Source: an uncultured Spirochaetales bacterium
GTDB taxonomy: Bacteria > Myxococcota_A > UBA9160 > UBA6930
Direction of reading: 5' to 3'
Length of the DNA stretch: 64,000 nucleotides
NCBI GenBank assembly: GCA_964460485.1
Contig: CAYWRY010000002.1
Location: 4,243-68,242, forward strand
Under the pieces are notes generated by a model. The model searched no databases. It was not told the origin of the DNA and was given only the letters and a program-made list of their open reading frames with translations. The translations under genes and the position numbers were made by a program. Positions within the stretch are counted from its first letter, which is position 1, and the number at the start of each line of letters is the position of its first letter. Positions 1 to 64,000 of this stretch are shown here, piece after piece.

Positions 1-938
<938 letters not shown>

Positions 939-1018
939 AGCGCGCGCCGCGCCGCACCGAAGAGTCGGGTCACGCCGCGGGAGCGGTGGGCGCACCGCCG
1001 GTTGGCGGCCCGTGAGCT

Positions 1019-1036
1019 AAACCCCGGCGGGTTTTT
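1019..1036 (+). terminator. Possible intrinsic attenuator between mreB and mreC (AAACCC-CGGC-GGGTTT followed by TT)
   Basis: A 6-bp stem with a 4-nt loop ends in a T5 run. This is one of the very few T-runs seen in this GC-rich window. It lies 80 nt after the mreB stop. Confidence 0.3.
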
Positions 1037-1071
1037 CGTGCGCTCCCAGCGCCCCCCGCGTTGGGGAGGAC

Positions 1072-1977
1072 ATGGGCGACTTCTTCCGTCGGATCCGGCT
1101 CCCGCTGCTGTTCGCGGCGCTGGTCCTCCTGACGACGTTCTTCATGATCGGCGATCAGCGCGCCGCACGCGGCGAACGCGTCGACGCGCCTTGGCCGTTT
1201 TCCGCGCTGCTCGAGGCGGCCGCCCCGGTGCAGCGCGCAGTGCGCTGGCCGATCGAGCGGATCGACGGCGGCTGGGACGAGTACGTCGCGCTGGTGGACG
1301 TCGGGCGCGAGAACGCAGAGCTGCGCGAGCGCATCGCCGCGCTCGAGGAGGAGAACCTCCAACTCAAAGAGGCGCTGGTCGAGAGCGGGAACCTCGAGCG
1401 CGTCGCGGCGATGCGCAGCGGATTCGAGGCCCTGCTGATGCCGGCCCGCGTGATCGGCCGCGACGTGTCGCCGTACTTCCGTTCGCTGCTCCTCGATCGC
1501 GGGCGATCGAGCGGCGTGCTCTCGGGCATGCCCGTCGTCGCCGACCGCGGGCTCGTCGGCCTCGTGACCGCGACGACGCCCAGCGCCGCGCGCACGATGC
1601 TCCTGGTCGACCGGCGCGCGGCCGTGGACGCCGTGGTCGAGCGCAGCCGCGCGCTCGGCATCGTGCGCGGCACCGGCACGGCGCAGCTCGAGTTCGCCTT
1701 CTTGCTGCGCGGCGCCGACGTGAGGCAGGGCGACGTGCTGATCACGTCCGGCGTCGGCGGGGTCTATCCGAAGGGCCTGCGCATCGGCGTCGTCGAATCG
1801 GTGAAGGCGGAGAAGGGCGCGCTCGTGCATACCGCTCGCGTCGCGCCGGCGGTGGACTTCGGCGAGCTCGAGACCGCCTTCGCGCTGCTCCAGCGCGGCC
1901 CTTCGATGAAGCTGCTCTACGAAGGCGAGGGCGACGCGCCGGCGGATGCTCCTCCCGACGTCGCGAGCGCGCCGTGA
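1072..1977 (+). CDS. mreC: Rod-shape-determining protein MreC
   Basis: N-terminal TM segment, coiled-coil (ENAELRERIAALEEENLQLKEAL), then beta-rich domains (GLVGLVT, GIVRG, ITSGVGGVYPKGLRIG) typical of MreC. Position between mreB and mreD. Confidence 0.9.
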   Translation: MGDFFRRIRLPLLFAALVLLTTFFMIGDQRAARGERVDAPWPFSALLEAAAPVQRAVRWPIERIDGGWDEYVALVDVGRENAELRERIAALEEENLQLKEALVESGNLERVAAMRSGFEALLMPARVIGRDVSPYFRSLLLDRGRSSGVLSGMPVVADRGLVGLVTATTPSAARTMLLVDRRAAVDAVVERSRALGIVRGTGTAQLEFAFLLRGADVRQGDVLITSGVGGVYPKGLRIGVVESVKAEKGALVHTARVAPAVDFGELETAFALLQRGPSMKLLYEGEGDAPADAPPDVASAP

Positions 1978-2510
1978 GGGAGGCGCTCGCCCTGTTTGCG
2001 GCGGGCCTCGTGGCGCTCGCGCTCGAGAGTGCGCTGCTCGCGCACCTGCCGTTCGCCCTGGTGCCGGCGCTCTCGTTGCTCTTCCCGATCGCCGCAGCCC
2101 TGCTGCTCGGGCCGGCGAGCGGCCTCACGGTCGCCGCGCTGCTCGGTTTCGGCGCAGACATGCTCTCCGGCGCGCTACTCGGCCAGCACGCGTTTCTGCG
2201 CCTCGTCGAGTTCGTGCTCGTGCGCGCAGCGACCGGGCAGTTCGACCTGGTACGCCCGCTGCCCTTCACGCTCTTCGCGTTCGCCGTGGGCCTCGCCGAC
2301 GCCGCCGGCAGCGCAGCGCTGATCCAGTTCTTCCTCGGCTCGTTCGAGCCCGACGCCGGCGGGCTCGCGGCCGTGGCGCTGCGCGCGCTCACGACCGCGG
2401 CCGCGGCGCCCGCCGTGCTCGCGCTCGCACGCCGCATCGTCGCGTGGGGCAGCGGCGATTCCGAAGGGCGGCGCGAGATGCGCCTCGAGACGAAGCGGCC
2501 GGTGCTCTGA
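1974..2510 (+). CDS. mreD: Rod-shape-determining protein MreD (polytopic membrane protein)
   Basis: GTG at 1974 overlaps the mreC stop (GTGA). About 178 aa, very hydrophobic with multiple TM segments. Canonical position between mreC and mrdA. It is the C-terminal part of read-through ORF 1002..2510. Confidence 0.8.
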   Translation: MREALALFAAGLVALALESALLAHLPFALVPALSLLFPIAAALLLGPASGLTVAALLGFGADMLSGALLGQHAFLRLVEFVLVRAATGQFDLVRPLPFTLFAFAVGLADAAGSAALIQFFLGSFEPDAGGLAAVALRALTTAAAAPAVLALARRIVAWGSGDSEGRREMRLETKRPVL

Positions 2511-4495
2511 TGGCCCACCTCGCCGCGCCCACCGGAGCCTCCCTCGAGGGCCGCGTCCGGCTCGTCGCGGTGCTGGTCGTGCTGCTGTTCGGCGGCTTCG
2601 TCGTGCGCCTGTTCCACCTGCAGGTCGTCGAGGGCGAGACGCTGCGCCAGCGTTCGCAGAAGAACTCGATCCGTCACGTGGATCTCGATGCCCCGCGCGG
2701 CGAGGTGCTCGACCGCGAGGGCCGCGTGCTCGCGACCTGGCGCCCATCGCGCGCCCTGCGCGTGATCCCGAACGACCTGCACGACCGCGCGCGCACCTTC
2801 GCCGCGCTCGGCCAGCTGCTGGGCCTGCCCGGCCCGGAGCTCGACGCCGAGGCGGGGCCGTCGACGGGCCTGGCGCGGTTCCGCCCCGTCACGCTGGTCG
2901 ACGATCTCGACTGGGAGCGGCTCGCGCGCGTCGAGTCGCACGGCTACGCGCTCGCCGGCATCGAGACCTTCGAGAAGCCGCGACGCTTCTATCCGAGCGG
3001 TCCGCTCGCGGCGCACTTGTTGGGGACGCTGGGCGAGATCCAGTCCGCGCAGCTCGCGCGGGAGCACTACGCCGGCTATCGGCAAGGCGAGGTGATCGGT
3101 CAGACCGGCCTCGAGGCGCGCTTCGAGACGCACCTGCGCGGCGTGTACGGAAGGCGCGACGTCGTCGTCGACGCGGCCGGCCGCGAGATCGAGCAGCTGC
3201 GCGAGCTGCCGCCGGCCCTTGGCGGGCGCGTCGTGCTCGCTCTCGACCGCGATCTCCAGGAGCAGGCGGAGGCCGGCTTCCGCGACGTGCCCGAGGGCGA
3301 GCCCGAGCGCATGGGCGCTGCGGTCGCCCTCGACGTGCGCACCGGCGACGTGCTCGCGCTCGCGTCGTTCCCCAACTACGACCCGAACGTCTTCTCGTCG
3401 CGCATCGATCGCGATACCTGGCGCGCACTCACCAGCGACGAGTGGAAGCCGCTGCGCGATCGCGCGATCCAGAACCACTACCCGCCGGGGTCGACGCACA
3501 AGGCGGTGATGGCGGCCACCGCGCTCCAGGAAGGCGTGATCGACGCGAGCACGCGCGTCTATTGCCCAGGTTACTACTACTTCGGCGGCCGCCGCTTCGG
3601 CTGCTGGAAGAAAGAGGGCCACGGCACCGTCAACGTGATCCAGGCGCTGCAGCGCTCCTGCGACGTGTTCTTCTACACCGTCGGCGTCGAACTGGGCATC
3701 GACCGCATCGCGAAGCACGCGTCGAGCTTCGGGCTCGGCGACTTGACGGGCATCGACCTGCCCGGCGAAGTGACGGGCATCGTGCCCAGCTCGGAGTGGA
3801 AGCTGCGGCGCTTCAAGGAGAAGTGGTACCCGGGTGAGACCGTCTCGGCGGCGATCGGCCAGAGCTACAACCTCTACACGCCTCTCCAGCTCGCCGTCTC
3901 CTACGCGGCGATCGCCAACGGCGGGCGCGTGATGAAGCCGCGCCTCGTGCTGAGGCTCGAGGACCGCGACGGCAAGACCGTGCAGGCGTTCGATCCCGAG
4001 GAGCGCGAGCACGCGACGGTCTCCGCCGCGAATCTCGCGATCGTGCGCGAGGGGCTGACGGCGGTGGTCGAAGTTGCCGGCGGCACCGGCTCGCGAGCGA
4101 GAGTGCCGGGCGTTCGCGTCGCCGGAAAGACGGGCACGGTGCAGGTGGTGAGCCTCGATCGCGTGCGCAGGATGCGCGAGGAGGACATCCCGGTGCGCTT
4201 CCGCGACCACGCCTGGTTCGCCGCGTTCGCACCGGCCGACAGCCCCGAGATCGCGGTGGCGGTGTTCGTCGAGCACGGTCTGCACGGCAGCAGCGCAGCG
4301 GCGCCGATCGCGCAGCGCGTGTTGGCGAAGTACTTCCAGAAGCGGGGCCTGAGCCCGATCCCCGACGCGCAGCCGCCGCCGCGCGCGCCGCAGCACCCCG
4401 CGCCGCTGCCGCGCCTGCAGCAGGCGGCCGTGCCGGTGTCGCTGCCGCCCGGCGCAGGCGCGCCGGCGGCCGTCGCCGGAGGCGCGCAGCCGTGA
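2510..4495 (+). CDS. mrdA: Penicillin-binding protein 2 (elongasome transpeptidase)
   Basis: ATG at 2510 overlaps the mreD stop (TGATG). N-terminal TM anchor. Transpeptidase motifs GSTHK (SxxK) and KTGT (AGKTGTVQV). It is the C-terminal part of ORF 1946..4495. Confidence 0.9.
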   Translation: MAHLAAPTGASLEGRVRLVAVLVVLLFGGFVVRLFHLQVVEGETLRQRSQKNSIRHVDLDAPRGEVLDREGRVLATWRPSRALRVIPNDLHDRARTFAALGQLLGLPGPELDAEAGPSTGLARFRPVTLVDDLDWERLARVESHGYALAGIETFEKPRRFYPSGPLAAHLLGTLGEIQSAQLAREHYAGYRQGEVIGQTGLEARFETHLRGVYGRRDVVVDAAGREIEQLRELPPALGGRVVLALDRDLQEQAEAGFRDVPEGEPERMGAAVALDVRTGDVLALASFPNYDPNVFSSRIDRDTWRALTSDEWKPLRDRAIQNHYPPGSTHKAVMAATALQEGVIDASTRVYCPGYYYFGGRRFGCWKKEGHGTVNVIQALQRSCDVFFYTVGVELGIDRIAKHASSFGLGDLTGIDLPGEVTGIVPSSEWKLRRFKEKWYPGETVSAAIGQSYNLYTPLQLAVSYAAIANGGRVMKPRLVLRLEDRDGKTVQAFDPEEREHATVSAANLAIVREGLTAVVEVAGGTGSRARVPGVRVAGKTGTVQVVSLDRVRRMREEDIPVRFRDHAWFAAFAPADSPEIAVAVFVEHGLHGSSAAAPIAQRVLAKYFQKRGLSPIPDAQPPPRAPQHPAPLPRLQQAAVPVSLPPGAGAPAAVAGGAQP

Positions 4496-5610
4496 TCGCG
4501 ATCGACCGGCGCGCCTTCCAGCACTTCGACTGGCCGCTGCTCGCGCTGATCCTCGCGATCCTGGCGATCGGCTTCATGAACCTGTTCTCGACGACGCAGC
4601 CGTTGCCGCCGCCGTCGGTCGGCGTCGCCGCCGAGTTCAAGACGCAGCTCGCCGCCCTCGCGCTCGGCGCGGCCGGCATGATCGCCGCGATCGTCGTCGA
4701 CTACCGGCGGCTCGAGCGCGGCGCGCCACTTCTCTACACGCTCGCCCTCGCGGGCATCGCCGCGACTGTGCTGTTCGGCGTCGAGATCCGCGGCAACAAG
4801 TCGTGGCTGAAGCTCGGCCCCCTCTCCATCCAGCCGGCGGAGTTCGCGAAGCTCGGCCTGATCGTGATGCTGGCGCGCTACTTCCATCGCCACCCGCCGG
4901 GCGAGATGCGGCGACTGCTCGACCTGTTCGTGCCCGGCTTCCTGCTGGCGCTGCCCGTCGGTCTCATCGTGCTCCAGCACGACACCGGCGTGGCGGTGCT
5001 CACGCTCGCGATCGGCGCGACCTTCTTCCTCTTCGTCGCGTTGCCCTGGCGCACCTGGGCGATCCTCACGGTGATCGCCGCCGCGGCTGCGGTCGGCGCC
5101 TGGGAGTTCGGCCTCAAGCCCTATCAGCGCGAGCGCGTGCTCTCGTTCGTGGGCGCCGGCAGCGGCGACGCGCTCGGCTCCGATTACCAGGCCATCCAGT
5201 CGCGCATCGCGGTCGGCTCGGGAGGGCTCGCGGGCCAGGGTTGGCTCGCGGGCCCGCAGAACCGCGGCCAATTCCTGCCGACCCAGCACTCGGACTTCGC
5301 GTTCTCCGTGCTCGCCGAGGAGTGGGGCTTCGCAGGCAGCGCGACGCTGCTCGTGCTCTACGCGGGGCTCTTGCTGTGGGGCCTCGCGATCGCGGCCAAC
5401 TCGAGGGACGGCTTCGGCGGCATGCTCGCGGTGGGGGTGGTCAGCATGCTGCTCTGGCCAGCCGTGATCAACGTGGCGATGGTGCTCGGGCTCGCGCCCG
5501 TGATCGGCGTTCCGCTCCCGCTGGTCAGCTATGGCGGCTCCCAGCTGCTCGCGAACTTGGTCGCGCTCGGGCTGCTGCTGAACGTCTCGATGCGGCGCTA
5601 CGTGTTCTGA
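4492..5610 (+). CDS. rodA: Peptidoglycan glycosyltransferase RodA (SEDS family)
   Basis: GTG overlaps the mrdA stop (GTGA). About 10 TM segments. Has the SEDS C-terminal motif GVPLPLVSYGGS. Confidence 0.9.
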   Translation: MIAIDRRAFQHFDWPLLALILAILAIGFMNLFSTTQPLPPPSVGVAAEFKTQLAALALGAAGMIAAIVVDYRRLERGAPLLYTLALAGIAATVLFGVEIRGNKSWLKLGPLSIQPAEFAKLGLIVMLARYFHRHPPGEMRRLLDLFVPGFLLALPVGLIVLQHDTGVAVLTLAIGATFFLFVALPWRTWAILTVIAAAAAVGAWEFGLKPYQRERVLSFVGAGSGDALGSDYQAIQSRIAVGSGGLAGQGWLAGPQNRGQFLPTQHSDFAFSVLAEEWGFAGSATLLVLYAGLLLWGLAIAANSRDGFGGMLAVGVVSMLLWPAVINVAMVLGLAPVIGVPLPLVSYGGSQLLANLVALGLLLNVSMRRYVF

Positions 5611-5635
5611 CCGCGCGCCGCCCCGCCTCGAACCG

Positions 5636-5737
5636 CGCTTCGCTTGCGCGTTCGACTCCGCTCGGCTTCGCCTCGCTGCGCGCTTCGCTTGCGCGTTCGA
5701 CTCCGCTCGGCCTCGCCTCGCTGCGCGCTTCGCTTGC
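5636..5737. repeat. 45-bp tandem repeat, 2.3 copies (unit CGCTTCGCTTGCGCGTTCGACTCCGCTCGGYTTCGCCTCGCTGCG)
   Basis: Units 5636-5680 and 5681-5725 differ at one base. A partial third unit spans 5726-5737. The repeat fills the convergent rodA/trxA intergenic region and abuts the trxA stop codon. Confidence 0.9.
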
Positions 5738-6060
5738 TAGAGCACGCGCTGCACCAGCTCCTCGAACGCGCTCTTGGGCCGCGCGCCGGTGATCTGGCCG
5801 ACGACGGTGCCGTTCTTGAAGGCGAGCACCGTCGGAATCGCGCGCACGCCGTACTTGCCGGGCGTCGCGGGGTTCTCGTCGATGTTCATCTTGACGACCT
5901 TCACCTTGCCATCGTACTGCGCGGAGAGGTCTTTCACGATCGGCGCGATTGCGCGGCACGGAGCGCACCACTCGGCCCAAAAATCGATCACGGTCGGGAG
6001 TTCCGACTTCAGCACCTCGGATTCGAAGTTCGCGTCGGTCACGTCGATGATGCCTGCCAT
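5737..6060 (-). CDS. trxA: Thioredoxin
   Basis: 107-aa product with the WCAPC active site (FWAEWCAPCR) and thioredoxin-fold motifs. ATG at 6060 is preceded by CAGGAGAG. The rest of ORF 5737..6651 is upstream read-through. Confidence 0.95.
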   Translation of the reverse strand: MAGIIDVTDANFESEVLKSELPTVIDFWAEWCAPCRAIAPIVKDLSAQYDGKVKVVKMNIDENPATPGKYGVRAIPTVLAFKNGTVVGQITGARPKSAFEELVQRVL

Positions 6061-6328
6061 CGCGGCTCTCTCCTGGGTAGGGCGTCGGTGGTCGCTGCGC
6101 GCTCGCCACAGATGTGCGAGCGCGCCGGAACGTCGCAAACCGACGCCGCAGGCGCCCGCACTTCTGCGCGCGATCGCGCGGCGTGCGGCGCGGCCACTCG
6201 CGCACGGCAAGCGCCGCGCACGTAGCAGCGGAGGGCACCGATCGTTACCTTGCGCGAGCTTCGATCTCCTCGATTTCACTCGGGTTTTCGCGACGCCGGC
6301 ACGCGAGCCCGGCTCGAGAGTCCGCCGC

Positions 6329-6886
6329 ATGAGCGTGCGCATCACCCTGAAAGAAGGCGACATCGCGGCGGAAGCAGCGGACGCGATCGTGAACGCTGCG
6401 AACAGCGCGCTCGTGCTCGGCAGCGGCGTCGCCGGCGCGATTCGCGCGCGCGGAGGTCCGCAGATCCAGGCCGAATGCGACCAGCACGGGCCGATCGCAG
6501 TGGGCGCCGCCGCGGTGACCGGCGCCGGCGCGCTCGCCGCGCGCTTCGTGATCCACGCCGCGACCATGCCGCCGGGCGGCATCGCCAGCGAGGCGAGCGT
6601 GCGCGCCGCGATGCGCAGCGCGCTCGCGGCGGCGCGCGAGCGCGGCGTCACGACGCTCGCGGTGCCCGCGCTGGGCGCGGGCGTCGCCGGGTTCTCGTTG
6701 CAGCGCTGCGCGGAGATCCTGCTCGAGGAGGCGCGCGCGCATGCGGCCGAGCCGACCTCGCTCGAGGAGATCCGTTTCGTGCTCTTCGGAGAACCGGCCT
6801 ATCGCATGTTCGAGATGGTGAACGACTCCGCGCGGGTCACCGAGCAGCTCGCGAAGCTGCGCGCGCGCCCGCGCGCGGCGCACTAG
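6329..6886 (+). CDS. Macro-domain protein (ADP-ribose binding / O-acetyl-ADP-ribose deacetylase-like)
   Basis: Macro motifs DAIVNAANSAL, GSGVAGAI and VIHAAT. 185 aa from the ATG at 6329 within ORF 5774..6886. Confidence 0.85.
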   Translation: MSVRITLKEGDIAAEAADAIVNAANSALVLGSGVAGAIRARGGPQIQAECDQHGPIAVGAAAVTGAGALAARFVIHAATMPPGGIASEASVRAAMRSALAAARERGVTTLAVPALGAGVAGFSLQRCAEILLEEARAHAAEPTSLEEIRFVLFGEPAYRMFEMVNDSARVTEQLAKLRARPRAAH

Positions 6887-6895
6887 CGGCCCGCC

Positions 6896-7687
6896 GTGGC
6901 ACACGCGTTCCACGTCGCGACGGCCGCGTTCTACCTGCTCGCGTCGATCGCGGCGGCTCTGGGCCTCGGCCTGCACTCTCGGCCGGCGCAGCGTGCGGGC
7001 GCGTGGCTGCTCGCGGCCGGCGTGGTGGTGCACGCGGCCGCGTTCTGGCGACTCCACACGCTAACGCCCATGCCGTCGCTCACCGAGCTCCCGCTGGCCG
7101 CCTCGCTGATGGCGTGGCTCGCCGCGCTCTCCTTCTTCTTGCTGCACTCGCGCGTGCGCGGCCTCGCGCTCGCGGCGCTGATCGCTCCCGGCGCCTTCCT
7201 GGGCGCGTTCGCGGGCACGCTCTGGCTCTCGATCCGCACGGGAAGCCAGGAGCAGATGCACCCGCTGCTCGCGCACCTGCACGTGGTGCTCGCGAGCGCC
7301 GGCTTCGCGCTGCTCGGGATCGCGGGCGCGGCAGGCGCGCTCTATCTCGCGCACCACCGCGCGATCAAGCAGAAGCGCGCGGCCGCGCAGTCGGCGCTGC
7401 CCTCGCTCGAGGCGCTCGAGCGCGCGAACGCCGCGTCGCTCGCGATCGGCTTCACGCTGCTCACGCTCGGTGTACTGACCGGCGTGCTCTGGGTGGTCGA
7501 GAGCGAAGGCCAGCTCTGGCCCGGCGGCCTGCACGCCAACGCGACGCTGGCCGCGTGGGCGCTCTATGCCGCGATCGCGGTCGCGCGCTTCGGCCTGCAC
7601 GAGAGCGCGCGCCGGGCAGCGCTCCAGTCCGCGCTCGGCTTCGCGATCTTGCTGGTGAGCGTGGTCGGGCTGCGGGTGTGGCCGTGA
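6896..7687 (+). CDS. CcsA/HemX-like cytochrome c assembly family membrane protein
   Basis: 263 aa with about 8 TM segments. A Trp-rich region (LTGVLWVVESEGQLWPGG) resembles the CcsA/HemX family. It lies immediately upstream of hemA and overlaps it (GTGA), as in hemAX-type operons. Confidence 0.7.
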   Translation: MAHAFHVATAAFYLLASIAAALGLGLHSRPAQRAGAWLLAAGVVVHAAAFWRLHTLTPMPSLTELPLAASLMAWLAALSFFLLHSRVRGLALAALIAPGAFLGAFAGTLWLSIRTGSQEQMHPLLAHLHVVLASAGFALLGIAGAAGALYLAHHRAIKQKRAAAQSALPSLEALERANAASLAIGFTLLTLGVLTGVLWVVESEGQLWPGGLHANATLAAWALYAAIAVARFGLHESARRAALQSALGFAILLVSVVGLRVWP

Positions 7688-8976
7688 ATCTGCTCCTGCT
7701 CGGCATCAGCCACCGCACCGCACCGCTCGAGCTGCGCGAGCGCTACGCGGTCGACGACCCGCAGCCGGCGCTCGTGAAGCTGGCGCGCAGCGCCGAGATC
7801 GAAGAGGCGGTGGTGCTGTCCACCTGCAATCGGGTCGAGGTGCTGGTGGCGACGAACGACCTCGAGGCAGCGCGCGTGCGCGTGCGGTCCTTCTTCGAGC
7901 GCGAGCTCGCCCCCGAACAGGCGCCGCGCGCGCGTGAGCTCGAGGGGGCGCTCTACGAGCTGCACGACACCGCCGCGGTGCGCCACGCCTTCCGCGTGGC
8001 GTGCTCGACCGATTCTCAGGTCGTCGGCGAGCCGCAGATCCTCGGACAGGTGAAAGACGCCTACCGCGCCGCCGTCGCGAGCGGCGCCTGCGGGCCGATC
8101 CTCTCGCGTCTCTACCAGCGCGCCTTCGCCACCGCCAAGCGCGTGCGCAACGAGACGAAGATCGCCGAGCGCCCGATCTCGGTGGCGCGCGTGGCGGTGC
8201 AGCTCGCCGAGCAGATCTTCGAGTCGCTCGCGGACAAGTCCGCCCTGCTGGTGGGCGCGGGCGAGATGATCGAGCTCGCGCTCGAGGCGCTGGTGAAGGG
8301 CGGTCTCGCCGCGGTGCACGTCGCCAACCGCACGCCGGCGCGCGCGTCGGCGCTCGCGGCGAAGTTCGGCGCCAGCGCCCACGGGCTCGGCGAGCTGCCG
8401 CAGCTGCTCGCACACAGCGACGTGGTGCTCACCTGCATCGGCGGGCACGAGCCGATCCTCGACGCGTCGCTGTTCGCCGCCGCGCTCCACGAGCGCCGCG
8501 AGCGGCCGATCTTCGCGATCGACATCGGCGTGCCGCGCAACATCGACCCTGCGGCGAACCGGCTCGAGGGCGTCTACCTCTACGACCTCGACGACCTGCA
8601 GGGCGTCGCGCGCGCGAACGCGGACGAGCGGCGCCGCGAGGTCGAGCGCGCCGAGGCGATCGTGCTGGAGGAGCAGCAACGTTTCGACGGCTGGCTCGGC
8701 GCGCTGGCGGCGGTGCCGACCATCCGCGCCCTCGTGCAGCGCGGGGAGTCCATCCGTGCGCGCGAGCTCGAGCGCTCGCTGGCGGGCGTCGCGCTCGGGG
8801 AACGCGAGCGCGAGGCGGTCGAGGCCGCCACGCGTGCGATCGTGAACAAGCTGTTGCACGCGCCGCTCGCGAAGCTGCGCGCGGAGCAGGACCGCGAAGC
8901 CGGCCTGGCACAGCTCGAGGCAGCGCGCGCACTGTTCGGGCTCGACGACGAGAGCGGCGAGGAGAGCGCGGAATGA
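7684..8976 (+). CDS. hemA: Glutamyl-tRNA reductase
   Basis: Catalytic Cys motif VLSTCNRVEVL, NADPH site LLVGAGEMIELA, and a C-terminal dimerisation helix. GTG at 7684. It is the C-terminal part of ORF 6250..8976. Confidence 0.95.
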   Translation: MNLLLLGISHRTAPLELRERYAVDDPQPALVKLARSAEIEEAVVLSTCNRVEVLVATNDLEAARVRVRSFFERELAPEQAPRARELEGALYELHDTAAVRHAFRVACSTDSQVVGEPQILGQVKDAYRAAVASGACGPILSRLYQRAFATAKRVRNETKIAERPISVARVAVQLAEQIFESLADKSALLVGAGEMIELALEALVKGGLAAVHVANRTPARASALAAKFGASAHGLGELPQLLAHSDVVLTCIGGHEPILDASLFAAALHERRERPIFAIDIGVPRNIDPAANRLEGVYLYDLDDLQGVARANADERRREVERAEAIVLEEQQRFDGWLGALAAVPTIRALVQRGESIRARELERSLAGVALGEREREAVEAATRAIVNKLLHAPLAKLRAEQDREAGLAQLEAARALFGLDDESGEESAE

Positions 8977-9902
8977 AGCCGCTGCGCATCGCGACGCGCG
9001 GCAGCGCGCTCGCGCTCGCTCAGGCGCGCGCGATCGGCGCCGCTGCGGAGGCCGCCACGGGCCGCGCCTTCGAGCTCGTGATTCTCCAGACCACGGGCGA
9101 TCGCATCCAGGACCGCTCGCTCGCCGCGATCGGTGGCAAGGGCCTGTTCGTGAAGGAGATCCAGGAGGCGCTGCTCGACGGGCGCGCGGATCTCGCCGTC
9201 CACTCGGCGAAGGACCTGCCCGCGAAGACGCCCGAGCGCCTCGCCTTGGTCGCCTTCCCGCGCAGAGCCGACCCCCGCGACGCGCTCGTCGCCCGCGACC
9301 CCGGCCTGCGCGTGGGCTTGTTGCCGCGCGGGGCGCGCGTCGGCACGGGCAGCGTGCGGCGCGCGAGCCAGCTGCGCGCGCGGCGCCCCGACCTCGAGCT
9401 GGTGCCCTTGCGCGGCAACGTGGACACGCGGCTGCGCAAGCTCGACGAGCTGGCGCTCCACGCGGTCGTGCTCGCCTGTGCCGGGCTCGACCGGCTCGGC
9501 CTCTCCGAGCGCATCCACGAGCGCATCGAGACCGACGATCTGCTGCCGGCGGTGGGGCAGGGCACGCTCGCGCTCGAGGTGCGCGCCGACGACGCGTTCG
9601 CGCGCGAGATCGCCGCGCTCGACGACCCGACCACGCGCGCCTGCCTGCTCGCGGAGCGCGGCTTCCAGGCCGGCCTCGAGGGCGACTGCGCGGTGCCGAT
9701 CGCCGCGTTCGCCGAGCTCGACCACGCCGGCCGCTTGCGGCTGCGGGGCCTCGTTGCGCGGCCCGACGGCACCAAGGTCGTGCGCGGCGAGATCGAGGCG
9801 AGCGCCTCGGACGCCGCACGGGCGGGCGTCGAGCTCGCGAGCGAGCTGCGCGCGCGCGGCGGCGAGGAGATCCTGGCGGCGCTGCGCGGAAGCGCGCGGT
9901 GA
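8973..9902 (+). CDS. hemC: Porphobilinogen deaminase (hydroxymethylbilane synthase)
   Basis: Motifs RIATRGSALAL, GGKGLFVKEIQ, and the cofactor-binding Cys in LEGDCAVPIA. Its ATG overlaps the hemA stop (ATGA). Confidence 0.95.
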   Translation: MKPLRIATRGSALALAQARAIGAAAEAATGRAFELVILQTTGDRIQDRSLAAIGGKGLFVKEIQEALLDGRADLAVHSAKDLPAKTPERLALVAFPRRADPRDALVARDPGLRVGLLPRGARVGTGSVRRASQLRARRPDLELVPLRGNVDTRLRKLDELALHAVVLACAGLDRLGLSERIHERIETDDLLPAVGQGTLALEVRADDAFAREIAALDDPTTRACLLAERGFQAGLEGDCAVPIAAFAELDHAGRLRLRGLVARPDGTKVVRGEIEASASDAARAGVELASELRARGGEEILAALRGSAR

Positions 9903-11440
9903 GCGGTGCCGGCCGCGTCGTGCTGGTTGGCGCGGGGCCCGGCGCGCCGGACCTCCTCACGCTGCGCGGCGAGCGCGCGCTGCGCGAGGCCGATGCCGTC
10001 GTGTACGACGCGCTCGCGGCAGAGTCGCTGCTCTCGCTCGCGCCGGAGCACGCGCTGCGCATCGACGTCGGACGCCGCGGCCACAGCGAGCCCGCGCGCC
10101 CCCAGGAGGAAGTGAGCGCGCTGCTCGTGAGGCTCGCGCGCGAGGGCAAGCGAGTCGTGCGCCTCAAGGGCGGCGACCCCTACGTGTTCGGCCGCGGCGG
10201 CGAGGAGGCCGCGGCGTGCTGCGCGGCGGGCGTCGCCTGCGAGGTCGTGCCGGGCGTCAGCTCGGCGATCGGCGCGCTCGCCTACGCGGGCATTCCCGTG
10301 ACCGATCGCCGCTACGCCGCGTCGTTCGCCGTCGTCACCGGCCACAAGGATCCCGGCCAGGTGCGCGAGAACGTGCGCTGGGCGGAGCTGGCCCGCGCCG
10401 CCGACACGCTCGTGGTGCTGATGGCGATGCGAAACCTCGAGCAGATCCTCGGCGAGATCCTCGCCGGCGGACGCGCGCCGGAGACTCCCGCGGCCTGCGT
10501 GATGAGCGGGACCAGCGGCGCGCAGCGCAGCGTGGTCGCCACGCTCGGCACGCTCGCGGCGCGCGTGCGCGAGGCGGGCCTCGGCGCGCCGGCCGCCGTC
10601 GTGATCGGCGACGTGGTGCGCCTCGCGCCCGAGCTCGCCTGGTGGGAGCGCCTGCCGCTGTTCGGGAAGCGCGTGCTCGTGACGCGTCAAGCGAGCCAGG
10701 CGGGCGAATGGCAACGCGCGCTCGAATCGGCGGGCGCGGTGCCCGTGCTGGTGCCGGCGATCCGCATCGCGCCGTTGCGCGACTCGGCGTCGCTGTCTGC
10801 GGCGTTTGCCGCGCTGGGCGACTACGACTGGCTGGTCGCCGCCAGCGCGAACGCTCTGCGCGAGCTGGGTGCCGCGGCGCGCGAACGCGCCACGACGCTG
10901 GCCGCGCTGCGGGCGCGCGTCGCGTGCGTGGGCGAGGCGAGCGCCGAGGCGGCGCGCGCACTCGGCCTCGCGCCCGAGTCCGGAAGCGGCGGCGACGCAC
11001 AGCGGCTGCTCGCCTGGCTGCTCGCGCAGGGCGAGTGGCGCGGGCGCCGCGTGCTCTTGCCCCGCGCCGAGGGGGCCGGCGACACGCTGCCCGCAGGCCT
11101 GCGCGCCGCGGGCGCGCGCGTCGACGAGCTCGCGCTCTACCGAACCGAGGCCGCCCCCTTCGACTGCGCCGCTCTGCTGGCAGACCTGCGCGGCGGCCGG
11201 CTCGACGTGCTGGCCTTTGCGAGCCCCTCGGCGGCGCGCCACTTTGCCGCGGGCATGGGCGGAGAGGGCGTCGCCGCTGCGCGCAGCGCGGCGATCGCGG
11301 CGATCGGGCCCGTCACGGCCGAGGCGCTGCGCGCCGTGAATCTCGCACCTGATCTCGTGGCGGAGACGCCGAGCGCCGATGGACTCGTGGCCGCGCTGGA
11401 GCGGCACTTCTCGCGTCGACGGCAGGAGGAATCGCGATGA
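9899..11440 (+). CDS. Fused uroporphyrinogen-III C-methyltransferase / uroporphyrinogen-III synthase
   Basis: The N-terminal ~250 aa carry SUMT motifs ([41 protein letters not shown]). The C-terminal ~260 aa are HemD-like (GKRVLVTRQ..., two alpha/beta half-domains). GTG overlaps the hemC stop. Confidence 0.9.
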
Positions 11441-12411
11441 GCTTTCCGCGAACGCGCATGCGCAGGCTGCGCGGCAGCGAGACGCTGCGGCGCATGTTCC
11501 GCGAGACGAGGCTCTCGCGCGACGATCTGGTGCAGCCGCTCTTCGTCGTGGAAGGAAGCGGCGTGCGCGAGGCGATCGGTTCGATGCCCGGGCAGCACCG
11601 CTTCTCCGTCGACCAGCTCGTGCTCGAGTGCAAGGAGCTCGCGGACCTCGGAGTGCCCGCGGTGATCCTGTTCGGCGTGCCCGACGAGAAGGACGCGCGC
11701 GGATCCCAGGCCGACGCCGCGGACGGAGTCGCGCAGCGCGCGGTCGCCGCGGTCAAGGCGCAGGTGCCGGGCCTCGTGGTGATGACGGACGTCTGCCTGT
11801 GCGAGTACACCGACCACGGCCACTGCGGGATCGTGCAGGGCGAACGCGTGCTCAACGACCCCTCGGTGGCTCGTCTGGCCGAGACCGCGCTCTCCCACGC
11901 GCGCGCCGGCGCCGACGTCGTCGCGCCCTCGGACATGATGGACGGCCGCGTCGCCGCCATCCGCACGCGCCTCGACGAGAGCGGCTTCGAGGAGGTCGCG
12001 ATCCTCGCCTACGCCGCCAAGTTCGCGAGCGCCTACTACGGACCGTTTCGCGAGGCCGCGGAGAGCACGCCGGCGTTCGGCGACCGGCGCGCCTATCAGA
12101 TGGATCCGTCGAACCGCCGCGAGGCGCTGCGCGAGATGCGCCTCGACCTGGAAGAGGGCGCCGACGCGCTGATGGTGAAGCCGGCGACGCCCTACCTCGA
12201 CGTGCTCGCCGACGCGCGCCGCGAGCTCGACGTGCCGCTCGCCGCGTATCACGTGAGCGGCGAGTACGCGATGATCCATGCGGCGGCGCAGCGCGGCTGG
12301 ATCGACGGAGAGCGCGCGATGCACGAGGCGCTCGTCGGGATCAAGCGGGCGGGAGCGGACTTGATCCTGACGTACGCAGCCAAGGAGTGGGCGCGCAAGC
12401 TCGGGGGGTGA
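11437..12411 (+). CDS. hemB: Porphobilinogen synthase (ALA dehydratase), Zn-type
   Basis: Cys-rich Zn site [14 protein letters not shown], plus the conserved PSDMMDGR and YQMD motifs. ATG overlaps the upstream stop (ATGA). Confidence 0.95.
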
Positions 12412-12520
12412 GGGAAGGCTCGTCGCGTGAGTCCGCAGCCGCAGCGCGCCCCCGGCCCCGCCGCGGCTGCTCGTGCCGGGTTCGCCCCCGCGCTCGTCGC
12501 GGGTGGGGAGGGCGCGGATC

Positions 12521-12541
12521 GGCGCGCCCTGCGGGCGCGCC
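12521..12541. terminator. GC hairpin downstream of hemB (GGCGCGCCC-TGC-GGGCGCGCC)
   Basis: Perfect 9-bp stem with a 3-nt loop, 110 nt after the hemB stop. There is no U-tail. Confidence 0.3.
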
Positions 12542-12639
12542 TCCCGCGCGCTTCGCGAGTTTCGCGGATGGGTGGATTGCGGCGGGTCGTGGCGTGGCGC
12601 GGCTCAGGCGGTGTGGTCGCTCAGACGAGAAGGTCGTTC

Positions 12640-12822
12640 ATGGCGAGCGCGTACAAGGTGGTGGAAACGAGCGACGTCACGGACGCTTCGCTCGAGAAGA
12701 TCCTGAACGAGTGGACGGCGCAGGGGTGGGGGTTCGAGTCGATCCACTTCGCGATGCGCGAGTCCTCGCGCCGGCCGTCGATGGCATTCGTGATGTTCGT
12801 GCGGGACGACGCCGCGGAGTAG
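12640..12822 (+). CDS. Small DUF4177-like protein
   Basis: The 60-aa product (YKVVE...LNEWTAQGWGFESI) resembles DUF4177. ATG at 12640 has GAAGG 6 nt upstream. The longer ORF 12427..12822 has a low-complexity N-terminus. Confidence 0.6.
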   Translation: MASAYKVVETSDVTDASLEKILNEWTAQGWGFESIHFAMRESSRRPSMAFVMFVRDDAAE

Positions 12823-12827
12823 CTCGC

Positions 12828-13811
12828 TCAGACGACCGCCGGCATCACCTCGCCCGCCAGCCGCTCGAGCGCGGCGTCGCGCTCGGCCTCGCTCGCGCCG
12901 GGCACTTCGGTGCGCGCGACGACGAGATCCATGCCGATGTGGGCGCGGTAGCGGGCGAGCTCGTCGCGCACGAAGGACGCGGTGCCCACGATCGCGCGCG
13001 CGGCGATCGGCTCGGCGGCGGCGCGCGCGAGCGCTGCGGGCGCGCGGCGCGCCGCGGCGAGCGCGTCGCCCTCGAGCGCGGCGAGCACGCGCGCGGCTTC
13101 GGCGTCGCTCGCGGCGGCATACGCGATGCGCATCACCGGAACGCGCGGCGTACCGGCAGGCGGCTCGCCTGCGCGCTGGGCCTCCCACAGCGCGTAGTTC
13201 TCCGCGAGCGCGTCGAGACTCTCCAGCGGCGACGCGAGATACGGCAGCGCGCGCCGCGCGGCCTGTTGCAAGCCCTTCTTGCCGAACGCGGCGACGACCA
13301 GCGGCGGGTGCGGGCGCTGCACGGGGGCGAGCGCGAGGCGCAGCGACTCGCCGGGCTTCGCGGCGAAGTGCGGGCCCGTGAGCGCGACCGGCTCGCCCGA
13401 CCAGGCGGCGAGCATCGCGTCGAGGGATTCGTCGAAGCGGTCGCGCTTCACGCTCGTCTCGACGCCGAACGCCGCGAACACGCTCGCGCGGAAACCGCGG
13501 CCGAGGCCGATCAGCGCGCGGCCGCCGGAGAGCGCGTCGAGCGTCGCGATCTCGGCGGCGAGCCGCAGCGGATGGTGGAGCGGCAAGAGCAGCGAGGTGG
13601 TCGCGAGGCGCAGGCGCCGCGTGCGCACCGCGAACGCCGCGAGCGCGCCGAGCGGCGCAGGCGTCGCGCCCGGGTCGAAGTGGTGCTCGGGCAGCCACAG
13701 CGAGTGGAGCCCGAGCGCGTCGGCGCGCGCAGCGAGCGCGAAGGCGCGCTGCCAGCCGGGCTGCGTGCTGGGCGCGGCGAGCGAGAGGCCGAGCCGCAGC
13801 GCTCCAGTCAC
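12828..13811 (-). CDS. LLM-class (luciferase-like) flavin-dependent oxidoreductase
   Basis: TIM-barrel LLM motifs (LWLPEHHF, SGGRALIGLGRG, RPHPPLVVAAFG). GTG at 13811 overlaps the stop of the upstream gene (GTGA). It is the C-terminal part of ORF 12828..14207. Confidence 0.85.
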   Translation of the reverse strand: MTGALRLGLSLAAPSTQPGWQRAFALAARADALGLHSLWLPEHHFDPGATPAPLGALAAFAVRTRRLRLATTSLLLPLHHPLRLAAEIATLDALSGGRALIGLGRGFRASVFAAFGVETSVKRDRFDESLDAMLAAWSGEPVALTGPHFAAKPGESLRLALAPVQRPHPPLVVAAFGKKGLQQAARRALPYLASPLESLDALAENYALWEAQRAGEPPAGTPRVPVMRIAYAAASDAEAARVLAALEGDALAAARRAPAALARAAAEPIAARAIVGTASFVRDELARYRAHIGMDLVVARTEVPGASEAERDAALERLAGEVMPAVV

Positions 13812-14188
13812 TCGCTCTCCGGCTTCTTCTTCTTGTTCTTCTCGTCCTCGACGAAACGGATGGTCGCGCTGACCTCGATCGTGCGGCCCTCGAGCAGCCG
13901 CTTCACCACCTCGACCGGATCCATCGCGGACAGCGCCTTGCCGAACTCGCGGGAGACGCGGTCGAGGAACTCGGCGCGCGTCTTCTCGCTCTGCGCGACG
14001 ACGAACTCGATCATCTCCCGCGGCGCCGTGTCTCCGAGGGCGCGGCGCAGGGCCTCCTCGGTCATGAAGAAGCCCGTGAGCCCGAGGCTCATCCCGCGGC
14101 GGAGCAGATCCGGCAGGAAGCCCGAACTCTCGTCGGAGCCGCCTTCCTTGCGTCCGGGGGCCCGCTTGCGCGGCTCGTCGCTCGCCAT
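13808..14188 (-). CDS. Hypothetical protein with Lys-rich acidic tail
   Basis: 126-aa ORF with coding-like composition, translationally coupled to the LLM gene. No family recognised. The C-terminus is EDEKNKKKKPESE. Confidence 0.55.
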   Translation of the reverse strand: MASDEPRKRAPGRKEGGSDESSGFLPDLLRRGMSLGLTGFFMTEEALRRALGDTAPREMIEFVVAQSEKTRAEFLDRVSREFGKALSAMDPVEVVKRLLEGRTIEVSATIRFVEDEKNKKKKPESE

Positions 14189-14299
14189 TGGGTTCCCAAC
14201 CTACCACGGGTGTGCGGGGCGCTGCGCGCAGGGGCTCCGTCGGGCGCGCGCCCCGAAAACGGCTTCCGGGGGGTCCCGCGTCCGTGATAGAACCGGGGC

Positions 14300-14713
14300 A
14301 TGGCGGACCGGGTTCAAGACATCATGGAGACGAAGCTCGTCACCATCTCTGTGAACGAGCGGCTCTCCACGGTCGACGACATCATGACGCTCGGCCGGGT
14401 GCGCCACATCCCGGTCGTGCAGGCGGGCCGCTTGGTCGGCGTGGTTTCCCACCGCGACCTGCTGCGGGCCTCGCTCTCCGCGCTCTCGCAGCATCGCGAC
14501 GCGGAGCGGCGCGCGTTCCTCAGTGTCGTGGAGATCGCGCGCGTGATGTCGACGCCGCCGATCGTCGTCGCGCCCGACGCCACGATCGAGCGGGCCGCGG
14601 CGATCATGGCGAGCAAGCGCATCGGCTGTCTGCCCGTGCTCGACCACGACGAGCTGGTCGGCATGGTCACGGAGACCGACATCCTGCGCTGGGTCGCTCG
14701 CGACGCGCGCTAG
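14300..14713 (+). CDS. CBS-pair domain protein
   Basis: Two CBS motifs: IMTLGRVRHIPVV..GRLVGVVSHRDLL and IMASKRIGCLPVL..ELVGMVTETDIL. Confidence 0.85.
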   Translation: MADRVQDIMETKLVTISVNERLSTVDDIMTLGRVRHIPVVQAGRLVGVVSHRDLLRASLSALSQHRDAERRAFLSVVEIARVMSTPPIVVAPDATIERAAAIMASKRIGCLPVLDHDELVGMVTETDILRWVARDAR

Positions 14714-14813
14714 CGATCCGCGGCCGCGCTCGCGACGCTTTCGTTTCCGTTGACTCTACCCGCGGGGCGCGCTTACAGTGGCCACCCGTTCGGTCGCGGG
14801 CCGCGGAGAGAAC

Positions 14814-15635
14814 ATGATCCAGTCGATCCTGATCGCGACGGACGGCTCCGAGGCCGCGCATGCGGCGGAGCGTTTCGGCGTCGCGCTCGGGGCGCGGCTT
14901 AAAGCGCGCGTGGCTGCCCTGTCGGTGATCGAGGAGTGCGTGGCGCTCGGCCTGCGCGCGGACGCCCTCGGCGTTCCGCCCGGGCCCGTGAGCGCCGCCG
15001 AGAGCTTCCTCAAGGCGCGCGCCGAAGCCGCGGTGAAGCGCGTCGCCGACGCTGCGCGCGCGAAGGACTGCGAGTGCACGGTCGAGGCGTCGCGCGGCAT
15101 CGCCGACGACCGCATCGTCGAGCGCTTGCAAGGCGCGCAGCTGGCGGTGCTCGGGCGCGACGGCGAGCACGCTCAGGCGCGCACCGTGCTGATCGGCTCG
15201 ACCGTGGACGGCGTGCTGCGCAAATCGGGCAAGAGCACGCTGGTCGTGCCGGTGGGCGCCGAGCTGGGCGGCCCGATCGTGCTCGCCTTCGACGGGTCGC
15301 CGGGGTCGCGCGTCGCAGCGCGCATCGCCGTCGACCTCGCCCAACGCTTCGGGCAGGGCATCCACGTATTCGTCGACTCGAAGGACAAGGGCCGCGCCGC
15401 GGCCCGCTTCGACGAGGTGCGCCGGCTGCTGGGCGGCGCGCAGGTGCCGGTGCGCGAGTCGAGCTCGACCCTCGGTCGACCGGACGTGAAGGTGGTCGAC
15501 CTCGCGCGCTCGGCGCGCGCAGGCCTGATCGTGATGGGCGCGTTCGGGCGCAACCGCATCAGCGAGTACTTCGTCGGCAGCAACGCTTCCGCCGTGGTGC
15601 GCACGTCGCCCGTCGCGGTGTTGCTGGCGCGATGA
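14814..15635 (+). CDS. Tandem universal stress protein (UspA family)
   Basis: Two Usp domains ([11 protein letters not shown]...; [11 protein letters not shown]...[26 protein letters not shown]). ATG at 14814 follows GGAGAG. GTG at 14778 is an alternative start. Confidence 0.85.
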
Positions 15636-15642
15636 AGCCGAC

Positions 15643-16677
15643 GTGGAGCTGACGCTCGCGGAGCTCGCGGCGCGGCTCGGAGGTCGCGAGGTCGAGGGCG
15701 ACGCCAGCGTGCGCCTGTGCGGCGTGGCAGCGCTCGCGGAGGGAGGCGCGCGCGACCTCGGCTTCGTGCGCAGTGCGGCGCTCGCGGCGGAGCTGGCGGG
15801 CTCGCGCGTCGGCGCGGTGATCGCGCCGCCCGGCGTCGACGCGCGGGGCAAGCCCGCATTGCGCTCGCCGGCGCCGAGCCTCGACTTCGCGCGCGCCGCG
15901 GCGCTGCTGACGCCGCGCCCCCGCCCCGAGCCGGGCGTCCACCCGCGCGCCTGCGTCGACGCGAGCGCGAGGGTCGACGCGAGCGCCTTCATCGGGCCGC
16001 TCGCGAGCGTCGGCCCGGGCGCGCGCGTCGGCGCGCGCACGCTCGTCCACGCGAGCGCAGTGCTCGGCGATCGCGCCGTGGTTGGCGACGACTGCGAGAT
16101 CCATCCCGGCGCGATCGTGGGCGCGGGCTGCGTGATCGGCAGCCGCGTGATCCTCCAGCCCGGCTGCGTGATCGGCGGCGACGGCTTCGGCTACGAGCTG
16201 GACGAGCGCGGCGCATTCGAGAAAGTCCCACAGCTCGGCAACGTGGTGCTCGAGGACGACGTCGAGGTGGGGGCGAACGCGACCATCGACCGCGCGCGCC
16301 TCGGCACGACGCGCATCGGACGCGGCACGAAGATCGACAACCTCGTGCAGGTGGGGCACAACGTGGAGATCGGCGCGCACTCGGCCCTGGTCGCGCAGAC
16401 CGGCATCGCCGGCAGCACGCGGCTCGGCGAGCGCGTCTTCTTCATGGCGCAGTCCGGCGCTGCGGGGCACCTCGAGATCGGCAGCGGCAGCTTCGTCGGC
16501 GCGCGCGGCGGCGTGATCGAGGACCTGCCGAGCGGCAGCCGGGTGTACGGCTTCCCTGCGCTCGCCGAGCGGGCGTGGCACCGCGCGAACGCCTGGTTCG
16601 CGCGCCTGCCGGAGCTCGCGCGCCGCGTGCGCGTCCTCGAAAAGCGCTCCGGCTCGCGCCGCGGCGACGGCGAGTGA
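15643..16677 (+). CDS. lpxD: UDP-3-O-acylglucosamine N-acyltransferase
   Basis: N-terminal LpxD domain followed by long left-handed beta-helix hexapeptide repeats. Has the GFGY and [10 protein letters not shown] motifs. Confidence 0.9.
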
Positions 16678-17465
16678 GCGCGCCCGCGCCCGAGTCGCTC
16701 GCGGCGCTGCGCGCGCGCGCGGCAGCGCTCGACTCCGCCGCCGCGCTGCGCGGGCTCGCGTCGCGCCTCGCGCGCGACCAGCGCGCGGGCGCGCGTGCGC
16801 TGGCGGAGCGCTGCGCCGAGCGCGTGGCGGAGATCGCCGCCGAGCGCGCGCGCCTCGCGCGGCTGTTCGCGCGCCGCGCGCGCCTCGCGCGCAGCGGCGT
16901 GCAGCTGATCGCCGGCGTCGACGAGGTGGGCGTGGGTCCGCTCGCGGGCCCCGTGGTCGCCTGCGCCGTGGTGTTCGCCGAACGCCCGTGGCTGCCCGGT
17001 CTCGCCGACTCGAAACAGCTCACGCCCGCCCAGCGCGAGCGCCTCGACGCGGAGATCCGCGGGCAGGCGCGCGCGATCGGCGTCGCCGAGGTTTGGCCCG
17101 AGGAGATCGACCGCCTGAACGTCTATCGCGCCGGCCTCGAAGCGATGCGCCGCGCGGTTCTCGCGCTCGGCCTCGCGCCCGATCACCTGCTCGTGGACGC
17201 GCGCACCGTGCCCGGCCTCTCCGTCGCGCAGACGGCGATCGTGGGCGGCGACCGCCGCGACGGCTCGATCGCCGCCGCCTCGATCGTCGCGAAAGTGCAT
17301 CGCGACGCGCTGATGGATCGCCTCGACGCGGCGCATCCCGGCTACGGCTTCGCGCGCCACAAGGGCTATTGCACCGCCGCGCATCTCGCGGCGCTGCGCC
17401 GGCTCGGTCCTACGCCGCTGCACCGGCGCAGCTTCGCGCCGGTGGCGGAGGCGTGGCGCTCGTGA
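16674..17465 (+). CDS. rnhB: Ribonuclease HII (with N-terminal helical extension as in Bacillus RnhB)
   Basis: Motifs [23 protein letters not shown] and the C-terminal [11 protein letters not shown] overlaps the lpxD stop (GTGA). Confidence 0.9.
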
Positions 17466-17493
17466 GCACTTCCGCGCGCACCGGCGGCGGGCG

Positions 17494-18474
17494 ATGCGGC
17501 TAGCTGCCAGCCCCGACGACTTCGTCGTCGACGAGATCCCACTGTTCGCGCCGAGCGGCGAGGGGGCGCACACCTTCGTGCGCATCGAGAAGCGCGGCCG
17601 CACGACCGAGGAGGTCGCGCGCCTGCTGGCGCGCCTCGCGGGCGTGCCCCACGCCGAGGTCGGCTACGCCGGGCGCAAGGACAAGCAGGCGCGCACGACG
17701 CAGTGGTTCTCCGTGCCCGGGCTCGATCCCCAGGCGGCGCTCGCGTTCGAGGCCGAGGGCGTGCGCGCGCTGGAGGCGGCGCGGCACGCCCAGCGCCTGC
17801 GCACGGCGCAGCTTCGCGGCAACCGCTTCGCGCTGGTGGTGCGCGAGTTGGAGCCGCGGCAGGTGGCGGGCGCCGAAGCGGCGGCGGCGCGCGTGCGGAG
17901 CGTCGGGCTCCCCAACAAGTTCGGGGCGCAGCGCTTCGGCAGGGAGGGCGACAATGCCGAGCGCGCGCGCGCGCTGCTGGCCGGCGCGGACCCGGGTCGC
18001 GACCGCCGGGCCGCGCGCTTCCTGCTCTCGGCGCTCCAGGCGGAGGTCTTCAACGCGTTTCTGGCTGCGCGGCCGCTGCCGCTGGACGCGCTCGAGGTCG
18101 GCGAGGTCGCGACGATCCACGCATCGGGCGGATCGTTCGTCGTGGAGGATCTCGCGCGCGAGGCGCCCCGCGCCGCCGCGTTCGAAATCAGCGCCAGCGG
18201 CCCGCTGTTCGGCACGAAGCTGCTGGCTCCGCGCGGGGCGCCTGCCGAGCGCGAGGCCGCGGCGCTGCGCGCGGCGGGCATCCCCGAACGCATCGTGCCG
18301 CCACGAGGCATTCGGCTGCGCGGGGCGCGCCGGCCGGTGCGCGTGCCGGTGCCCGACCTCGCCGTCGAGTCGCTCGCGCACGACGCGCTGCGGCTGCGTT
18401 TCACGCTGCCGCCGGGCAGCTACGCGACGGTGCTGGCCGACGCCCTCTTTACGGGGGCCGAGGGCCGGGCGTAA
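17494..18474 (+). CDS. truD: tRNA pseudouridine(13) synthase TruD
   Basis: Motifs [17 protein letters not shown] (catalytic Asp region) and NKFGAQRFG. Confidence 0.85.
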
Positions 18475-18533
18475 GGTTTCGCCCTTCCCGCGCGTGTTCC
18501 CCGAGTGTGGTGCGCCCCGAGAGGAGTCCCGCG

Positions 18534-19487
18534 ATGCGCATTGCTGCCAACATCACCGAGTTGATCGGCCGCACGCCGCTCGTCCGCCTGAACAAGGTGA
18601 CTGCTGGCGTGCCCGCGCAGATCGTCGCCAAGCTCGAGAGCCAGAATCCCGCCGACAGCGTGAAAGACCGCATCGGCCTCGCGATGATCGAGGCGGCGGA
18701 GCGCGACGGGCTGATCGAGCCGGGCAAGACGACGATCATCGAGCCCACCAGCGGCAACACCGGCATCGCGCTCGCTTTCGTGTCCGCGGTCAAGGGCTAC
18801 GCCTGCGTGCTCACGATGCCGGAGAGCTTCAGCCTCGAGCGCCGCATCACGCTGCGCGCGTTCGGCGCAAAGCTCGTGCTCACGGATCCCGCCAAGGGCA
18901 TGCGCGGCGCGATCGACAAGGCGAACGAGATCGCCGCGCGCATCCCGAACAGCTTCATCCCCCAGCAGTTCATGAACCCGGCGAATCCGGAGGTCCACCG
19001 CCGCACGACGGCCGAAGAGATCTGGGCCGACACCGAAGGGACGGTGGACGCGCTGGTCGCCGGCGTCGGCACCGGCGGGACGATCACGGGCGTCGCGCAG
19101 GTAGTGAAGCCGCGACGGCCGGGCTTCCAGGCGATCGCCGTCGAGCCGACCGACAGCCCCGTCCTCTCGGGCGGAGCACCCGGTCGGCACAAGATTCAGG
19201 GCATCGGCCCGGGCTTCAAGCCAGACGTGCTCGACATGGCGTTCGTCGACCAGGTGATCCAGGTGACGAGCGACGAGTCCTTCGACATGGCACGCCGCCT
19301 CGCGCGCGAGGAGGGGATCTTCTGCGGCATCTCGTCGGGCGCCAACGTGTCCGCCGCGATTAGGTACGCGAAGCAGCCCGGAAACCAGGGCAAGCTGATC
19401 GTCGCGATCATCCCGAGCTTCGGCGAGCGCTACTTGAACACCGACCTGATGGCGCCTTACCGCTACGAGGGCAGCGACGAGGTCTGA
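18534..19487 (+). CDS. cysK: Cysteine synthase A (O-acetylserine sulfhydrylase)
   Basis: PLP-Lys motif [11 protein letters not shown], plus [12 protein letters not shown] and [12 protein letters not shown] at 18534 follows GAGGAG. Confidence 0.95.
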
Positions 19488-19557
19488 GCCCGAGCGGAGC
19501 GCGCAGCAGCGCGGCGAAGTCGCGCCCTGCGCGGGCGGCGAGCGGAGTCGAACGACA
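19488..19557. repeat. Degenerate dispersed copy of the 45-bp intergenic repeat (opposite orientation)
   Basis: 19539-19554 (CGAGCGGAGTCGAACG) is an exact 16-nt match to the reverse complement of 5649-5664 and 5694-5709. The flanking AGCGCGCAGC and GCGAAG blocks are also shared. Confidence 0.5.
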
Positions 19558-20220
19558 GTGGCCGAGTCTCGAAATGGCGCAGCGAGCGACGGCATCGGCC
19601 CCACGGCGGATCGCAAGGCACAGCAGCGCCAGAAGATCCTCGACGCCGCGCGCCAGGTGTTCTTCCGCGACGGCTTCGTGGCGGCGAACCTCGACGAGGT
19701 CGCCGCGATCGCGGGCGTCGCGAAGGGCACGCTCTATCGCTACTTCGCGAACAAGGCCGACCTCTACGTCGCGCTGCTTTCCGACAACGGCGACAAGTTC
19801 GTCGCGAAGATGCGCGACGCCGCGAGCATGCCCGGCGGCGCAGGCGACCGGATCCGAGCCGTGGGGCGCTTTTATTACGGCCATTGGGCGCGGAACCGCG
19901 ATTACTTCCAGATCTTCTGGGCGCTCGACAACCAGGGGCTGATCGGCGTCCTGCCGCCCGCGCTCGTCGGCGAGGTGACGGCGCTCTGGGAGAGCTGCCT
20001 GCGCATCCTCGCCGACGTGATCGAGGACGGCGTGAAGGCGCGCGAGTTCGCGCCCTGCGACTCCTGGGAAGTCGCGAACCTGCTCTGGACCGTGGCGAAC
20101 GGTCTGATCCAGACCGAGCACGTGATGCCGCGCAAGGAGCTGCGCCACAAGCCGCTCGACGTGATGTTCGAGGATTCGCTCGAGCTCTTTTTGCGGGGGC
20201 TCTCGCGCGCGAAGGCGTGA
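19558..20220 (+). CDS. TetR/AcrR family transcriptional regulator
   Basis: N-terminal HTH: ILDAARQVFFRDGFVAANLDEVAAIAGVAKGTLYRYFANKADLY. Confidence 0.9.
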   Translation: MAESRNGAASDGIGPTADRKAQQRQKILDAARQVFFRDGFVAANLDEVAAIAGVAKGTLYRYFANKADLYVALLSDNGDKFVAKMRDAASMPGGAGDRIRAVGRFYYGHWARNRDYFQIFWALDNQGLIGVLPPALVGEVTALWESCLRILADVIEDGVKAREFAPCDSWEVANLLWTVANGLIQTEHVMPRKELRHKPLDVMFEDSLELFLRGLSRAKA

Positions 20221-20244
20221 GAGAAGACGCTTGTTCGGGAGTCC

Positions 20245-20414
20245 GCGCGCGGCGGCGGGCCGGGGGCTGCTGCGCCGACTGGCTCGCTCGGCCCGCCTCC
20301 AGGATCTGCTTGGCGGGCGCCTGGCCACGATGCGTCGTCGCTCGGGCGTGAATTCTCGCGGGGCCTCGCTGCGCTCGATGTCGGCTCCGCAGCCCCCGGC
20401 CCGCCGCCGCGCGC
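20245..20414. repeat. Long hairpin element A: perfect 26-bp inverted repeat around a 118-nt structured core
   Basis: 20245-20270 (GCGCGCGGCGGCGGGCCGGGGGCTGC) is the exact reverse complement of 20389-20414. A second stem pairs 20274-20279 with 20380-20385. It is homologous to 32052-32214 in the opposite orientation. Confidence 0.85.
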
Positions 20415-20450
20415 TCGCCGTTGTGCCGAGCGACTGCGGGGTGGGACGGC

Positions 20451-20483
20451 GACGGCTTGGCGGCATCGAGCCGCCAAGCCGTC
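20451..20483. other. Perfect 14-bp-stem hairpin (GACGGCTTGGCGGC-ATCGA-GCCGCCAAGCCGTC)
   Basis: Exact inverted repeat with a 5-nt loop. It lies 36 nt after element A and 72 nt before the polA ATG. It could be a terminator or a regulatory structure. Confidence 0.6.
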
Positions 20484-20554
20484 GTTACGGGGCGCGGTGG
20501 CTCGGTCGTGCCTTCGAGCACGGGTCGTTCGCGCGTTCTCGAGATGCGCATGCG

Positions 20555-23344
20555 ATGCCGCGAACGCGCGCGCGAGGCGGCTACCGTGCGTTCGTGCGGA
20601 CACTGCTCGTCATCGACGCGGCGAACGCGCTCTATCGGGCGTTCTTCGCCTTGCCGCCGCTGCGCAGTCCGAGCGGGGCGCCGACAGGCGCGGTGTTCGG
20701 GCTCGCGAACATGCTGCGCAAGCTGATTCGCGAGGAGAAGCCGGATGCGATCGCCGTCGCCATGGATCCGCGCGGCGGCAGCTTCCGGCGCGAGCTGTTC
20801 GCGGGCTACAAGGCCACGCGCGACGCGCAGCCCGAGGACCTCTCCGCGCAACTCCCGCTGGCGCGCGAGCTGATCGACGCCTGGCAGCTGCCCGTGCTCG
20901 AGGTGCCGGGCTTCGAGGCCGACGACGTGATCGCCACGCTGGCGAAGACGGCGCCGCCCGGCTGGAACGTGGTGATCGTCTCGTCGGACAAGGACCTGAT
21001 GCAGCTGGTCGGCGGCCGCGTCGTGCTGCTCGACTCGATGAAGGACAAGCGCATCGGCCCCGCCGAGGTGCAGGAGCGCTTCGGCGTGCCGCCGGAGCAG
21101 CTGCTCGACGTGCGCGCGCTGGTGGGCGACCCGTCGGACAACATCCCCGGCGTGAAGGGCATCGGCGAGAAGGGCGCAGCCGCGCTGATCGCCGAGTACG
21201 GCACGCTCGAGAACCTGCTCGCGAAGGCGGGCGAGGTGAAGGCGAAGAAGGCGCGTGAGGCGCTGCTCGCGCAGGCGGACGCCGCGCGGCTCTCGAAGCA
21301 GCTCGCCACGCTGCGCGACGACGTGCCGCTGCCCGCCGGCATCGACGCGCTGGCGCCGCATGCGCCCGATCGCGCCGCGCTGCGCGAGATCTACAAGCGC
21401 CTCGGCTTCGGGCGGCTCGTCGAGGAGATCGATGCCGAGATCGCCGCGAGCGGCGCGCCGCCCAGCCCGTCCGCCTCTCGAGCCGCCGCTGACCCCGACA
21501 GGGGTCTGACCCCTCCTGGGCTCGACGCGACGTTTTCGTCCGAGAGCGTCCGGTGCGAGGTGGTTCGCGAGCTCGCGGCGCTGCGCGCGGCGGTGCAGGC
21601 GCTCGCCGACGCCGAGCGCGTGGGGGTCGTGCTGGTCGGCGACGACGAGCCGGGCGGCCTGCCGGGCGTGCCCGCGGGCGTCGCGCTGTGCGGCGGCGCG
21701 CACGCGTTCTATGTGCCCCTCGCGCACGACCTTTTGGGCGGCGCGCAGCTCGCCTGGCCGAGCGCCGCGCCGGAGCTGTTCAGCTTGTTCGAGGGCCCGG
21801 CTGCGCGGCCGTGGATCGCGGCGAACACGAAGCGCGTGCAGTCGCTGCTCGCCGAGGCGGGCTGCACGGCCGCGCTGCCGGAGCTCGACGTCGAGCTCGC
21901 GGCGTTCCTGATCGACCCGGCGGGCGCGACCGCTACCTCCGCGCTCGCGCTCCAGCTGCTCGGCCGCGAGCTGCGCGGGTTCGAGGAGCTGACGGGACGC
22001 GGCGCCAAGGCGCGACCCGCGAGCGCGCTCAGCGCCGAGGAGGCGGGCGCCTGGGCGGCGCAGGAGGCGAGCGCGCTGCTCGCGCTCGCGCCGCGACTCG
22101 AAGCACGCATCGCCGCCGACGAGCTCGCGCCGCTGCTGCGCGACGTCGAGCTGCCGCTCACGGCCGTGCTCTCGGCGATGGAGCGCGCCGGGATCCGCGT
22201 CGACGAGCAGAAGCTCGCGGCGCTCTCGCAGGAGTACGAGCGCGAGCTCGTGCGCATCGAGGGCAACCTCTACGCGCTCGCCGGCGAGCGCTTCCAGATC
22301 AACTCGCCGAAGCAGCTGGCGGCGGTGCTGTTCGAGAAGCTGAAGCTGCCGCCGGTGAAGAAGACGCAGACGGGCTTCTCGACGGACGAGAGCGTGCTGG
22401 AGCAGCTGTCCACGCAGCACGAGCTGCCCGCGCAAATCCTCGCCTGGCGGCGGCTCGCGAAGCTGAAGAGCACCTGGGTCGACGCGTTGCCGCCGCTCGT
22501 GAACGCGCGCACCGGGCGCATCCACCCCACCTTCAACCAGATCGGCGCGGCGACCGGGCGGCTCTCCTCGACGCACCCGAACGTGCAGAACATTCCGATC
22601 CGCAGCGAGGAGGGCGTGCGCATCCGCGAGGCGTTCGTGCCGGCGGAGGGGATGACCCTGCTGTCGGCGGACTACTCGCAGGTGGAGCTGCGCATCGTCG
22701 CCCACTACTCCGGCGACCAGAGCCTGATCGACGCGTTCGCCAAGGGGGAGGACGTCCACCGGCGCACGGCGGCGGAGGTGAACGGCATCGAGCCGGACGC
22801 GGTGACGGCTGACCAGCGCGCGCACGCGAAGGCGATCAACTTCGGGATCATCTACGGCTCCTCGGCGTTCGGCATCGCCAACCAGCTCGGCATCGCGCAG
22901 GCCGAGGCGCAGGCGACCATCGACCGCTACTTCGCGCGGTACCGCGGCGTGCGGCGCTTTCTCGACGAGACCATCGCCGCCGCGCAGGAGACAGGCTTCG
23001 TGCGCACGCTGCTCGGGCGCCGCCGTTACCTGCCCGACCTGCGCTCGCGCAACCGCGCGCTGCGGCAGGCCGCCGAGCGCATGGCGGTGAACACGGTCAT
23101 CCAGGGCACGGCGGCGGATCTCATCAAGAAGGCGATGGTCGAAGTGCAGCAGGCGCTCCGCGACGCCGGCCTGCGCGCGCGCATGCTGCTCCAGGTGCAC
23201 GACGAGCTCGTGTTCGAGGCTCCGCCCGGGGAGCTCGCGGAGCTGACGAAGCTGGTGAGGTCGCGCATGGAGGGCGCCTACGCGCTCTCGGTCCCCCTGG
23301 TCGCGGACGTGGGCTCCGGCCGGAACTGGCGGGAGGCGCATTGA
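20555..23344 (+). CDS. polA: DNA polymerase I
   Basis: 5'-nuclease domain (LLVIDAANALYRAFFA, GVKGIGEKGAA). Pol motifs A (DYSQVELRI), B (RAHAKAINFGIIYG) and C (LQVHDELVFE). Start is ATG 20555 or GTG 20594 within ORF 20231..23344. Confidence 0.95.
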   Translation: MPRTRARGGYRAFVRTLLVIDAANALYRAFFALPPLRSPSGAPTGAVFGLANMLRKLIREEKPDAIAVAMDPRGGSFRRELFAGYKATRDAQPEDLSAQLPLARELIDAWQLPVLEVPGFEADDVIATLAKTAPPGWNVVIVSSDKDLMQLVGGRVVLLDSMKDKRIGPAEVQERFGVPPEQLLDVRALVGDPSDNIPGVKGIGEKGAAALIAEYGTLENLLAKAGEVKAKKAREALLAQADAARLSKQLATLRDDVPLPAGIDALAPHAPDRAALREIYKRLGFGRLVEEIDAEIAASGAPPSPSASRAAADPDRGLTPPGLDATFSSESVRCEVVRELAALRAAVQALADAERVGVVLVGDDEPGGLPGVPAGVALCGGAHAFYVPLAHDLLGGAQLAWPSAAPELFSLFEGPAARPWIAANTKRVQSLLAEAGCTAALPELDVELAAFLIDPAGATATSALALQLLGRELRGFEELTGRGAKARPASALSAEEAGAWAAQEASALLALAPRLEARIAADELAPLLRDVELPLTAVLSAMERAGIRVDEQKLAALSQEYERELVRIEGNLYALAGERFQINSPKQLAAVLFEKLKLPPVKKTQTGFSTDESVLEQLSTQHELPAQILAWRRLAKLKSTWVDALPPLVNARTGRIHPTFNQIGAATGRLSSTHPNVQNIPIRSEEGVRIREAFVPAEGMTLLSADYSQVELRIVAHYSGDQSLIDAFAKGEDVHRRTAAEVNGIEPDAVTADQRAHAKAINFGIIYGSSAFGIANQLGIAQAEAQATIDRYFARYRGVRRFLDETIAAAQETGFVRTLLGRRRYLPDLRSRNRALRQAAERMAVNTVIQGTAADLIKKAMVEVQQALRDAGLRARMLLQVHDELVFEAPPGELAELTKLVRSRMEGAYALSVPLVADVGSGRNWREAH

Positions 23345-23483
23345 TGCAGCAGCGGGGCGGCAGCGCGCGTGCAGCGGCGGTTCGTCGCGGATCGCCGCCG
23401 ACGGCCCGCGCGGCTCCAGGGGGCTCCCGCGAATACGCGGCGGGCCGCCGGCGTCGGAGCCCCGGGACACCGGAGAGCGAGGC

Positions 23484-24158
23484 GTGGCGGCTCCAACTCG
23501 CAAGGGGCGCGCGGTGACCGTTGCCGCCGGCCCCACCGACGACGAGGTGATCGACGCGATTCGCGCCGGCGACCGCAACGCCTTCCGCGTGCTGGTCGAG
23601 CGATACCAGGCGCGGGCGTTCCGGCTGGCGCTCCGGATCCTGCGCGACGAGGACGTCGCGCGCGACGCCGTCCAGGACGCGTTCGTGAAGGCCTTCAACA
23701 ACCTCGGCAAGTTCGAGAGGCGCTCGGCGTTCTTCACCTGGCTCTATCGCCTGGTGAAGAACCAGTGCCTCGACGTGATGCGCCGCGATCGCTCGGACCG
23801 CGTGGTCGAGTGGGAGGAGGGCTCGCTCGTCGAGGCGGACGCTTCCGCGGCCGCCACGCCGGAGGTGGACGGCGTCTCTTTCGCCCCCGCCACCGAGGTT
23901 CTGCGCAAACAGCTCCGAGAGAAGATCGACGCCGCAATCGCGAAGCTGCCGGAGAGTGCGCGAGAGACGCTGATCCTGCGCGAGGTGGAGGGCCTCTCCT
24001 ACCAGGAGATCGCCGAGGCGCAGGGCATCCCGAAAGGCACGGTGATGAGCAGGCTCTTCTACGCCCGCAAGCAAATGCAGAAGCTGCTGATTGAATCAGG
24101 AGCCGTGGACGCTGCGTCAGTGGGTGCAGACATGGAGCCGTCCGGAGAGAGCGCATGA
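23484..24158 (+). CDS. ECF-type RNA polymerase sigma factor
   Basis: Region 2 (DAVQDAFVKAF, FFTWLYRLVKN) and region 4 HTH (LSYQEIAEAQGIPKGTVMSRL). Confidence 0.9.
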   Translation: MAAPTRKGRAVTVAAGPTDDEVIDAIRAGDRNAFRVLVERYQARAFRLALRILRDEDVARDAVQDAFVKAFNNLGKFERRSAFFTWLYRLVKNQCLDVMRRDRSDRVVEWEEGSLVEADASAAATPEVDGVSFAPATEVLRKQLREKIDAAIAKLPESARETLILREVEGLSYQEIAEAQGIPKGTVMSRLFYARKQMQKLLIESGAVDAASVGADMEPSGESA

Positions 24159-24661
24159 GGAGCGAGCGACTCGTCAGAGACCTCCACGCCTACCACGACG
24201 GCGAGCTGCGCGGGCTGCGCCGCTGGTGGCTGGAGCGCAGGCTCGCCGCGGATCCCGCGGCCCAGGCGGAGCTCGCCCGCGTCCGGGAGCTCGGCGCGGC
24301 GCTGCGCGCCCAGGCGGAGCAGACCCCCGCGCCCGATCTGTGGGGCGCGATCGTCGTCCAGCTCCCGCCGGCGCCCCCCGCCGCCGAGGTCGGCCGCGAG
24401 CGCGCGGGCTTCGGCCTCACGCTGCCGAAGTGGGCGGGCGCGGTGGTCGCCGCCGGCGCCGTGGCCGCCGTCTTCCTGCTGATGCCCGGCGGCCAGCCCA
24501 CGCCTGGCCCGGCTCCCGCGATTCGCGAGTCCGCGGTCCAGCTGCTCGACAGCGGGCGCCGGCCTGCGGTGATCCTGCAGGACGACACGGAGGCGACGAT
24601 CATCCTGCTGCTTCCCATGCAGAAGATCGGCGCGGGGAGGACTCCCGATGTCGTGGGCTGA
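24155..24661 (+). CDS. Putative anti-sigma factor (no zinc motif), single-pass membrane protein
   Basis: ATG overlaps the sigma gene stop (ATGA). N-terminal anti-sigma-like helix (LHAYHDGEL...) and a central TM segment (WAGAVVAAGAVAAVFLL). Confidence 0.6.
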   Translation: MRSERLVRDLHAYHDGELRGLRRWWLERRLAADPAAQAELARVRELGAALRAQAEQTPAPDLWGAIVVQLPPAPPAAEVGRERAGFGLTLPKWAGAVVAAGAVAAVFLLMPGGQPTPGPAPAIRESAVQLLDSGRRPAVILQDDTEATIILLLPMQKIGAGRTPDVVG

Positions 24662-25139
24662 GCGAAGGCGCGCGGTGCAGGCGGCGCTGTGCGCGTTGGG
24701 GCTCGCGCTGGGCGCTGCGGGCGCCGCGTTCGCGCAGGAGTTCTCGCAGCCGCTCGCCGCGGAGGCTTCGCCGCACAAGGCGCCGGCGCGCTTCGAGGTG
24801 ACGGTGCTGCGGGCAGAGCTGGCGAGAGGCGCGATCGACCCGCGGGCCGCGCGCCTGCACGAGCTGTTTGCGAAGCGCGGCCTTTCTTATGGGACCCTGC
24901 GCGTGGTCGCCCAGCAGCGCGAGGCGCTGATGCTGGGCGAGATCGGCGCGGTGACGACGCCTACCGGCCGCGAGTACCGCTTCCGCCCGCTCGATCGCGG
25001 CGACGCGGGCGGCTTCCTGGTCGCCGTGGACTGGGGCAGCACGCGCGGCGACTTCCGCATGAAGCCCGGCGTCCCGCTGATCCTCGGCGGCCAGCCGAAG
25101 GACGGCGGCTTCATCTGGGTGGCGCTCGAGCTGCGCTGA
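24648..25139 (+). CDS. Hypothetical secreted protein, third gene of the sigma/anti-sigma operon
   Basis: Signal peptide (ALCALGLALGAAGAAFA-QE). GGGGAGG RBS lies 7 nt upstream of the ATG. It overlaps the upstream gene by 14 nt. Confidence 0.6.
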   Translation: MSWAERRRAVQAALCALGLALGAAGAAFAQEFSQPLAAEASPHKAPARFEVTVLRAELARGAIDPRAARLHELFAKRGLSYGTLRVVAQQREALMLGEIGAVTTPTGREYRFRPLDRGDAGGFLVAVDWGSTRGDFRMKPGVPLILGGQPKDGGFIWVALELR

Positions 25140-25207
25140 GCGCGAGGCCGCCCAGAACGCGCGCTCGCCCGGCTGCGCCGCGGCTTGCCCGGCGCGCTCC
25201 CGGGCGC

Positions 25208-25855
25208 TCACGGCTGTAGGCGCCGCGCCGTCCAGCTCTCGCCCGCGCCGCGCGTCCAGAGCGCGCGATCGTGCAGTCGGCCCGGGCGGCTGTGCCACAA
25301 CTCGACGCACTCCGCGCGCAGGCGGTAGCCGCCCCAGTGCGGTGGACGCGGCACCGCGGCGTCGGCGTCGCCGGCGCGCACGCCGAAGCGCGCGGCGTGG
25401 CGCGCGTACTCCGCCTCGATCGCCGCGCGCGACGCGACCGCCTCGCTCTGCGCGCTCGCCCACGCGCTCACGCGCGAGTCGAGCGGGCGCGTCGCGAAGT
25501 AGGCGTCGGCCTCGGCGTCGCTCGTCTCGCCGACGGGGCCGCTGAAGCGCGCTTGGCGCTGCTGGTGGCCGAACAGGAAGACGGCGGAGGCGTACGGGTG
25601 GGCGGCGAGCGCGCGCCCCTTCGGACTGCGCTTGTTGGTGTAGAACACGAGGCTGCCGGTCTCCGGCTCGAGCGCTTTGCACAGCACGAAGCGCACCTCG
25701 GGGCGACCCGCTGCGTCGACGGTGGCGAGGGCGATCGCGTGCGGATCGGGCTGGAGCCGCGCCGCAAACGCCTCGTCGAGCCAGCGCATCGCGATCGGAA
25801 ACGGATCCGCGGGCAGCGGATCGTCGGAGAGCCACGCATCGGGCCAGTCGCGCAT
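25208..25855 (-). CDS. pdxH: Pyridoxamine 5'-phosphate oxidase
   Basis: FMN-binding split-barrel motifs (ATVDAAGRPEVRFVLCK, FYTNKRSPKG) and the C-terminal HWGGYRL...VELW..RLHDR signature. ATG at 25855 within ORF 25208..26143. Confidence 0.9.
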   Translation of the reverse strand: MRDWPDAWLSDDPLPADPFPIAMRWLDEAFAARLQPDPHAIALATVDAAGRPEVRFVLCKALEPETGSLVFYTNKRSPKGRALAAHPYASAVFLFGHQQRQARFSGPVGETSDAEADAYFATRPLDSRVSAWASAQSEAVASRAAIEAEYARHAARFGVRAGDADAAVPRPPHWGGYRLRAECVELWHSRPGRLHDRALWTRGAGESWTARRLQP

Positions 25856-25978
25856 GCGCGCCAACGTACCGCGGCGCGGGCCGGCCAATCGCGGGGCGTT
25901 TGCGCGCGGCGCTGTGCCATCGTCAGGGCACGCTGCAACGCTGCGCGCCTGCCGCTTCGCACGAGGGAGACAACGCCG

Positions 25979-27199
25979 ATGCGCTTCGGGATCTTCTACG
26001 AGCACCAGCTGCCGCGGCCCTGGACCGACGGCCTCGAGCACAGGCTCTTCCAGGACGCGCTCGCGCAGGTGGAGCTCGCCGACCAGCTGGGCTTCGACAC
26101 CGCGTGGGAGGTCGAGCATCACTTCCTCGAGGAGTACTCCCACTCGTCGGCGCCCGAGGTGTTCCTAGCGGCGTGCTCCCAGCGCACCAAGAACATCCGC
26201 CTCGGCCACGGCATCGTGCTCATGCCCCCGGGCTACAGCCACCCTGCGAAGATTGCCTCGCGCATCGCGACGCTCGATCTCGTCTCGAACGGCCGCGTCG
26301 AGTTCGGCACCGGCGAGTCGGCCTCGCGGCTCGAGCTGGAGGGCTTCGGCGTGCCGCCCGGCGAAAAAAAGGCGATGTGGCGCGAGGCGACCGAGCAGGT
26401 CTGCAACATGCTCGCGATGGATCCCTATCCCGGTCATCAGGGGAAGTACTTCGCGATGCCCCCGCGCAACGTGGTGCCGAAACCGCTGCAGCGCCCGCAT
26501 CCGCCCCTGTGGGTCGCGTGCTCGAACCGCGGCACGATCCTCGAGGCCGCGCGGCTCGGCATCGGCGCGCTCACGTTCGCCTTCATCGACGAGAGCGAGG
26601 CCCGCCAGTGGGTGAAGGACTACTACGACACTTTCAAGCGCGAGTGCGTGCCGATCGGGCACACCGTGAACCCGAACGTCGCGATGGTGTCGGGCTTCTC
26701 GGTGCACCCCGATCGTGCCGAGGCGGAACGGCGCGGGCTCGAAGGCTTCAAGTTCTTCGGCTTCGCGCTCGGCCATCACTATGTGTTCGGCGAGCAGCGC
26801 GTCGGGCGCACCGACATCTGGCGCAACTTCCAGCACTTCCGCGACCAGTTCCCCGGGCCCGAGGGGCGCTCGATCGGAACGCCCGACGAGGTGCGCGCCC
26901 GGCTGCTGCAGATGGAGGACGCCGGCGTCGACCAAGTCGTGTTCATCCAGCAGGCGGGCCGCAACCGCCACGAGCACATCTGCGAGAGCCTCGAGCTGTT
27001 CGCGAAGGACGTGATGCCGGAGTTCGCCGCGCGCCGCGCCGAGCGCGAGCGGCGCAAAGCCGACGAGCTTGCGCCCTACGTCGCGGCGGCCATGCAGCGC
27101 AAGCGCTGGATGAAGCCGCTCTCCGATGGAGAGATCCCCGTCGTGAAGGCCTACGGCCGGCCAGACGCCCAGACGCCGCCCGACCTCGAGAGCCGTTAG
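25979..27199 (+). CDS. LLM-class flavin-dependent oxidoreductase
   Basis: MRFGIFYEHQLPRPW..., HHFLEEYSHSSAPEVFL and GRVEFGTGES are typical of the luciferase-like family. ATG at 25979 follows GGGAGA. Confidence 0.9.
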   Translation: MRFGIFYEHQLPRPWTDGLEHRLFQDALAQVELADQLGFDTAWEVEHHFLEEYSHSSAPEVFLAACSQRTKNIRLGHGIVLMPPGYSHPAKIASRIATLDLVSNGRVEFGTGESASRLELEGFGVPPGEKKAMWREATEQVCNMLAMDPYPGHQGKYFAMPPRNVVPKPLQRPHPPLWVACSNRGTILEAARLGIGALTFAFIDESEARQWVKDYYDTFKRECVPIGHTVNPNVAMVSGFSVHPDRAEAERRGLEGFKFFGFALGHHYVFGEQRVGRTDIWRNFQHFRDQFPGPEGRSIGTPDEVRARLLQMEDAGVDQVVFIQQAGRNRHEHICESLELFAKDVMPEFAARRAERERRKADELAPYVAAAMQRKRWMKPLSDGEIPVVKAYGRPDAQTPPDLESR

Positions 27200-27343
27200 G
27201 GCGTCGACGCAAGACCTGCGCGCGATGCGCCGGTTGCAGGCCTTCGCGCGCTCTTTCGCGCGACGCCCGGAGCGCGGGAGCGTGACGCATTTCCTTGCCC
27301 GCTCCGGGATCGCTTGATAGTCCTCGCGCCGAAGGGGGATTCC

Positions 27344-28162
27344 ATGCTCATCACCAAGCACCCGTTTGCCGTCTTCGCGCTGCTCGCGGCGCTCGCGATC
27401 CCGAGCGCGGGAGCGGCCGAGAGCCGGTTCTCCGGCATCGCGCAGATCGACTTCACGAACGCCTACATCTTCCGCGGAATCATGAACGAGAAGAGCGGCG
27501 CCATCGTGCAGCCCTGGGGCGAGGTCTACGCGAACCTCTACTCCTCGGACGACGGCTTCCTGCGCGACGTCACCGCCGGCTTCGGCGTCTGGCTGAGCAT
27601 CCACAGCGAGGAGACCCTCGCCGTCGACGACCCGACCTCGCTCTACGAGGCGGACTACTACCCGCTGGTCTCGGTCGACGTCGCGGGCGGCGTGAATCTG
27701 CTCACAACGTACTACTTCTACGATAGTCCGAACGGCGCGTGGGGTCCGGCCGTGCAGGAGCTGAACTTCAAGCTGTCGCTCGGCGAGGGTCCCTTCGAGC
27801 GCATCGCGCCCTGGATGAACCTCGCGATCGAAACGTACAGCTCGTCGAGCGGCACGACTTCGGGCACCGGCGTGCAGTTCGGCATCGCGCCGACGTTCTT
27901 CGAGAGCGACGCGTTCTCGGTGAGCGGCTCGGCGGAGGTCGGCCTCACCATCGACGACTACTACGACGGGCTCAGCGGCGACGGGAACGAGAACACCTTC
28001 GGTTACGCGAATCTCGGTGTGGGCCTGGGTGTGCCGATCAACGACTTCCTCTCCGCGGGCCTGAGCTTCAAGTACTTCCTCTTCGGCGACGACCTCGAGG
28101 CCGTGAACGGCGGTCACGGCGGACACGGCGTGGTGGTCGGCAGCGTCACGGCGGAGTTCTGA
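27344..28162 (+). CDS. Outer-membrane beta-barrel protein, TorF/Gcw_chp-like putative porin
   Basis: Signal peptide (ALLAALAIPSAGA). YIFRG motif near the N-terminus, amphipathic beta-strand periodicity, and a C-terminal Phe. ATG at 27344 follows AAGGGGGA. Confidence 0.7.
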   Translation: MLITKHPFAVFALLAALAIPSAGAAESRFSGIAQIDFTNAYIFRGIMNEKSGAIVQPWGEVYANLYSSDDGFLRDVTAGFGVWLSIHSEETLAVDDPTSLYEADYYPLVSVDVAGGVNLLTTYYFYDSPNGAWGPAVQELNFKLSLGEGPFERIAPWMNLAIETYSSSSGTTSGTGVQFGIAPTFFESDAFSVSGSAEVGLTIDDYYDGLSGDGNENTFGYANLGVGLGVPINDFLSAGLSFKYFLFGDDLEAVNGGHGGHGVVVGSVTAEF

Positions 28163-28166
28163 TCGC

Positions 28167-28200
28167 GCGGGCCTTCGGGCGAACGCGCTCGAAGGCCCGC
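28167..28200. terminator. Bidirectional terminator-like hairpin between the convergent porin and potA genes
   Basis: Perfect 11-bp stem GCGGGCCTTCG / CGAAGGCCCGC with a 12-nt loop. Confidence 0.5.
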
Positions 28201-28262
28201 GGCGTCCGCGGTCACGGGCGCGCGGCGCGAGCGAGGCTGCGCCCGCGCCACGCGGCCGGCTC

Positions 28263-29366
28263 TCACGCCTCCGGCGTGAGCAGCCGCGCCGAGTCCGCGG
28301 CCCAGTGCGCCCAGAGCCGCGCGCCGGCGCGCGCCTCGGCGACGCGTCGATCCGTCTCGATGTGTGCGACCAGCTCGTCGCCGGCTGCGGTCTTCACGGC
28401 GCAGCGCTGCACCGCGCCCTGGAACACGAGGTCGGTGCAGGTCACCGGCATGGTGCAGTCCTCCGTGCTCGGCTCGGCCGCGCACACCTCGAGCCGCTCC
28501 GGCCGCACCATCAGCAGCGCCGCCGCGCCCGCCGCGAAGGTGCGGCCGCGCGTCGCGATCTCTGCGCGCCGGCCGCCGGGCAGCAGCACGACCGCGCTCG
28601 CGCCGTTCGCGCGCTCGACGGTCACCGGCAGCAAGTTCGCGTGCCCGATGAAGCGCGCGACGAAGGCCGTCTGCGGCTCGTCGTAGATGCCCTCCGGCGT
28701 GCCGACCTGCTCGAGCTCGCCGGCGCGCATCACGGCGATGCGGTCCGCCATGGTGATCGCCTCTTCCTGGTCGTGGGTCACGAAGATGAAGGTGATGCCC
28801 ACGTCGCGCTGGATGCGCTTCAGCTCGATCTGCATCTGGCGGCGCAGCTCGAGGTCGAGGGCGGAGAGCGGCTCGTCGAGCAGCAGCGCCTTGGGGTCGT
28901 TCACGAGCGCGCGCGCCAGCGCGACGCGTTGGCGCTGCCCGCCCGAGAGCTGGCTCGGCATGCGCTGCGCGAGGTCGCCGAGGCGCACGACCTCGATCAT
29001 GCGCTTCACGCGCCGCTCGACGTCGGCCTTGTCATCGCCGCGGATGCGCGGGCCGAAGGCGACGTTGTCGAACACGCTGAGGTGCGGGAACAGCGCGTAG
29101 TTCTGGAACACGGTGTTGACGGGACGCCGGTAGGGCGGGACGCCCGCCATCTCCTGGCCGTCCAGCCGGATCGTGCCGCTGGTCGGCTCCTCGAAGCCGG
29201 CGATCATGCGCAGCATCGTCGTCTTGCCGCAGCCCGACGGGCCGAGCATCGCGAAGAACTCGCCCGCGCCGATCGCGAAGCTCATGTCGTGGGTGGCGAC
29301 GAAGTCGCCGAAGCGCTTCGTGACGTGCTCGACGGAGATCAGGGGTCGCGGGCTCGCCTCGCTCAC
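28263..29366 (-). CDS. potA: Spermidine/putrescine-type ABC transporter ATP-binding protein
   Basis: Walker A GPSGCGKTT, signature LSGGQRQR, Walker B LLLDEPLSALD, and a C-terminal TOBE-like domain. GTG at 29366 lies 5 nt after GGAGGA. The rest of ORF 28263..32477 is read-through. Confidence 0.9.
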   Translation of the reverse strand: MSEASPRPLISVEHVTKRFGDFVATHDMSFAIGAGEFFAMLGPSGCGKTTMLRMIAGFEEPTSGTIRLDGQEMAGVPPYRRPVNTVFQNYALFPHLSVFDNVAFGPRIRGDDKADVERRVKRMIEVVRLGDLAQRMPSQLSGGQRQRVALARALVNDPKALLLDEPLSALDLELRRQMQIELKRIQRDVGITFIFVTHDQEEAITMADRIAVMRAGELEQVGTPEGIYDEPQTAFVARFIGHANLLPVTVERANGASAVVLLPGGRRAEIATRGRTFAAGAAALLMVRPERLEVCAAEPSTEDCTMPVTCTDLVFQGAVQRCAVKTAAGDELVAHIETDRRVAEARAGARLWAHWAADSARLLTPEA

Positions 29367-30550
29367 TACGGTCCTCCAGGAATCGGCGTCGCCGGCGGCT
29401 CGGCGGGCGCCGCGGGATCGAAACCCTTTTCGCGGCTTGCGTAAACCCAGCGCGGGGTCTTCGCGAGCTGCACGGCCAGCGCGGAGATCTGCTCGTCGAT
29501 CCAGTGAGGGTTCGCGGCGGCGCGGCGCGCAGTCTCGCTGGCCAGATACTCGTCGGTCGCCGGCCCGGCGCCGTAGTACTTCCGGTAGACGTCGAAGCGG
29601 AACAACGCCTTCAGCCGCTTCAGGTCGTGCGGCCCGGTCGGCAGCGGCAGCAGCGCCACGTCCTGCTTGCCGCGCTGCTCCCGCTCGTCGAGGCGCGAGA
29701 GCACGACGTCGAGGCTCGTGGCCAGGTGCTTCTCGTCGCAGAAGGTCTCGAAGTCGTCGTAGAGCAGCTTGATCACCGCGCGGGCCTCCTCGAGCTGAAC
29801 CCGCGCTTCGCGCTCGCGCCCCACGCGCCGCAGCAGCAGCACGAACGGGTGCGGGCGGTCGCCGGTCGCGGCGATCTCGGCGGTCGGCCGAAAATCGGGT
29901 TGGCGATAGGGAAAGTGTCGCGGGTCGATCGCGTCGAAGCCGCCGCGACCGTAGAAGAGCAGGCGTTGCAGCGAGAGCTTGTCCTCGGGGCTGAAGTACT
30001 CGACCTCCGCCGCGAGGTCGATGCGCATGCCGTAGTGCTTGTGCGGTGCGTCGGGCTCGGGGAGCACGATCTTCCCGCGCTGGTGCAGCAGGTGCAGGTA
30101 CGTGATCGCGAGGTCCATCGGCGCGATGCGCAGCCAGTAGGTGAGCACGGTGCCGCGCGCGTCGGGCGCCATGAAGATGTGCGAGAGGTAGACGACGCAC
30201 AGGTCGGCGTCGTAGTGCTGATTCACCAGCACGCGGCCGTCGCGCACGCCGCGAATCGCTCCCGTCGCACGGTCGCGCGCCACCAGCAGGAAGAAGCGCG
30301 CGAAGCCTCCGTCCGGCATCGCGTCCGTGGGATCCTCGAGCATCATCTCGCGGATGGTGGCCTCGGACTCCATCTCGCCGGCCGGCCCGAAGGCGTCCCA
30401 CAGCATCCGGTAGGCGGCCGCGAAGTCGGGGTGGTCCGGGTGCTCGATCGACTCGACCTCGTACTTTCGCGTCTCGCGCTCGATCATCTCCACGATGTCC
30501 TGCGCGTAGAGATCCTTCAGGCAGAGGCGGACGTGGGTGCCGAGGCTCAT
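29366..30550 (-). CDS. Hypothetical protein, divergent GNAT-like paralog of 33796..34617 with a C-terminal extension
   Basis: It shares with the 33796 gene the block PY.QPDFR...PF.L.LRRVGRERE. Its stop TAG shares one base with the potA GTG. Start is ATG 30550 or ATG 30487. Confidence 0.6.
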   Translation of the reverse strand: MSLGTHVRLCLKDLYAQDIVEMIERETRKYEVESIEHPDHPDFAAAYRMLWDAFGPAGEMESEATIREMMLEDPTDAMPDGGFARFFLLVARDRATGAIRGVRDGRVLVNQHYDADLCVVYLSHIFMAPDARGTVLTYWLRIAPMDLAITYLHLLHQRGKIVLPEPDAPHKHYGMRIDLAAEVEYFSPEDKLSLQRLLFYGRGGFDAIDPRHFPYRQPDFRPTAEIAATGDRPHPFVLLLRRVGREREARVQLEEARAVIKLLYDDFETFCDEKHLATSLDVVLSRLDEREQRGKQDVALLPLPTGPHDLKRLKALFRFDVYRKYYGAGPATDEYLASETARRAAANPHWIDEQISALAVQLAKTPRWVYASREKGFDPAAPAEPPATPIPGGP

Positions 30551-31898
30551 GACCCGCGCAGAGTACGGTGTGACCGTGACGAGTGACCAGCACGAAGACG
30601 CGAATCGCTCGGTGTGGACCGCCGAGTCCGAGGCTCCGCGTCCGGTGGCCCCGCTGGCGGGCCGCGCGCGCGCCGACGTCGCGATCGTCGGCGGCGGTCT
30701 CACCGGCGTATCCACCGCGCTGCACCTGCGCCGCGTGCGGCCCGAGCTGGGCATCGCGCTGCTCGAGGCCGGCGTGCTGGGGCAGGGCGCCAGCGGCCGC
30801 AACGGCGGGCAGGTGCTGCACTGGATCAACGGCGTGTCGCCGAAGGACGACGCCGAGCTGCGGCGCAATCACGCGGCGACCGGGCTCGGCATCGACATCG
30901 CAGAAGAGCTCGCCGCGAAGTACGCGCCGGGCGCATTCCGCCGCGCGGGCGCCCTCGAGGTGCTCACCGACGCGCGCCGTGCGCAGGAAGCGCACGCGCG
31001 CGCCGAGCGCTGGAGCGCGGCGGGCGTGCCGGCCGAGTTCGTGCCCGCGAGCCGCCTCGGCATCGCCGGTGCGCACGGCGCGCTGCGCAATCCGCTCGCC
31101 GGACGCCTCAACGGCTTCGCGCTGCTGCAGGCGCTGCGCCCCGCGCTCGTCGCCGAAGGCGTCGCGCTCTTCGAACGCTCGCGCGTGCTGCGCATCCGCG
31201 GCGGCGGTGAAGTCGCGCTCGAGACCGCGGGCGGCGAGCTGCGCGCGCGCACGCTCGTGCTCGCCACGAACGGCTACACGCCCGCGCTCGGCTTCTTCCG
31301 CAGCGGCGTGCTGCCTCTGCACTCCCACGCCCTCGCCACCGCGCCGCTCGCGGACGCGGATTGGGCGCGCCTCGGCTTCGGCGCCTGGGACGGCTTCAGC
31401 GACGACCTCGACCGCATCGCCTACGCCATGCGCACGCCCGGCGGCCGCCTGCTGCTCGGCGGCGGCGGCAACGCGGCCTACACGTACCACTACGGCAGCC
31501 GCGTGGTGGCGAGCGAGGCCGCGATCGCGCGCGCGCAGCCATTCCTCGAGCGAACGCTGCGCGGCTACTTCCCGGGCGTCGCCGGAGTGCCGATCTCGCA
31601 TCGCTGGTCCGGCGTGCTCGCCATCACCCTCGACCGCCAGCCCTCGATCGGCGCCGGCCTCGTCGCGCCGAACGTGATGCACGGCCTCGGCTACAGCGGC
31701 CACGGCCTCGCGCTCGCGCTCCTCGCCGGCCGCGTGCTCGCCGACGTCTACGTGGGCAACCCCGACCCGTGGCGCGATCTCGCCTTCTTCAACAAGCGCC
31801 TCCTCCCCATCCCCCCGGAGCCCCTGCGCTGGCTCGGTTATCAGGCCTACACCCGCCTCACCGGCAGAAGCCCGCGCAGGCATGCGCGCATCACGTGA
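30549..31898 (+). CDS. FAD-dependent oxidoreductase, PuuB (gamma-glutamylputrescine oxidase)/DadA-like
   Basis: Dinucleotide fold DVAIVGGGLTGVSTAL and GASGRNGGQ as in PuuB, plus the C-terminal GYSGHGL. The start is ambiguous (GTG 30537, ATG 30549, GTG 30570). Confidence 0.85.
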   Translation: MTRAEYGVTVTSDQHEDANRSVWTAESEAPRPVAPLAGRARADVAIVGGGLTGVSTALHLRRVRPELGIALLEAGVLGQGASGRNGGQVLHWINGVSPKDDAELRRNHAATGLGIDIAEELAAKYAPGAFRRAGALEVLTDARRAQEAHARAERWSAAGVPAEFVPASRLGIAGAHGALRNPLAGRLNGFALLQALRPALVAEGVALFERSRVLRIRGGGEVALETAGGELRARTLVLATNGYTPALGFFRSGVLPLHSHALATAPLADADWARLGFGAWDGFSDDLDRIAYAMRTPGGRLLLGGGGNAAYTYHYGSRVVASEAAIARAQPFLERTLRGYFPGVAGVPISHRWSGVLAITLDRQPSIGAGLVAPNVMHGLGYSGHGLALALLAGRVLADVYVGNPDPWRDLAFFNKRLLPIPPEPLRWLGYQAYTRLTGRSPRRHARIT

Positions 31899-31959
31899 CG
31901 AGCGCGGCAATCCGCTCGTTGGCGATCGAGCACGGCCGTCGCACGGGCGAAGCCTGACT

Positions 31960-31984
31960 CGCCGGCGCCTCGAAGGCGCCGGCG
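31960..31984. terminator. Terminator-like hairpin after the oxidase gene (CGCCGGCGCC-TCGAA-GGCGCCGGCG)
   Basis: Perfect 10-bp stem with a 5-nt loop, 62 nt after the stop at 31898. Confidence 0.5.
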
Positions 31985-32051
31985 ATTCACCCTCCCAACT
32001 ACCGACTCGTCGACGCAGCCCCGCACGCGAAGCGTGACCCTCGCGCGCCGT

Positions 32052-32214
32052 CCGACGCGGGCCGGGCGCGGGGCGCGGAGCCGGCATCGAGCGCAGGAGC
32101 GACCCCCAGACCCGGTGAGTCTTCAGAACACGCGCGCCCCGTCTCTCCGGTGGTCCCCTCCAGAGGGTCGCTCCGAGCCGGCCGGCGCAGCGCCCCGCGC
32201 CCGGCCCGCGTCGG
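32052..32214. repeat. Long hairpin element B: perfect 25-bp inverted repeat around a 113-nt structured core
   Basis: 32052-32076 (CCGACGCGGGCCGGGCGCGGGGCGC) is the exact reverse complement of 32190-32214. An inner 10-bp stem pairs 32096-32105 with 32165-32174. The inner flanks are homologous to element A in reverse orientation. Confidence 0.85.
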
Positions 32215-32286
32215 GCACCCCCGCCGTTCCAGGTTCCACACGCCCTCGCGCTGGCGCCGCGTCCCGCGCAGTGCTGGGATACGCCC

Positions 32287-33651
32287 ATGTCCACCGCATT
32301 CGACCTCGCCGAGCTGCGCCGCCTCGACGCCGCCCACCACCTCCACCCCTTCACCGACCACGTCGCCCTGCACAAGCAAGGCACCCACGTGATCCGCTCC
32401 GCGAAGGGCTGCACGCTCGTCGACGAGACGGGCCGCGAGCTGCTGGACGGCCTCGCAGGCTTGTGGTGCGTGAACATCGGCTACGGGCGCGACGAGATCC
32501 GCGCCGCCGTCGACGCGCAGATGCGCCAGGTCGCCTTCTATCCGTCGTTCTTCAATACCTCGACGGAGCCGACCATCCGCCTCGCCGCGCGCCTCGCGGA
32601 GCTGGCGCCGCGCGGCCTCGGGCACGCAATCTTCTCGAACTCGGGCTCCGAGGCGAACGAGACCGCGCTGAAGCTCGCGCGCGCCTACTGGAAGCTGCGC
32701 GGCAAGCCGGAGAAGAAGAAGGTGCTGTCGCGCACCTACGCCTATCACGGCGTGGGTCTCGCGACGACGAGCCTCACCGGGTTGCCGAGCTGCCTCGACC
32801 CGTTCGACCTGCCGCTGCCCGGCTTCATCCACGTGCCCGGCCCGCTCGCCTACGGCAGCGAGCTCTCGCCGACCGATTACGGGAAGTGGTGCCTCGAGCA
32901 GACCGAGCGCGCGATCGCGCGCGAAGGCGCGGGCGAGATCGGCGCGATGTTCGTCGAACCGATCCAGGGCGCGGGCGGCGTGATCGTGCCGCCGCCCGGC
33001 TACCTCGCGCAGCTGCGGGAGCTGTGCCGCCGCCACGAGATCCTGTTCGTCGCGGACGAGGTGATCACGGGCTTCGGTCGCCTCGGCGCGTGGTTCGCTT
33101 CGGAGCTGTGGTCGCTGGATCCGGACCTGATGACCGTCGCGAAGGGAATCACGAGCGGCTACGTGCCGCTCGGCGCCACGCTCGCGCGCGACGAGATCGC
33201 GGAGACGCTTGCGACGGGCGGCTACCTCGCCCACGGCTTCACCTACACGGGGCACCCGGTCGCGTGTGCGGCCGCGCTCGCGAACCTCGACGTGCTCGCG
33301 AAAGAGAAGCTCGTGGAGCGCGTGCGGGACGACGTGGGGCCGCGCTTCCAGGAGCGGCTCGCGAAGCTCGGCGCCCACCCGGCAGTGGCCGAGACGCGAG
33401 GCTTCGCGCTGATCGGCGCGTTCGAGATGCGCCGTCCGCCGCGCGGCCCGCTCGCGAATGCCGGGCCGAACGCCCTCGGGCCGGCGATGCACGCGCTCTG
33501 CCGCGAGGAGGGCGTGATCGTGCGCGGCATCCGCGACCTCGGCGCGATGTCGCCGCCGTTCGTGGTGACGCACGCGGAGCTCGACGAGATGTTCGCGCGC
33601 ACGGCGCGGGCCCTCGACCGACTGTGGGCGGGCGAGATCGCGAAGGGCTGA
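32287..33651 (+). CDS. Class-III aminotransferase, SpuC-like (putrescine/omega-amine:pyruvate aminotransferase)
   Basis: Co-linear with P. aeruginosa SpuC by eye: HHLHPFTD, GLWCVNIGYGR, SGSEANE, EPIQGAGGVIVPP, DEVITGFGR, and the PLP-Lys in TVAKGITSGY. Confidence 0.9.
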   Translation: MSTAFDLAELRRLDAAHHLHPFTDHVALHKQGTHVIRSAKGCTLVDETGRELLDGLAGLWCVNIGYGRDEIRAAVDAQMRQVAFYPSFFNTSTEPTIRLAARLAELAPRGLGHAIFSNSGSEANETALKLARAYWKLRGKPEKKKVLSRTYAYHGVGLATTSLTGLPSCLDPFDLPLPGFIHVPGPLAYGSELSPTDYGKWCLEQTERAIAREGAGEIGAMFVEPIQGAGGVIVPPPGYLAQLRELCRRHEILFVADEVITGFGRLGAWFASELWSLDPDLMTVAKGITSGYVPLGATLARDEIAETLATGGYLAHGFTYTGHPVACAAALANLDVLAKEKLVERVRDDVGPRFQERLAKLGAHPAVAETRGFALIGAFEMRRPPRGPLANAGPNALGPAMHALCREEGVIVRGIRDLGAMSPPFVVTHAELDEMFARTARALDRLWAGEIAKG

Positions 33652-33660
33652 GCGGCAGGG

Positions 33661-33735
33661 CCGCGCGAAGCGCGGCTGCGCGGTGAGGCGGCCCGGCGGC
33701 GGTGCCGCCGAACGGAGTCGAAGCGTGGCCTCCGT
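33661..33735. repeat. Weak third relative of the 45-bp intergenic repeat
   Basis: It contains GCGAAGCGCG, GAGGCG and CCGAACGGAGTCGAAGCG. The last block matches 15/17 to the CCGAGCGGAGTCGAACG core, in the same order as the reverse-complemented tandem unit. Confidence 0.35.
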
Positions 33736-33795
33736 GCAACGGCGTGGCGACCGCACCTTGCCGGCGCGCGCGGCACGGGGTACCCGCCGCGCGCG

Positions 33796-34617
33796 ATGCG
33801 CGTCTCGCTCGACCCTGCCGATCTCGCGCCCGGCGACCGCGCGGTCGCCGCGCGCGATTGGTCCGGGCTGAGCGTGCAGCGCGTCGCTGGTCCCGAGGAC
33901 CCGGAGCTCGGTGTGGGCTACGCGCGCCTGTGGGCGGAGTTCGGCGCGGACGGCGCCATGGAGCGGCGCGCGGTGATCGAGGCGCGGCTCGCGTGGGACC
34001 CCGCGCGCCCGGTCGGCGCCGTGCGCCTCGCCTACGAGATGCTGGTGTTCCGGCGCGACGGACAGCTCGCGGCGGTGCGCGATCACACGGCGGTCGTACG
34101 CCTCGACGAAAGCGGCGCCCCCGCGCCTGGGCCGATCGTGGTGCATCTCTCCCACGCGCTGGTGGAGCCTGCGGAGCGCGGCAGCGGGCTCGCGGCGTGG
34201 CTGCGCGCACTGCCGCTCGCGGCGGCGCGGCGCTGCGCGGCCGCGGCCGGGCTCCCCGCGAGCGCCCCGATCGTGCTCGTCGCGGAGATGGAGCCGCACG
34301 CGGGCGGCCGTGGGCCGCAGCGGTCCTACGCGCGCGCGGGCTTCTCGAAGGTCGAGCCCGGGGTGGCGCCCTATGCGCAGCCCGACTTCCGCGCACCCGA
34401 TCTCCCGCCGCTGCCCTTCGAGCTCGTGCTGCGCCGCGTGGGCCGGGAGCGAGAGACGGCCCTCCCGGCGGACGAGCTGGCCGCGATCGTGGCGTCGATC
34501 TACGCCGTCTACGCCGTGCACACTCCGGCGCGCGCCATCGAGCCGCTGCAGCGCGCGGCAGCCGTCTGGACGCGCGCGCGCGACGTGTTTCCGCTGGTTC
34601 CACCTACCGCCCCGTGA
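33796..34617 (+). CDS. GNAT-like N-acetyltransferase (putative)
   Basis: An acetyl-CoA motif-A-like segment (VEPAERGSGLAAWL, i.e. R-x-x-G-x-A) sits in an alpha/beta context. It is a paralog of 29366..30550. Confidence 0.6.
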   Translation: MRVSLDPADLAPGDRAVAARDWSGLSVQRVAGPEDPELGVGYARLWAEFGADGAMERRAVIEARLAWDPARPVGAVRLAYEMLVFRRDGQLAAVRDHTAVVRLDESGAPAPGPIVVHLSHALVEPAERGSGLAAWLRALPLAAARRCAAAAGLPASAPIVLVAEMEPHAGGRGPQRSYARAGFSKVEPGVAPYAQPDFRAPDLPPLPFELVLRRVGRERETALPADELAAIVASIYAVYAVHTPARAIEPLQRAAAVWTRARDVFPLVPPTAP

Positions 34618-34645
34618 CAGATCTCTCTTTACGCCGCGGCCCACG

Positions 34646-35593
34646 ATGGGCGACGCTGCGCGCGTGATCGTCGCCTATCACCACCCGGCCTTCGCCGCGG
34701 ACATCGGCCCCCACGTGATGCCGATGCGAAAGTTCCAGCTCGTCGCCGACGGGCTCGCGGGCTGGCCCGGCGTGCGCGTCGAGGCGCCGGCTCCCCTCGA
34801 CGCGGCAGCGCTGCGCCGGGTGCACACCGACGCGTACGTGGAGGCGGTGCGCAGCGGCGTGCCGCGCGAGCTCGCGGAATCGCAGAAGTTCCCGTGGTCG
34901 CCGGCGCTGTGGCCCTCCGTGCTGCTCACCAGCGGCGGCGCGCTGGCGGCGGCGGAGCGCGCGCTGCAAGACGGCATCTCGGCCGCCGTCGCGAGCGGCT
35001 TCCACCACGCCCACGCCGACCACGGCGAGGGCTTCTGCACCTTCAACGGTCTGGTGGTCGCGGCCGAGGCGCTGCGCGCCGCCGGGCGCCTTGCGACGGT
35101 CGCGGTGCTCGACCTCGACCTGCACTACGGCAACGGCACGGCCTCGATGTGCGCCGGGCGTCCCTGGCTCTTCAACTGCTCGATCTACGGCAACGACTAC
35201 TGGCACAACAAGGCCTACCGAGACGTCGAGCATCGGCGGCACAGCGACGGGCCGAATCACGTCTCGTTCGCGTTGCCCAACGGCAGCGGGCGCGCAGAGA
35301 TGCTCGACGCGCTGGCGCGCGGCATCCAGGCGACCCTCGAATGGGGGCGCCCGGACTTGCTGCTCTATCAGGCCGGCGCAGATCCCTATCGCGAGGATCC
35401 GTACTCGCCGCTCGACCTCGACCACGCCGACCTGCGCGAGCGCGATCGCGCCGTCTTCGCCTTCGCGGCGCGCGAGCGCATCCCGATCGCCTGGGTGCTC
35501 GCCGGCGGTTACACGCCCGACGTGAAGAAGGTCGTCGACGTTCACCTCGGCACCTTCGAGGCGGCGCTGGCCGTGTACGGGGCGCGGCCATGA
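34646..35593 (+). CDS. Histone-deacetylase-family (arginase fold) deacetylase, short HDAC11/acetylpolyamine-amidohydrolase-like
   Basis: Motifs SGFHHAHADHGEGFCTFNG, DLDLHYGNGT (Zn ligands D, H) and the catalytic Tyr in LAGGY. ATG at 34646 within ORF 34310..35593. Confidence 0.85.
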   Translation: MGDAARVIVAYHHPAFAADIGPHVMPMRKFQLVADGLAGWPGVRVEAPAPLDAAALRRVHTDAYVEAVRSGVPRELAESQKFPWSPALWPSVLLTSGGALAAAERALQDGISAAVASGFHHAHADHGEGFCTFNGLVVAAEALRAAGRLATVAVLDLDLHYGNGTASMCAGRPWLFNCSIYGNDYWHNKAYRDVEHRRHSDGPNHVSFALPNGSGRAEMLDALARGIQATLEWGRPDLLLYQAGADPYREDPYSPLDLDHADLRERDRAVFAFAARERIPIAWVLAGGYTPDVKKVVDVHLGTFEAALAVYGARP

Positions 35594-36363
35594 GCTGGAT
35601 CCGGCGGCTGTTCGGCGCCTGGACCGCGGTCGTCTTCGCGTTCTTCTACCTGCCGATCGCGATCCTGATCGCGTTCTCCTTCAACGAGTCGCGCCTCAAC
35701 ATCCAGTGGACCGGCTTCACGCTCGACTGGTACGCCAAGCTGTGGAACGACGCGGTGCTGATGCGCGCGGTGAGGAACAGCCTGATCGTCGCCGCCTGCT
35801 CGACCGGCATTTCCGTCGTGCTCGGCACGAGCGGCGCGTGGCTGCTGCACCGCTACCGCTATCGCGCCGCGGGCCTGCTCGAGACGCTCGTGTTCCTGCC
35901 CATGATCGTTCCCGAGGTGATCCTCGGCGTGAGTCTCCTGATCCTGTTCGTCTCGATCGGGCTGCAGCTCGGCTATGCGACGATCGTGATCTCCCACGTG
36001 ACGTTCTGCTTCCCGTTCGTGATGGCCGCGGTGCAGGCGCGCCTCGCCGGGCTCGATCCCTCGCTGGAGGAGGCGGCGCTCGACCTCGGCGCGACGCCGC
36101 TGCAGGCGTTTCTCAAAGTGCTGGTGCCGTTCCTGATGCCCGCGATCCTGTCCGGCGCGCTGATGGCCTTCACGCTCTCGCTGGACGACCTGATCGTCAC
36201 GTACTTCACCGCGAGCGCGCGCACGGCGACGTTGCCGATCGTCATTTTCGGCAAGGTGAAGAAGGGCCTCGATCCGTCGCTCAACGCGATCTCGACGGTG
36301 CTGATCGCGGTCACGGTGCTGGCGCTGTTCGTCACGGAAGCGCTGCGCAAACGGAGCTCGTAA
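35590..36363 (+). CDS. potC: Spermidine/putrescine-type ABC transporter permease
   Basis: 6-TM permease with the EAA loop LEEAALDLGATPLQAF. ATG overlaps the deacetylase stop (ATGA). Confidence 0.9.
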   Translation: MSWIRRLFGAWTAVVFAFFYLPIAILIAFSFNESRLNIQWTGFTLDWYAKLWNDAVLMRAVRNSLIVAACSTGISVVLGTSGAWLLHRYRYRAAGLLETLVFLPMIVPEVILGVSLLILFVSIGLQLGYATIVISHVTFCFPFVMAAVQARLAGLDPSLEEAALDLGATPLQAFLKVLVPFLMPAILSGALMAFTLSLDDLIVTYFTASARTATLPIVIFGKVKKGLDPSLNAISTVLIAVTVLALFVTEALRKRSS

Positions 36364-36387
36364 CTCGAACCCGGAAGGAGAGGATCC

Positions 36388-37482
36388 ATGCGACGCACAC
36401 GATTCGACGGGCGGGCCCTCGCGGCGGCGGCCGCGCTCGCGCTGCTGGCAGGCTGCGGAGGGAAGGAAGAGCCGGCTCCCGCAGAGCCCGCGGCGGCGCC
36501 CGCTGCGGAGGCGGGCGGCGAGCTGAATCTGTTCGCCTGGTCGGAGTACCTGCCGCAGGTCGTGATCGACGAGTTCACGGCCGAGACGGGCATCCAGGTG
36601 AACTACGAGCAGTACGCGTCGAACGAGGAGATGCTCGCGAAGCTGACCTCCGGCGCTGCGGCCTACGACCTGGTGCAGCCTTCCGAGTACACGGTCGAGG
36701 CGATGGTGAAGGAGGGGCTGCTCCAGCCGCTCGACAAGACCCAGCTGAAGAATCTCGGGAACGTCGGGCCAGAGTATTACGGCCGGCCGCACGACCCCGA
36801 GCTCACCTACAGCGTTCCCTACATGCAGGGCACGGTGGGCATCGTCGTGAACACCGAGAAGATCAGCGAGCCGGTCACCAGCTACGCGCAGGTGTTCGAG
36901 CGGAAGAACAAGGGCCGCATCGTGGTGCTCGACGACTCGCGCGAAGTCGTGGGCTGGGCGCTCGCCTCGCTCGGACTCGACGCGAACGACGTGACGGCCG
37001 CGAACCTTGACAAGGCGAAGCCCGTGCTCGCGCGCTGGCTGCCGCTGGTGAAGGTCTACGACTCCGACAGCCCGAAGACGGCGCTGCTCAACGGCGACGT
37101 CGACCTCGGCATCGTCTGGTCGGGCGAGGGCGCGATCCTGATCAACGAGGGCGGCGGCAAGTTCACCTACACGCTGCCGAGCGAGGGCGCGCACATGTTC
37201 ATCGACAGCCTCGCGATCCCGACCACGGCACAGAACGTCCCCGCGGCGCACCAGTTCATCGACTACCTGCTGCGGCCGGAAGTCAGCGTGAAGATCTCGG
37301 CAGAGTTCCCCTACACGAACCCGAACGTCGAAGCGCGCAAGCTGCTCAGCGAGGCGGAGCGCGCGAACGCGGCCAGCTATCCGCCGAGCGACGCGAAGCT
37401 GACGACGTTCCGCGACATCGGGGCGGCGGCCGCGGACGTGGACAAGCTGTTCACGGACATCAAGGCGCAGAGCGGCAGCTGA
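36388..37482 (+). CDS. potD: Polyamine-type periplasmic substrate-binding lipoprotein
   Basis: Lipobox LLAGC. PotD/PotF-like motifs (LNLFAWSEYLP, YDLVQPSEY, SVPYMQGTVGIVVN). A strong RBS, GGAAGGAGAGG, is present. Confidence 0.9.
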   Translation: MRRTRFDGRALAAAAALALLAGCGGKEEPAPAEPAAAPAAEAGGELNLFAWSEYLPQVVIDEFTAETGIQVNYEQYASNEEMLAKLTSGAAAYDLVQPSEYTVEAMVKEGLLQPLDKTQLKNLGNVGPEYYGRPHDPELTYSVPYMQGTVGIVVNTEKISEPVTSYAQVFERKNKGRIVVLDDSREVVGWALASLGLDANDVTAANLDKAKPVLARWLPLVKVYDSDSPKTALLNGDVDLGIVWSGEGAILINEGGGKFTYTLPSEGAHMFIDSLAIPTTAQNVPAAHQFIDYLLRPEVSVKISAEFPYTNPNVEARKLLSEAERANAASYPPSDAKLTTFRDIGAAAADVDKLFTDIKAQSGS

Positions 37483-37544
37483 GCGTGTAAGGGCGGGCGC
37501 GGCGCGCTCGGGCGCCGCGCCGCTCGCCGCCGGCGAGGAGGAGC

Positions 37545-38438
37545 ATGCGGCAGGGCGCGACGAGCTTCGCGGCTGTGGCGGGGACGCAGAAGACGCCGGG
37601 CAGCATCGGCATGCTGCTGCTGCTGCCGCTCGTTCTGTGGGCGGTGGCGTTCGTGGTCGCGCCCGCGGCGATCATGCTCGCCTACAGCTTCCTCGAGCGC
37701 GGGACGCTGGGCGGCGTCGTGTGGGGCTCGCCGACGCTCGACAACTACGCGGGCGTCGGCGACCCAGTCTACCTGCGCATCGTGGTGCGCTCGATCGCCT
37801 ACGCGGCGTTCACCACCGCGATCTGTCTCGCCGCCGGCTACCCGGTCGCCTACCTGATCGGCCGCGCCGACGCGCGCTACCGCAACTTGCTCCTGATGCT
37901 CGTGATGGTGCCGTTCTGGACGAGCTTCCTGATCCGCACCTACGCCTGGGTGACGATCCTCAAGAGCCAAGGCTTCCTGAACTCGATGCTGCTGAGCTTC
38001 GGGATGATCCAGGAGCCGCTGGAGATGCTCTACACGCCGGGCGCCGTGATCATCGGGCTGGTCTACACGTTCCTGCCGTTCATGATCCTGCCGATCTTCA
38101 CCAGCGTGGAGAAGCTCGACGGAGCGCTGATCGAGGCGGCGCTCGACCTCGGCGCCGGGCCGGTGCGCGCCTTCTCGCGCGTGATCGTGCCGCTCACGTC
38201 GCCGGGCATCTCCGCCGGCGTGCTGCTCGTGTTCGTGCCGGCGCTCGGCATCTACGCGGTGAACGACATCCTGGGCGGCGGGCGCGTGGACATGATCGGC
38301 AACATCATCGAGAACCAGATCAAGGGGAACGCGCGCAACTGGCCCTTCGGAGCGGCGCTCGGGACCGCGCTGCTGCTCAGCTTCGCGGTCGCCTACTACT
38401 TCGTGAACCAACGGCAGCGCGCGGCGGAGGGGCGCTGA
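37545..38438 (+). CDS. potB: Spermidine/putrescine-type ABC transporter permease
   Basis: 6-TM permease with the EAA loop LIEAALDLGAGPVRAF. RBS is GAGGAGGAG. Confidence 0.9.
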   Translation: MRQGATSFAAVAGTQKTPGSIGMLLLLPLVLWAVAFVVAPAAIMLAYSFLERGTLGGVVWGSPTLDNYAGVGDPVYLRIVVRSIAYAAFTTAICLAAGYPVAYLIGRADARYRNLLLMLVMVPFWTSFLIRTYAWVTILKSQGFLNSMLLSFGMIQEPLEMLYTPGAVIIGLVYTFLPFMILPIFTSVEKLDGALIEAALDLGAGPVRAFSRVIVPLTSPGISAGVLLVFVPALGIYAVNDILGGGRVDMIGNIIENQIKGNARNWPFGAALGTALLLSFAVAYYFVNQRQRAAEGR

Positions 38439-38456
38439 GAGCGCCCGCGCGGCGCG

Positions 38457-39407
38457 TCAGAGTCGGGCGAGCAGCGCGCCGAGCGTGCGCGCGTCGCCGT
38501 TCGCGGCGAAGGCGATGCGGCCCTCGGCGTCGAGCACGTAGACGAGCGCCGGGTGCGCGAGTTGTCCCGTGTTCTCGTCGCGCTCTCGCGGCACGCGCCA
38601 GGCGTCGAGCACGGCGTTCACCTGTTCCGGCGCGCCGGACAGGACGGCGCCGTCGTCGCCGAGCCGCCAGCTCGCAGCGAGCGCGGGCAGGCGCGCGGGC
38701 GTGTCGCGCCACGGATCGAGGGTGACGACCACGAGCCGCGGCGCGCTCGCGGCGCCGCCGCGCGCGCGGGCCGCGCGCTGCGCAGCGAGCGCCTGGGAGA
38801 CGAGCGCGGGACACACGGCTTCGCAGTGCGCGAACGCGAACGTCACGAGCGCAGGGCGCCCGGCGAGCTGCGCGAGCTCGAGGCGCGCCCCGTGCTGGTC
38901 GACCAACCCGAGCGCAGGGGCGGGCCGGCCGAGGCGCGGGATCGCCGCTGCGTCGGCGAGCGCGGCGGCAGCCTCCGCGGCGACGTCCGGCGACGCGTTC
39001 GCCATCGCGAGCGTGGCGATCCGCGTGCCGCCGGCCGCCGCACCGAGCGCGACGAGCGCGGCGCACGCCGCGAGCGCCGCGCGCCCGAGGCCCGAGGCGC
39101 CGAGGCGCCGCAACCCGCTGCGCAGGCTCCGGCCGAAGGCGGCGAACAGGGCGACGCCGAGGCCGAGCGGCTCGCCGACGAGCAGCAGCCAGCCGCTCGC
39201 GCTCGGCATTCCGCTCGCGCTGGCGTTGAAGCACACCCAGCGCGCGCGAGCGAGCCACTCCGGCGGCTCGTCCGGCGCGGGCCACAGTGCGAGCGCCCAC
39301 CACGCCGCAGTCGCGAGCGCGAGCACCGCGAGTGCGAGCAGCGCCGCGCGTTCGTGCGCGGGCATGCCCGCTCGCCCCGTCACCGCGCTCGCGTTCGCCG
39401 CCGCCAT
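38457..39407 (-). CDS. SCO1/SenC-family copper chaperone fused to an N-terminal polytopic membrane domain
   Basis: The C-terminal thioredoxin-like domain has the CxxxC motif (FAHCEAVCP) and the conserved His (LAHPALVYVLD). The N-terminal ~130 aa have 3 predicted TM segments. ATG overlaps the stop of subunit I (ATGA). Confidence 0.8.
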   Translation of the reverse strand: MAAANASAVTGRAGMPAHERAALLALAVLALATAAWWALALWPAPDEPPEWLARARWVCFNASASGMPSASGWLLLVGEPLGLGVALFAAFGRSLRSGLRRLGASGLGRAALAACAALVALGAAAGGTRIATLAMANASPDVAAEAAAALADAAAIPRLGRPAPALGLVDQHGARLELAQLAGRPALVTFAFAHCEAVCPALVSQALAAQRAARARGGAASAPRLVVVTLDPWRDTPARLPALAASWRLGDDGAVLSGAPEQVNAVLDAWRVPRERDENTGQLAHPALVYVLDAEGRIAFAANGDARTLGALLARL

Positions 39408-41128
39408 CAGCCCACCTTCCACACGACGGAGAGCATCTTCCAGTTCACGAAGTAGTAGGTGACGAACGCGACCAGGAAGACGCCCACCAGCACCATCGTG
39501 CCCGGTGCGACGCCGAGCGCGTGGGGCGCGAGCGCCGCTTCGTCGCCCGCCACGAGCGCGCGCGGCGGGGAGATCAGCCCGAGCGGGAGGCCCTTCGCGG
39601 CGGCGCCACGGCCCGATTCGGCGGCGCCCAGGCGCCGGCCGAAGAACACCGACGCGACCGTCACCAGGATGTAGATCCCGCCGCCGGCGACTGCTAGCAG
39701 ACCGCCGAGCGCCATCACGCCGACCACGAGATCCACCGCCGGCGAGAACTCCACGCCGAAGGGCGCCTGGGAGAAGGTGATGTCCCAGTGCCGCCGCGGG
39801 ACGCCGAAGCTGCCCGCGAAGGTCATCGCCATCGAAAAGATCAGCATGCCGAGAGCGAACAGGTACGGCTGCACGCGCGCCAGCGGCATGAAGGCGATCT
39901 CGCGGCGAAAGATCAGCGGCACCACGTAATAAGTGATGCCCATGAATGCCATCGCCGTGCCCGAGACGACCGTCGCGTGGAAGTGGCCCGGAATGCGCAG
40001 CGTGTTGTGGGCGATGATGTTGATCTGCTCGGTGCCGAACGTGACGCCGGTGATGCCGCCGACGAAGCCAAACACCACCAGCGAGAGCACGAGCGAGCTG
40101 AAGCCGGGGTCGCCCCACGGCGCTCGCGCCAGCCAACCGAACAGTCCCTGCGTCGCGCCGCGCAGGCGCAAGCCGAGCTCGAGCCCGGCGGGCACCGTGA
40201 AGCCGTGGATCATGCTGGCGAGCACCGCCATGTACATGAAGTACGAGGTGTTCCAGACCTTCCAGGCGGGGCCGAAGCCGGGGTCGACGAGCAGGTGGTG
40301 CGCCGACGCCATCGAGATGAACAGGATGTAGAGCACGAAGGCGACGCGGCTGATCTTCTCGTTCAATACCACGCCGCCGACGGTGAGCGCGCCGAGCAGG
40401 TACCAGATCGACACCATCGCCGCGACGTTGATCTGCTGCGACGAGTGACCGAGTCCCCACCAGATCAACCGATAGAAGGACGGGTCGATCTCCAGCCAGC
40501 CCATCGACCAGAGCAGGGTCGGAACGTAGACGATCGCGCCGTGCAGCAGCGTGACGGTCGCGATGATCGCCGCGGTGAGCGCGCCGAAGGTGACGAGCGG
40601 CAGCGAGCCCTTCAAAACACCCTCGCGCTTTGCGACGGTGATCGTCGCGAAAAAGTGGCCCACCACGATCAGCGCGCCGACGGCGAACAGGATCACGCCG
40701 AGATAGAAGGGGGGCTCGGCGCGCAGCGGGACGTAGGAGGTGAAGAGCACGTCCGCCTTGCCGCTGAACATCATCCACTCGACCAGCGCGGCGCCGGCCG
40801 TCATCAGGCCGAAGGCGAGCCAGCCGAGCCGAGGCGCGGGCAGCCGCGCCGAGAGCAGCGGCGCGGCTGCGAAGTAGAGCACCGCCATCTCGAAGAACAG
40901 GATGAAGAAGATCAGCATGTTCATGCCGTGCACGGTGAGGATCCGGTAGAACCACACCGGATCGAGCAGGTGCACCGCCTGCCAGCGCGTCAGCAGCACG
41001 AGCAGCGCTGCGATGCCTCCGACGAGCAGCGCGATCGTCGCGGCGACCGCGTTGGCCTTGATCAGCGCGTCGGCGTGCGCGTCGACGAACAGGCCGGTGG
41101 AGGGGCAGGTTCGTCCCGCGGCGCTCAT
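39407..41128 (-). CDS. Heme-copper oxidoreductase subunit I, ba3 (B-family)-like but lacking the cross-link tyrosine
   Basis: Co-linear with T. thermophilus CbaA by eye: LTVHGMNMLIFF, WWGLGH, SAHHLLVDPGFGP, LRGATQGLFGWLARAPWGDP, HNTLRIPGHFHATV and GVPRRHW. GHPxVY is replaced by GHSSQQ. ATG at 41128 overlaps the subunit II stop. Confidence 0.9.
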   Translation of the reverse strand: MSAAGRTCPSTGLFVDAHADALIKANAVAATIALLVGGIAALLVLLTRWQAVHLLDPVWFYRILTVHGMNMLIFFILFFEMAVLYFAAAPLLSARLPAPRLGWLAFGLMTAGAALVEWMMFSGKADVLFTSYVPLRAEPPFYLGVILFAVGALIVVGHFFATITVAKREGVLKGSLPLVTFGALTAAIIATVTLLHGAIVYVPTLLWSMGWLEIDPSFYRLIWWGLGHSSQQINVAAMVSIWYLLGALTVGGVVLNEKISRVAFVLYILFISMASAHHLLVDPGFGPAWKVWNTSYFMYMAVLASMIHGFTVPAGLELGLRLRGATQGLFGWLARAPWGDPGFSSLVLSLVVFGFVGGITGVTFGTEQINIIAHNTLRIPGHFHATVVSGTAMAFMGITYYVVPLIFRREIAFMPLARVQPYLFALGMLIFSMAMTFAGSFGVPRRHWDITFSQAPFGVEFSPAVDLVVGVMALGGLLAVAGGGIYILVTVASVFFGRRLGAAESGRGAAAKGLPLGLISPPRALVAGDEAALAPHALGVAPGTMVLVGVFLVAFVTYYFVNWKMLSVVWKVG

Positions 41129-41715
41129 CGCTCGCCTCCTTCGCGGTCGTCGGCGTCGTCGTCCGCGCCGGCGGCCGGCAGCACGATCACCTTGCCGGTC
41201 ATCAGGTGGTGCCCGATTCCGCAGAACTCGTTGCAGATGATCGAGAACTCGCCGTGTGCGTTGGGCTTCACGCGCAGCGCGTAGTCGTACCCGGGCACGA
41301 CCTGGAAGTTCACGTTGACCGGGAAGAGGTGGAAGCCGTGGTTCACGTCGATCGAGGAGAGGTGCAGCGTGTACTCCGCCCCCTCGCGCAGCCGGAGGAT
41401 CGGCAGCCACGACCACATCGACGCCTGGAGGTAGACGTCGCTGCCCGGCGGCGGCTCGACCACCGGGAAGCCGTTCTCGTCACCCACCTGATGTGCGGCG
41501 ATGAACTCGGCGACGCGCGTCGCGTACGCGGCGGCCGTCACGCGATGGCGGATGCCCGACGGGTTCTGTCCGCCGCGCAGGTGCCAGAGCGGCATCATCG
41601 CGAACAGCACGAGACACCACGCGAAGGCGATCGCGACCCACACCTTCTCGCTGCCGTGGACCGGCTTCCACCAGATCCGTTCCGGCGCTTCGATTCCCGA
41701 GTGGTACACGCGCAC
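41125..41715 (-). CDS. Heme-copper oxidoreductase subunit II with a complete CuA site
   Basis: One TM segment plus a cupredoxin domain. CuA ligands are present in SIDVNHGFH and CNEFCGIGHHLM (C-x3-C-x3-H-x2-M). It aligns to ba3 CbaB. Confidence 0.9.
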   Translation of the reverse strand: MRVYHSGIEAPERIWWKPVHGSEKVWVAIAFAWCLVLFAMMPLWHLRGGQNPSGIRHRVTAAAYATRVAEFIAAHQVGDENGFPVVEPPPGSDVYLQASMWSWLPILRLREGAEYTLHLSSIDVNHGFHLFPVNVNFQVVPGYDYALRVKPNAHGEFSIICNEFCGIGHHLMTGKVIVLPAAGADDDADDREGGER

Positions 41716-41724
41716 TCCTCCGAG

Positions 41725-41889
41725 TCAGGGCAGCGGCGCGTCGCCCAGCGACGCGAGCTCGAGCAGCCCCCAGCCCGTGTAGAAGACGAACATCACGACC
41801 AGGCAGGCGGCGAGGAGCAGGAACGGCCGATCGAAGAGCCGCTGGCCGAGCGGCACCTCGTCGCCTGCGCGCTGCGGGGATTCCGTCAT
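41725..41889 (-). CDS. Small single-TM peptide, possible subunit IIa analogue
   Basis: 54-aa ORF at the 3' end of shadow ORF 41725..43587. AGGAGG lies 4-9 nt upstream of the ATG. One TM segment (FLLLAACLVVMFVFYTGWGLL). It lies 9 nt upstream of subunit II. Confidence 0.55.
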   Translation of the reverse strand: MTESPQRAGDEVPLGQRLFDRPFLLLAACLVVMFVFYTGWGLLELASLGDAPLP

Positions 41890-42027
41890 GTGAGCCTCCT
41901 TCGCGCCCGGCCCCGGACGCCGCACACACTGCTGCGGTGCAAGCGGTGCGCCGATCTCGACAGGGAACGGCGCCTGCAAAGACGGAGGCGGCCGAGCGCC
42001 CTCGTTGCCCGCCAACTGCGAGACTTC

Positions 42028-43731
42028 ATGACGGAAAGCCGAGATCGAACGGCGCCGAGCGGCGGCGCGCGCGAGCCGCTCGAGAAGGGCGGCGGGCGCG
42101 GGCCTGCGCCAAGCGGCCCCAGCGTGGTGCGTCTCGCCTCGTCCGATTCGTCGACGGCCGCGCGCCTTCCGGGGCTTCGCGCAGCGGCGCTGAAGCCGCT
42201 CGCCGCGGCGGACGCGGCCCTCACACGCCTGCTCGGCTGGGAGGCGAACCCGCTCCACCAGACGGGCGCCGTCGCCGCCCTCGCGTTCCTGGTCATGCTC
42301 GCGAGCGGCCTCTACCTGCTGCTGCTCTACCGGGTCGGCGCGCCGTACGAGTCCATGCAGGCGATCCAGGCACAGGCGCTCGCGGGCCGCTGGCTGCGCG
42401 CACTGCATCGCTACGCCGCCGACGCCGCGGTGATCGCGGTGGCGCTGCACGTCTTCCGGATGTGGGCGCAGGGACGGAGCTGGGGCCCGCGCTCGCTCGC
42501 TTGGCTCTCGGGCCTCGTGCTCGCGGGACTGCTCTTCCTGAGCGGCTGGACCGGCTACGTGATGGTGTGGGACGAGCACGCGCTGGTGCTCGCGCGCGAG
42601 GGCGCACGGCTGCTCGACGCGCTGCCCTTCTTCGCCGAGCCGCTCGCGCGCACCTTCTCGGGCGAGCGCGCGATGCCGAGCGCCTTCTTCTTCTTGAACC
42701 TGTTCGCGCACGTCGCGGTGCCCGTCGGCATGGCGGCGCTCCTGCTCGTGCACGTCGCGCGCATCGCGCGCCCGCAGCTCCTGCCGCCGTGCAAGCTCGC
42801 GCTCGGCTTCATGCTCGCGCTCGCCGCGCTCTCGGTGGTGCTGCCGGCGCCGCTGCCGCCGCGTGCCGATCCGCTCGCGCTGCCGCGCGAAGTGCCGCTC
42901 GACCTCTTCTACGCGTTCTGGCTCCCGGTCACGCGGGCGCTCCCGCCGATCGGCGCCTGGGGCGTGCTCGTCGCGCTCACGCTGGCGGCCGCGAGCGCGC
43001 CGTGGTGGACGCGGCCGCGGCGCGCCGCGCGTGCGGCGCCTTCCACCGTCGACCCCGAGCTGTGCACGGGCTGCGAGCAGTGCTCGCTGGACTGCCCCTT
43101 CGACGCGATCGCGATGGTGACGCGCGCCGCTCCGCGAGACGCCGCGGCCGCCGGCCGCTCGGAGCGGCACGCCCTGGTGAACGCCGAGCGCTGCGTCTCG
43201 TGCGGAGTGTGCGCGGGCTCTTGTGCGCCGATGGCGATCGGGCCGCCCGGGCGCGCGGGGCGCGACCAGCTCGCGGCGGCCCGCGCGTTCGTCGCGAAGG
43301 CGGAGCTCGCTCACCCCGACGTGGTCGTGATCGCCTGCCGGAACGGCGGCGGCGCGAGGGAAGCCGCCGGGGCGCAGCAGTTCGCCGTCGACTGCGCCGG
43401 CGCGCTGCACAGCTCGGTGGTCGAGCTGTTCCTGCGCAGCGGCGCCGGCGGCGTGCTGGTGGCCGCCTGCTCGCCGCGCGACTGCCGCGCGCGCGAAGGG
43501 CCCAAATGGCTCGGCGAGCGGCTCTTCCAGGAGCGCGAGGCGGAGCTGCACGCGCGCGTCGATCGCACGCGCGTGCGCGTCGTCCACGCGGGCGCGGGTG
43601 AGCGCGCTGCCTTCGCCGCCGCGCTCGCCGACTTCCGCCGCGAGATCGCGGTGCGCGGGCGCAGCGAGGTGGAGCCGCCGGCGCCGCTCGAGCCGGAGTG
43701 CGCCGCGAGCGCGCAGGGAGCCCAGCGATGA
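42028..43731 (+). CDS. Fusion protein: di-heme cytochrome b (N-terminal type) + 2x[4Fe-4S] ferredoxin + MvhD/FlpD-like Fe-S domain
   Basis: Two H-x13-H pairs (LHRYAADAAVIAVALH; AHVAVPVGMAALLLVH) lie in TM helices. CTGCEQCSLDCP and CVSCGVCAGSCAP are cluster motifs. The C-terminal four-Cys pattern (IAC...VDCAG...GVLVAACSPRDC) resembles the hydrogenase delta subunit. The start is uncertain, because ATG 42028 has no clear RBS. Confidence 0.8.
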   Translation: MTESRDRTAPSGGAREPLEKGGGRGPAPSGPSVVRLASSDSSTAARLPGLRAAALKPLAAADAALTRLLGWEANPLHQTGAVAALAFLVMLASGLYLLLLYRVGAPYESMQAIQAQALAGRWLRALHRYAADAAVIAVALHVFRMWAQGRSWGPRSLAWLSGLVLAGLLFLSGWTGYVMVWDEHALVLAREGARLLDALPFFAEPLARTFSGERAMPSAFFFLNLFAHVAVPVGMAALLLVHVARIARPQLLPPCKLALGFMLALAALSVVLPAPLPPRADPLALPREVPLDLFYAFWLPVTRALPPIGAWGVLVALTLAAASAPWWTRPRRAARAAPSTVDPELCTGCEQCSLDCPFDAIAMVTRAAPRDAAAAGRSERHALVNAERCVSCGVCAGSCAPMAIGPPGRAGRDQLAAARAFVAKAELAHPDVVVIACRNGGGAREAAGAQQFAVDCAGALHSSVVELFLRSGAGGVLVAACSPRDCRAREGPKWLGERLFQEREAELHARVDRTRVRVVHAGAGERAAFAAALADFRREIAVRGRSEVEPPAPLEPECAASAQGAQR

Positions 43732-44225
43732 CGCGCCTCGCCGGGGTCGCCCTCGCGCTCGCGCTGCTGGGCGCGCTCGCCTGGGGCACGCGCGCGCCGT
43801 TGCCGGCGAGCGCAGAGGACGCTGCCATCCGTCTCGCGTGGCGCGCGCTGGGGGAGGCCGCGCTGCACTGTCGAACGCCGAGTGCCGAGGAGCTGGCGCG
43901 CTTGCCTGCGCACATGCGCCGCAAGGAGATCTGCGAACGCCGCCTTCCGACCTTCCGCCTCGAGGTGGACGTGGACGGCGTGCGGGTCGTCGAGGATCGC
44001 GTCGAGCCGGCGGGAGCGGCGGGCGACCGCCCGGCCGTGGTGCTCCGGGAGCTCGCCGTCGCGCCCGGGGATCATCGCCTGCGCGTCTCGTTCCGCGCGG
44101 AACGCGAGGGCGCAGCGCCGCCGAAGCTGCTGGATCGGCGCTTCGCGCTGGCGGCCGGCGAGGTGGCCCTCGTGATGGAGGACCCGGCCAGCCGCGAGCT
44201 CGTGCTGCGCACCCGCGGCCGCTGA
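43728..44225 (+). CDS. Hypothetical exported protein coupled to the cytochrome b fusion gene
   Basis: ATG overlaps the upstream stop (ATGA). Signal peptide-like N-terminus (LAGVALALALLGALAWG). No family recognised. Confidence 0.55.
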   Translation: MTRLAGVALALALLGALAWGTRAPLPASAEDAAIRLAWRALGEAALHCRTPSAEELARLPAHMRRKEICERRLPTFRLEVDVDGVRVVEDRVEPAGAAGDRPAVVLRELAVAPGDHRLRVSFRAEREGAAPPKLLDRRFALAAGEVALVMEDPASRELVLRTRGR

Positions 44226-44251
44226 CGGCCCGACGGGCGGGCGCGGGAAGT

Positions 44252-44274
44252 CCGCGAGCCGCGGCCGCTCGCGG
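44252..44274. terminator. Short GC hairpin after the 43728..44225 gene (CCGCGAGC-N7-GCTCGCGG)
   Basis: 8-bp stem with a 7-nt loop, 27 nt after the stop. There is no U-tail. Confidence 0.3.
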
Positions 44275-44397
44275 GCTCCCGTCTTCGGCGCGGCCTGCAA
44301 GATCTCCGCGCCCCGTTCGTATGGACCCGGCGTGGACGCGATCTCGCTCATTGCCGCGCCCGGGTTCGGGCCGTTCGGGTTAGGGTGGCGCCATTTC

Positions 44398-45021
44398 ATG
44401 GCGTCTCGGGAACCTGGGGAGGCGGCGGTGCGACCGGGCTCGGCGACCGCGCGCGCAGTCGCCGCGACCGGACCCTCGTCGCCGCTGGACCACGAGGGGC
44501 TCGCCGCCCACTACGCCGCGGACGTGCTGCGCCTGTGCCGCCGCATGCTCGGCCACGCCCACGACGCCGAGGAGGCGCGCAGCGAGACCTTCCTGCGCGC
44601 CCAGCAAGCCGCAGCGAGCTGGGACGGCCGGCCGCTGCGCGCCTGGTTGCTGAGCATCGCCGCCCATCACTGCGTGGATCGCCTGCGGCGCCGCGCGCTG
44701 GAGGGGCGGCTCTTCGAGGCGAGGGACCTCGACGCCGGGGATCTTCCGGCCGGCGCGCCGAATCCGCTCACGCTGCTGCTCGCCCGCGAGCGCAGCGTCC
44801 AGCTCGAGGCCGCGCTCGAGGCGCTGCCCGACAAGTACCGCGCGCCGCTCGTGCTGCGCTTCCTCGCGGACCAGAGCTACGGCGAGATCTCCGCTGCGCT
44901 CGGCGTGACGGAGGCGCAGGTCGCGGTGCTCGTGTTCCGCGCGAAGGCGAAGCTGCGCGAGGCGCTCGCGGAGGCGCCGCGCGCGCGCGGCCCCGCTGCG
45001 CAGCGGAGGGCGCAGTCGTGA
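44398..45021 (+). CDS. ECF-type RNA polymerase sigma factor
   Basis: Region 2 (ARSETFLRAQ, LRAWLLSIAAHHCVDRLRRR) and region 4 (QSYGEISAALGVTEAQVAVLVFRAKAKL). ATG at 44398 within ORF 44332..45021. Confidence 0.85.
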   Translation: MASREPGEAAVRPGSATARAVAATGPSSPLDHEGLAAHYAADVLRLCRRMLGHAHDAEEARSETFLRAQQAAASWDGRPLRAWLLSIAAHHCVDRLRRRALEGRLFEARDLDAGDLPAGAPNPLTLLLARERSVQLEAALEALPDKYRAPLVLRFLADQSYGEISAALGVTEAQVAVLVFRAKAKLREALAEAPRARGPAAQRRAQS

Positions 45022-46667
45022 GCTGCCCGCACGAATGGCAGCTCTCCGCGTACGCGGACGCCGGCCTCGACGCGGCGACGGTACGCGCGCTCGAGACGCA
45101 CCTCGTCGGCTGCGCGCGCTGCCGCCGGCGCGTGATCGCGCTGCGCGACGAGGCGCGCGTGCTGCGCCACCTCGCGCACGAGCGTTTGACCGCGCCCGCC
45201 GCGCCCGCGCCCGCGGGCCGCGGCATCGCCCTCGGCCTACCGACTTCCGTCGCCGCGCTCGCCCTCGCTTCCTTCGCGGCGAGCGCGCTGCAGGGGAGCC
45301 TGCCGCGCCCGGTCCGCTGGCTCGCGCCTTCCGAACGCCTGGGAGTGACCTCCATGTTCTTCGACTTGCTGTTCGCCGTCCGGGAAAGCTTCTCGGCGTG
45401 GTTCGACTTTGCGTTCGCGCTGGCTGCGCTCGGCGTGGCCGCCGGCGTGGCCTATCTCGCGGCCGATCTGCTCGTGCGCCGCTCGCGAGGCGGGGCGCGC
45501 ACCGCGGCGCTGCTGCTCGCGCTGGCCGGCGCCGCCGCGCTCGCTCCGGACGCGGCGCAGGCGAAGATCGAGGTGCGGGAGCAGGACGAGGTGACGGTTG
45601 GCGCCGACGAGACCGTCGAGGGCTCGCTGGTCGCGCTCGGCGACGACGTGACGATCGAGGGGACGGTGCGCGGCGATCTGCTCGCGTTCGGCGACAGGTT
45701 GCGCCTCCGCGGCACGGTCGAGGGCAACGTGTTCTGCGCGGGCGAGAACGTAGAGATCGCCGCGAAGGTGAGCGGCAGCGTGCACTGCGCGGGCTACGAC
45801 CTGGCCGCGGCGCCCGTCGTGAGCGGCAACCTCTACGCGGCGGGGCGCGACCTGTCGGTCGAGGCCGCCGCGCGCGTCGGCGGCGACCTCGCCGTGGGCT
45901 GCAACGAGTGTCTCGTGCAGGGCGAGTCCGCCCGCGACCTGCTCGTCGCCGGCGACGAGGTCGTGCTCGAGGGCCGCGCCGCCCGCGACGTCACGATCCA
46001 CGCGGGCGACGTCAGCTTCGGAGCGGGCGCCAGCTATCCCGGCGCGATCTCCCTCCACATGCCGCAAGGCAAGGAGCCCGAGGTCGCGAGCGGCGCCGCG
46101 CTCGGCCCGATCACGCGCGAGCAGTTGGACGGCGACGGCACCCCGACGCCGATCCGCCGCATCAGCCAGGCCGAGCGCATCCGCGGCCGGCTCGTGCTGA
46201 TCGCGAGCGCCTTCGTGGTGGGCCTCGTGCTCTTCGCGCTCGCGCCGGGGATGTTCGCAGTGCGCGTGGAGTCCACCGGCCGCTTCTTCGGGGCGGTGGG
46301 CATGGGCTTCGCGGTGCTGGTCGTCGTGCCCGTCGCGCTGGTCCTGCTCGCGATCACGGTGCTCGGCATTCCGGCCGCGCTGTTCGGCGCGCTCGTGCTG
46401 GTGTCGCTCGTGTTCGTGGGGCCCGTGGTGGTGGCCGCCGTCGTCGGGCGCGCGGTGATGCGTTCTGGCGGCGAGAGCTTCCGCGACTTCGCGGTCGCGC
46501 TGGGCGTGGGCCTCTTGCTGTTCGGCGTGCTGGCGAGCCTGCCCGCGGTCGGCGGCCTCGCGACGTTCGTGCTCGTCCTCGAGGGCGTCGGGCTGCTCAC
46601 CCTCGCCGCCCACGAGTGGTGGGCCGAGCGCCGCGCGGCGCGGCAGGCGGCGGCCGTACCGCTGTAA
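45018..46667 (+). CDS. Zinc-type anti-sigma factor with a bactofilin-like beta-helical repeat domain and a polytopic C-terminal membrane domain
   Basis: GTG overlaps the sigma stop (GTGA). ZAS motif H-x3-C-x2-C (THLVGCARC). A TM segment is followed by repeated G-x-V/L-x-G units (VEGSLVALGDDVTIEGTVRGDLLAFGDRLRLRGTVEGNVF...), then about 4-5 TM helices. Confidence 0.75.
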   Translation: MSCPHEWQLSAYADAGLDAATVRALETHLVGCARCRRRVIALRDEARVLRHLAHERLTAPAAPAPAGRGIALGLPTSVAALALASFAASALQGSLPRPVRWLAPSERLGVTSMFFDLLFAVRESFSAWFDFAFALAALGVAAGVAYLAADLLVRRSRGGARTAALLLALAGAAALAPDAAQAKIEVREQDEVTVGADETVEGSLVALGDDVTIEGTVRGDLLAFGDRLRLRGTVEGNVFCAGENVEIAAKVSGSVHCAGYDLAAAPVVSGNLYAAGRDLSVEAAARVGGDLAVGCNECLVQGESARDLLVAGDEVVLEGRAARDVTIHAGDVSFGAGASYPGAISLHMPQGKEPEVASGAALGPITREQLDGDGTPTPIRRISQAERIRGRLVLIASAFVVGLVLFALAPGMFAVRVESTGRFFGAVGMGFAVLVVVPVALVLLAITVLGIPAALFGALVLVSLVFVGPVVVAAVVGRAVMRSGGESFRDFAVALGVGLLLFGVLASLPAVGGLATFVLVLEGVGLLTLAAHEWWAERRAARQAAAVPL

Positions 46668-46705
46668 CCGCCGCAGACATCCGTTCGTAGAGGGCGGCGA
46701 GCGGC

Positions 46706-47269
46706 GTGAAGGACGCGAGCGAGCGTGGGGCGCGTTGGCGCGAGTGGATGGCGTCGGCCCAGCGGGGCGACGCGATCGCGTACGAGCGGCTGCTCGAGGA
46801 CCTGCTGCCGTTCGTGCGCGTCCTCGTGCGCGCGCGCATCGGTGAGGATCCGAACGCGGAGGACGTCGTGCAGGAGGTGCTGCTCTCGATCCACACCGCG
46901 CGCCACACCTTTCAGGCCGGGCGCGAGCTCGAGCCCTGGGTGCGCACGATCGCGCGCAACGCGGTGATCGACGCCGTGCGGCGCCGCAGCCGCCAGCGCG
47001 CCCGCGACGCGGGCGTCGACGCGGAGGCGCTGCCCGACGACGCGCGCGAGCGCGCCAGCGCCGAAGCCGCGCCGCTCCCCCGCTCGCTGGCGCGCGCGCT
47101 GGAGCAGCTCCCGGCGGTGCAGCGCGAGGCCGTGCTGCTGCTCAAGGTCGAGGGTCTCTCGGTCGCGGAGGCGGCCGGCCGCGCGCGCACCACGCCTGGC
47201 GCGTTGAAGCTGCGCGCTCACCGCGGCTACAAGCTGCTGCGCGACTTGTTGGGACGGGAACCGGCGTGA
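46706..47269 (+). CDS. ECF-type RNA polymerase sigma factor (SigF-like, paired with NrsF-type regulator)
   Basis: Region 2 (DVVQEVLLSIH, LEPWVRTIARNAVIDAVRRR) and region 4 (LSVAEAAGRARTTPGALKLRAHRG). Start is GTG 46706 or ATG 46748. Confidence 0.85.
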   Translation: MKDASERGARWREWMASAQRGDAIAYERLLEDLLPFVRVLVRARIGEDPNAEDVVQEVLLSIHTARHTFQAGRELEPWVRTIARNAVIDAVRRRSRQRARDAGVDAEALPDDARERASAEAAPLPRSLARALEQLPAVQREAVLLLKVEGLSVAEAAGRARTTPGALKLRAHRGYKLLRDLLGREPA

Positions 47270-47940
47270 CGGGCGATCCCACGCGCGAGCTGATCCGCGA
47301 GCTGGCGAGCGATCTCGCGCCGGTGAGGCCGCTGCCGCGCCTGCGCTTCCTGGCCGCTGTGGTGCTGTGGTCGTGGCTCGCGATCGGTGCCGCGGGCGTC
47401 GCGCTCCAGGGACTCGCGCCGACGTTCTGGCGCTCGCTGGCCGCTCCGCTGAGCAGCGGCGGAATCTTCGCCGGGCTGCTCGGCGCGGGGCTCGGCGGCG
47501 CGCTCGCCGCCCTCGCGCTCGCGATCCCGGGCCGCGAGCGAGTCGCGCGCGTGGGTCTCGCGCTGGGCGGTGGGGGCGCGGCGCTCGCGGCGGGCATCGC
47601 CTGCGCGCTGCTCGCGCGAAGCTCCCTCGCCGCATGGCGCGCGCCGGCCGCCGGCGACTTGCCGTGCCTCGCAACCGCGCTCGCCATCGGCCTCGTTCCC
47701 GCGCTCGCGCTCGGCTGGCTCGCCGGCCGCGCCGCGCCGCATCGCCCGCTCACGATCGCGCTCGCCGCCGCCGCGGGCGCCGCCGCGCTCGGCGGCAGCG
47801 TCGCCCAGGCGACCTGCGCTTGGGGCGAGGCGATGCATCTGCTGCTCGGCCACGCGCTCGTGCCCGCGGTGGGCGCGCTCGCGCTCACCCTGCCGCTGCT
47901 GGTCGCGATTCGGAGGAGCGAGCGAGAGCACGCGCGCTGA
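47266..47940 (+). CDS. NrsF/DUF1109-like six-TM negative regulator of the adjacent sigma factor
   Basis: GTG overlaps the sigma stop (GTGA). The N-terminus LIRELASDLAPVRPL followed by six TM helices is typical of the NrsF family. Conserved Cys residues are present. Confidence 0.7.
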   Translation: MTGDPTRELIRELASDLAPVRPLPRLRFLAAVVLWSWLAIGAAGVALQGLAPTFWRSLAAPLSSGGIFAGLLGAGLGGALAALALAIPGRERVARVGLALGGGGAALAAGIACALLARSSLAAWRAPAAGDLPCLATALAIGLVPALALGWLAGRAAPHRPLTIALAAAAGAAALGGSVAQATCAWGEAMHLLLGHALVPAVGALALTLPLLVAIRRSEREHAR

Positions 47941-47974
47941 GGCCGGGTGGGGCCCGAGCCGATGAGCTCGCGCG

Positions 47975-48724
47975 TCAGGCCAGCGTGCCGCCGTCCATGC
48001 GGATCGACTCGCCGTTGATGTGGATGCCGTCGTCGGAGCACAGCATCGCGATCACGGAGGCGACCACCTCGGGGCCGCGCGCGGTGTCGAGGGGCGTCGC
48101 GCGCGCGACGAGCTTCCAGTCGGCGTCCTTGGGCAGCACGCCGCCGCCGCTCATCGCAGTCTGGATCGAGCCCGGGCACACCGCGTTGCAGCGCACGCCC
48201 TGCTTGCCGAACTCGACGGCGAGCGTCCGTGTGAGCGCCAGCACTCCGCCCTTGCTCGTGCCGTAGGCGGCGCCGTAGGGCATGCCGGCGAGCGCCGACG
48301 TGGAGCTGGTGTTCACGATCGCGCCCTTCGTCATCAACAGATGCGGCAGCGCGGCTTTGCACATCAGGAACGTGCCGGTGAGGTTGACGCGGATCACGCG
48401 CTCGAACTCGGCGAGCGAGATGTCGGCGAGGTGCTTCAGCAGCAGGATGCCGGCGATGTTGCAGAGCGCGTCGAGCTTGCCGAAGCGGTCGACGCACGCC
48501 TGAACCGCGCTGCGCGCCTGCGCCTCGTCGCCCACGTCGCAGGTCTGCGTCGCGACCGTCGCGCCGAGCTTCACGCAGCGCTCGGCGGTCTCCGAGAGGC
48601 CCTCGCGCGCGACGTCGGTCAGGAACAAGCTCGCGCCCTCGCTGGCGAAGCGCTCCGCCGTCGCGCGTCCGATGCCCGCCGCCGCGCCCGTGATCAGCGC
48701 CACCCTTCCCTCGAATCGCCGCAT
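47975..48724 (-). CDS. Short-chain dehydrogenase/reductase (SDR)
   Basis: TGAAAGIG cofactor motif, NIAG, and the catalytic S...YGTSK triad. ATG at 48724 within ORF 47975..48808. Confidence 0.9.
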   Translation of the reverse strand: MRRFEGRVALITGAAAGIGRATAERFASEGASLFLTDVAREGLSETAERCVKLGATVATQTCDVGDEAQARSAVQACVDRFGKLDALCNIAGILLLKHLADISLAEFERVIRVNLTGTFLMCKAALPHLLMTKGAIVNTSSTSALAGMPYGAAYGTSKGGVLALTRTLAVEFGKQGVRCNAVCPGSIQTAMSGGGVLPKDADWKLVARATPLDTARGPEVVASVIAMLCSDDGIHINGESIRMDGGTLA

Positions 48725-48819
48725 CGCACCTCCCGAATCGAACAGGCGACGGACTCGCACGTCTCTCCGTCGCGCCGGCGGCGCGAGCGGAGCGGCGCAG
48801 TCTGGCACACTGCGCCGCC

Positions 48820-51216
48820 ATGCCGATGCCGCTGGCGAGCTTGCGCGTCCTGGACCTCAGCAGCGAGATCGCGGGCCCCTACGCGACGAAGCTGCTGCGC
48901 GACGCCGGCGCGCGAGTGATCAAGCTGGAAGACACCGCGGCGCCCGACCCCCTGCGGCGCTGGAGCGCGTCGCACACCCCGGTTCCTCCCGAAGAGGACG
49001 GGGCGCTGTTTCGCTTCCTGAACGGGGGCAAGCAGAGCGTCGCCGTGGCGCTCGCGAGCGAGTCGGGCCGCGCTCGCCTGCGCGAGCTCGCGGACACCGC
49101 CGACGTGCTCGTGGAGTCGCGCGGCCCTGGCGGCCTTCTCGCCTTCGGCGGGGCCGACGCGCTGCGCTCCGCAAACCCGCACCTCGCCGTCGTCTCGCTC
49201 TCGCCGTGGGGGCTCGAGGGGCCGTGGGCGCGGCGGCCCGCCACCGAGATGACGCAGCAGGCGGCGAGCGGAGCGACCGGCTACCGCGGCCTTCCCGAGC
49301 GCGGGCCGGTCGGCGCAGGCGGGCGGATCGGCGAGTGGATGGCAGGGCCCTTCGTCGCGCTCGGCGCGCTGCTCGCCTGGCTCCACGCGCGCGCCACGGG
49401 CCGCGGCCAGCACGTGGATGTGTCGCAGTTCGAGTGCACGCTCGCGTCGCTCACCACGCTGCACGACCTCCAGGGCCAGCTCCTGGGCATCCCGTCCGCG
49501 ATCTCCATCGACACGCCGTCGATCGAGCCCGCCCTGGACGGCTGGGTGGGACTCACGGCCTACACGGGGCAGCAGTGGAAGGACTTCTGCCTGCTGATCG
49601 GGCGCCCCGAGCTCGGCGAGGACGAGCGCTTCTACGAGGCGCGCGTGCGCATGCACCACCTCGCGTTCGTGCAGCAGGCCATGCACGCGTTCACGAAGCA
49701 GCGCACCGTGGACGAGATCATCCAGCTCGCCGGCGATCTGCGCATTCCGGCGGCGCCGATCGGCGACGGGAAGCGCGTGCTCGAGTTCGACCACCTGCGC
49801 GAGCGCGGCGTGTTCGTGCGCTCGCCCCACGGCGACTTCACGCAGCCGCGCGTGCCGTATCGCCTTTCCGCCTGCGCGCCGCCGCCCTTCGAGCGCGCGG
49901 CGCGCCTCGGCGAGCACACGGCCAGCGCGCGCTTCGACGCCCACGCGCCCGCACCGCCGCCGAGCTGGCGCGCCTCCGCCGCGCGCGGCGAGGCGCCGCT
50001 GGCGGGCCTGCGCATCGTCGACCTCACCGCGTTTTGGGCGGGCCCGATCGTCACGAGCGCGCTGGCCGACCTCGGCGCCGACGTGGTCAAGGTCGAATCC
50101 ATCCAGCGGCCCGACGGCATGCGCTTCGCGGGCGCGGTGCGCAAGGACCCGCTCTGGGAGCGCTCGGCGGTTTTCCACGGCGTGAACTGCAACAAGCGCG
50201 GCATCACGCTCGATCTCGACGCGCCGGAAGGCCGCGAGCTGCTGCTGCGCCTCGTCGACACGGGAGACGTGCTGATCGAGAACTTCTCGGCGCGCGTGAT
50301 GGATCACTTTGGGCTCGGCTGGCAGACGCTGCATGCGCGCAACCCGCGCCTGGTGATGACGCGCATGCCCGCCTGGGGTCTGGACGGCCCCTGGCGCGAC
50401 CGCGTGGGCTTCGCGCCAAACGTCGAGCAGGTGAGCGGGCTCGCCTGGCTGACCGGTTACGAGGATCTTCCGCTCGTGGTGCGCGGCGCGTGCGATCCCT
50501 TCGGCGGCATGCACGCCGCCTTCGCGACGCTGCTCGCGCTGCTGCAGCGCGACGAGACGGGCGAAGGCCAGCTCGTCGAGCTGCCGCTGGTCGAGCCGGC
50601 GCTGAACGCAGCGGCGGAGCAGGTGATCGAATGGACGAAGAACGGCGCGCTGCTGCCGCGCCTCGGAAACCGCGGACCCTACGCCGCGCCGCAGGGGGTG
50701 TATCGCTGCGCGAAGGACGCGCGCGGCGACGAGTGGCTTGCGCTCGCGGTGGCGACGGACGCGCAGTGGGACGGGCTGCGGCGCGCGCTCGGCGAGCCGG
50801 CCGCGCTGGGCGCCGACGCGCTTTGCAGCGCCGCGGGCCGGCGCGCCGCGCACGACGAGATCGACGCGCAGATCCGCGCGTGGTGCGCCGCGCGCGCCTG
50901 CGCCGACGCGGAGGCCGCGCTGCTCGCCGCCGGCGTGCCCGCCGCGGCCTGCGTCGACGCGCACCGCGTGCTGCCGAATCCGCAGCTCGAGGCGCGCGCG
51001 GCGTACACCACGCTCCTGCACCCGGTGACCGGCGCGACACGCTACCCCGAGCTGCCGATGCGCTTCTCCGCGCTGCCGCGCCCGCTGCGCCTCACGCCGC
51101 CGCCGACCCTCGGCCAGCACAACGACGAGGTGCTCGGGGAGCTCGGGCTGTCGGCGGCGGAGATCGCCGCGCTGCGCGCGAAGAAGGTGATCGGCGAGAG
51201 GCCGGCGTGGATGTGA
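48820..51216 (+). CDS. Tandem-fused family III (CaiB/BaiF) CoA-transferase, two complete domains
   Basis: The N-terminal signature occurs twice: LRVLDLSSEIAGPYATKLLRDAGARVIKLE near aa 8 and LRIVDLTAFWAGPIVTSALADLGADVVKVE near aa 395. Confidence 0.85.
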   Translation: MPMPLASLRVLDLSSEIAGPYATKLLRDAGARVIKLEDTAAPDPLRRWSASHTPVPPEEDGALFRFLNGGKQSVAVALASESGRARLRELADTADVLVESRGPGGLLAFGGADALRSANPHLAVVSLSPWGLEGPWARRPATEMTQQAASGATGYRGLPERGPVGAGGRIGEWMAGPFVALGALLAWLHARATGRGQHVDVSQFECTLASLTTLHDLQGQLLGIPSAISIDTPSIEPALDGWVGLTAYTGQQWKDFCLLIGRPELGEDERFYEARVRMHHLAFVQQAMHAFTKQRTVDEIIQLAGDLRIPAAPIGDGKRVLEFDHLRERGVFVRSPHGDFTQPRVPYRLSACAPPPFERAARLGEHTASARFDAHAPAPPPSWRASAARGEAPLAGLRIVDLTAFWAGPIVTSALADLGADVVKVESIQRPDGMRFAGAVRKDPLWERSAVFHGVNCNKRGITLDLDAPEGRELLLRLVDTGDVLIENFSARVMDHFGLGWQTLHARNPRLVMTRMPAWGLDGPWRDRVGFAPNVEQVSGLAWLTGYEDLPLVVRGACDPFGGMHAAFATLLALLQRDETGEGQLVELPLVEPALNAAAEQVIEWTKNGALLPRLGNRGPYAAPQGVYRCAKDARGDEWLALAVATDAQWDGLRRALGEPAALGADALCSAAGRRAAHDEIDAQIRAWCAARACADAEAALLAAGVPAAACVDAHRVLPNPQLEARAAYTTLLHPVTGATRYPELPMRFSALPRPLRLTPPPTLGQHNDEVLGELGLSAAEIAALRAKKVIGERPAWM

Positions 51217-51385
51217 GCCAGCGTGGGGACCTGCGCAGCGTGCGCTGGCAGGACGGAGTGAGTCACGACTCGCAGCCACAGCGACGCTCGGCACGTGCTC
51301 GGGGCGTCGGAGCAGGAATGCGAGGGGCTCCCCGCTCAGGGCGAGCTCGTCGGCCGCGAGGCGTCCGTGCCGCCAGCCGGGCCCC

Positions 51386-51802
51386 CTACCTGCTTCGGTG
51401 CTTGGTTCCCGGACACGGCGTGAGGTAGATCGCGCGCATCGGCTTCCTCACGTTCGCCGTATGCCACACGCCGGCGGGGTTGATGAACGCGCTGCCCGGC
51501 CCGAACGGCGCGCTGCGCGTCTCGCCGTCGATTTCCTGCAGGAGGTCGCCTTCTCCTTCGAGCACGATCACGAGCTCGTCGCCAGCTTCGTGGCATTCCC
51601 AGGCGCCCCAGTCAGTCGGGCTGCTCTCGATCATGGCGAGACGGCCGGGTGCGCCGGCCGGGCAGTGCTTCGCGATGCAAGCCTCGAACGCGGGGCCGTC
51701 GAAGCCGAAGGCGTGGAGACGGGTCGCGGGCGCGGTCGCGTCCGACGGCCAGTGAACCGGCGACTTGGAAAGATCGAAGGGTCCCGTCTCGCGTGCGCTC
51801 AC
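51386..51802 (-). CDS. Cupin-domain protein
   Basis: Cupin beta-barrel segment GDELVIVLEGEGDLL...GPGSAFINPAGVWHTA. GTG at 51802 overlaps the upstream stop (GTGA). It is the C-terminal part of ORF 51386..53701. Confidence 0.7.
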   Translation of the reverse strand: MSARETGPFDLSKSPVHWPSDATAPATRLHAFGFDGPAFEACIAKHCPAGAPGRLAMIESSPTDWGAWECHEAGDELVIVLEGEGDLLQEIDGETRSAPFGPGSAFINPAGVWHTANVRKPMRAIYLTPCPGTKHRSR

Positions 51803-52242
51803 GACACGCCACCTTGCGCCGCCATCGCCTTCTCGAAGCGGCGGCTCAGCTCGTCGCTCGGAACGTCTTCGATGCGCGTGGCAATGGACCAGACGTGGCC
51901 GAAGGGATCCACGAGCGTTCCACGCCGGTCGCCGTCGAACTGGTCGCTGGGCGCCGCGCGCTCGCGCGCACCCGCGCCGCTGGCGCGTGCGTAGACCGCA
52001 TCGACGTCGTCTACGTGGAGGTAGATCGAGACCGCCGAGCCGCCGAGGCGAAGCGGGCTCGCATAGCCCTCGTCCGTGAACTCGTCGGCGAGCATGGCCG
52101 TTCCGTCGCCGAGGCGAAGCTCGGCGTGGGCGACCTTCCCGTCCGGCATCGCGAGCCGGACGACCTCGCGAGCGCCGAACACGCGCGCATAGAACGCAAT
52201 CGCCTCGGCAGCGGGAGAGCCGATCGAGTACGGCACGGGCAT
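51799..52242 (-). CDS. VOC-family (glyoxalase/PhnB-like) protein
   Basis: AIAFYARVFGA..., HAELRLGDGTAMLADEF and the C-terminal DPFGHVWSIAT are typical of the PhnB-like VOC family. RBS is GGAGA. Confidence 0.8.
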   Translation of the reverse strand: MPVPYSIGSPAAEAIAFYARVFGAREVVRLAMPDGKVAHAELRLGDGTAMLADEFTDEGYASPLRLGGSAVSIYLHVDDVDAVYARASGAGARERAAPSDQFDGDRRGTLVDPFGHVWSIATRIEDVPSDELSRRFEKAMAAQGGVS

Positions 52243-52317
52243 GGGAGTCTCCTTCGACGTGGTGCGAGCATCGTTCCCACGCGCGGATCGCGCTTGGACG
52301 AATCCGACGCAGCCGAC

Positions 52318-53175
52318 TCAGCTGGGCGCCGATGGATGTTGCGGGAGCAGGTGCTCGATCGCGGAGGAAGGCGGCACGCCCGCGAACTGCTTCACGTCGC
52401 GCACGAGGTGCGACTGATCGGCATAGCCATGCGCGGGGGCCGCAGTCGCCCAGGTGGCGTGCTCGCCCCTCCTCACGCTCGCCATCAGCGCCTCGAAGCG
52501 CGCAAGCCGTGCGAACAGCTTCGGAGACACGCCGATCTGCTCCGCGAAAGCGCGCTCGAGGCGGCGCTCGCTCCAGCCGAGCTCGCGTGCGAGCGCGGCG
52601 ATGCGGATGCCACCCGCGCTTCGCTCGATCTGCGCGATCGCCCACGCGAGCGCGCGGAACCCAGCGGGCGGCTTTGCTTCGAGCGCGCCCGCGACGAACG
52701 CGTCGACCGCGTCGAGGCGCGCGTCCCACGTCTCGAGCTCCGCGAGTCGCGCGGGGAGTGCGCGATGCGCGCGAGGCAGTGCGTCGGAGGCGCCCACGAC
52801 GCGGTGCGCGAGCTCGGCGAGGGGAATGCCGAGCACGAGCCGCGCCGCGAGCGGCGAGAGGTTGAGCTGAACGCCCGCTTGGTGGCCGTCGTGGGCGGTA
52901 CGCGTCGGGCCGTCGTGGATGCCCGCGACGAACCCGCCGGCGTGCCGCACGCTGCGGCCGGCCTCGCCCACGCGGAGCGGCGCCCCGATCCCCAGGATCA
53001 CGACGACGCTCGCGTTCGCGAACTCGCGTCGCGCGACCTCGCCGGTCGCGCACTCCTCGTAGCCGTACCGGCTGTGCGCGAAGACCGCGCAGTGCGGCGC
53101 CACCGCGCGCTCCGCCACCCGCAGCTCGGATCCCGGCAGCTGGTGCTCGACCAAGCGCGCAGCGCACCGGCTCAA
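52318..53175 (-). CDS. AraC-family transcriptional regulator
   Basis: C-terminal double HTH (IAALARELGWSERRLERAFAEQIGVSPKLFARLARF...GYADQSHLVRDVKQFAGVPP). The TTG start at 53175 is tentative. Confidence 0.8.
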   Translation of the reverse strand: MSRCAARLVEHQLPGSELRVAERAVAPHCAVFAHSRYGYEECATGEVARREFANASVVVILGIGAPLRVGEAGRSVRHAGGFVAGIHDGPTRTAHDGHQAGVQLNLSPLAARLVLGIPLAELAHRVVGASDALPRAHRALPARLAELETWDARLDAVDAFVAGALEAKPPAGFRALAWAIAQIERSAGGIRIAALARELGWSERRLERAFAEQIGVSPKLFARLARFEALMASVRRGEHATWATAAPAHGYADQSHLVRDVKQFAGVPPSSAIEHLLPQHPSAPS

Positions 53176-53178
53176 CGC

Positions 53179-54300
53179 TCACCTCGCGGGGTCGAGCACT
53201 TCCTTGAAGCCGTACCGAACGTGCGGCCCGATCGCGATCTGCTCCAGCACGCCGATCCCGCGCTGGTTCCCCATGCGGACCTTCATCACCTGCTGGATGT
53301 GCTGGTTCTCCATCGCCATCTCGTTCACGTCGGCGAGCCGCCAGCTCTCGCCGGCGATCGCGAGCTCGCCCTTCCAGCGTCCATGCCCCCACTCGGGATG
53401 CGAGTAGCCGATGCCCTTCATGCGGAACGCGAGGGTGGGCTCCATGGCGATCTCGAGCCGCTCGCCGTTCTGCTTGTGCAGCGTGAGCTCCGCGCCGCCG
53501 GCACGGCGCGTGCCCGGCACGTAGACGAGCCGGTGCTCGGCGCCAGCGAGTAGCTCGGTTCCGGGATCCTCGACGCCGGGAATCTGCTTCGGGTCGTCGT
53601 AGACCGGGCAGATCATCCCGTCGAAGTGCCAGGGCTGGCCCCAGCGATCTTCGAACAGGCACATGTGCGTGCACTTGTCGGACCAGTGCAGGGGTGCCCA
53701 CAGGAAGAAGAACTGCGGCGGTGCCTGCGGCGGCGCGCCGGCCGGGTCGCCTTCACCCACCGGCCGGATGCCCCAGGAGCGGTCCTTCGTGCCGTAGTTG
53801 CGGCTCGGGTCCAGGCGCAGCGTCTTGCCCGCATAGCGCAGCTCGCCCTGCCAGCGGCCGAACTGATTGAAGCGCGTGGCGTCCATCAGCCCCTTGCCGC
53901 GCCCGTGGGTCTGGCGGCCCTCCTCGATGTTCGCGGTGCGCGGGATCCACAGCAGCTCGCCGCTGATGCCAGTGCTGTTGTCGTCGACGGTGACGCGCAG
54001 CGACATCATCGGCTCGAGGATCTCGATGCGGAACGGCCCGACGACCAGGTCGCTCGGCTCGCGCGGCGCGCGCCGCGAGGCGTGAAAGGCGTGCTGCTCG
54101 CCGTCGATGGCGAGCGAGACGCCGCAGTCCATGATGCCGAGGTTCGGGTAGACCGCGGCGCCGATGCCCAGATACCAGCTGCCGTCGTCGGCGTAGCCGT
54201 TGAACCAGTAGCGGTCGTAGGCGTTCCGGCTGGCGGTCGCGACGTGGAGGATCGGCTCGGGAGTCTGGTGAATCGGGAAGTCGTCGAAGCGGCTCAGCAT
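53179..54300 (-). CDS. Conserved hypothetical protein (373 aa, soluble, beta-rich)
   Basis: Clean ORF from the ATG at 54300 (MLSRFDDFPIHQTPEP...), with coding-like composition and a DRSWG motif. No family confidently recognised. Confidence 0.7.
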   Translation of the reverse strand: MLSRFDDFPIHQTPEPILHVATASRNAYDRYWFNGYADDGSWYLGIGAAVYPNLGIMDCGVSLAIDGEQHAFHASRRAPREPSDLVVGPFRIEILEPMMSLRVTVDDNSTGISGELLWIPRTANIEEGRQTHGRGKGLMDATRFNQFGRWQGELRYAGKTLRLDPSRNYGTKDRSWGIRPVGEGDPAGAPPQAPPQFFFLWAPLHWSDKCTHMCLFEDRWGQPWHFDGMICPVYDDPKQIPGVEDPGTELLAGAEHRLVYVPGTRRAGGAELTLHKQNGERLEIAMEPTLAFRMKGIGYSHPEWGHGRWKGELAIAGESWRLADVNEMAMENQHIQQVMKVRMGNQRGIGVLEQIAIGPHVRYGFKEVLDPAR

Positions 54301-54440
54301 GCGAAGGCGCTCCTCGTTCTCTTGGCCTCGAGGTGTGCAGACGCACAGCTTACGACAGGCAAGGAAGGGGCGAGGCGACGTCGGTGGCAGGGCGAATGCG
54401 GCCGGCGGCGCCGCGCGCCGCGGCTGACCCGCTTCGAGCG

Positions 54441-54560
54441 CGGGCGACGCTTCGCGTCGCCGCTGGTCCTCCCTTCGGAAGAAGAGATCGCGGGCGACGG
54501 TTGGCGTCGCTTCTGGTCGGCGCCGCCGCTGGTTCTCGCTGCAGAAGAGGAAGAGAATGG
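54441..54560. repeat. Two imperfect direct repeats, each starting with a GGCGACG-N5-CGTCGC hairpin and ending in a purine-rich GAAGARGA block
   Basis: 54441-54460 (CGGGCGACGCTTCGCGTCGC) and 54491-54510 (CGGGCGACGGTTGGCGTCGC) are 18/20 identical and exactly 50 bp apart. CGCTGGTYCTC...GAAGA blocks follow both. The repeats lie in a divergent promoter region. Confidence 0.65.
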
Positions 54561-54583
54561 CGAAGTGAACCGGAGGGCGCGCG

Positions 54584-55489
54584 ATGACCCAAAGCTGGAC
54601 GCGTCGCCGCTTCCTGCGCGCGAATCTCTCCGCCGGGGCCGCGCTCGCCACGGGCAGCTTGCTCGGTTGCGGAGCCGCCGAGCCGCGGGCGCCGCACGTG
54701 CCGCCGCTGCGGCTCTCCTACGCGGGCTTTGCGATGGGCATCCAGAGCTTCTCGCTGCGCCATTACACGCTCCCGGCTGCGCTCGAGATCGTGGCCGCCC
54801 TCGGGCTCTCGCGCGTCGAGCTGATCCCCGAGACGAAGCTCGGCCCGTTCGGCTTCGACGGGCACCTGCCGGTGGACGCGAGGCCCCGCGCCCTGGACGC
54901 GGCGCTCGCGGCGTGCAGCGAGCGAGGCATCTCGATCGCGGCGCACGGCGTGAACGCCGTGAGAGACGCGGAGGCTGCGCGCGCTCTCTTCGCATTCGCG
55001 CAGCGGGCGCGCGTGCCCGTGCTCACGATCATGCCGAGCGACGATGCGCTGCCGGAGCTGGACGCGCTGTGCGCGGCAAATCCCGGCGTGCGCCTCGCGA
55101 TCCACAATCACGGCCCGCACCTGCCCTGGGAGACGGTCGACGAGATCCTCGCGGCGCTGGGCGGGCGGCACCCGAGCTTCGGCGCGTGCGTCGACACCGG
55201 TCACTTCATCCGCAGCGGCATCGATCCCGCCGAGGCGATCCGGCGCTTCGGCGCGCGCGTGCACGGCGTCCACCTGAAGGACTTCGTCGCGGAGGGCACG
55301 CTCGCGGAGGGCTGCATCCTCGGCGACGGGAAGCTCGATCTCGGCGCGGTCTTCCTAGCGCTGCGCGAGATCGAGTTCGCGGGCGCGCTGTCGCTCGAGT
55401 ACGAGGAGAATCCCGAGAACGTCGTGCCCGACCTGTCCGCCTGTCTCGAGGCGGCGTCGGAGGCGGCGGAGCGCGTGGCGCGCGGCTGA
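54584..55489 (+). CDS. TAT-exported sugar-phosphate isomerase/epimerase (xylose-isomerase-like TIM barrel) lipoprotein
   Basis: Twin-arginine signal TRRRFLRANLSAGAALA with the lipobox LLGC. AP-endonuclease-2/TIM-barrel motifs (IHNHG, CVDTGHF, SLEYE). Confidence 0.8.
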   Translation: MTQSWTRRRFLRANLSAGAALATGSLLGCGAAEPRAPHVPPLRLSYAGFAMGIQSFSLRHYTLPAALEIVAALGLSRVELIPETKLGPFGFDGHLPVDARPRALDAALAACSERGISIAAHGVNAVRDAEAARALFAFAQRARVPVLTIMPSDDALPELDALCAANPGVRLAIHNHGPHLPWETVDEILAALGGRHPSFGACVDTGHFIRSGIDPAEAIRRFGARVHGVHLKDFVAEGTLAEGCILGDGKLDLGAVFLALREIEFAGALSLEYEENPENVVPDLSACLEAASEAAERVARG

Positions 55490-55557
55490 TCGCGCGGCGC
55501 GCAGGCCCGTGCGCTCGCGCGGACGCGCCGATCTCCACTTGCCGCGCAGCTCCGAGG

Positions 55558-56688
55558 TCAGCCCGCCTGGCGCGCCCGCCACTTCGCGAACGCGAGCCGT
55601 TGAGCGGCGAGCTGGTGAGCGCGCGCCGTGTCCTCGGCCTCGCGCGGGAAGGCCGCGAGGCCGAAGCTCACGCGCAGCGTGATCGGCTCGCGCAGGCCGT
55701 CGCGCCGCAGCTCGATCGTGTCGAGCTCGTCGCGCAGCCGCTCGAGCCGCCGCTCGACGCCGGGATGGTCGGCCCCGCGCAGCGCGATCGAGAACTCGTC
55801 GTCGCCGGAGCGCCCGATCAGATCGGTGGCGCGGAAGCGGTCGGCGAGCGCGCTCGCGAGCCAGCGCAAGAGCGCGTCGGCGAAGGCCACGCCGTGGGTG
55901 CCGCGGATCGCCGGCAGCGCGGTGAACTCGATCTTCGCGACCATCAGCGGCTCGGTCGCCGCGCTCGCCTGCTGCTGCGCGGCCGCGAGGCAGCGCTCGA
56001 AGGCGGCGGCGTGCAGCGCTCCGCTGGCGGTGTCGAGGATGGCGACGCGCTGTAGGCGCTGTCCGCGCAGCGCGGCGAGCGTGGCTGCGACGCTGGCCGC
56101 GCAGCCCGCGAGCAGCGACGGCGCCGCGGCGGCGAGCGAGCCGCGCTCCGTGCCCGAGGCGTGGAGCGCGGCCAGCGAAAGCGAGCCGACGATACCGGCG
56201 AGCGCACACAGACGCGGGTCGCCGCGCGCGGCGAGCACCGCCATGCCCACGGCGAAAGCGGCGAGGAAGTGACCCGGGCTGACGCGCAGCGCGTGCGGGC
56301 CGAGCAGCTCCCAGGCGACGCCGCTGAGCGCCGCCGCGTAGAACGCGCTCACCGCCAGCACGCCCAGCGGATTCGCGCGCGGATGCTGGATGGAGTCGAG
56401 GCGCGTCGCGATGCCGAGGCCGGAGATCAGCGAGAGCAGGATCGTCCACCTGCCGATCGCACCGCCGGGAATCCACACGAAAAAGAGCGGCAGCGTGAGC
56501 AGCGCGAAGGCGGCGACGTGCGTTCGCGTTCGGTCGGTGAACGCCGCTGCGAGCAGCGCGTCTTCCGGCGCGCCGAACACGAAACGCTTGAGAGACTGCT
56601 GCGCGCGCGCCCATAATGCGCGCGGCCGTTGCGCGATGGGCAGCCCGAAGTCCCAGGTCGGGAGTGAACGCTCCGCGCTCGCTGTCAT
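55558..56688 (-). CDS. Membrane-anchored GGDEF-domain protein with a degenerate active site (GDDEF)
   Basis: About 6 N-terminal TM helices are followed by a GGDEF fold (LMVAKIEFTAL...; RSGDDEFSIAL). ATG at 56688 within ORF 55558..56916. Confidence 0.8.
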   Translation of the reverse strand: MTASAERSLPTWDFGLPIAQRPRALWARAQQSLKRFVFGAPEDALLAAAFTDRTRTHVAAFALLTLPLFFVWIPGGAIGRWTILLSLISGLGIATRLDSIQHPRANPLGVLAVSAFYAAALSGVAWELLGPHALRVSPGHFLAAFAVGMAVLAARGDPRLCALAGIVGSLSLAALHASGTERGSLAAAAPSLLAGCAASVAATLAALRGQRLQRVAILDTASGALHAAAFERCLAAAQQQASAATEPLMVAKIEFTALPAIRGTHGVAFADALLRWLASALADRFRATDLIGRSGDDEFSIALRGADHPGVERRLERLRDELDTIELRRDGLREPITLRVSFGLAAFPREAEDTARAHQLAAQRLAFAKWRARQAG

Positions 56689-56744
56689 GCCCCGTTTTCG
56701 GCCAGGCCTCGCGACATCTAGAGGCCATTCGCCGGGAGGACGAG

Positions 56745-59018
56745 ATGAAGCGGATCGCGCTCGTGCTGTTCGTCGTGGGGGTCGCCGCTGGCGCGCTCGT
56801 GCTCGCCGCGGGCAGCGGATGGCTGGGACAGAGCGAGGCGCCCGGGACGCCGCGCGGCGCGGCGCGCAACCCGGCACGCGTCGCCGCGGAAGAGGCCCAG
56901 ATTGCCGCGACCGCAAGCGCTCTGGCGGTGCCCGAGCCGAAGCAGATCCTGTTCGGCGACCTCCACGTCCACACCACGTTCTCGTTCGACGCGTTCATGC
57001 TGAGCATGCCGGCGCTGGTGGGAGAGGGCGCTCATCCGCCCGCTGACGCCTGCGACTTCGCGCGGCACTGCTCGGCCCTCGACTTCTGGTCGATCAACGA
57101 CCACGCCGAGGGCCTCACCGCCCAGAACTGGATCGACACCGTGGCATCGATCCGCCAGTGCGACGCGATCGCGGGTGACGGTCCGCGCCCCGACAGCGTC
57201 GCGTTCCTCGGTTGGGAGTGGACGCAGATCGGCACCACGCCCGCCGATCACTACGGCCACAAGAACGTGGTGTTGCGCGGTCTCGCACCGGAAGAGGTGC
57301 CCGCCCGCCCGATCGCCGCGGGAGGGCGCACGCTCCAGATTCGAGCGAGCGGCGGGCCGAGCTTCCTCGCGCGCAGCGTCGCCGCGCTCGCCGGCGGGCA
57401 TCCGCGCTATCGCGACCTCGCGCGCTACTTCGCCGAGCGCGACCCCACGAAGTTCTGTCCCGACGGCGTCTCGACGCGCGAGCTGCCCGTGGACTGCCTC
57501 GAGGTGGCCGACACGCCGGCGGTGCTGTTCGACAAGCTCGACGAGTGGGGCATCCCTGCGCTGGTGATCCCGCACGGCACCACCTGGGGCTTCTACACGC
57601 CGCTCGGCTCCACCTGGGACAAGCAGCTCGCCGGGCGCATGCAGGACGACGAGCGCCAGACGCTGCTCGAGATCTTCTCGGGCCACGGCGACTCGGAGAA
57701 GTACCGCGACTTCCGCGACGTCGAATACGACTCGCAGGGCAAGCCGTCGTGTCCACCCGTGCAGCCCAACTACCTGCCGAGCTGCGTGCGCGCGGGAGAG
57801 ATCATCCGCGAGCGCTGTCTCGCGGAGGGAACGGACGCGGGCGAGTGCGACGCGCGCGCTGCGCAGACGCGACAGCTGTACGTCGAGGCCGGCATCGCCG
57901 GCCATCTCGTCGTCGACGGCGAGAGCGGCGCGGACTGGCTCGACGCCGGGCAATGCCGCGACTGCGACCAGCCCGCCTTCAACTACCGGCCCGGCGGCGC
58001 CGCCCAGTACATCGCCGCGCTCGGCAACTTCGACGAGGACGCGTCGCGCCCGCGCCGCTTCCGCTTCGGCTTCCTGGCGGCGAGCGACAACCACTTCGCG
58101 CGGCCGGGCACGGGGTTCAAGCAGAAGAGCCGGCGCGGCAATACCGAGTCGAACGGCGAGCCCGTGGGCGGCATCCTCGCCACGCAGATGGCTGCGGAGG
58201 CGCGCCCGCCCGCCTCGCAGCCGCGGCCCTTCGTTGCTGGCGACTACTCCGGCTTCCAGCTCACCGAGGGCGAGCGGCAGGCCTCGTTCTTCATGATGGG
58301 CGGTCTCACGGCGGTGCACGCCGCCGGCCGCGATCGCGCCGCGGTGTGGGACGCCCTCCAGCGCCGCGAGGTCTACGGCACGACGGGGCAGCGCACGCTG
58401 CTCTGGTTCGAGCTCCTGAACGCGCCGGGCGGCCCGGCGCCGATGGGCGCGCAGGCGACCCTCGGGGAGGCGCCCGTGTTCCGCGTGCGCGCCGCAGGTG
58501 CGCTCGAGCAGAAGCCGGGCTGCCCGGAGGAGTCGACCACGGCGCTGGGCCAGGACGGCGTCGAGCGATTGTGCAAGGGCGAGTGCCACAACCCGGGCGA
58601 CGCGCGGCGCCCGATCACGCGCATCGAGGTCGTGCGCATCCGTCCCCAACAAGCGCCGGGCGAGCCGATCGCGAAGCTGATCGACGATCCGTTCCTCGTG
58701 CTGCCGTGCTCGGGCGATCCCGCCGGCTGCAGCGTGGAGTTCACGGACCCCGAGTTCCCCACGCTCGGGCGCGAGGTGCTCTATTACGCGCGCGCCTACG
58801 AGGCGCCGGACCAGGCGATCAACGCCGGCGGCATCCGCTGTGAGCGCGACGAGGCGGGCAACTGCATCCAGGCGCAGCTCTGCCCGGGGCCCGACGGCGC
58901 CGCCGACGACTGCCTCGCGCCGCGCGAGCCGCGGGCGTGGTCGTCGCCGATCTACGTGAGCTGGGCGGCGGTCGCGGAGGGGCAAGCGACCGCGGTCGCG
59001 CAGCGCCAGCGCGAGTGA
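56745..59018 (+). CDS. DUF3604-family protein (PHP-like metal-dependent hydrolase fold), membrane-anchored/exported, paralog 1
   Basis: N-terminal TM anchor. ILFGDLHVHTTFSFDA and FLGWEWTQ motifs are characteristic of DUF3604. Multiple conserved Cys pairs. ATG at 56745 follows GGGAGGA. Confidence 0.8.
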   Translation: MKRIALVLFVVGVAAGALVLAAGSGWLGQSEAPGTPRGAARNPARVAAEEAQIAATASALAVPEPKQILFGDLHVHTTFSFDAFMLSMPALVGEGAHPPADACDFARHCSALDFWSINDHAEGLTAQNWIDTVASIRQCDAIAGDGPRPDSVAFLGWEWTQIGTTPADHYGHKNVVLRGLAPEEVPARPIAAGGRTLQIRASGGPSFLARSVAALAGGHPRYRDLARYFAERDPTKFCPDGVSTRELPVDCLEVADTPAVLFDKLDEWGIPALVIPHGTTWGFYTPLGSTWDKQLAGRMQDDERQTLLEIFSGHGDSEKYRDFRDVEYDSQGKPSCPPVQPNYLPSCVRAGEIIRERCLAEGTDAGECDARAAQTRQLYVEAGIAGHLVVDGESGADWLDAGQCRDCDQPAFNYRPGGAAQYIAALGNFDEDASRPRRFRFGFLAASDNHFARPGTGFKQKSRRGNTESNGEPVGGILATQMAAEARPPASQPRPFVAGDYSGFQLTEGERQASFFMMGGLTAVHAAGRDRAAVWDALQRREVYGTTGQRTLLWFELLNAPGGPAPMGAQATLGEAPVFRVRAAGALEQKPGCPEESTTALGQDGVERLCKGECHNPGDARRPITRIEVVRIRPQQAPGEPIAKLIDDPFLVLPCSGDPAGCSVEFTDPEFPTLGREVLYYARAYEAPDQAINAGGIRCERDEAGNCIQAQLCPGPDGAADDCLAPREPRAWSSPIYVSWAAVAEGQATAVAQRQRE

Positions 59019-59151
59019 CGCCCAGTCAACCCGGATCCCGAACGAATTCCCTCTTTCGCCCGCAAGTGACTGCGTACACAATGCCGCGCCCTGTTGGGGC
59101 TCGCGGCTCGCACGCGCGCTCCGAGCTGGTGCCGCTCACAAGGAGACAGGA

Positions 59152-61854
59152 ATGCTCGCGCCCGCCCCCGCCGTGCGTCTCGCACGCACGCTCGCGCTCT
59201 CGCTCGCGCTCGCCACGCCGCTCTACGCCCAGGAGACCGAGCCCGCTCCCGCCGAGGAGACGGCTCCTGCCGAAGAGCTGGCGCCTGCGGAGGAGGCCGC
59301 GCCCGACTACGGCGTCGAAGAGATCACGATCACCGCGACCAAGCGCGCGCAGAACATCCAGGACGTGCCGATCGCGGTCACCGCGATCACGGCGGAGGGC
59401 CTCGCCGCGCGCGGCATCACGGACGTGAAGGACCTCCAGCAGGCTGCGCCGAGCCTCGTGATCACGGACTCGAACAGCACCACCAACGGCGGCGTGATCC
59501 GCATCCGCGGCATGGGCACCTCGGGCAACAACCCGGGCCTCGAATCCGCGGTCGGCTCGTTCATCGACGGCGTGTTCCGCGCGCGCGCCGGCCTCGCGCT
59601 CCAAGATCTAGTGGACGTGGATCGCGTCGAGGTGCTGCGCGGTCCCCAGGGCACGCTGTTCGGCAAGAACACGTCGGCCGGCCTGATCCACATCATCACG
59701 AAGCAGCCGGAGTTCGAGTGGAGCGGCCACGTGCAGGGCTCCGTCGGCAACTTCGACCTGCGCAAGGTGCAGGGCAGCATCACCGGGCCGCTCCTCGAGG
59801 AGAAGCTCGCCTTCCGCCTGGCGGGCCTGCTCCACGTGCGCGACGGCTACTACGACGACATCGACACCGACGACACCTTCGCCGACCGCGATCGCTGGGC
59901 GCTGAAGGGCCAGCTGCTCTGGGCGCCCACCGACGCGCTCGACTTCCGCCTGATCGGCGACTTCACCAAGATGCGCGAGCACTGCTGCCCGGCCACCTAC
60001 TCGGTGGTCGGCCGCAACGCGCGCCACATCGTCTCGCCCACGCTCGGCGGCCAGATCTTCGGGAACTCGGACGAGGCCGCGGTGCAGGCGCTGCTGAACA
60101 GCGGCGGCTTCACGACGAACGAGTACCGCAACGACGACAACCTCAAGGTCGGCACGAACCACGACCCGACCGAACAGGTCGACGACTGGGGCGTCTCGCT
60201 GGAGGGGAGCTGGGACCTCGACCTGGTCCAGGTGAAGGGCATCCTCGCGCACCGCGAGACGGACATCTTCCGCGCCCAGGACATCGACTTCACGAACGTC
60301 GACATCCTGATGCCCGGCGACACCGACGAGAAGTGGGAGACCTGGAGCCTCGAGCTCCAGCTCTCGGGCGTCGTCGAGTCGCTCGACCTCGACTGGCTGT
60401 TCGGCTTCTACGGCTCGACCGAGGACCTCGCGAACAGCTTCCAGGTGCTGATCGGCACGCAGGGGCCGCAGTACATCGGGCTGCTCGTGCAGCAGGCCAC
60501 GAACTCGGTGCCGATCGGCAACGCGTTCCAAGGCGTGTTCAACCCGGGCGAGGGCCGCGTGACCGCCTTCACGCAGGACAACAAGGGCTACTCGTTCTTC
60601 ACCCACAACATCTTCCACGTCACCGAGCGCTTCGACTTCACGATCGGCGCGCGTTACAGCTGGGAGCGCAAGGAGGCCACGGCGCTGCACGCCGGGACGA
60701 CCTTCGGGCAGATCTTCCGCTCGCCGTTCTGCGATCCGATGACGGGCTGGACTTCGCCGCCACTCACGCCCGGGCAGGCCGGAATTCGCAACGCCGTGGG
60801 TCTCAACCTGCGCACCACCGTCAGCAACACCTGCGACAACTTCAGCTGGAAGGGCGCCTACGACCGCGACGAGTGGAGCGGCACGATGCAGCTCGGCTAC
60901 GCGATCACCGACGAGATCAACGCCTACCTGAGCGCGTCGCGCGGGTTCAAGTCCGGCGGCTTCAATCTAGACCCGGACTCCTTCAACTGCATTCCGTCGG
61001 GGCTCGCCACCGGCGCGCAGCCGAACCCCGGCGACGTGCTGTCCGGAACCATCTGGTGCACGCCGGACAACAAGACGCAATTCGCGCCGGAGTTCACGAA
61101 CGCCTACGAGCTCGGCGTGAAGTCGACGTGGTTCGACGGCCGGCTGGTGGCGAACCTGGCGGTCTTCCACACCGACTTCAAGGACTTCCAGCTCAACACG
61201 TTCACCGGCCTGGGCTTCATCATCACGAACGTGCCGAAGGTGGAGTCGGACGGCGCCGAGCTCGAGCTCACCGCCTTCCCGTTCGACGGCATGATCGCCA
61301 ACCTGTCGATCACCTACGCCGACACGCGCTATGGCCACGACGACATCTGCTTCCAGCTGAATCGACCGGACCTCTCGGTGAACCGCTGCGCGGGCCAGCA
61401 GAACGCGGTGAGCGGGTGCGAGGACGACCCGCCGCTCGGCACCACGGTGCCGCCCTGCATCTCCTTCCCGCGCAACCAGATCGCGAACGGCCATCGCATG
61501 ACCCAGTCGCCCGCTTGGACGGGCAGCCTGCAGCTCTCGCTCAATCGCCCGCTCTTCGATACGGGCTGGTCCTGGTACGTCGGCGGGAACGTCTACTACC
61601 GCGGTCGCCACAAGACATCGTCTGATCTCGACGAGCTGAAGGCCGAGGACGCGCACTGGAAGCTGAACGTGCAGGCGGGCTTCCGCTCGCCGGGCGATCG
61701 CCTCGACATCCAGGCGTGGGTGAACAACGCGACCGACGAGATCGTGACGACGGCCAACTTCGACACGGTCTTCCAGGCCGGCAGCTTCAGCGCCTTCAAG
61801 CAGTCGCCGCGCATGTACGGCGTGACCGCGACCTACCATTTCGGCGAGTACTGA
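59152..61854 (+). CDS. TonB-dependent outer-membrane receptor
   Basis: Signal peptide, plug domain (EEITITATKRAQNIQDVPIAV, RVEVLRGPQGTLFGKNTSAG), and a long beta-barrel with an aromatic C-terminus. RBS is AAGGAGA. Confidence 0.9.
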   Translation: MLAPAPAVRLARTLALSLALATPLYAQETEPAPAEETAPAEELAPAEEAAPDYGVEEITITATKRAQNIQDVPIAVTAITAEGLAARGITDVKDLQQAAPSLVITDSNSTTNGGVIRIRGMGTSGNNPGLESAVGSFIDGVFRARAGLALQDLVDVDRVEVLRGPQGTLFGKNTSAGLIHIITKQPEFEWSGHVQGSVGNFDLRKVQGSITGPLLEEKLAFRLAGLLHVRDGYYDDIDTDDTFADRDRWALKGQLLWAPTDALDFRLIGDFTKMREHCCPATYSVVGRNARHIVSPTLGGQIFGNSDEAAVQALLNSGGFTTNEYRNDDNLKVGTNHDPTEQVDDWGVSLEGSWDLDLVQVKGILAHRETDIFRAQDIDFTNVDILMPGDTDEKWETWSLELQLSGVVESLDLDWLFGFYGSTEDLANSFQVLIGTQGPQYIGLLVQQATNSVPIGNAFQGVFNPGEGRVTAFTQDNKGYSFFTHNIFHVTERFDFTIGARYSWERKEATALHAGTTFGQIFRSPFCDPMTGWTSPPLTPGQAGIRNAVGLNLRTTVSNTCDNFSWKGAYDRDEWSGTMQLGYAITDEINAYLSASRGFKSGGFNLDPDSFNCIPSGLATGAQPNPGDVLSGTIWCTPDNKTQFAPEFTNAYELGVKSTWFDGRLVANLAVFHTDFKDFQLNTFTGLGFIITNVPKVESDGAELELTAFPFDGMIANLSITYADTRYGHDDICFQLNRPDLSVNRCAGQQNAVSGCEDDPPLGTTVPPCISFPRNQIANGHRMTQSPAWTGSLQLSLNRPLFDTGWSWYVGGNVYYRGRHKTSSDLDELKAEDAHWKLNVQAGFRSPGDRLDIQAWVNNATDEIVTTANFDTVFQAGSFSAFKQSPRMYGVTATYHFGEY

Positions 61855-61873
61855 TCGCCGCGTTCGCCTAGCC

Positions 61874-61906
61874 TGAGGCCGGCGCGCTCCCGGGAGCCGC
61901 CGGCCT
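61874..61906. terminator. Terminator-like hairpin after the receptor gene (GAGGCCGGCG-N13-CGCCGGCCTC)
   Basis: Perfect 10-bp stem, 20 nt after the stop at 61854. Confidence 0.5.
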
Positions 61907-62008
61907 CTCGCATTCTGCGCGCACGGTCGCGGATTCGGCCGCAGTGCGCGTGTTTCGCGGCGAAAAACGCGCGCGGACGTGGCACGCTCGGCTGCGCGAG
62001 GAGTGCGC

Positions 62009-64000
62009 ATGAGAAAGGTGGCGATCGCGTTCGGCGTGCTCGGGCTCGCCGCGGTGGTCGGCGCCGTCGTCGTGCGCGAGGCCGGCCTCGGCCGCTTCGG
62101 CGCGCACGAGGAGCCCGGCGTGCCGCGCAAGACGCCGCGCGCCGTCTCGGCGCCGCCCGCGCAGGGCGGCAAGCAGATCCTGTTCGGCGACCTGCACGTG
62201 CACACCACCTTCTCCGACGACGCGTTCAGCTTCAGCCTGCCGATGCTGGGCGGCGAGGGCGCGCACCCGCCGGCGGACGCCTGCGACTTCGCGCGCTTCT
62301 GCTCGGCGCTCGACTTCTGGTCGATCAACGACCATGCGGAGCGCCTGACCCCGCAGCACTGGAACGAGATCGTGAGCTCGGTCCGCCAGTGCAACGACGT
62401 GATCGCCGATCCCGCGAACCCCGACGCCGTCGCGTTCCTCGGCTGGGAGTGGACGCAGATGGGCGACACGCCCGACAACCACTATGGCCACAAGAACGTG
62501 GTGCTCGCCCACACCGACGACGCGCGCATTCCCGCGCGGCCCATCGGCGCCGCGCGGCCCGCTTCGCGAGAGCTCGTCTCCGCGCCGGTGATCGCGCGCG
62601 GCATCGCCGCGCTCAGCGAGGGCGGCCGCTTCCACGACTTCGCGCGCTATCAGGCCGAGGTCGACGCGACGGCCGTCTGCCCGAGCGGCAAGCCCGTGCG
62701 CGAGCTGCCCGCCGACTGCATCGAGCTGGCGGCCACTCCCGCCGAGCTGTTCGCGAAGCTCGACGACTGGGGCCACGACGCGATCGTGATCCCGCACGGC
62801 ACGAGCTGGGGCATGTACACGCCGCCGGGCTCGAAGTGGGACAAGCAGCTCGCCGGCGCGCAGCACGACGAGCGGCGCCAGTCGCTGATCGAGGTGTTCT
62901 CCGGCCACGGCGACTCCGAGGTCTATCGCGACTGGAAGGAGATCGACTGGGACGCGGAGGGGAAGCCCGTGTGCCCGACCGCGCGGCCCGACTACCTGCC
63001 ATCGTGCTGGCGTGCGGGCGAGATCATCCGCGCCCGCTGCGCCGCAGTGGGCGAGGGCGCCGCGGAGTGCGAGAAGCGCGCGGTGGAAGCGCGCGCGCGC
63101 TTCGTCGCCGCGGGGCTCTCGGGCCATCTCACGGTGCCCGGCGCGACGGCGGAGGACTGGCTCGACGCGGGGCAGTGCCGCGACTGCCGCACGCCCGCTT
63201 TCAACTACCGCCCGCGCAGCTCGACGCAGTACATCCTCGCGCTGGGCAACTGGCACGGCGGCGCCGCGCGCCGCTTTCGGCTCGGCCTGATCGCTGCCAG
63301 CGACAATCACTTCGCGCGCCCGGGCACCGGTTACAAGCCGATCCGCCTCGGCCACAGCGAGGCGATGAACGGCGCCGCGCGCCCGCTCGGCGACGGGCTC
63401 GTGGGCCGCTCGATGGCCCCGCCCCCGACCGAACCGCAGCCGAGGTCGGTGCCCTTCGACCCGACCGGCCTGAGCGGCTTTCAGCTGTTCGAGACCGAGC
63501 GCCAGCAGTCCTACCTGACGACCGGCGGCCTCACGGCCGTGCACGCCGAGAGCCGGGACCGGGACGCCATCTGGCGCGCGCTCGGGCGGCGCGAGGTGTA
63601 CGGCACGAGCGGGCACCGCATGCAGCTCTGGTTCGACCTGGTGAACCCGCCAGGCGCGGCGCCGGGCACGGTCGCTCCAATGGGCAGCGAGGTCGCGCTC
63701 GCGGGCGAGCCGATCTTCCGCGTGCGCGCGCTCGGCTCCTTCGAGCAGCAGCCCGGCTGCCCGCACGAGAGCGTCGACGCGCTCGGCCCCGCCGACGTGG
63801 CGCGCTTGTGTCGCGGCGAGTGCCACAACCCGAGCGACGTGCGCCGGCCGATCGCGCGCCTCGAGATCGTGCGCATCCGCCCGCAGCGCGAGCCCGACGA
63901 GCCGGTGGCCCCGCTGATCCAGGATCCGTGGCTCACGATCGCCTGCGCGCCGAGCGCCGCGGGCTGCGAGGCGACGGTCAGCGACCCGGAGTTCGCCCTG
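62009..64000 (+). CDS. DUF3604-family protein, paralog 2 (3' end outside window)
   Basis: Not in the supplied ORF track because it has no stop inside the window. My own translation from ATG 62009 (after GAGGAG) gives MRKVAIAFGVLGL...KQILFGDLHVHTTFSDDA...FLGWEWTQMGDTPDNHYGHKNVV... This is co-linear with 56745..59018 and stays open to position 64000. Confidence 0.85.
   Translation, partial: MRKVAIAFGVLGLAAVVGAVVVREAGLGRFGAHEEPGVPRKTPRAVSAPPAQGGKQILFGDLHVHTTFSDDAFSFSLPMLGGEGAHPPADACDFARFCSALDFWSINDHAERLTPQHWNEIVSSVRQCNDVIADPANPDAVAFLGWEWTQMGDTPDNHYGHKNVVLAHTDDARIPARPIGAARPASRELVSAPVIARGIAALSEGGRFHDFARYQAEVDATAVCPSGKPVRELPADCIELAATPAELFAKLDDWGHDAIVIPHGTSWGMYTPPGSKWDKQLAGAQHDERRQSLIEVFSGHGDSEVYRDWKEIDWDAEGKPVCPTARPDYLPSCWRAGEIIRARCAAVGEGAAECEKRAVEARARFVAAGLSGHLTVPGATAEDWLDAGQCRDCRTPAFNYRPRSSTQYILALGNWHGGAARRFRLGLIAASDNHFARPGTGYKPIRLGHSEAMNGAARPLGDGLVGRSMAPPPTEPQPRSVPFDPTGLSGFQLFETERQQSYLTTGGLTAVHAESRDRDAIWRALGRREVYGTSGHRMQLWFDLVNPPGAAPGTVAPMGSEVALAGEPIFRVRALGSFEQQPGCPHESVDALGPADVARLCRGECHNPSDVRRPIARLEIVRIRPQREPDEPVAPLIQDPWLTIACAPSAAGCEATVSDPEFAL

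Follow-up and report, generated by a model that had tools for sequence, protein, structure and literature searches.

A dispersed family of diverged intergenic hairpin repeats with strictly complementary arms in uncultured high-GC bacteria

The intergenic region between tetR and polA in the 64-kb stretch of DNA analyzed here (the window) contains a long hairpin of 170 bases (positions 20245-20414), hereafter copy A. The flanking genes encode TetR (PF00440) and PolA (PF02739, PF01367 and PF00476), as judged from the genes annotated at orthologous loci and on identical metagenome contigs; four such contigs match the window at 99.98-100% identity and showed no strain-level variation. On the plus strand, the outer stem is formed by a 5' arm at 20245-20270 (GCGCGCGGCGGCGGGCCGGGGGCTGC) and, after 118 intervening nt, a 3' arm at 20389-20414, the two being exact reverse complements. 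The preliminary description of this DNA had reported a perfect 26-bp stem, all but one of its pairs being G:C, and this was confirmed (26/26 bp, 25 G:C and 1 T:A). It had also judged such a stem too long to be a chance event, in agreement with our finding that, within a span of 400 nt, perfect inverted repeats reach 26 bp in the window but no more than 13-17 in 30 dinucleotide shuffles. The inner 12 nt of the 5' arm are common to the other type-A copies described below, and its outer 14 nt vary, with changes mirrored on the opposite arm. Inside the stem, TGC (20271-20273) faces TCC (20386-20388). This had been described as a 3x3 internal loop; the helix does resume past it, but the middle G-C can pair, so the motif reads U.C, G-C, C.U. 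The helix continues, as previously claimed, with GCCGAC (20274-20279) paired with GTCGGC (20380-20385), the latter forming with TCC the segment 20380-20388. It is followed by the L block TGGCTCG (20280-20286), in which GGCTC is invariant in the alignments of 9/9 copies, by a variable core (20287-20368) that displays a T>A skew and alone folds no better than shuffles, and by the R block CTGCGCTCGAT (20369-20379), corresponding to a family consensus CTSCGCT plus a variable tail. The local stem GCCCGCC/GGCGGGC, likewise pointed out before, is part of the minimum-energy fold of copy A. Downstream, a linker (20415-20449) ends in a G-rich box (GCGGGGTGGGACGG, 20436-20449) and leads to a small hairpin (20450-20484) in which 20450-20464 pairs with 20470-20484. 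The ATCGA loop of this hairpin is as first described, but its stem comprises 15 bp and not 14, and it begins 35 nt past 20414.

As the preliminary description had proposed, a homologous long hairpin, copy B, lies in the opposite orientation at 32052-32214. It is located between the DAO and aminotransferase genes. From long to small hairpin, the whole copy covers 31959-32214 on the minus strand and is antisense to both neighboring genes. Its outer stem is also perfect (25/25 bp, 32214-32190 with 32076-32052), and it is followed by the same TGC/TCC motif (32189-32187 and 32079-32077), a 6-bp helix formed by GCCGGC (32186-32181) and GCCGGC (32085-32080), an L block (32180-32174) and an R block (32096-32086). 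The linker of copy B (31986-32051) contains the G-rich box GTTGGGAGGG (complement of 31990-31999), the linkers of the two window copies thus ranging from 35 to 66 nt. The small hairpin of copy B (31959-31985) has a TCGA-containing loop and the same relative orientation as in copy A, as announced, but 11-12 bp instead of 10. RNA fold z-scores were -7.6 for copy A and -5.9 for copy B. Within the window, a hairpin with an NTCGA loop accompanied by a G-rich box was found only beside these two copies.

The two elements had initially been considered as a structured locus present twice. We examined the window together with 11 loci from relatives, which correspond to neighborhoods of orthologous genes in several related genomes (designated by L numbers), that is about 203 kb in all, with a covariance model built from eight copies. 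Nine copies scoring 50-123 bits were found at five intergenic sites, and the two-copy view is replaced by that of a dispersed family. The complete unit measures about 240-270 nt and consists of a long hairpin, a linker with a G-rich box at its end, and a small hairpin. The long hairpin (110-170 nt) contains a perfect 16-31-bp outer stem with one G-rich and one C-rich strand, the mismatch motif, a 6-bp helix, an asymmetric conserved junction in which GGCTC faces CTSCGCT, and a variable core of about 54 to 100 nt. The mismatch motif is TGC/TCC in 5/9 copies (A, B, L080A, L090a and L094), TCC/TCC in L080C and TGC/GCT in L085C, and in L092 (TGC/GCA) and L090b (GGC/GCC) its mismatches are replaced by perfect pairs. 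The 6-bp helix is swapped in other copies for GGGGAA/TTCCCC, GCCGGC/GCCGGC, GCGCGA/TCGCGC or GCCCAA/TTGGGC. Conservation is lowest in the outermost 10-14 bp of the arms and highest in the inner 12 bp and at the junction. That the TGC/TCC motif and the GGCTC/CTSCGCT junction are conserved implies recognition by a sequence-specific partner.

On the 3' side, type-A copies share the linker start TCC[TC]CGGCGT, and the small hairpin has 10-15 bp and an NTCGA loop. A G-rich box lies directly 5' of the small hairpin in each copy that has one, and 2-4 T follow the hairpin in several copies. The small hairpin belongs to the unit, as the earlier description had indicated. Reading the sequences by eye, we saw neither a consistent start codon that would make the G-rich box a ribosome binding site of a small ORF, nor a consistent complementarity of this box to the C-rich arm. 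On the 5' side, no conserved flank was observed among the copies.

Each of the five sites is filled in some related genomes and empty in others, a variability of location that the preliminary description had envisaged. The tetR-polA site is occupied in the window (A) and in L080 and empty in L084, L085, L086 and L096, and the corresponding gap in L082 carries the small-hairpin module only. The DAO-aminotransferase site is filled in the window (B), L092 and L094 and empty in L089, where the gap is only 66 nt. The 3' end of the ALAD gene carries a copy in L080 and L085. Finally, the SBP-permease gap is occupied in L090 (copy L090a) and empty in the window (62 nt), and the permease-sigma factor gap is occupied in L090. 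Thus, A and B are diverged copies of a dispersed non-coding intergenic repeat family whose site occupancy varies among relatives. The window harbors two copies in 64 kb, and extrapolation from about 200 kb would give hundreds of copies per genome.

We considered whether the copies could be immobile palindromes, such as old terminators, lengthened and perfected in place by template switching, their similarity resulting from ancient duplication or from convergence in GC-rich sequence. They are located where terminators are expected, template-switch correction is documented (PMC5941160, PMC7202029), and the closed motifs of L092 and L090b would be its traces. However, nine copies share, in the same order, the L block, R block, linker start, G box and NTCGA loop, and this architecture together with scores of 50-123 bits rules out convergence. 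Moreover, sites are empty in close relatives. We therefore regard palindromes perfected in place as distinctly unlikely.

The pairwise identity among copies is 45-77%, i.e. they differ by 23-55%. Copy A shares 66% identity with the L080 copy found at the same site vs 71% with an L090 copy found at a different site. Copies occupying the same site (A with L080A, B with L092) may have been inherited vertically and held in place by selection, which would be as compatible with a functional cis element as with a mobile one. At unrelated loci the outer arms resemble each other, those of A and L090a being identical at 22/26 nt.

The size of the long hairpin (110-170 nt), its long terminal inverted repeats, its lack of coding capacity, and the dispersal and differing occupancy of the copies recall an ordinary MITE, that is a deletion derivative of an insertion sequence moved by a DDE transposase that binds the terminal inverted repeats and creates target-site duplications. 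The preliminary description had mentioned this alternative, for which identical copies with target-site duplications were expected; the copies are instead 45-77% identical. The ends of the arms vary most and the inner part and the junction least, the reverse of what is expected for transposase-bound termini. No target-site duplication was consistent across copies: a lone 9-bp direct repeat flanks L090a and is not reproduced at the other copies. In addition, the unit runs on asymmetrically into the linker and the second hairpin, and no related insertion sequence was found at any fetched locus, making an ordinary MITE very unlikely. More generally, no transposase, RAYT or reverse transcriptase was found in the 64-kb window or in the gene tables of the fetched loci (about 200 kb from relatives), and we found no precise excision or empty-site junction that would fix the ends of the element.

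Database searches were performed to place the family. No curated Rfam family, 6S RNA included, matched the window at gathering thresholds, the best sub-threshold matches in 20200-20600 reaching 14-23 bits vs cut-offs of 35-100, and BLAST against plasmids and phages returned nothing relevant. Scans with the exact R-block pattern gave 14 matches in 185,579 reference genomes, 8 in viral contigs and 53 in metagenome contigs, all attributable to chance, as they fall in unrelated, mostly coding sequence without L block or inverted repeat. Only chance matches were obtained because the R-block motif varies within the family (it is CTCCGCTTGAT in L080). The inner-flank motif first put forward for searches is thus not conserved across the family, and exact-pattern scans are uninformative on its distribution. 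The family appears specific to a clade of uncultured high-GC bacteria that probably belong to the Myxococcota. It is previously undescribed, but its kind, a bacterial junk-or-terminator repeat, is familiar, and it is not a new kind of RNA.

Concerning the position relative to genes, the 5' edge lies after a stop codon in sense orientation in 8/9 copies, at 24, 33, 40, 73, 17-29, 37, 36 and 16 nt; most copies are thus found 16-40 nt past a stop codon. Such a location downstream of the stop codon in sense orientation suggests that the mRNA of the preceding gene includes these copies at its 3' end. Being very stable, the hairpins would there most likely form a 3'-end barrier, a stabilizer or a factor-independent terminator, as do REP/BIME, ERIC and Correia elements. 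Promoter and terminator scans detected nothing at either window element; no U tract follows the long hairpin of either, and both lack the GC-rich hairpin with immediate U tract of a Rho-independent terminator. From their position, the copies probably play the role of an mRNA 3'-end hairpin or terminator.

As the copies sit where terminators lie, we also asked whether the outer stems could be the halves of a resident terminator split by insertion. This is unlikely, considering the similarity of arms at unrelated loci and the absence of a matching hairpin at empty sites, and could still hold for the outermost bases.

The conservation of pairing despite sequence change, already claimed from the two window copies, was then evaluated on the family. 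In the outer stem of eight copies, 97.1% of cells are paired and 26/33 pairs are changed on both sides, with no one-sided (wobble) change; 0/500 shuffles reach these values, slid controls pair at 41-49%, and the values are similar with nine sequences. The small hairpin behaves in the same way (nine copies, 91.7% of cells paired, 13/15 pairs changed on both sides), so that covariation extends to both helices. Among 243 stem cells of hand-delimited stems, we counted 0 G:U vs 17 A:U, and GC<->CG flips dominate. The arms thus stay strictly Watson-Crick complementary in every copy despite 23-55% divergence. When folded as single-stranded DNA, the two strands gave -75.2 and -76.8 kcal/mol (z = -6.4 and -8.1), indicating that both DNA strands fold equally well. 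As RNA, the forward strand is 3-20 kcal/mol more stable, with more G:U pairs in the core, but composition-matched shuffles reproduce this advantage (z about 0), and the cores of type-A copies are no more stable than shuffles (z about 0). We consequently discarded this strand-of-function comparison as evidence for an RNA. Because of the absence of G:U pairs vs 17 A:U, the equal folding of the two DNA strands and the compositional origin of the RNA advantage, the data point to complementarity being maintained at the DNA level and not through selection on an RNA. The preliminary description had favored selection on structure, as RNA or DNA cruciform, over a simple terminator: the absence of a U-tract terminator agrees with it, but the evidence favors complementarity at the DNA level over RNA selection.

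Selection on an RNA, either a 3'-UTR or intercistronic cis element or a multi-copy small RNA, nevertheless deserves discussion. In that case, function would reside in the long helix, which might serve for instance as a substrate of RNase III, with the small hairpin as its terminator. The strongly conserved pairing with two-sided changes, the 8/9 sense copies shortly past a stop codon, the 2-4 T after the small hairpin in several copies and the better RNA folding of the forward strand (by 3-20 kcal/mol) would all be compatible with it. Besides the 0 G:U in 243 stem cells vs 17 A:U, the strand advantage matched by shuffles and the ordinary stability of the cores, several observations argue against it. 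The unconserved 5' flanks offer no common promoter, copy B runs antisense to the genes on either side, Rfam gives no match, and a required regulator would hardly be expected to be present at some orthologous sites and missing from others. Selection at the RNA level is therefore unlikely in our opinion.

How the arms could remain complementary at the DNA level is suggested by two published parallels. In REPINs, compensatory changes across the hairpin are frequent and a single-stranded DNA intermediate has been proposed (PMC3116915). Imperfect inverted repeats, on the other hand, are preferentially made perfect by template switching (PMC5941160; PMC7202029). In the present family, copying would proceed via a single-stranded DNA hairpin, with only well-paired variants propagating, as has been argued for REPINs; alternatively, template switching from one arm to the other during replication would turn mismatches into pairs. 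We infer that the arms are kept up by hairpin-dependent copying and/or template-switch correction, and that L092 and L090b, in which the mismatch motif is repaired, carry direct traces of template switching. Quasipalindrome correction (PMC5941160; PMC7202029) indeed acts on DNA, copies one arm onto the other to give perfect Watson-Crick arms, and fixes a multi-base mismatch in a single event, to be compared with TCC->GCA in L092. However, it is a mutational process and not an element, and alone it leaves unexplained the architecture, the dispersal and the retention of TGC/TCC in 5/9 copies.

The closest known elements are REPINs of the REP-RAYT system (PMC3116915; PMC8266576), which are non-coding and extragenic and whose two inverted arms and spacer fold, in mRNA or single-stranded DNA, as one long hairpin; 9/9 copies here likewise fold in this way. 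Conserved ends and a variable middle of the hairpin region, common compensatory changes, and copies that are diverged and long-lived rather than identical are further shared traits. REP-RAYT systems comprise tens to hundreds of extragenic copies per genome, to be set beside the 2 copies in 64 kb of the window and 9 in 203 kb observed here. In contrast to REPINs, in which each unit is a short imperfect palindrome (a REP), the arms described here are not REP palindromes, a possibility that we rejected since the folds of single 31-35-nt arms are no more stable than those of shuffles (z = -0.9 to +1.9). REPs carry a conserved 5' tetranucleotide of the GTAG type, and no GTAG-like motif was noticed by eye at the arm ends in the alignment. 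The arms are also 25-35 nt long and about 55-100 nt apart, the linker, G box and second hairpin are added on one side only, and RAYT, which in REP systems is a single-copy gene for a Y1 HUH transposase usually bordered by the repeats, is absent from the 64-kb window and from the gene tables of about 200 kb of relatives. BIMEs of enterobacteria are mosaics of palindromic modules and linkers found in 3' UTRs and between cistrons, where they stabilize the upstream mRNA, and they occur in SBP-permease gaps such as malE-malF and hisJ-hisQ. The present family is likewise a mosaic of modules with linkers, and L090a sits in an SBP-permease gap, but it shows no sequence similarity to BIMEs, its modules are far longer and perfectly paired, and it belongs to another lineage. 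Correia elements (CREE/NEMIS, Neisseria), ERIC/IRU and RUP-type MITEs are intergenic, 100-170 nt long, and bounded by inverted repeats of roughly 26 bp; transcribed together with neighboring genes, they yield long RNA hairpins, those of Correia elements being cut by RNase III, which alters mRNA stability. Size, intergenic location and inverted-repeat ends are similar here. However, Correia termini are conserved and associated with a TA target duplication, whereas termini here vary without duplication, and all these elements exist as many near-identical copies, unlike the 45-77% identical copies of this family. Retron msr/msd RNAs are encoded next to a reverse transcriptase gene, a1/a2 repeats bordering msr-msd; here, reverse transcriptase is absent from the window and from the locus of every copy.

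Integron attC sites lie directly 3' of an ORF and are recognized by their fold and not by their sequence; they consist of two helices with an unpaired spacer and a variable terminal structure. The position past ORFs, the two helices split by an unpaired motif and the variable terminal structure found here resemble them, and the structure is kept while the sequence varies. These copies could then be folded single-stranded DNA recombination sites (attC-like or similar to the attP of CTX phage), whose motif and junction would be read by a recombinase for gene-scale rearrangements, and both window copies do lie in gaps where relatives show an aminotransferase inversion or GST gain or loss. Yet no RYYYAAC/GTTRRRY attC (R/L) cores, integron integrase, other recombinase or cassette array were found nearby, the arms are essentially G/C, and the outer helix has 16-31 bp vs about 7 bp in attC. 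The neighbors are syntenic housekeeping genes rather than cassettes, the GST gene is found with and without the element, and the association with rearrangements was drawn post hoc from two cases. A role as a recombination site thus appears extremely improbable.

Taken together, these data make a REPIN/BIME/MITE-like palindromic repeat, with arms co-evolving at the DNA level and a probable function as 3'-end hairpin or terminator, the reading that we favor with moderate confidence. There is a small chance that the family is instead an undescribed hairpin-dependent non-autonomous element, devoid of REP units, conserved termini and target duplication, which might be copied via a single-stranded DNA hairpin by an enzyme reading the mismatch motif and the junction, and which may promote gene-scale inversions and gene gains or losses where it inserts. 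For such an element, arm complementarity would be regenerated or selected at each copying step.

Old copies with perfect, wobble-free stems and two repaired motifs provide a natural example of arm co-evolution at the DNA level, and the family could be used to tell template-switch correction from hairpin-dependent replication. The covariance model allows the family to be annotated in an uncultured high-GC lineage, intergenic hairpin repeats being poorly catalogued outside proteobacteria and a few models, and it calls for caution, as such hairpins can pass for riboswitches, small RNAs or terminators. If the copies act as 3'-end barriers, they would affect the expression of neighboring genes, for example polA and ABC-transporter operons.

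Element A is flanked by a TetR-family gene (19558-20220) and polA (start near 20552-20594). Its outer-stem arms (20245-20270 and 20389-20414) are separated by 118 nt and are exact reverse complements over 26/26 bp (25 G:C and one T:A), as the preliminary description had it. Chance had been dismissed there as an explanation, and it is ruled out by the shuffles: this is the longest perfect inverted repeat in the window (G+C ~72%), while 30 dinucleotide shuffles of the window reached only 13-17 bp. The TGC/TCC motif does occupy the position of the 3x3 internal loop proposed earlier, but it is not fully unpaired since its middle G and C can pair, the "loop" being really U.C, G-C, C.U; beyond it, GCCGAC pairs with GTCGGC. 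The perfect downstream hairpin with the loop ATCGA (20450-20484) has 15 bp and starts after 35 nt, instead of the 14 bp and 36 nt first counted. About 25 nt further, in the polA leader, a mini-hairpin (20508-20523, CGTGC-CTTCGA-GCACG) contains TTCGA in its loop. Element B (32052-32214, minus strand), between the DAO-family oxidoreductase and class-III aminotransferase genes, is indeed a homolog of A in the opposite orientation with its own perfect stem (25 bp), the same TGC/TCC and a GCCGGC/GCCGGC helix. Its small hairpin (31959-85) keeps the same orientation relative to the long hairpin as in A and measures 11-12 bp, not 10 bp. Folding gives z-scores of -7.6 (A) and -5.9 (B). Neither the covariance model nor motif scans of the whole 64 kb detected a third family copy, and the window matched no Rfam family. 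A perfect 12-bp hairpin at 40840-40870 (GCAGCCGCGCCG-AGAGCAG-CGGCGCGGCTGC) is not related to the family.

Four JGI metagenome contigs are identical to the window at 99.98-100%, and the named nearest homologues (68-79% identity) carry the label Myxococcota. The search for conserved flanks that had been recommended did not work: exact-motif scans with the right-hand block, run on reference genomes and on viral and metagenome contigs, gave only chance matches in unrelated sequence, and they missed the family because this block varies (CTCCGCTTGAT in L080, a contig from a relative). Since motif scans failed, we started from the TetR and aminotransferase proteins encoded next to the elements, gathered their homologues and fetched the contigs of these through twelve gene-anchored look-ups. 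In 203 kb, a covariance model trained on eight copies found nine copies at 50-123 bits. L080A occupies the same tetR-polA position as A, next to a TetR 86% identical, and has a 26/26 outer stem. Two copies are downstream of ALAD (L080C, L080:2720-2828, and L085:1827-1984), two downstream of the aminotransferase gene (L092:2866-3021 and L094:11439-11560), one between an ABC-transporter SBP gene and its permease gene (L090a, L090:5924-6093) and one between a permease gene and a sigma-factor gene (L090b, L090:4601-4767). Single-base indels in the L080 and L085 elements (ENA ERZ25039524, ERZ25039602) call for caution since split genes suggest indel errors there; ALAD, PALP and polA in L080 and COX1 in L085 are each split into two ORFs.

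The order of the parts is identical in every copy. The outer stem (16-31 bp) contains no mismatch in six copies and a single one in two others; that of L085 is degenerate. Inward come the three-base mismatch motif, the 6-bp helix, a junction in which a 5' block with an invariant GGCTC stands opposite a 3' block CTSCGCT, and a variable core of ~54-100 nt. The 3' arm is followed by a linker, whose start is common within a subfamily, a G-rich box (GGTGGGAGGG-like) and a hairpin with an NTCGA loop. In the window, such a hairpin and box are found next to A and B only, indicating that the small hairpin is part of the element, in agreement with the earlier assignment. The unit is thus a mosaic, since the small module occurs alone in L082 at the tetR-polA site and the long hairpin occurs without a clear small hairpin in L080C. 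The L082 module (L082:1085-1160; G-rich box and GTCGA-loop hairpin) is preceded by GCGCGCTGCGCCGGCGCGGTGGCGCGCAG, resembling the L-block (5' junction block) end of a type-B arm, and could be what a deletion has left of a full unit. Tandem pyrimidine mismatches, in which UC faces UC (and GA faces GA when the other strand is read), recur in the inner stem of type A as well as in three small hairpins (L082, L090a and L090b).

Covariation, which the preliminary description had proposed to test, was examined across the outer stem and 6-bp helix of eight copies: 97.1% of 243 cells hold a standard pair, and 26/33 stem pairs differ on both sides, with no pair differing on one side only. These values were reached by 0/500 shuffles, and pairing falls to 41-49% when the partner is slid by 1-3 columns. 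For the nine model-aligned sequences, pairing is 95.4% with both sides changed in 26/32 pairs, and the small hairpin shows 91.7% of cells paired and 13/15 pairs changed on both sides. L080A differs from A at five outer-stem pairs and three pairs of the 6-bp helix, all mirrored on both arms. Alignment of the G/C-only arms across subfamilies is partly arbitrary, but mirrored differences hold under any alignment because each copy is internally perfect. As the copies are 23-55% diverged, independent arms would be expected to carry several mismatches per stem, and six copies have none: the arms are kept matched by some process.

Selection on structure, as RNA or DNA cruciform, had been favoured in the preliminary description. 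The paired covariation supports the structural part; selection on an RNA is less likely. The stems contain 17 A:U cells and no G:U cell, and their most frequent change, the GC-CG flip, cannot use a wobble intermediate, both arguing against RNA selection. So does the single-stranded DNA fold of A, equally good on the two strands (-75.2 vs -76.8 kcal/mol). RNA folding favours the forward strand by 3-20 kcal/mol in 7/8 copies, with more G:U pairs in the core, but dinucleotide-shuffled cores reproduce this difference (z ~0; extreme -1.6), so that the asymmetry reflects T>A skew rather than RNA selection. Taken by themselves, the cores do not exceed shuffles in stability, L092 excepted. The constraint on pairing appears to act on DNA.

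Copy location varies among relatives, every occupied site being empty in some of them. The long hairpin is missing from the tetR-polA gap of L082, L084, L085 (34-nt gap), L086 and L096, the DAO-aminotransferase gap is 66 nt in L089 vs 388 nt in the window, and the SBP-permease gap, copy-bearing in L090, measures 62 nt in the window. This last gap of the window contains a perfect hairpin of 10 bp (GGCGCGGCGC GCTCGG GCGCCGCGCC, 37496-37521), where L090 has a full copy. The copies form two subfamilies, type A (A, L080A, L090a and L090b; 66-77% identity) and type B (B and L092, which are 71% identical, together with L094 and L080C), with 45-58% identity between them. Because the L080 copy at the same site (66%) is not nearer to A than L090a at a different site (71%), shared position is no proof of simple vertical descent. 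The alternative of an ordinary MITE finds little in its favour: conservation is lowest at the termini, in contrast to a classical MITE, the 5' flanks have nothing in common, and no consistent target-site duplication was seen across copies. L090a is flanked by a 9-bp direct repeat, GCGCTCGAT (L090:5833-5847 and 6094-6120; 9 nt before and 12 nt after), which also occurs within the R block (right-hand block) of the window copies, is absent as a flanking repeat elsewhere, and is probably due to chance. No transposase, RAYT or reverse-transcriptase gene was found in the window or in the gene tables of the fetched loci.

Both window copies sit in gaps that are rearrangement points in the clade, as judged from two neighbouring differences. 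Compared with its orientation in the window and L089, the aminotransferase gene (32287-33651), and no other gene, is inverted in L090/L092 (GCA_964501435.1) and L094; the conserved leader 5' of the gene, GCTGGCGCC...GTGCTGGGATA, travels with it, and one breakpoint is at most ~35 nt from the 5' edge of B. A GST-family gene on the opposite strand separates tetR and polA in L083 (11082-11717) and L096 (1903-2289), and is missing from this gap in the window (20221-20593) and five other relatives. In L085, the Usp-LpxD gap, only 7-19 nt in relatives, is filled by an unrelated long hairpin of 168 nt whose arms pair perfectly over 22 bp (CTAGGAGCCCGACCCAAGATGG; L085:5853-6020) and which may represent a second hairpin-repeat family. 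Its arm resembles a ribosome-binding site plus ATG, and the same 16-mer precedes the polA start (L085:10577-10592); this type of hairpin is absent from the window.

In 8/9 copies, representing four or five of five independent sites, the long hairpin is in sense orientation and its 5' edge follows a stop codon at a distance of 16-40 nt (in one case 73 nt). The SBP-permease gap is a classic REP/BIME location. This position and the SBP-permease copy suggest that the element would be co-transcribed with the upstream gene and could serve as a 3'-end barrier or terminator; a terminator scan found no U tract after the hairpins of A and B.

Two published DNA-level processes fit the matched arms and may act jointly. 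REPIN hairpins often show compensatory changes between their two sides, and the excision products point to a single-stranded hairpin as an intermediate on which a Y1 transposase acts (PMC3116915); by this logic, replication through the hairpin would limit propagation to well-paired variants. Template switching between arms preferentially makes imperfect repeats perfect (PMC5941160; PMC7202029). L092, where the TCC side became GCA, the full complement of TGC, which needs two changes on one arm, and L090b, whose motif reads GGC/GCC, carry its signature. TGC/TCC is unchanged in 5/9 copies and the GGCTC/CTSCGCT junction is kept in 9/9, which implies a putative sequence-specific partner.

By analogy, the element may work like a REPIN or BIME, although its arms are not themselves REP palindromes. 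Correia and ERIC elements are alike in size and hairpin form. Variable termini and the absent target duplication separate it from classical MITEs, the lack of attC core sites and integrase from integron attC, and the lack of an adjacent reverse transcriptase from retrons. We consider it unlikely that the family marks an undescribed hairpin-dependent mobilisation system. Part of the earlier structural inference is supported, but A and B belong to a dispersed, DNA-level family of palindromic repeats rather than being a structured RNA locus, and we class this as a new family within the known kind of hairpin-forming intergenic repeat elements.

Follow-up and report, generated by a model that had tools for sequence, protein, structure and literature searches.

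We propose that the gene island at positions 28263-38438 of the 64-kb window, i.e., of the whole stretch of DNA that was analysed, encodes a unit for polyamine uptake and catabolism based on an N-acyl protecting group, a reading to which we assign a probability of roughly one half. If true, this would be bacterial polyamine breakdown behind a removable acyl group, which has previously not been described: nothing on a bacterial deacetylase step of an acetylputrescine route turned up in the literature searched, and in a 2022 review (PMC9397018) such a bacterial route is absent from those listed and the fate of acetylspermidine is given as unknown. Genes were called from a GC3 frame plot and ORF reading, and families were assigned by Pfam and NCBIfam profile searches with the equivalog cutoffs of NCBIfam applied, giving the following features:

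27344-28162, plus strand: secreted 272-aa protein, a possible island member outside the coordinates of the original prediction
28263-29366, minus strand: potA, ATPase of a polyamine-type ABC importer
29366-30550, minus strand: G1, 394 aa, putative N-acyltransferase of divergent GNAT fold, extended by helices at the C-terminus
30549-31898, plus strand: OX, DAO-family amine oxidase/dehydrogenase (FAD-dependent, PuuB-like branch)
32287-33651, plus strand: AT, class III SpuC-like polyamine/omega-amine:pyruvate aminotransferase
33796-34617, plus strand: G2, 273 aa, putative N-acyltransferase of divergent GNAT fold and deacylase partner
34646-35593, plus strand: HDAC, 315 aa, zinc amidohydrolase of class IV (HDAC11/VcHdaH-like) that may deacylate a small N-acyl compound
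35590-36363, plus strand: potC, permease
36388-37482, plus strand: potD, periplasmic polyamine-binding protein of the spermidine type
37545-38438, plus strand: potB, permease

All genes, motifs and couplings named in the original prediction were recovered in this way, including the ATGA overlap that joins the HDAC stop with the potC start. The TAG stop of G1 and the GTG start of potA share one nucleotide and are preceded by a GGAGGA ribosome-binding site, and both potA to G1 and HDAC to potC appear to be translationally coupled. No relatives of PuuA, PuuD or aldehyde dehydrogenases (ALDH), whose absence from the island had been claimed, are found in the whole 64-kb window at E<1e-8. For lack of an aldehyde dehydrogenase, the window encodes an incomplete pathway, which counts against our explanation.

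In the pathway that we propose, a free polyamine (spermidine- or putrescine-like) would cross the outer membrane, possibly via the secreted 272-aa protein, and be imported by PotABCD. G1 and/or G2 would then N-acylate one primary amine from acyl-CoA, and the other primary amine would be converted to an aldehyde by either the SpuC-like aminotransferase (with G2) or the PuuB-like oxidase (with G1), pairings that we base on gene linkage and for which we infer the chemistry. The resulting N-acyl-aminoaldehyde should be unable to cyclise and would be oxidised to an N-acyl-omega-amino acid by an aldehyde dehydrogenase that the window does not encode, after which the class IV HDAC would presumably strip the acyl group to release GABA or beta-alanine into central metabolism.

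The host of the island is an uncultured Myxococcota bacterium from soil or freshwater. Conservation in related genomes was borne out, and the island is far more than a chance arrangement because all ten genes recur together in related Myxococcota with different flanks. Within it, OX-G1 and G2-HDAC form two tight sub-modules of far wider spread than the full island, with OX and G1 divergently adjacent in 49 of 54 loci (cultured Sorangium included) and HDAC directly 3' of G2 in 37 of 41 loci (Verrucomicrobia included). These loci span Myxococcota (including Sorangium, Chondromyces and Nannocystis), Verrucomicrobia and Planctomycetes; among ca. 80 related loci, PuuA was never found and PuuD gave a single weak match. 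At least 12 protein clusters are G2::HDAC fusions, and more distant forms of the gene cluster have an aldehyde dehydrogenase together with the deacylase, overlapping it or fused to it. In one Chthoniobacter locus, the order is AT | G2-HDAC-ALDH-potCDB-...-ALDH-potA with overlapping HDAC and ALDH genes. One HDAC::ALDH fusion of 775 aa directly follows AT and G2 and has a Pot-type importer and a second ALDH as neighbours. Because of this fusion and its setting, the chain best supported by the sequences would lead from G2 over the aminotransferase and ALDH to HDAC rather than through the oxidase. Comparative genomics thus supports the part of the original prediction that has an acyl protecting group replace gamma-glutamylation, but favours transamination over the proposed oxidation step. 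The PuuB-like OX belongs to the separate, equally tight G1-OX module, and the coexistence of two acyltransferase/deaminating pairs is left without account and counts against our explanation.

The same is true of G2-HDAC pairs that stand alone without catabolic neighbours in several Verrucomicrobia, which a purely catabolic reading does not account for. Such lone pairs and G2::HDAC fusions without AT, OX, ALDH or transporter, seen in several Verrucomicrobia and Planctomycetes, would fit polyamine homeostasis or detoxification, in which the GNATs acylate excess polyamine like SpeG or SSAT, HDAC releases it on need like HDAC10 or acetylpolyamine amidohydrolases (APAH), and OX and AT merely degrade the surplus, so that acylation would serve as a buffer instead of protecting an intermediate of catabolism. 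Eukaryotic polyamines indeed provide a known writer/eraser pair acting on one pool. However, the deacylase is linked to aldehyde oxidation by its fusion to ALDH and by the gene overlap of the two, a transferase fused to a hydrolase of the same amide would run a futile cycle, and the lysine at the HDAC rim (see below) would be unfavourable for a cationic polyamine; we regard this explanation as rather unlikely.

Neither G1 nor G2 matches any Pfam or NCBIfam model, and all of the more than 120 clusters of G1 relatives (73-89% identity) are labelled "hypothetical". Sub-threshold Pfam matches to GNATs occur in 5-12 of 62 members of the G2 family and are absent for the window protein. Despite this, the two GNAT-like proteins of the original prediction hold up, as their AlphaFold models match essentially GNAT structures only: the top 50 Foldseek PDB matches of the G2 model (pLDDT 96.3) are GNATs in 50 of 50 cases, and the Foldseek matches of the G1 model (pLDDT 85) are nearly all GNATs, though weak (best E 1e-4). 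The modelled structures therefore establish the GNAT fold of both proteins, which are paralogues of each other (29% identity, E 6e-23). Motif A of G2 reads R128-G-S-G-L-A and motif B Y178..GF, and motif A of G1 deviates from R-x-x-G-x-G/A. Both are putative acyltransferases with acyl-CoA as the presumed donor, but they are too divergent for donor or acceptor to be read from them, which counts against our explanation.

OX is a member of the DAO family (PF01266, E 8e-54) and shares 30% full-length identity with E. coli PuuB (E 7e-32), including the GASGRNGGQ motif that had been highlighted; its top NCBIfam match, TIGR03329, scores far under the cutoff. Its start is uncertain (30549 to ~30600), and the conserved N-terminus of its relatives begins at about residue 17. 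The SpuC-like assignment of AT (Aminotran_3) was confirmed by a score of 531 against the NF005682 cutoff of 510. Its top solved relatives are 9j4z, a "polyamine:pyruvate transaminase" (442 bits), aminotransferase 6hx9, which we take to be P. putida SpuC, and putrescine aminotransferase 6gwi, and JGI labels it "putrescine aminotransferase". As a refinement of our explanation rather than a replacement, OX with G1 might instead cleave an N-acylated spermidine-type molecule at its secondary nitrogen, as in SSAT/PAOX back-conversion, and the G2-AT-ALDH-HDAC branch would then process the diamine-derived product. Secondary-amine oxidases exist within the DAO family, PotD is of the spermidine-preferring type, and one Chthoniobacter cluster without G1-OX instead has a saccharopine-dehydrogenase-family gene, located between potB and ALDH. 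This family is also that of carboxyspermidine dehydrogenase. Yet OX is closest to oxidisers of terminal primary amines (PuuB; TIGR03329) and the saccharopine-dehydrogenase observation comes from one locus, and we think it improbable that a triamine is cleaved in this way.

The predicted HDAC-family deacetylase is confirmed in its family (PF00850, Hist_deacetyl, E 3e-49) but is class IV, HDAC11-like. Its three top PDB matches, 9gkv (VcHdaH, 149 bits), 9rje and 9gz5, are class IV/cluster 5 enzymes according to the papers, and 5ji5, which ranks fourth, is a short and unclassified member of the HDAC family. Acetylpolyamine amidohydrolases reach just 50-66 bits, and we rejected this assignment in view of the 149 bits for class IV. 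The characterised class IV relatives remove C6-C18 acyl groups, and acetyl as the acyl group is therefore unproven; small residues at the bottom of the pocket hint at an acyl group longer than acetyl, which may be what the pathway uses. The enzyme retains the catalytic HH, D.D.H, GADP..D and GGY, and HVMP, QKFPWS, SGFHH and D[LM]DLHYGNGT are subfamily signatures that are invariant or nearly so among 53 sequences. While DLDLHYGNGT is present as had been described, its HY is no oddity: the site is non-catalytic and a Q in HDAC11, HY is invariant in the subfamily, and we rejected the idea that it is a defect. At the rim, the glutamate that positions the backbone in class IV enzymes active on peptides (Glu94 of human HDAC11) is replaced by an invariant lysine, which would fit a non-peptide, possibly carboxylate-bearing, substrate. 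That the nearest characterised relatives are protein-lysine fatty deacylases counts against our explanation.

For the importer, PotA (ABC_tran and TOBE_2) passes the polyamine ABC ATPase model TIGR01187 (384.8 versus a cutoff of 355.6), and PotC and PotB (both BPD_transp_1) have PotC NF007047 (265.7 bits, cutoff 326) and PotB NF007044 (270 bits, cutoff 348) as top NCBIfam matches, though below the cutoffs. The same applies to PotD, which matches the PotD equivalog best at a score below its cutoff and has E. coli PotD entries as top PDB matches (~222 bits). By these profile matches, the PotABCD assignment of the original prediction holds at the family level. Ten of the 13 spermidine-contact residues of E. 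coli PotD are identical, two conservative (T35S, W255F) and one changed (Q327F). E36, D168, E171 and D257, the four acids through which free spermidine is bound at its three protonated nitrogens, are acidic in 31 of 31 orthologues, with Asp at 36 and 171 in six distant orthologues. Their retention disfavours the alternative that acetylated polyamines are imported and salvaged, with HDAC acting first and AT and OX degrading the free polyamine. The translational coupling of HDAC to the transporter genes would suit such uptake, and acetylpolyamine amidohydrolases of Pseudomonas reportedly adjoin polyamine-binding proteins (PMC4784309), but this reading leaves two acyltransferases, of which one is recurrently fused to HDAC, without a function, and this HDAC falls outside the acetylpolyamine amidohydrolase class; we consider it very unlikely. 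The 272-aa protein has a signal-like N-terminal sequence and a C-terminal ...TAEF, shows no sequence match in Pfam, NCBIfam or PDB, adjoins potA in nine related loci (36-73% identity) and is likely an outer-membrane channel.

Human HDAC11, VcHdaH (9GKV), liHDAC11/B and chrHDAC11-1/A, the top sequence matches of the island HDAC, share its size of ~315 aa and its catalytic residues. It resembles clade B in its Phe gatekeeper (SGFHH) and small pocket-bottom residues but has Lys at the substrate-rim position where clade B has Glu and clade A Gly, and it is set apart from these class IV HDACs by its HY and QKFPWS signatures. Unlike these free-standing protein deacylases, it and its relatives have a GNAT, an ALDH and an importer of polyamines as genomic partners. 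Acetylpolyamine amidohydrolases (Mycoplana APAH; P. aeruginosa PA0321/PA1409) and HDAC10 share the HDAC fold, act on acylated polyamines and in some cases adjoin polyamine transport genes as the island HDAC does, but are cluster 4/class IIb enzymes of ~340-380 aa that are dimeric and have other gatekeeper motifs (PMC11532494).

A GNAT gene paired with that of a classical HDAC is the architecture of the acu system, as in B. subtilis AcuA/AcuC, and G2 (with or without G1) might accordingly modify a lysine in a pathway enzyme or in the transporter by acylation, with HDAC reversing this to regulate polyamine catabolism. The nearest characterised HDAC relatives (VcHdaH, HDAC11 and lysine deacylase 5zmp) act on acyl-lysine, and JGI labels the protein "AcuC-like". 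But AcuC, discussed in PMC11532494, is class I-like and acts on AcsA acetyl-lysine, no AcsA-type target lies near the island, the rim lysine replaces the residue that positions a peptide backbone, the HDAC::ALDH fusion and metabolic neighbours indicate a small-molecule step, and a writer and eraser in one polypeptide are hard to square with a switch, making such regulation highly doubtful.

The original prediction as a whole is thus partly supported, and its comparison with the E. coli Puu pathway (PuuP, PuuA, PuuB, PuuC, PuuD and PuuE) extends to the shared logic of protecting one amine, converting the other to an aldehyde, oxidising and deprotecting. In place of the ATP-dependent glutamate ligase PuuA and the amidotransferase-type hydrolase PuuD, the island would use GNAT acyl transfer and a zinc HDAC-type amidohydrolase, and it has an ABC importer instead of PuuP and a SpuC-type instead of a PuuE/GabT-type aminotransferase. 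In mammals and yeast, putrescine is converted via N-acetylputrescine, N-acetyl-4-aminobutanal and 4-acetamidobutanoate to GABA. These would be the intermediates of the island if acyl is acetyl and the substrate putrescine, but the eukaryotic route relies on an acetyltransferase of the SSAT type and on monoamine/diamine oxidases from other families, and we know of no bacterial gene cluster for it. The enzyme order of the island's relatives, acyltransferase, class III aminotransferase, ALDH and deacylase, is also that of AST (AstA-AstC-AstD-AstE; succinyl) and of ArgA/ArgD/ArgE (acetyl), whose substrates are amino acids and not polyamines; no similarity of AstA to G1 or G2 was detectable by profile comparison, and AstE and ArgE belong to metallohydrolase families other than that of HDAC. 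By analogy, the island would follow the logic that Puu applies with gamma-glutamyl, AST with succinyl and arginine biosynthesis with acetyl groups, but with different enzyme families.

The island at 28263-38438 may encode an undescribed bacterial pathway of polyamine catabolism, a tentative reading to which we give a probability of roughly 0.4: a new family of GNAT-like proteins (G1 and G2) would add an N-acyl protecting group, and a distinct subfamily of class IV HDACs, hallmarked by HY and QKFPWS motifs, would remove it from an N-acyl-omega-amino acid after the steps of an aminotransferase (AT) or a flavin oxidase (OX) and an aldehyde dehydrogenase (ALDH). Genes were called by third-position GC and reading of translations; mechanical ORF lists are mostly artefacts because the window has a G+C content of ca. 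72%. All genes of the original prediction were recovered in this way and by family searches, and the same genes with the same lengths are present in JGI gene calls on identical contigs:

27344-28162, plus strand, secreted protein of 272 amino acids
28263-29366, minus strand, potA, importer ATPase
29366-30550, minus strand, G1, GNAT-like protein
30549-31898, plus strand, OX, PuuB-like FAD oxidase
32287-33651, plus strand, AT, SpuC-like aminotransferase
33796-34617, plus strand, G2, GNAT-like protein
34646-35593, plus strand, HDAC, short HDAC-family deacylase
35590-36363, plus strand, potC
36388-37482, plus strand, potD
37545-38438, plus strand, potB

The stop codon of HDAC and the start codon of potC overlap as ATGA, the GTG start of potA shares one base with the TAG stop of G1 and is preceded by a GGAGGA ribosome-binding site, and G2 and HDAC are spaced by 28 nt. 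The stop-free frame of potA extends over G1 and OX for 1404 codons (28263-32477, minus strand) and would mislead a mechanical reading, but this 1404-aa ORF is a high-GC artefact of which only the last 367 codons are potA. G1 and OX are divergent, and their annotated start codons share 2 nt (30549-30550), leaving no room for an intergenic promoter; the corresponding gap in relatives is ca. 20-110 bp. Since conservation of OX across relatives starts near residue 17, its true start may lie slightly later, so that either the start site of OX or the layout of promoters at this junction is unusual. No Rfam match was detected in 25000-40000 at E<=1, and scans for promoters and terminators gave no excess over shuffled sequences. 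The 388-bp gap 5' of AT (31899-32286) carries neither an ORF nor an Rfam match, and the island has no regulator gene.

The secreted 272-aa protein has a signal-like N-terminus and ends in Phe, matches nothing in Pfam at E<=10, in NCBIfam or among PDB sequences, and adjoins potA, with identities of 36-73%, in around nine related clusters; a role as outer-membrane channel of the island is possible. A likeness to TorF/Gcw_chp porins was dropped as unsupported by the Pfam and PDB searches. Further 5' lies a luciferase-like flavin monooxygenase (25979-27199, plus strand) whose synteny is limited to the closest relatives (L009 and L011, 83-87% identity) and which therefore probably does not belong to the island. 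Directly 3' of potB, the opposite strand encodes SCO1/SenC and cytochrome c oxidase subunits I and II with overlapping junctions (38457-41715, minus strand), an arrangement also found on the identical JGI contigs and not kept in more distant relatives.

PotA, composed of ABC_tran and TOBE_2 domains, passes the polyamine ATPase subfamily model TIGR01187 (384.8 versus a cutoff of 355.6). The best NCBIfam matches of PotB, PotC and PotD are their own equivalogs, all below cutoff (270 versus 348, 266 versus 326 and 246 versus 582, respectively), so that their sequences support an assignment at family level only. PotD of the island gives its best alignment with E. coli PotD, and among the 13 residues that we take from structure papers to contact spermidine in the latter (with numbering that matched the E. 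coli sequence), 10 are identical, two are changed conservatively (T35S and W255F) and one differs (Q327F). The four acidic contact residues are acidic in all 31 orthologues. This conservation of contacts argues for a free, protonated polyamine as the imported substrate and disfavours import of acetylated polyamines. Salvage of pre-acylated polyamines, in which such compounds would be taken up for deacylation by HDAC and which the original prediction had offered as an alternative, therefore seems improbable.

Neither G1 nor G2 matches any Pfam or NCBIfam model, and sub-threshold GNAT matches in Pfam (E 0.004-0.05) were seen for only 5-12 of 62 relatives. The two proteins are paralogues (29% identity, E 6e-23) with a common invariant PY.QPDFR...RRVGRE block. 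At 50% identity, their family accounts for 313 clusters in a set of 1.84 billion representatives; G1 is strongly conserved, with more than 120 clusters at 73-89% identity that are all named "hypothetical", while relatives of G2 are labelled "GNAT superfamily" by JGI. The designation as GNAT-like held at the level of fold: the top 50 Foldseek PDB matches of the G2 AlphaFold model (pLDDT 96.3) are all GNATs, with E-values down to 2e-5 and TM scores normalised by target of 0.5-0.7, and those of the G1 model (pLDDT 85.2) are nearly all GNATs with weaker E-values. Compared with the GNAT consensus (R/Q-x-x-G-x-G/A pyrophosphate loop as motif A, Y..GF as motif B), G2 carries R-G-S-G-L-A as an apparently canonical motif A and SYARAGF as putative motif B, whereas the putative motif A of G1 (R-G-T-V-L-T) is off consensus and its putative motif B is FYGRGGF. 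A profile alignment with E. coli SpeG brings motifs A and B into register at a probability of 2%, and comparison with E. coli AstA gave no match; these comparisons are uninformative and assign the family neither to the known polyamine acyltransferase nor to the arginine one. The predicted structures thus point to a new, unannotated GNAT family whose acyl donor and acceptor cannot be deduced from sequence and whose acyl-CoA-dependent N-acylation of polyamines is putative.

OX is a flavoprotein of the DAO family whose alignment with E. coli PuuB spans the full length at 30% identity (E 7e-32) and is colinear for ca. 400 residues, GASGRNGGQ among them; by homology this places OX in the PuuB family without proving its specificity. 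AT passes NF005682 (531 versus a cutoff of 510), and its nearest solved structures (9j4z, 6hx9, 5ti8 and 6gwi; 412-442 bits) are polyamine:pyruvate and putrescine/SpuC-type transaminases. The lack of PuuA, PuuD and ALDH that had been noted for the island extends, by homology search, to the whole 64-kb window, and the absence of ALDH is a weak point of the proposed mechanism. A scan covering one genome for each GTDB species gave 79 related loci; when these were probed with the proteins of the window and with those of the E. coli Puu pathway, PuuA was found in none and PuuD gave one weak match at 24% identity.

HDAC belongs to PF00850 (E 3e-49) with an intact catalytic set (HH, D.D.H, GADP..D and GGY), and conservation of SGFHH, DLDLH, GADP..D and AGGY extends over 53 HDAC sequences. 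The scores of its three best solved relatives, by which the label of class IV (cluster 5 in the scheme of Graf et al. 2024) is assigned here, are 149 bits for VcHdaH (9GKV), 116 bits for clade A chrHDAC11-1 (9RJE) and 113 bits for clade B liHDAC11 (9GZ5 / 9RJD), the clades being those of PMC13325672. APAH, HDAH, HDAC6 and HDAC8 types score at most 75 bits against the 113-149 bits of class IV, so that HDAC appears nearer to class IV (HDAC11-like) than to class I, class II or APAH. An identity as acetylpolyamine amidohydrolase was rejected because these entries (3q9b, 6phr, 3men and 9gkz) reach only 50-66 bits over partial length. The DLDLHYGNGT motif that the original prediction had pointed out is indeed present, but its Tyr does not indicate impaired catalysis: it stands where DxDxHH has its second, non-catalytic His, a position that holds Gln in HDAC11 and 9RJE and Tyr in 53 of 53 orthologues.

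In the 53 distinct orthologues from related loci, H-V-M-P (L1), [EQ]SQKFPWS, SGFHH, D[LM]DLHYGNGT and LAGGYT are invariant or nearly so, features by which HDAC and its orthologues form a defined sequence subfamily. A class IV framework from 2026 describes a clade B rim Glu that binds the peptide backbone (E94 in human HDAC11) and a clade A rim Gly (PMC13325672). In pairwise alignments, the rim position of HDAC is an invariant Lys. With clade B, whose gatekeeper is Phe/Tyr, HDAC shares the Phe gatekeeper and small pocket-bottom residues, but it has rim Lys instead of Glu (L2, hsHDAC11 E94) and L1 HVMP instead of HPFD; clade A is set apart by its rim Gly, its L1 Arg, a gatekeeper that is Thr or Ser and a pocket shut by an Arg-Glu salt bridge, versus Lys, Val, Phe and Ser/Thr in HDAC. 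The invariant rim Lys hints at a non-peptide, perhaps carboxylate-bearing substrate, and the acyl group removed need not be acetyl. The characterised relatives of HDAC are protein deacylases, VcHdaH being a lysine de-decanoylase (PMC11532494), and this counts against the proposed mechanism. An AcuA/AcuC-type protein switch, with a protein as target of HDAC, is unlikely: AcuC is of class I type and encoded beside its target AcsA, whereas HDAC is of class IV, and no AMP-forming acetyl-CoA synthetase adjoins the island in the window or in conserved neighbourhoods.

Conservation in related genomes, which the original prediction had proposed to assess, is evident from long contigs with different flanks on which the ten-gene set recurs at ca. 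75% G1 identity. Two tight modules can be told apart. In the first, OX is divergent from G1 (49 of the 54 loci whose flanks are long enough), with carriers including the cultured Sorangium cellulosum So ce56, many other Sorangium strains, Chondromyces apiculatus and Nannocystis; in the second, G2 is directly followed by HDAC (37 of 41 loci), a pair also found alone in Verrucomicrobia and Phycisphaerales. Pot genes accompany either module, and AT adjoins G2 in most Myxococcota-type clusters. The position of AT between OX and G2 is kept while its orientation varies (window versus L005 and L009-L027), being co-directional with G2 in the window and in L006 and opposite in most other relatives. The order is ALDH-GabT-like-G1 / OX-G2 in Nannocystis and OX / G1 ... 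HDAC-AT'-...-G2'-AT'' in Sorangium. The locus of Sorangium sp. So ce726 (L058) has a Ser/Thr protein kinase gene beside OX and a gene for a GAF-domain protein in the interval from G1 to HDAC (7419-8567 and 11245-12408), both possible lineage-specific regulators.

A Chthoniobacter locus (L035) is ordered AT / G2-HDAC-ALDH-potC-potD-potB-(saccharopine-DH-like)-ALDH-potA, with overlapping HDAC and ALDH genes. Its saccharopine-dehydrogenase-family gene (9646-10959), in a cluster that has no G1-OX, belongs to the family of carboxy(nor)spermidine dehydrogenase and may replace a secondary-amine-cleaving step. At a Verrucomicrobial locus (L041, 9995-11743), G2 and HDAC form one protein of 582-600 aa, and a search with this fusion found full-length, in-frame G2::HDAC proteins in at least 12 distinct clusters (48-100% identity, 573-634 aa; P0413-P0423 and P0425), mostly from Verrucomicrobia-type MAGs and often with no other pathway genes nearby. 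The same search revealed a 775-aa HDAC::ALDH fusion (P0497; L087/L088, 10001-12328) in an organism of 54% G+C, encoded directly behind AT and a G2 homologue and divergent from a Pot-type ABC importer and a second ALDH. Gene order, overlaps and fusions together suggest that acyltransferase, aminotransferase, ALDH and deacylase are steps of one small-molecule pathway.

Family-level gene identities, folds, couplings, synteny and fusions are shown by the data, and we infer each activity of this pathway, its acyl donor, which steps pair up and what the second (G1-OX) branch does. PotABCD would take up a free polyamine, of which one primary amine would be N-acylated by G1 and/or G2 and the other converted to an aldehyde by AT (with G2) or OX (with G1). 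An ALDH presumably encoded elsewhere in the genome would oxidise the aldehyde, and the class IV HDAC would deacylate the resulting N-acyl-omega-amino acid. The G1-OX branch may offer a parallel way into the pathway or cleave triamines at the secondary nitrogen. That G2-HDAC pairs stand alone in some phyla is a further weak point of this mechanism, and we consider homeostatic polyamine buffering, with acylation and deacylation adjusting the polyamine pool, a doubtful alternative.

In soil and water, polyamines are an abundant source of nitrogen, and class IV enzymes are the least understood of the classical HDACs. We know of no bacterial gene assigned to a step of the 4-acetamidobutanoate deacetylase type, and our literature search found nothing relevant on a bacterial acetamidobutyrate/N-acetyl-GABA deacetylase or acetylputrescine oxidase and no bacterial description of such a cluster. 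If the proposed pathway is correct, this step would gain a bacterial gene and bacterial class IV HDACs a physiological small-molecule substrate. A review from 2022 counts five routes of polyamine catabolism in bacteria and states the fate of acetylspermidine and acetylated polyamines in bacteria to be unknown (PMC9397018), and recent work raises the question of non-peptide substrates of class IV HDACs (PMC13325672). By operon coupling, synteny and fusions, the island ties a defined class IV subfamily to an acyltransferase, ALDH and a polyamine importer and thus yields a concrete, testable hypothesis for the HDAC substrate. Its main value lies in offering a bacterial class IV HDAC and an unannotated GNAT family of ca. 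300 clusters at 50% identity a physiological role that can be tested, with genetics feasible in the cultured carriers Sorangium and Chondromyces. The island would share its logic with the Puu, AST and acetylated-arginine pathways and with the eukaryotic route from acetylputrescine to GABA, but differs from all of these in its enzymes, which belong to a new GNAT family and to a subfamily of class IV HDACs.

Follow-up and report, generated by a model that had tools for sequence, protein, structure and literature searches.

The REP/BIME and REPIN elements (RAYT/TnpA_REP; E. coli, Pseudomonas) are extragenic and non-coding, and their palindromes fold into long hairpins in ssDNA or mRNA. They lie mostly after genes and inside operons, classically at binding-protein/permease sites, join other short motifs into mosaics, and persist vertically over long periods with gain and loss; REPs are short imperfect palindromes with a conserved GTAG-type head. 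REPINs consist of two inverted halves that make a long hairpin, with invariant terminal 16-mers and a variable spacer; their genomes contain tens to hundreds of similar copies and a single-copy RAYT (Y1 HUH) gene with repeats on its flanks. When transcribed, REP/BIME and Correia hairpins serve as 3′ barriers or processing sites. The Correia (NEMIS, Neisseria) and ERIC/IRU (enterobacteria) elements are intergenic repeats of 100–160 nt with arms of ~26 bp, whose long hairpins, if co-transcribed, influence how mRNA is processed and how stable it is (RNase III or RNase E); Correia copies are near-identical, with conserved terminal inverted repeats and a TA duplication. IS200/IS605-derived PATEs are asymmetric, carry a hairpin close to either end and have a strand-specific orientation, conserved hairpin mismatches and short direct motifs ~10 nt outside the hairpin feet; they lack whole-unit terminal inverted repeats and a consistent target duplication, and they insert 3′ of a fixed 4–5-nt target in genomes with a TnpA gene. 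MITEs are small and non-coding, have terminal inverted repeats at the unit ends and a target-site duplication around each copy, and are polymorphic for presence between related genomes. Compensatory changes across the REPIN hairpin have been reported (PMC3116915). Template switching has been reported to create and maintain hairpins (PMC8794818).

The locus described here, element B, lies in a 388-bp spacer between a DAO-family FAD oxidoreductase gene (30549–31898) and a class-III aminotransferase gene (32287–33651) of the window, by which we mean the whole 64-kb stretch of DNA that was analysed (72% G+C). It is probably a copy of an undescribed dispersed palindromic repeat family of uncultured Myxococcota, similar to REP/BIME/REPIN or to IS200/IS605-derived elements, and not a dedicated regulator of the aminotransferase. 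The parts of B, of its homolog A and of a third, truncated copy in the window (“C”) are as follows.

32052–32214, minus strand (the family orientation): big hairpin of B, 163 nt; nhmmer with the family profile, E = 1.6e-32
32052–32076, unstranded: first arm of the B outer stem, in perfect 25-bp pairing with 32190–32214; G+C except for one A:T pair
32190–32214, unstranded: second arm of the B outer stem, partner of 32052–32076
32077–32096, minus strand: conserved inner-right motif of B, CTGCGCTCGATGCCGGCTCC; 19/20 against A 20369–20388
32096–32105, unstranded: arm of the B inner 10-bp stem, GGAGCGACCC; 10/10 pairing with 32165–32174
32165–32174, unstranded: partner arm of the inner stem, GGGTCGCTCC, pairing with 32096–32105
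32174–32189, minus strand: conserved inner-left motif of B, TGCGCCGGCCGGCTCG; 14/16 against A 20271–20286; contains the other helix-2 arm
31986–31999, minus strand: G-rich box of B, GTTGGGAGGGTGAA (minus strand), with an equivalent box in every copy
31955–31989, minus strand: small hairpin of B, core TCGCCGGCGCC-TTCGA-GGCGCCGGCGA; shows covariation and scores 49.1 bits with covariance model R1
20245–20414, plus strand: big hairpin of A, 170 nt, with a 26-bp perfect outer stem
20438–20449, plus strand: G-rich box of A, preceding its small hairpin
20450–20484, plus strand: small hairpin of A, with a 15-bp perfect stem and the loop ATCGA
about 12431–12553, plus strand: truncated copy C, after the ALAD stop codon; weak R1 match

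An independent scan recovered the perfect 25-bp outer stem given in the preliminary description of this DNA, and the inner 10-bp stem pairs throughout as it had stated. An inverted-repeat search extended the arms to 34 nt (32052–32085 and 32181–32214), 94% complementary with the outermost 25 bp perfect; the CTGCGCTCGATGCCGGCTCC stretch contains the pyrimidine-pyrimidine mismatches beside the outer stem and the helix-2 arm GCCGGC. As RNA the B region folds at −126.2 kcal/mol (z = −6.8; none of 200 shuffles as stable), and as ssDNA the whole unit folds with z = −5.6 in a shuffle test. The big hairpin of A, which starts 24 nt past a TetR stop codon, folds with z = −6.5. Treating 31960–32214 as a single hairpin element was right as to the hairpin but overlooked both the G-rich box and the small hairpin at 31955–31989, which is the second structured module of the unit.

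B aligns to A solely as its reverse complement, with TGCGCCGRCYGGCTCG and CTGCGCTCGATGYCGGCTCC as common motifs, and the proposed reverse-oriented homology was borne out by the inner flanks (14/16 and 19/20). The two are nevertheless diverged: whole units are 60% identical and their flanks are unrelated. The centres, described as unrelated in sequence, are not wholly so, as TGAAnnCTCnCnGGG is common to both. The outer arms have diverged yet remain self-complementary, as had been reported; in ungapped register they match at 15/25 positions, about chance for G/C-only sequence, while each stem is perfect (26 bp in A, 25 bp in B), and no other arms in the 64-kb window are perfect over at least 25 bp. 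B carries a 4-nt insertion relative to A in both arms. The compensatory change in helix 2 (GCCGAC/GTCGGC in A, GCCGGC/GCCGGC in B) was also found again, with a third version, GGCGGC/GCCGCC, in copy L086a and TC·TC-type mismatches in others. Copy C is what remains of an L086a-like unit, with the linker, G-box, small-hairpin region and right arm of its big hairpin still present; compared with L086a, the left arm and interior (about 145 nt) have been deleted.

Loci of close aminotransferase and polA orthologs were examined in nine related uncultured Myxococcota genomes; these ~200 kb and the 64-kb window make up ~266 kb of non-redundant clade DNA. The loci hold eight further full copies, ten with A and B, and one stand-alone small module.

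L078a and L078b: NCBI MAG GCA_964501435.1
L081a and L081b: one genome, 430-kb ENA contig
L083a, L086a and L092a: further full copies
L180a: outgroup, polA 76–78% identical

The full unit is ~245–270 nt long and its module order is identical in all ten full copies. A leader of ~16 nt resembling GCTYGWKCGGRRNCC precedes a big hairpin of 160–190 nt, whose basal stem is perfect in seven copies (26, 26, 26, 26, 26, 25 and 39 bp) and imperfect in three: L180a is interrupted by a bulge and a T·T mismatch, and the other two by one or two C·A mismatches. Just inside the basal stem stands a conserved asymmetry, TGC on the left and TCC on the right, which produces T·C and C·T mismatches; further inward are a short second helix, conserved unpaired motifs (left TGGCTCRCTCGGCCC, right GGGGCCTCGCTSCGCT; TGGCTCRC... 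/ ...CTCGCTSCGCT...) and a variable apex. In B, the exact complement of the conserved right motif stands where the left unpaired motif of the family was, giving the 10-bp inner stem in a region that is a conserved unpaired loop in the other copies. The conserved TGC/TCC asymmetry and the conserved unpaired motifs argue for recognition as a single strand. The 3′ part of the unit comprises a linker starting TCGYCG, a GGGAGG-like box (GGAG core in 9/11 copies) and the small hairpin of 11–16 bp, with a different stem in each copy and a conserved WTYGA loop.

Covariance model R1, built on the G-box and small hairpin, recovers 10/10 units and almost nothing else in the 266 kb; its sole other match is the stand-alone module (L080:4261–4314), directly after an aminotransferase stop codon. 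Because R1 matches are almost confined to units, the small hairpin belongs to the unit, and the idea that it is a generic terminator merely co-occurring with the big hairpin was ruled out. Reading the G-rich box as the Shine–Dalgarno sequence of a small ORF was likewise rejected, with no conserved start codon or ORF downstream. Six copies have a GCGCTCGAT-like motif 31–35 nt from the big hairpin's 3′ end, and some leaders and trailers repeat it ~10 nt outside the hairpins; these motifs are suggestive of putative cleavage or recognition sites.

Whole-unit identity between copies is 60–83%. The most similar pair, L081a and L081b, comes from the same genome, has identical 26-bp stems and is 83% identical, which fits copying inside one genome. 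The density of about one unit per 26 kb in the 266 kb examined would extrapolate to hundreds per genome, with copies only 60–83% identical.

The mirrored stem differences first described between A and B extend to all ten full copies. Over the innermost 25 bp per arm in nine copies, within-copy complementarity is 98.7% (222/225), the three non-standard cells being two C·A and one C·T. Left and right arms of different copies match at 55.8%, about chance for G/C-only sequence, and basal stems of different loci are alike at 7–23 of 25 positions, being identical only in L081a/L081b. This within- versus between-copy contrast is independent of column registration. In an ungapped arm alignment 98.5% of cells are paired, against 59.7% in shuffles (0/500 as high), and 24 of 25 basal pairs have changed on both sides, with no one-sided change and no G-U among 200 basal-stem cells; the columns are registered by the hairpin itself, so a “double change” is only as good as the positional homology between diverged copies. 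Indels (4 nt) are mirrored on the two arms like the substitutions. Of the 15 pairs of the small hairpin, 10 have changed on both sides, and none of 500 shuffles reached the observed score. Neither random decay of the arms nor a recent segmental duplication, the two outcomes that the preliminary description had set against its own reading, was found, because the units are only 60–83% identical and their stems are still complementary.

At all six independent sites (after TetR, RNase HII, ALAD, SBP, permease and aminotransferase genes) the unit starts 9–73 nt past a same-strand stop codon, in the order gene, big hairpin, G-box, small hairpin. The neighbours of the family are unrelated to one another (TetR/polA, RNase HII/TruD, ALAD, ABC-transporter genes), and in 8/9 units the sense fold is more stable than the antisense one. 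B is the exception to the orientation rule: it is antisense to both neighbouring genes and lies upstream of the aminotransferase, 72 nt from its start codon, in a spacer that is the largest gap within the 21 kb having gene calls. Copy L083a lies 25 nt past the stop codon of an aminotransferase gene that converges on an oxidase gene, between the two. L080 shares this convergent gene order, and the two genes are co-directional in the window and L077. B and L083a are placed and oriented alike with respect to the oxidase gene; the aminotransferase block therefore appears to have been inverted, with a breakpoint adjoining B, which put B upstream of and antisense to the aminotransferase. Downstream of B, a proximal box, GCTGGCGCC-N11-GTGCTGGGATA-N5-ATG (window 32249–32286), accompanies the aminotransferase in all genomes.

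The window strain was found in four JGI metagenomes at 99.98–100% identity, with an identical spacer, and the named homologs of the B-flanking proteins come from Myxococcota or “Deltaproteobacteria” MAGs. The identified window genes are all housekeeping genes (mreB, mreC, PBP2, rodA, hemD, ALAD, polA, cytochrome genes); no transposase, reverse transcriptase or integrase is among them, and the fetched loci gave no transposase Pfam match. A 300-aa ORF beside L081b was considered as a candidate transposase and dropped, having only a weak FkbM methyltransferase match.

Occupied and unoccupied sites could be compared across the clade, which is star-like (polA 82–92% identical), with filled and empty sites distributed patchily.

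Oxidase–aminotransferase spacer: filled in the window (388 bp, B); empty in L077/L081, the closest relative (66 bp)
After ALAD: filled in L086 and L180, remnant in the window; empty in L081, L083, L089, L091 and L092
RNase HII–TruD: filled in L081 only; empty or different in the other genomes
SBP–permease: filled in L078 only; 7 nt in L077 and 62 nt in the window
After TetR: filled in the window, L081 and L092; empty or different in L082, L083, L086, L089 and L091

Units are dispersed over seven or more unrelated intergenic sites, and occupancy differs even within the sister pairs L083/L089 and L092/L091. At the empty ALAD sites the spacer is 19 nt in L081/L083/L089 and 32 nt in L091, and the genes overlap in L092. 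Because empty sites lack the small hairpin too, the whole composite unit is the entity inserted or deleted. We also considered, and rejected, an older target hairpin (the outer arms) into which a core had been inserted; empty spacers are 0–19 nt long and hold no hairpin. Filled spacers contain other short recurring modules, giving a BIME-like mosaic. The flanking-repeat test revealed no consistent target-site duplication across copies; a flanking direct repeat in excess of shuffles was seen in L078a alone (9 nt, 6/300). Some sites look as if they were inherited vertically over deep divergence, the ALAD site being filled in the outgroup L180 and in L086 and retaining a remnant in the window.

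Searches outside the clade gave no further members. Exact scans with CTGCGCTCGATGYCGGCTCC, a motif later found to be specific to one sub-variant, returned 19 genome-contig and 53 metagenome-contig matches at chance level, mostly in unrelated and often coding sequence and none with the rest of the element, and viral contigs scanned with better motifs contained no family members. Rfam gave no match at the gathering threshold in the window, and permissive thresholds gave only chance-level matches (E > 1) at both loci. Scans for sigma-70 promoters and terminators at the A and B loci found none. Full-text literature searches found no description of such a repeat in myxobacteria. Retron msr-msd and integron attC elements were also considered and dropped, as no locus contains a reverse transcriptase or integrase.

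We file the family among the bacterial interspersed palindromic repeats, where it is distinguished by stem perfection combined with free drift, conserved internal loops and a second conserved hairpin. It resembles REP/BIME and REPIN in being a non-coding extragenic palindrome with a long hairpin, in its compensatory changes, in its location mostly after genes and inside operons (L078a occupies the classic binding-protein/permease site), in its mosaics and in its long vertical persistence with gain and loss. It differs from them in lacking the GTAG-type head, in having a variable basal stem and conserved internal loops where REPINs have invariant ends and a variable spacer, in the asymmetry of a unit that includes a second small hairpin and a G-rich box, and in the much greater divergence of its copies (60–83% identical); no RAYT was seen in ~266 kb. 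With PATEs it shares the asymmetric unit, the hairpin near each end, the strand-specific orientation, the conserved mismatches, the short direct motifs ~10 nt outside the hairpin feet and the lack of whole-unit terminal inverted repeats and of a consistent target duplication, an architecture that is consistent with, and goes no further than consistency with, such an origin. Unlike in PATEs, the two hairpins are very unlike in size and sequence; the leaders share GCTYGWKCGGRRNCC, but no conserved 4–5-nt target emerged, and a Y1 transposase was not found in the examined DNA.

Correia and ERIC/IRU elements are similar in being intergenic, in arm length and in their long hairpins, but here the arms differ between copies and no duplication was seen. 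The presence/absence polymorphism, small size and non-coding nature are those of MITEs, but the unit runs past the big hairpin to the small hairpin, and its two ends are not inverted repeats of one another. Intrinsic terminators combine a hairpin with a U-tract, and there are 0 terminator-like sites at the A and B loci and no T-run after the small hairpins. A riboswitch or other cis-regulatory leader is conserved upstream of its gene in a fixed orientation, whereas the element is absent in L077, L078 and L080 and lies at the 3′ end in L083. Quasi-palindrome template switching (PMC8794818, PMC5941160) explains, each as a single event, the mirrored substitutions, the mirrored 4-nt indels and the zipping of the B inner loop into a 10-bp stem, and yields Watson–Crick pairs exclusively; it is a mutational mechanism and not an element family, and leaves the conserved mismatches, the loops and the dispersal unexplained.

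Since the family is dispersed, its sites are filled in some genomes and empty in others, and the syntenic spacer is empty, B is best read as a REP/BIME/REPIN-like element and not as a polyamine regulator. The unit would be recognised and propagated, or would persist, in single-stranded hairpin form; this could be ssDNA at the replication fork, acted on in trans by an HUH-type enzyme, or 3′-UTR RNA. Constraint would then fall only on the pairing and on the unpaired motifs. Arm-to-arm templated copying (quasi-palindrome template switching) would produce the mirrored substitutions and the mirrored 4-nt indels, and selection for the hairpin would then act as a filter that removes copies losing their pairing. 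A transcribed unit may form a 3′ hairpin barrier or processing site like those of REP/BIME and Correia elements. B itself would be a diverged copy that local inversion brought upstream of and antisense to the aminotransferase. Several observations speak against a mobile element: no transposase or RAYT was seen in ~266 kb, target-site duplications are not consistent, the whole unit has no terminal inverted repeat, the copies are old and diverged, far from near-identical, and the motif scans of genome, metagenome and viral collections yielded no more of them. An RNA function could account equally well for the sense orientation after stop codons, and persistence at the ALAD site suits host selection on an RNA no less than mobility.

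The main rival, which is compatible with the mobile-element reading and does not exclude it, is a vertically inherited, host-beneficial 3′-UTR RNA module with selection on RNA structure and with dispersal either ancient or incidental. We regard it as possible, if unlikely to be the better description. The sense orientation 9–73 nt past the stop codon at 6/6 independent sites suits it, as do the covariation of two helices with conserved loop and internal-loop sequences, the same-site persistence after ALAD (L180, L086, window remnant) and after TetR (window, L081, L092), and the more stable sense fold in 8/9 units. The unit is dispensable, however, as sister genomes lack it at the same sites; a U-tract or consensus terminator is absent, Rfam has no matching family, and the B stems are perfect despite their antisense position to both neighbours. 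The absence of G-U or one-sided changes (0/200 basal-stem cells) would also be unusual for covariation at the RNA level. In such a module the big hairpin would stop exonucleases or be cut by RNase III, and the small one would be a terminator lacking a U-tract or would offer a loop for protein binding.

More tentatively, the units may be the substrate of a specific, co-evolving trans-acting partner and be kept vertically at gene 3′ ends for a host function, with the perfect, wobble-free stems of 25–39 bp resulting from active arm-to-arm correction and not from ordinary compensatory evolution. Candidates for the partner are a domesticated HUH-type enzyme, as in REPIN–RAYT, or a protein that binds or processes RNA and recognises the conserved internal loops together with the WTYGA loop.

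A palindrome acting at the level of duplex DNA, through protein binding or as a cruciform (e.g. a nucleoid, gyrase or recombinase site) and without a single-stranded or RNA role, is improbable. Stems that are Watson–Crick only, with no wobble pairs, and that B keeps whatever the direction of transcription would be expected of it, and the inversion breakpoint adjoins the element; but the conserved mismatches and the large asymmetric unpaired interior would be invisible in duplex DNA, and the strong orientation bias relative to genes is unexpected for a duplex site. Cruciform extrusion is moreover disfavoured by the spacer of 106–132 nt between the perfect arms.

The preliminary description implied polyamine-responsive regulation of the aminotransferase operon, and this was not supported. 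A gene-specific, possibly polyamine-responsive cis-regulatory hairpin controlling the SpuC-like aminotransferase operon might be suspected from the position of B in a 388-bp spacer upstream of the gene, with 72 nt between it and the start codon, and from the related L083a, which also adjoins oxidase and aminotransferase genes. It is nonetheless very improbable: the syntenic 66-bp spacer of the closest relative (L077/L081), with an aminotransferase 90% identical, holds no element, and none lies ahead of the gene in L078 and L080 either, where the proximal box is retained. The same family stands beside unrelated genes, A and B are opposite in orientation relative to the downstream gene, and the L083 copy lies at the 3′ end of the aminotransferase, not the 5′ end. 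A chance G+C-rich inverted repeat, of which short ones are common in a 72% G+C window, or a recent segmental duplication of A with gene conversion can be dismissed with near certainty, given that 0/200 shuffles fold as well, that perfect stems of at least 25 bp occur in A and B alone in 64 kb, that A and B are 60% identical as whole units with unrelated flanks, and that homologs exist among the loci of nine other genomes.

The mobile palindromic repeat that we favour has practical consequences. Such hairpins are not to be taken as gene-specific regulators, and in MAGs the units account for several oversized intergenic spacers and for spurious ORF calls, e.g. L086 2027–2425. The family comes from a phylum in which no family of this kind had been described and is an unusually extreme example of a palindromic repeat, with stems ~98% complementary while their sequence has drifted to near-random similarity. 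It thereby provides a natural setting in which to ask whether selection or templated self-correction preserves long hairpins.

A third copy of the palindromic repeat family in the window, lying 3' of the ALAD stop codon, is truncated: its big hairpin is reduced to the right arm, with the linker, G-box and small-hairpin region still in place, and has lost the left arm and interior (a deletion of about 145 nt) relative to the unit at L086 1928-2174 in a related uncultured Myxococcota genome. The half-deleted copy shows both that the palindrome is prone to deletion and that the site after ALAD already carried a unit ancestrally. The L086 unit is also overlapped by a publicly annotated 132-aa gene (L086 2027-2425). 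This call joins the repeat to a real downstream gene of 59 aa (DUF4177-like) and is probably an annotation artefact arising from the G+C-rich repeat. The features considered here in the window and in the related loci (L-numbers) are as follows.

Features of the window and of related loci
Window 12431-12553: third family copy, truncated
L080 4261-4314: G-box and small hairpin alone, overlapping the aminotransferase stop codon
Window 32249-32286: conserved box GCTGGCGCC-N11-GTGCTGGGATA-N5-ATG, immediately 5' of the aminotransferase start codon
Window 20369-20377 and 32088-32096; L078 ~6103-6111 and ~5828-5836: GCGCTCGAT-like motif
L081 9002-9904; L091 9292-9918; L092 9173-9796: extra DNA in the TetR-polA spacer
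L082 3359-3634; L083 9744-10000; L078 ~4470-4500 and ~6100-6135: recurring short spacer modules

The module in L080 has no big hairpin; its small hairpin is a 16-bp perfect stem closed by the loop AGCGA, and the module scores 36.9 bits with R1, the covariance model of the G-box and small hairpin. Either this is what remains of a unit, or the module is used here independently.

Oxidase and aminotransferase gene order varies among the relatives (window 30549-33651; L083 19978-22724; L080 2910-5692), the two genes being co-directional in the window and in L077; in L080 and L083 they converge. At the junction between them lies the repeat element or its small module, which may therefore mark, or have mediated, the inversion breakpoint. 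The box preceding the aminotransferase is also found in L077, L078 and L080 regardless of what lies upstream; it probably represents the promoter, operator or ribosome-binding region of the aminotransferase gene itself, and is independent of element B, the big hairpin of the neighbouring window copy.

Within the big hairpins, the GCGCTCGAT-like motif is fixed at 31-35 nt from the 3' end in six copies. L078a, a full family copy, is in addition flanked by a 9-nt direct repeat resembling this motif, one repeat lying 9 nt ahead of the stem and the other 13 nt beyond the small hairpin, and the trailers of B and of the full copy L081b hold similar motifs. The motif may serve for recognition or cleavage, or represent a target that was duplicated.

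The TetR-polA spacer of the relatives is a hot spot of extra DNA, with a length of 48-1336 bp across genomes; in L081 it holds an ORF of 300 aa that weakly matches FkbM methyltransferase, and in both L091 and L092 a GST gene. In the outgroup, L180 5261-5428 forms a hairpin directly 3' of the Usp stop codon, in which a perfect stem of 22 bp (CTAGGAGCCCGACCCAAGATGG) encloses an interior of 124 nt; geometry and position are as in the family, and the sequence is unrelated and not G+C-only. Further short modules, such as TCGAAGACTCGCGGC...CTGCGCGCTTCGCTTGCG, are repeated across the intergenic spacers of these related genomes, and several types of repeat seem to be combined in these spacers as mosaics.
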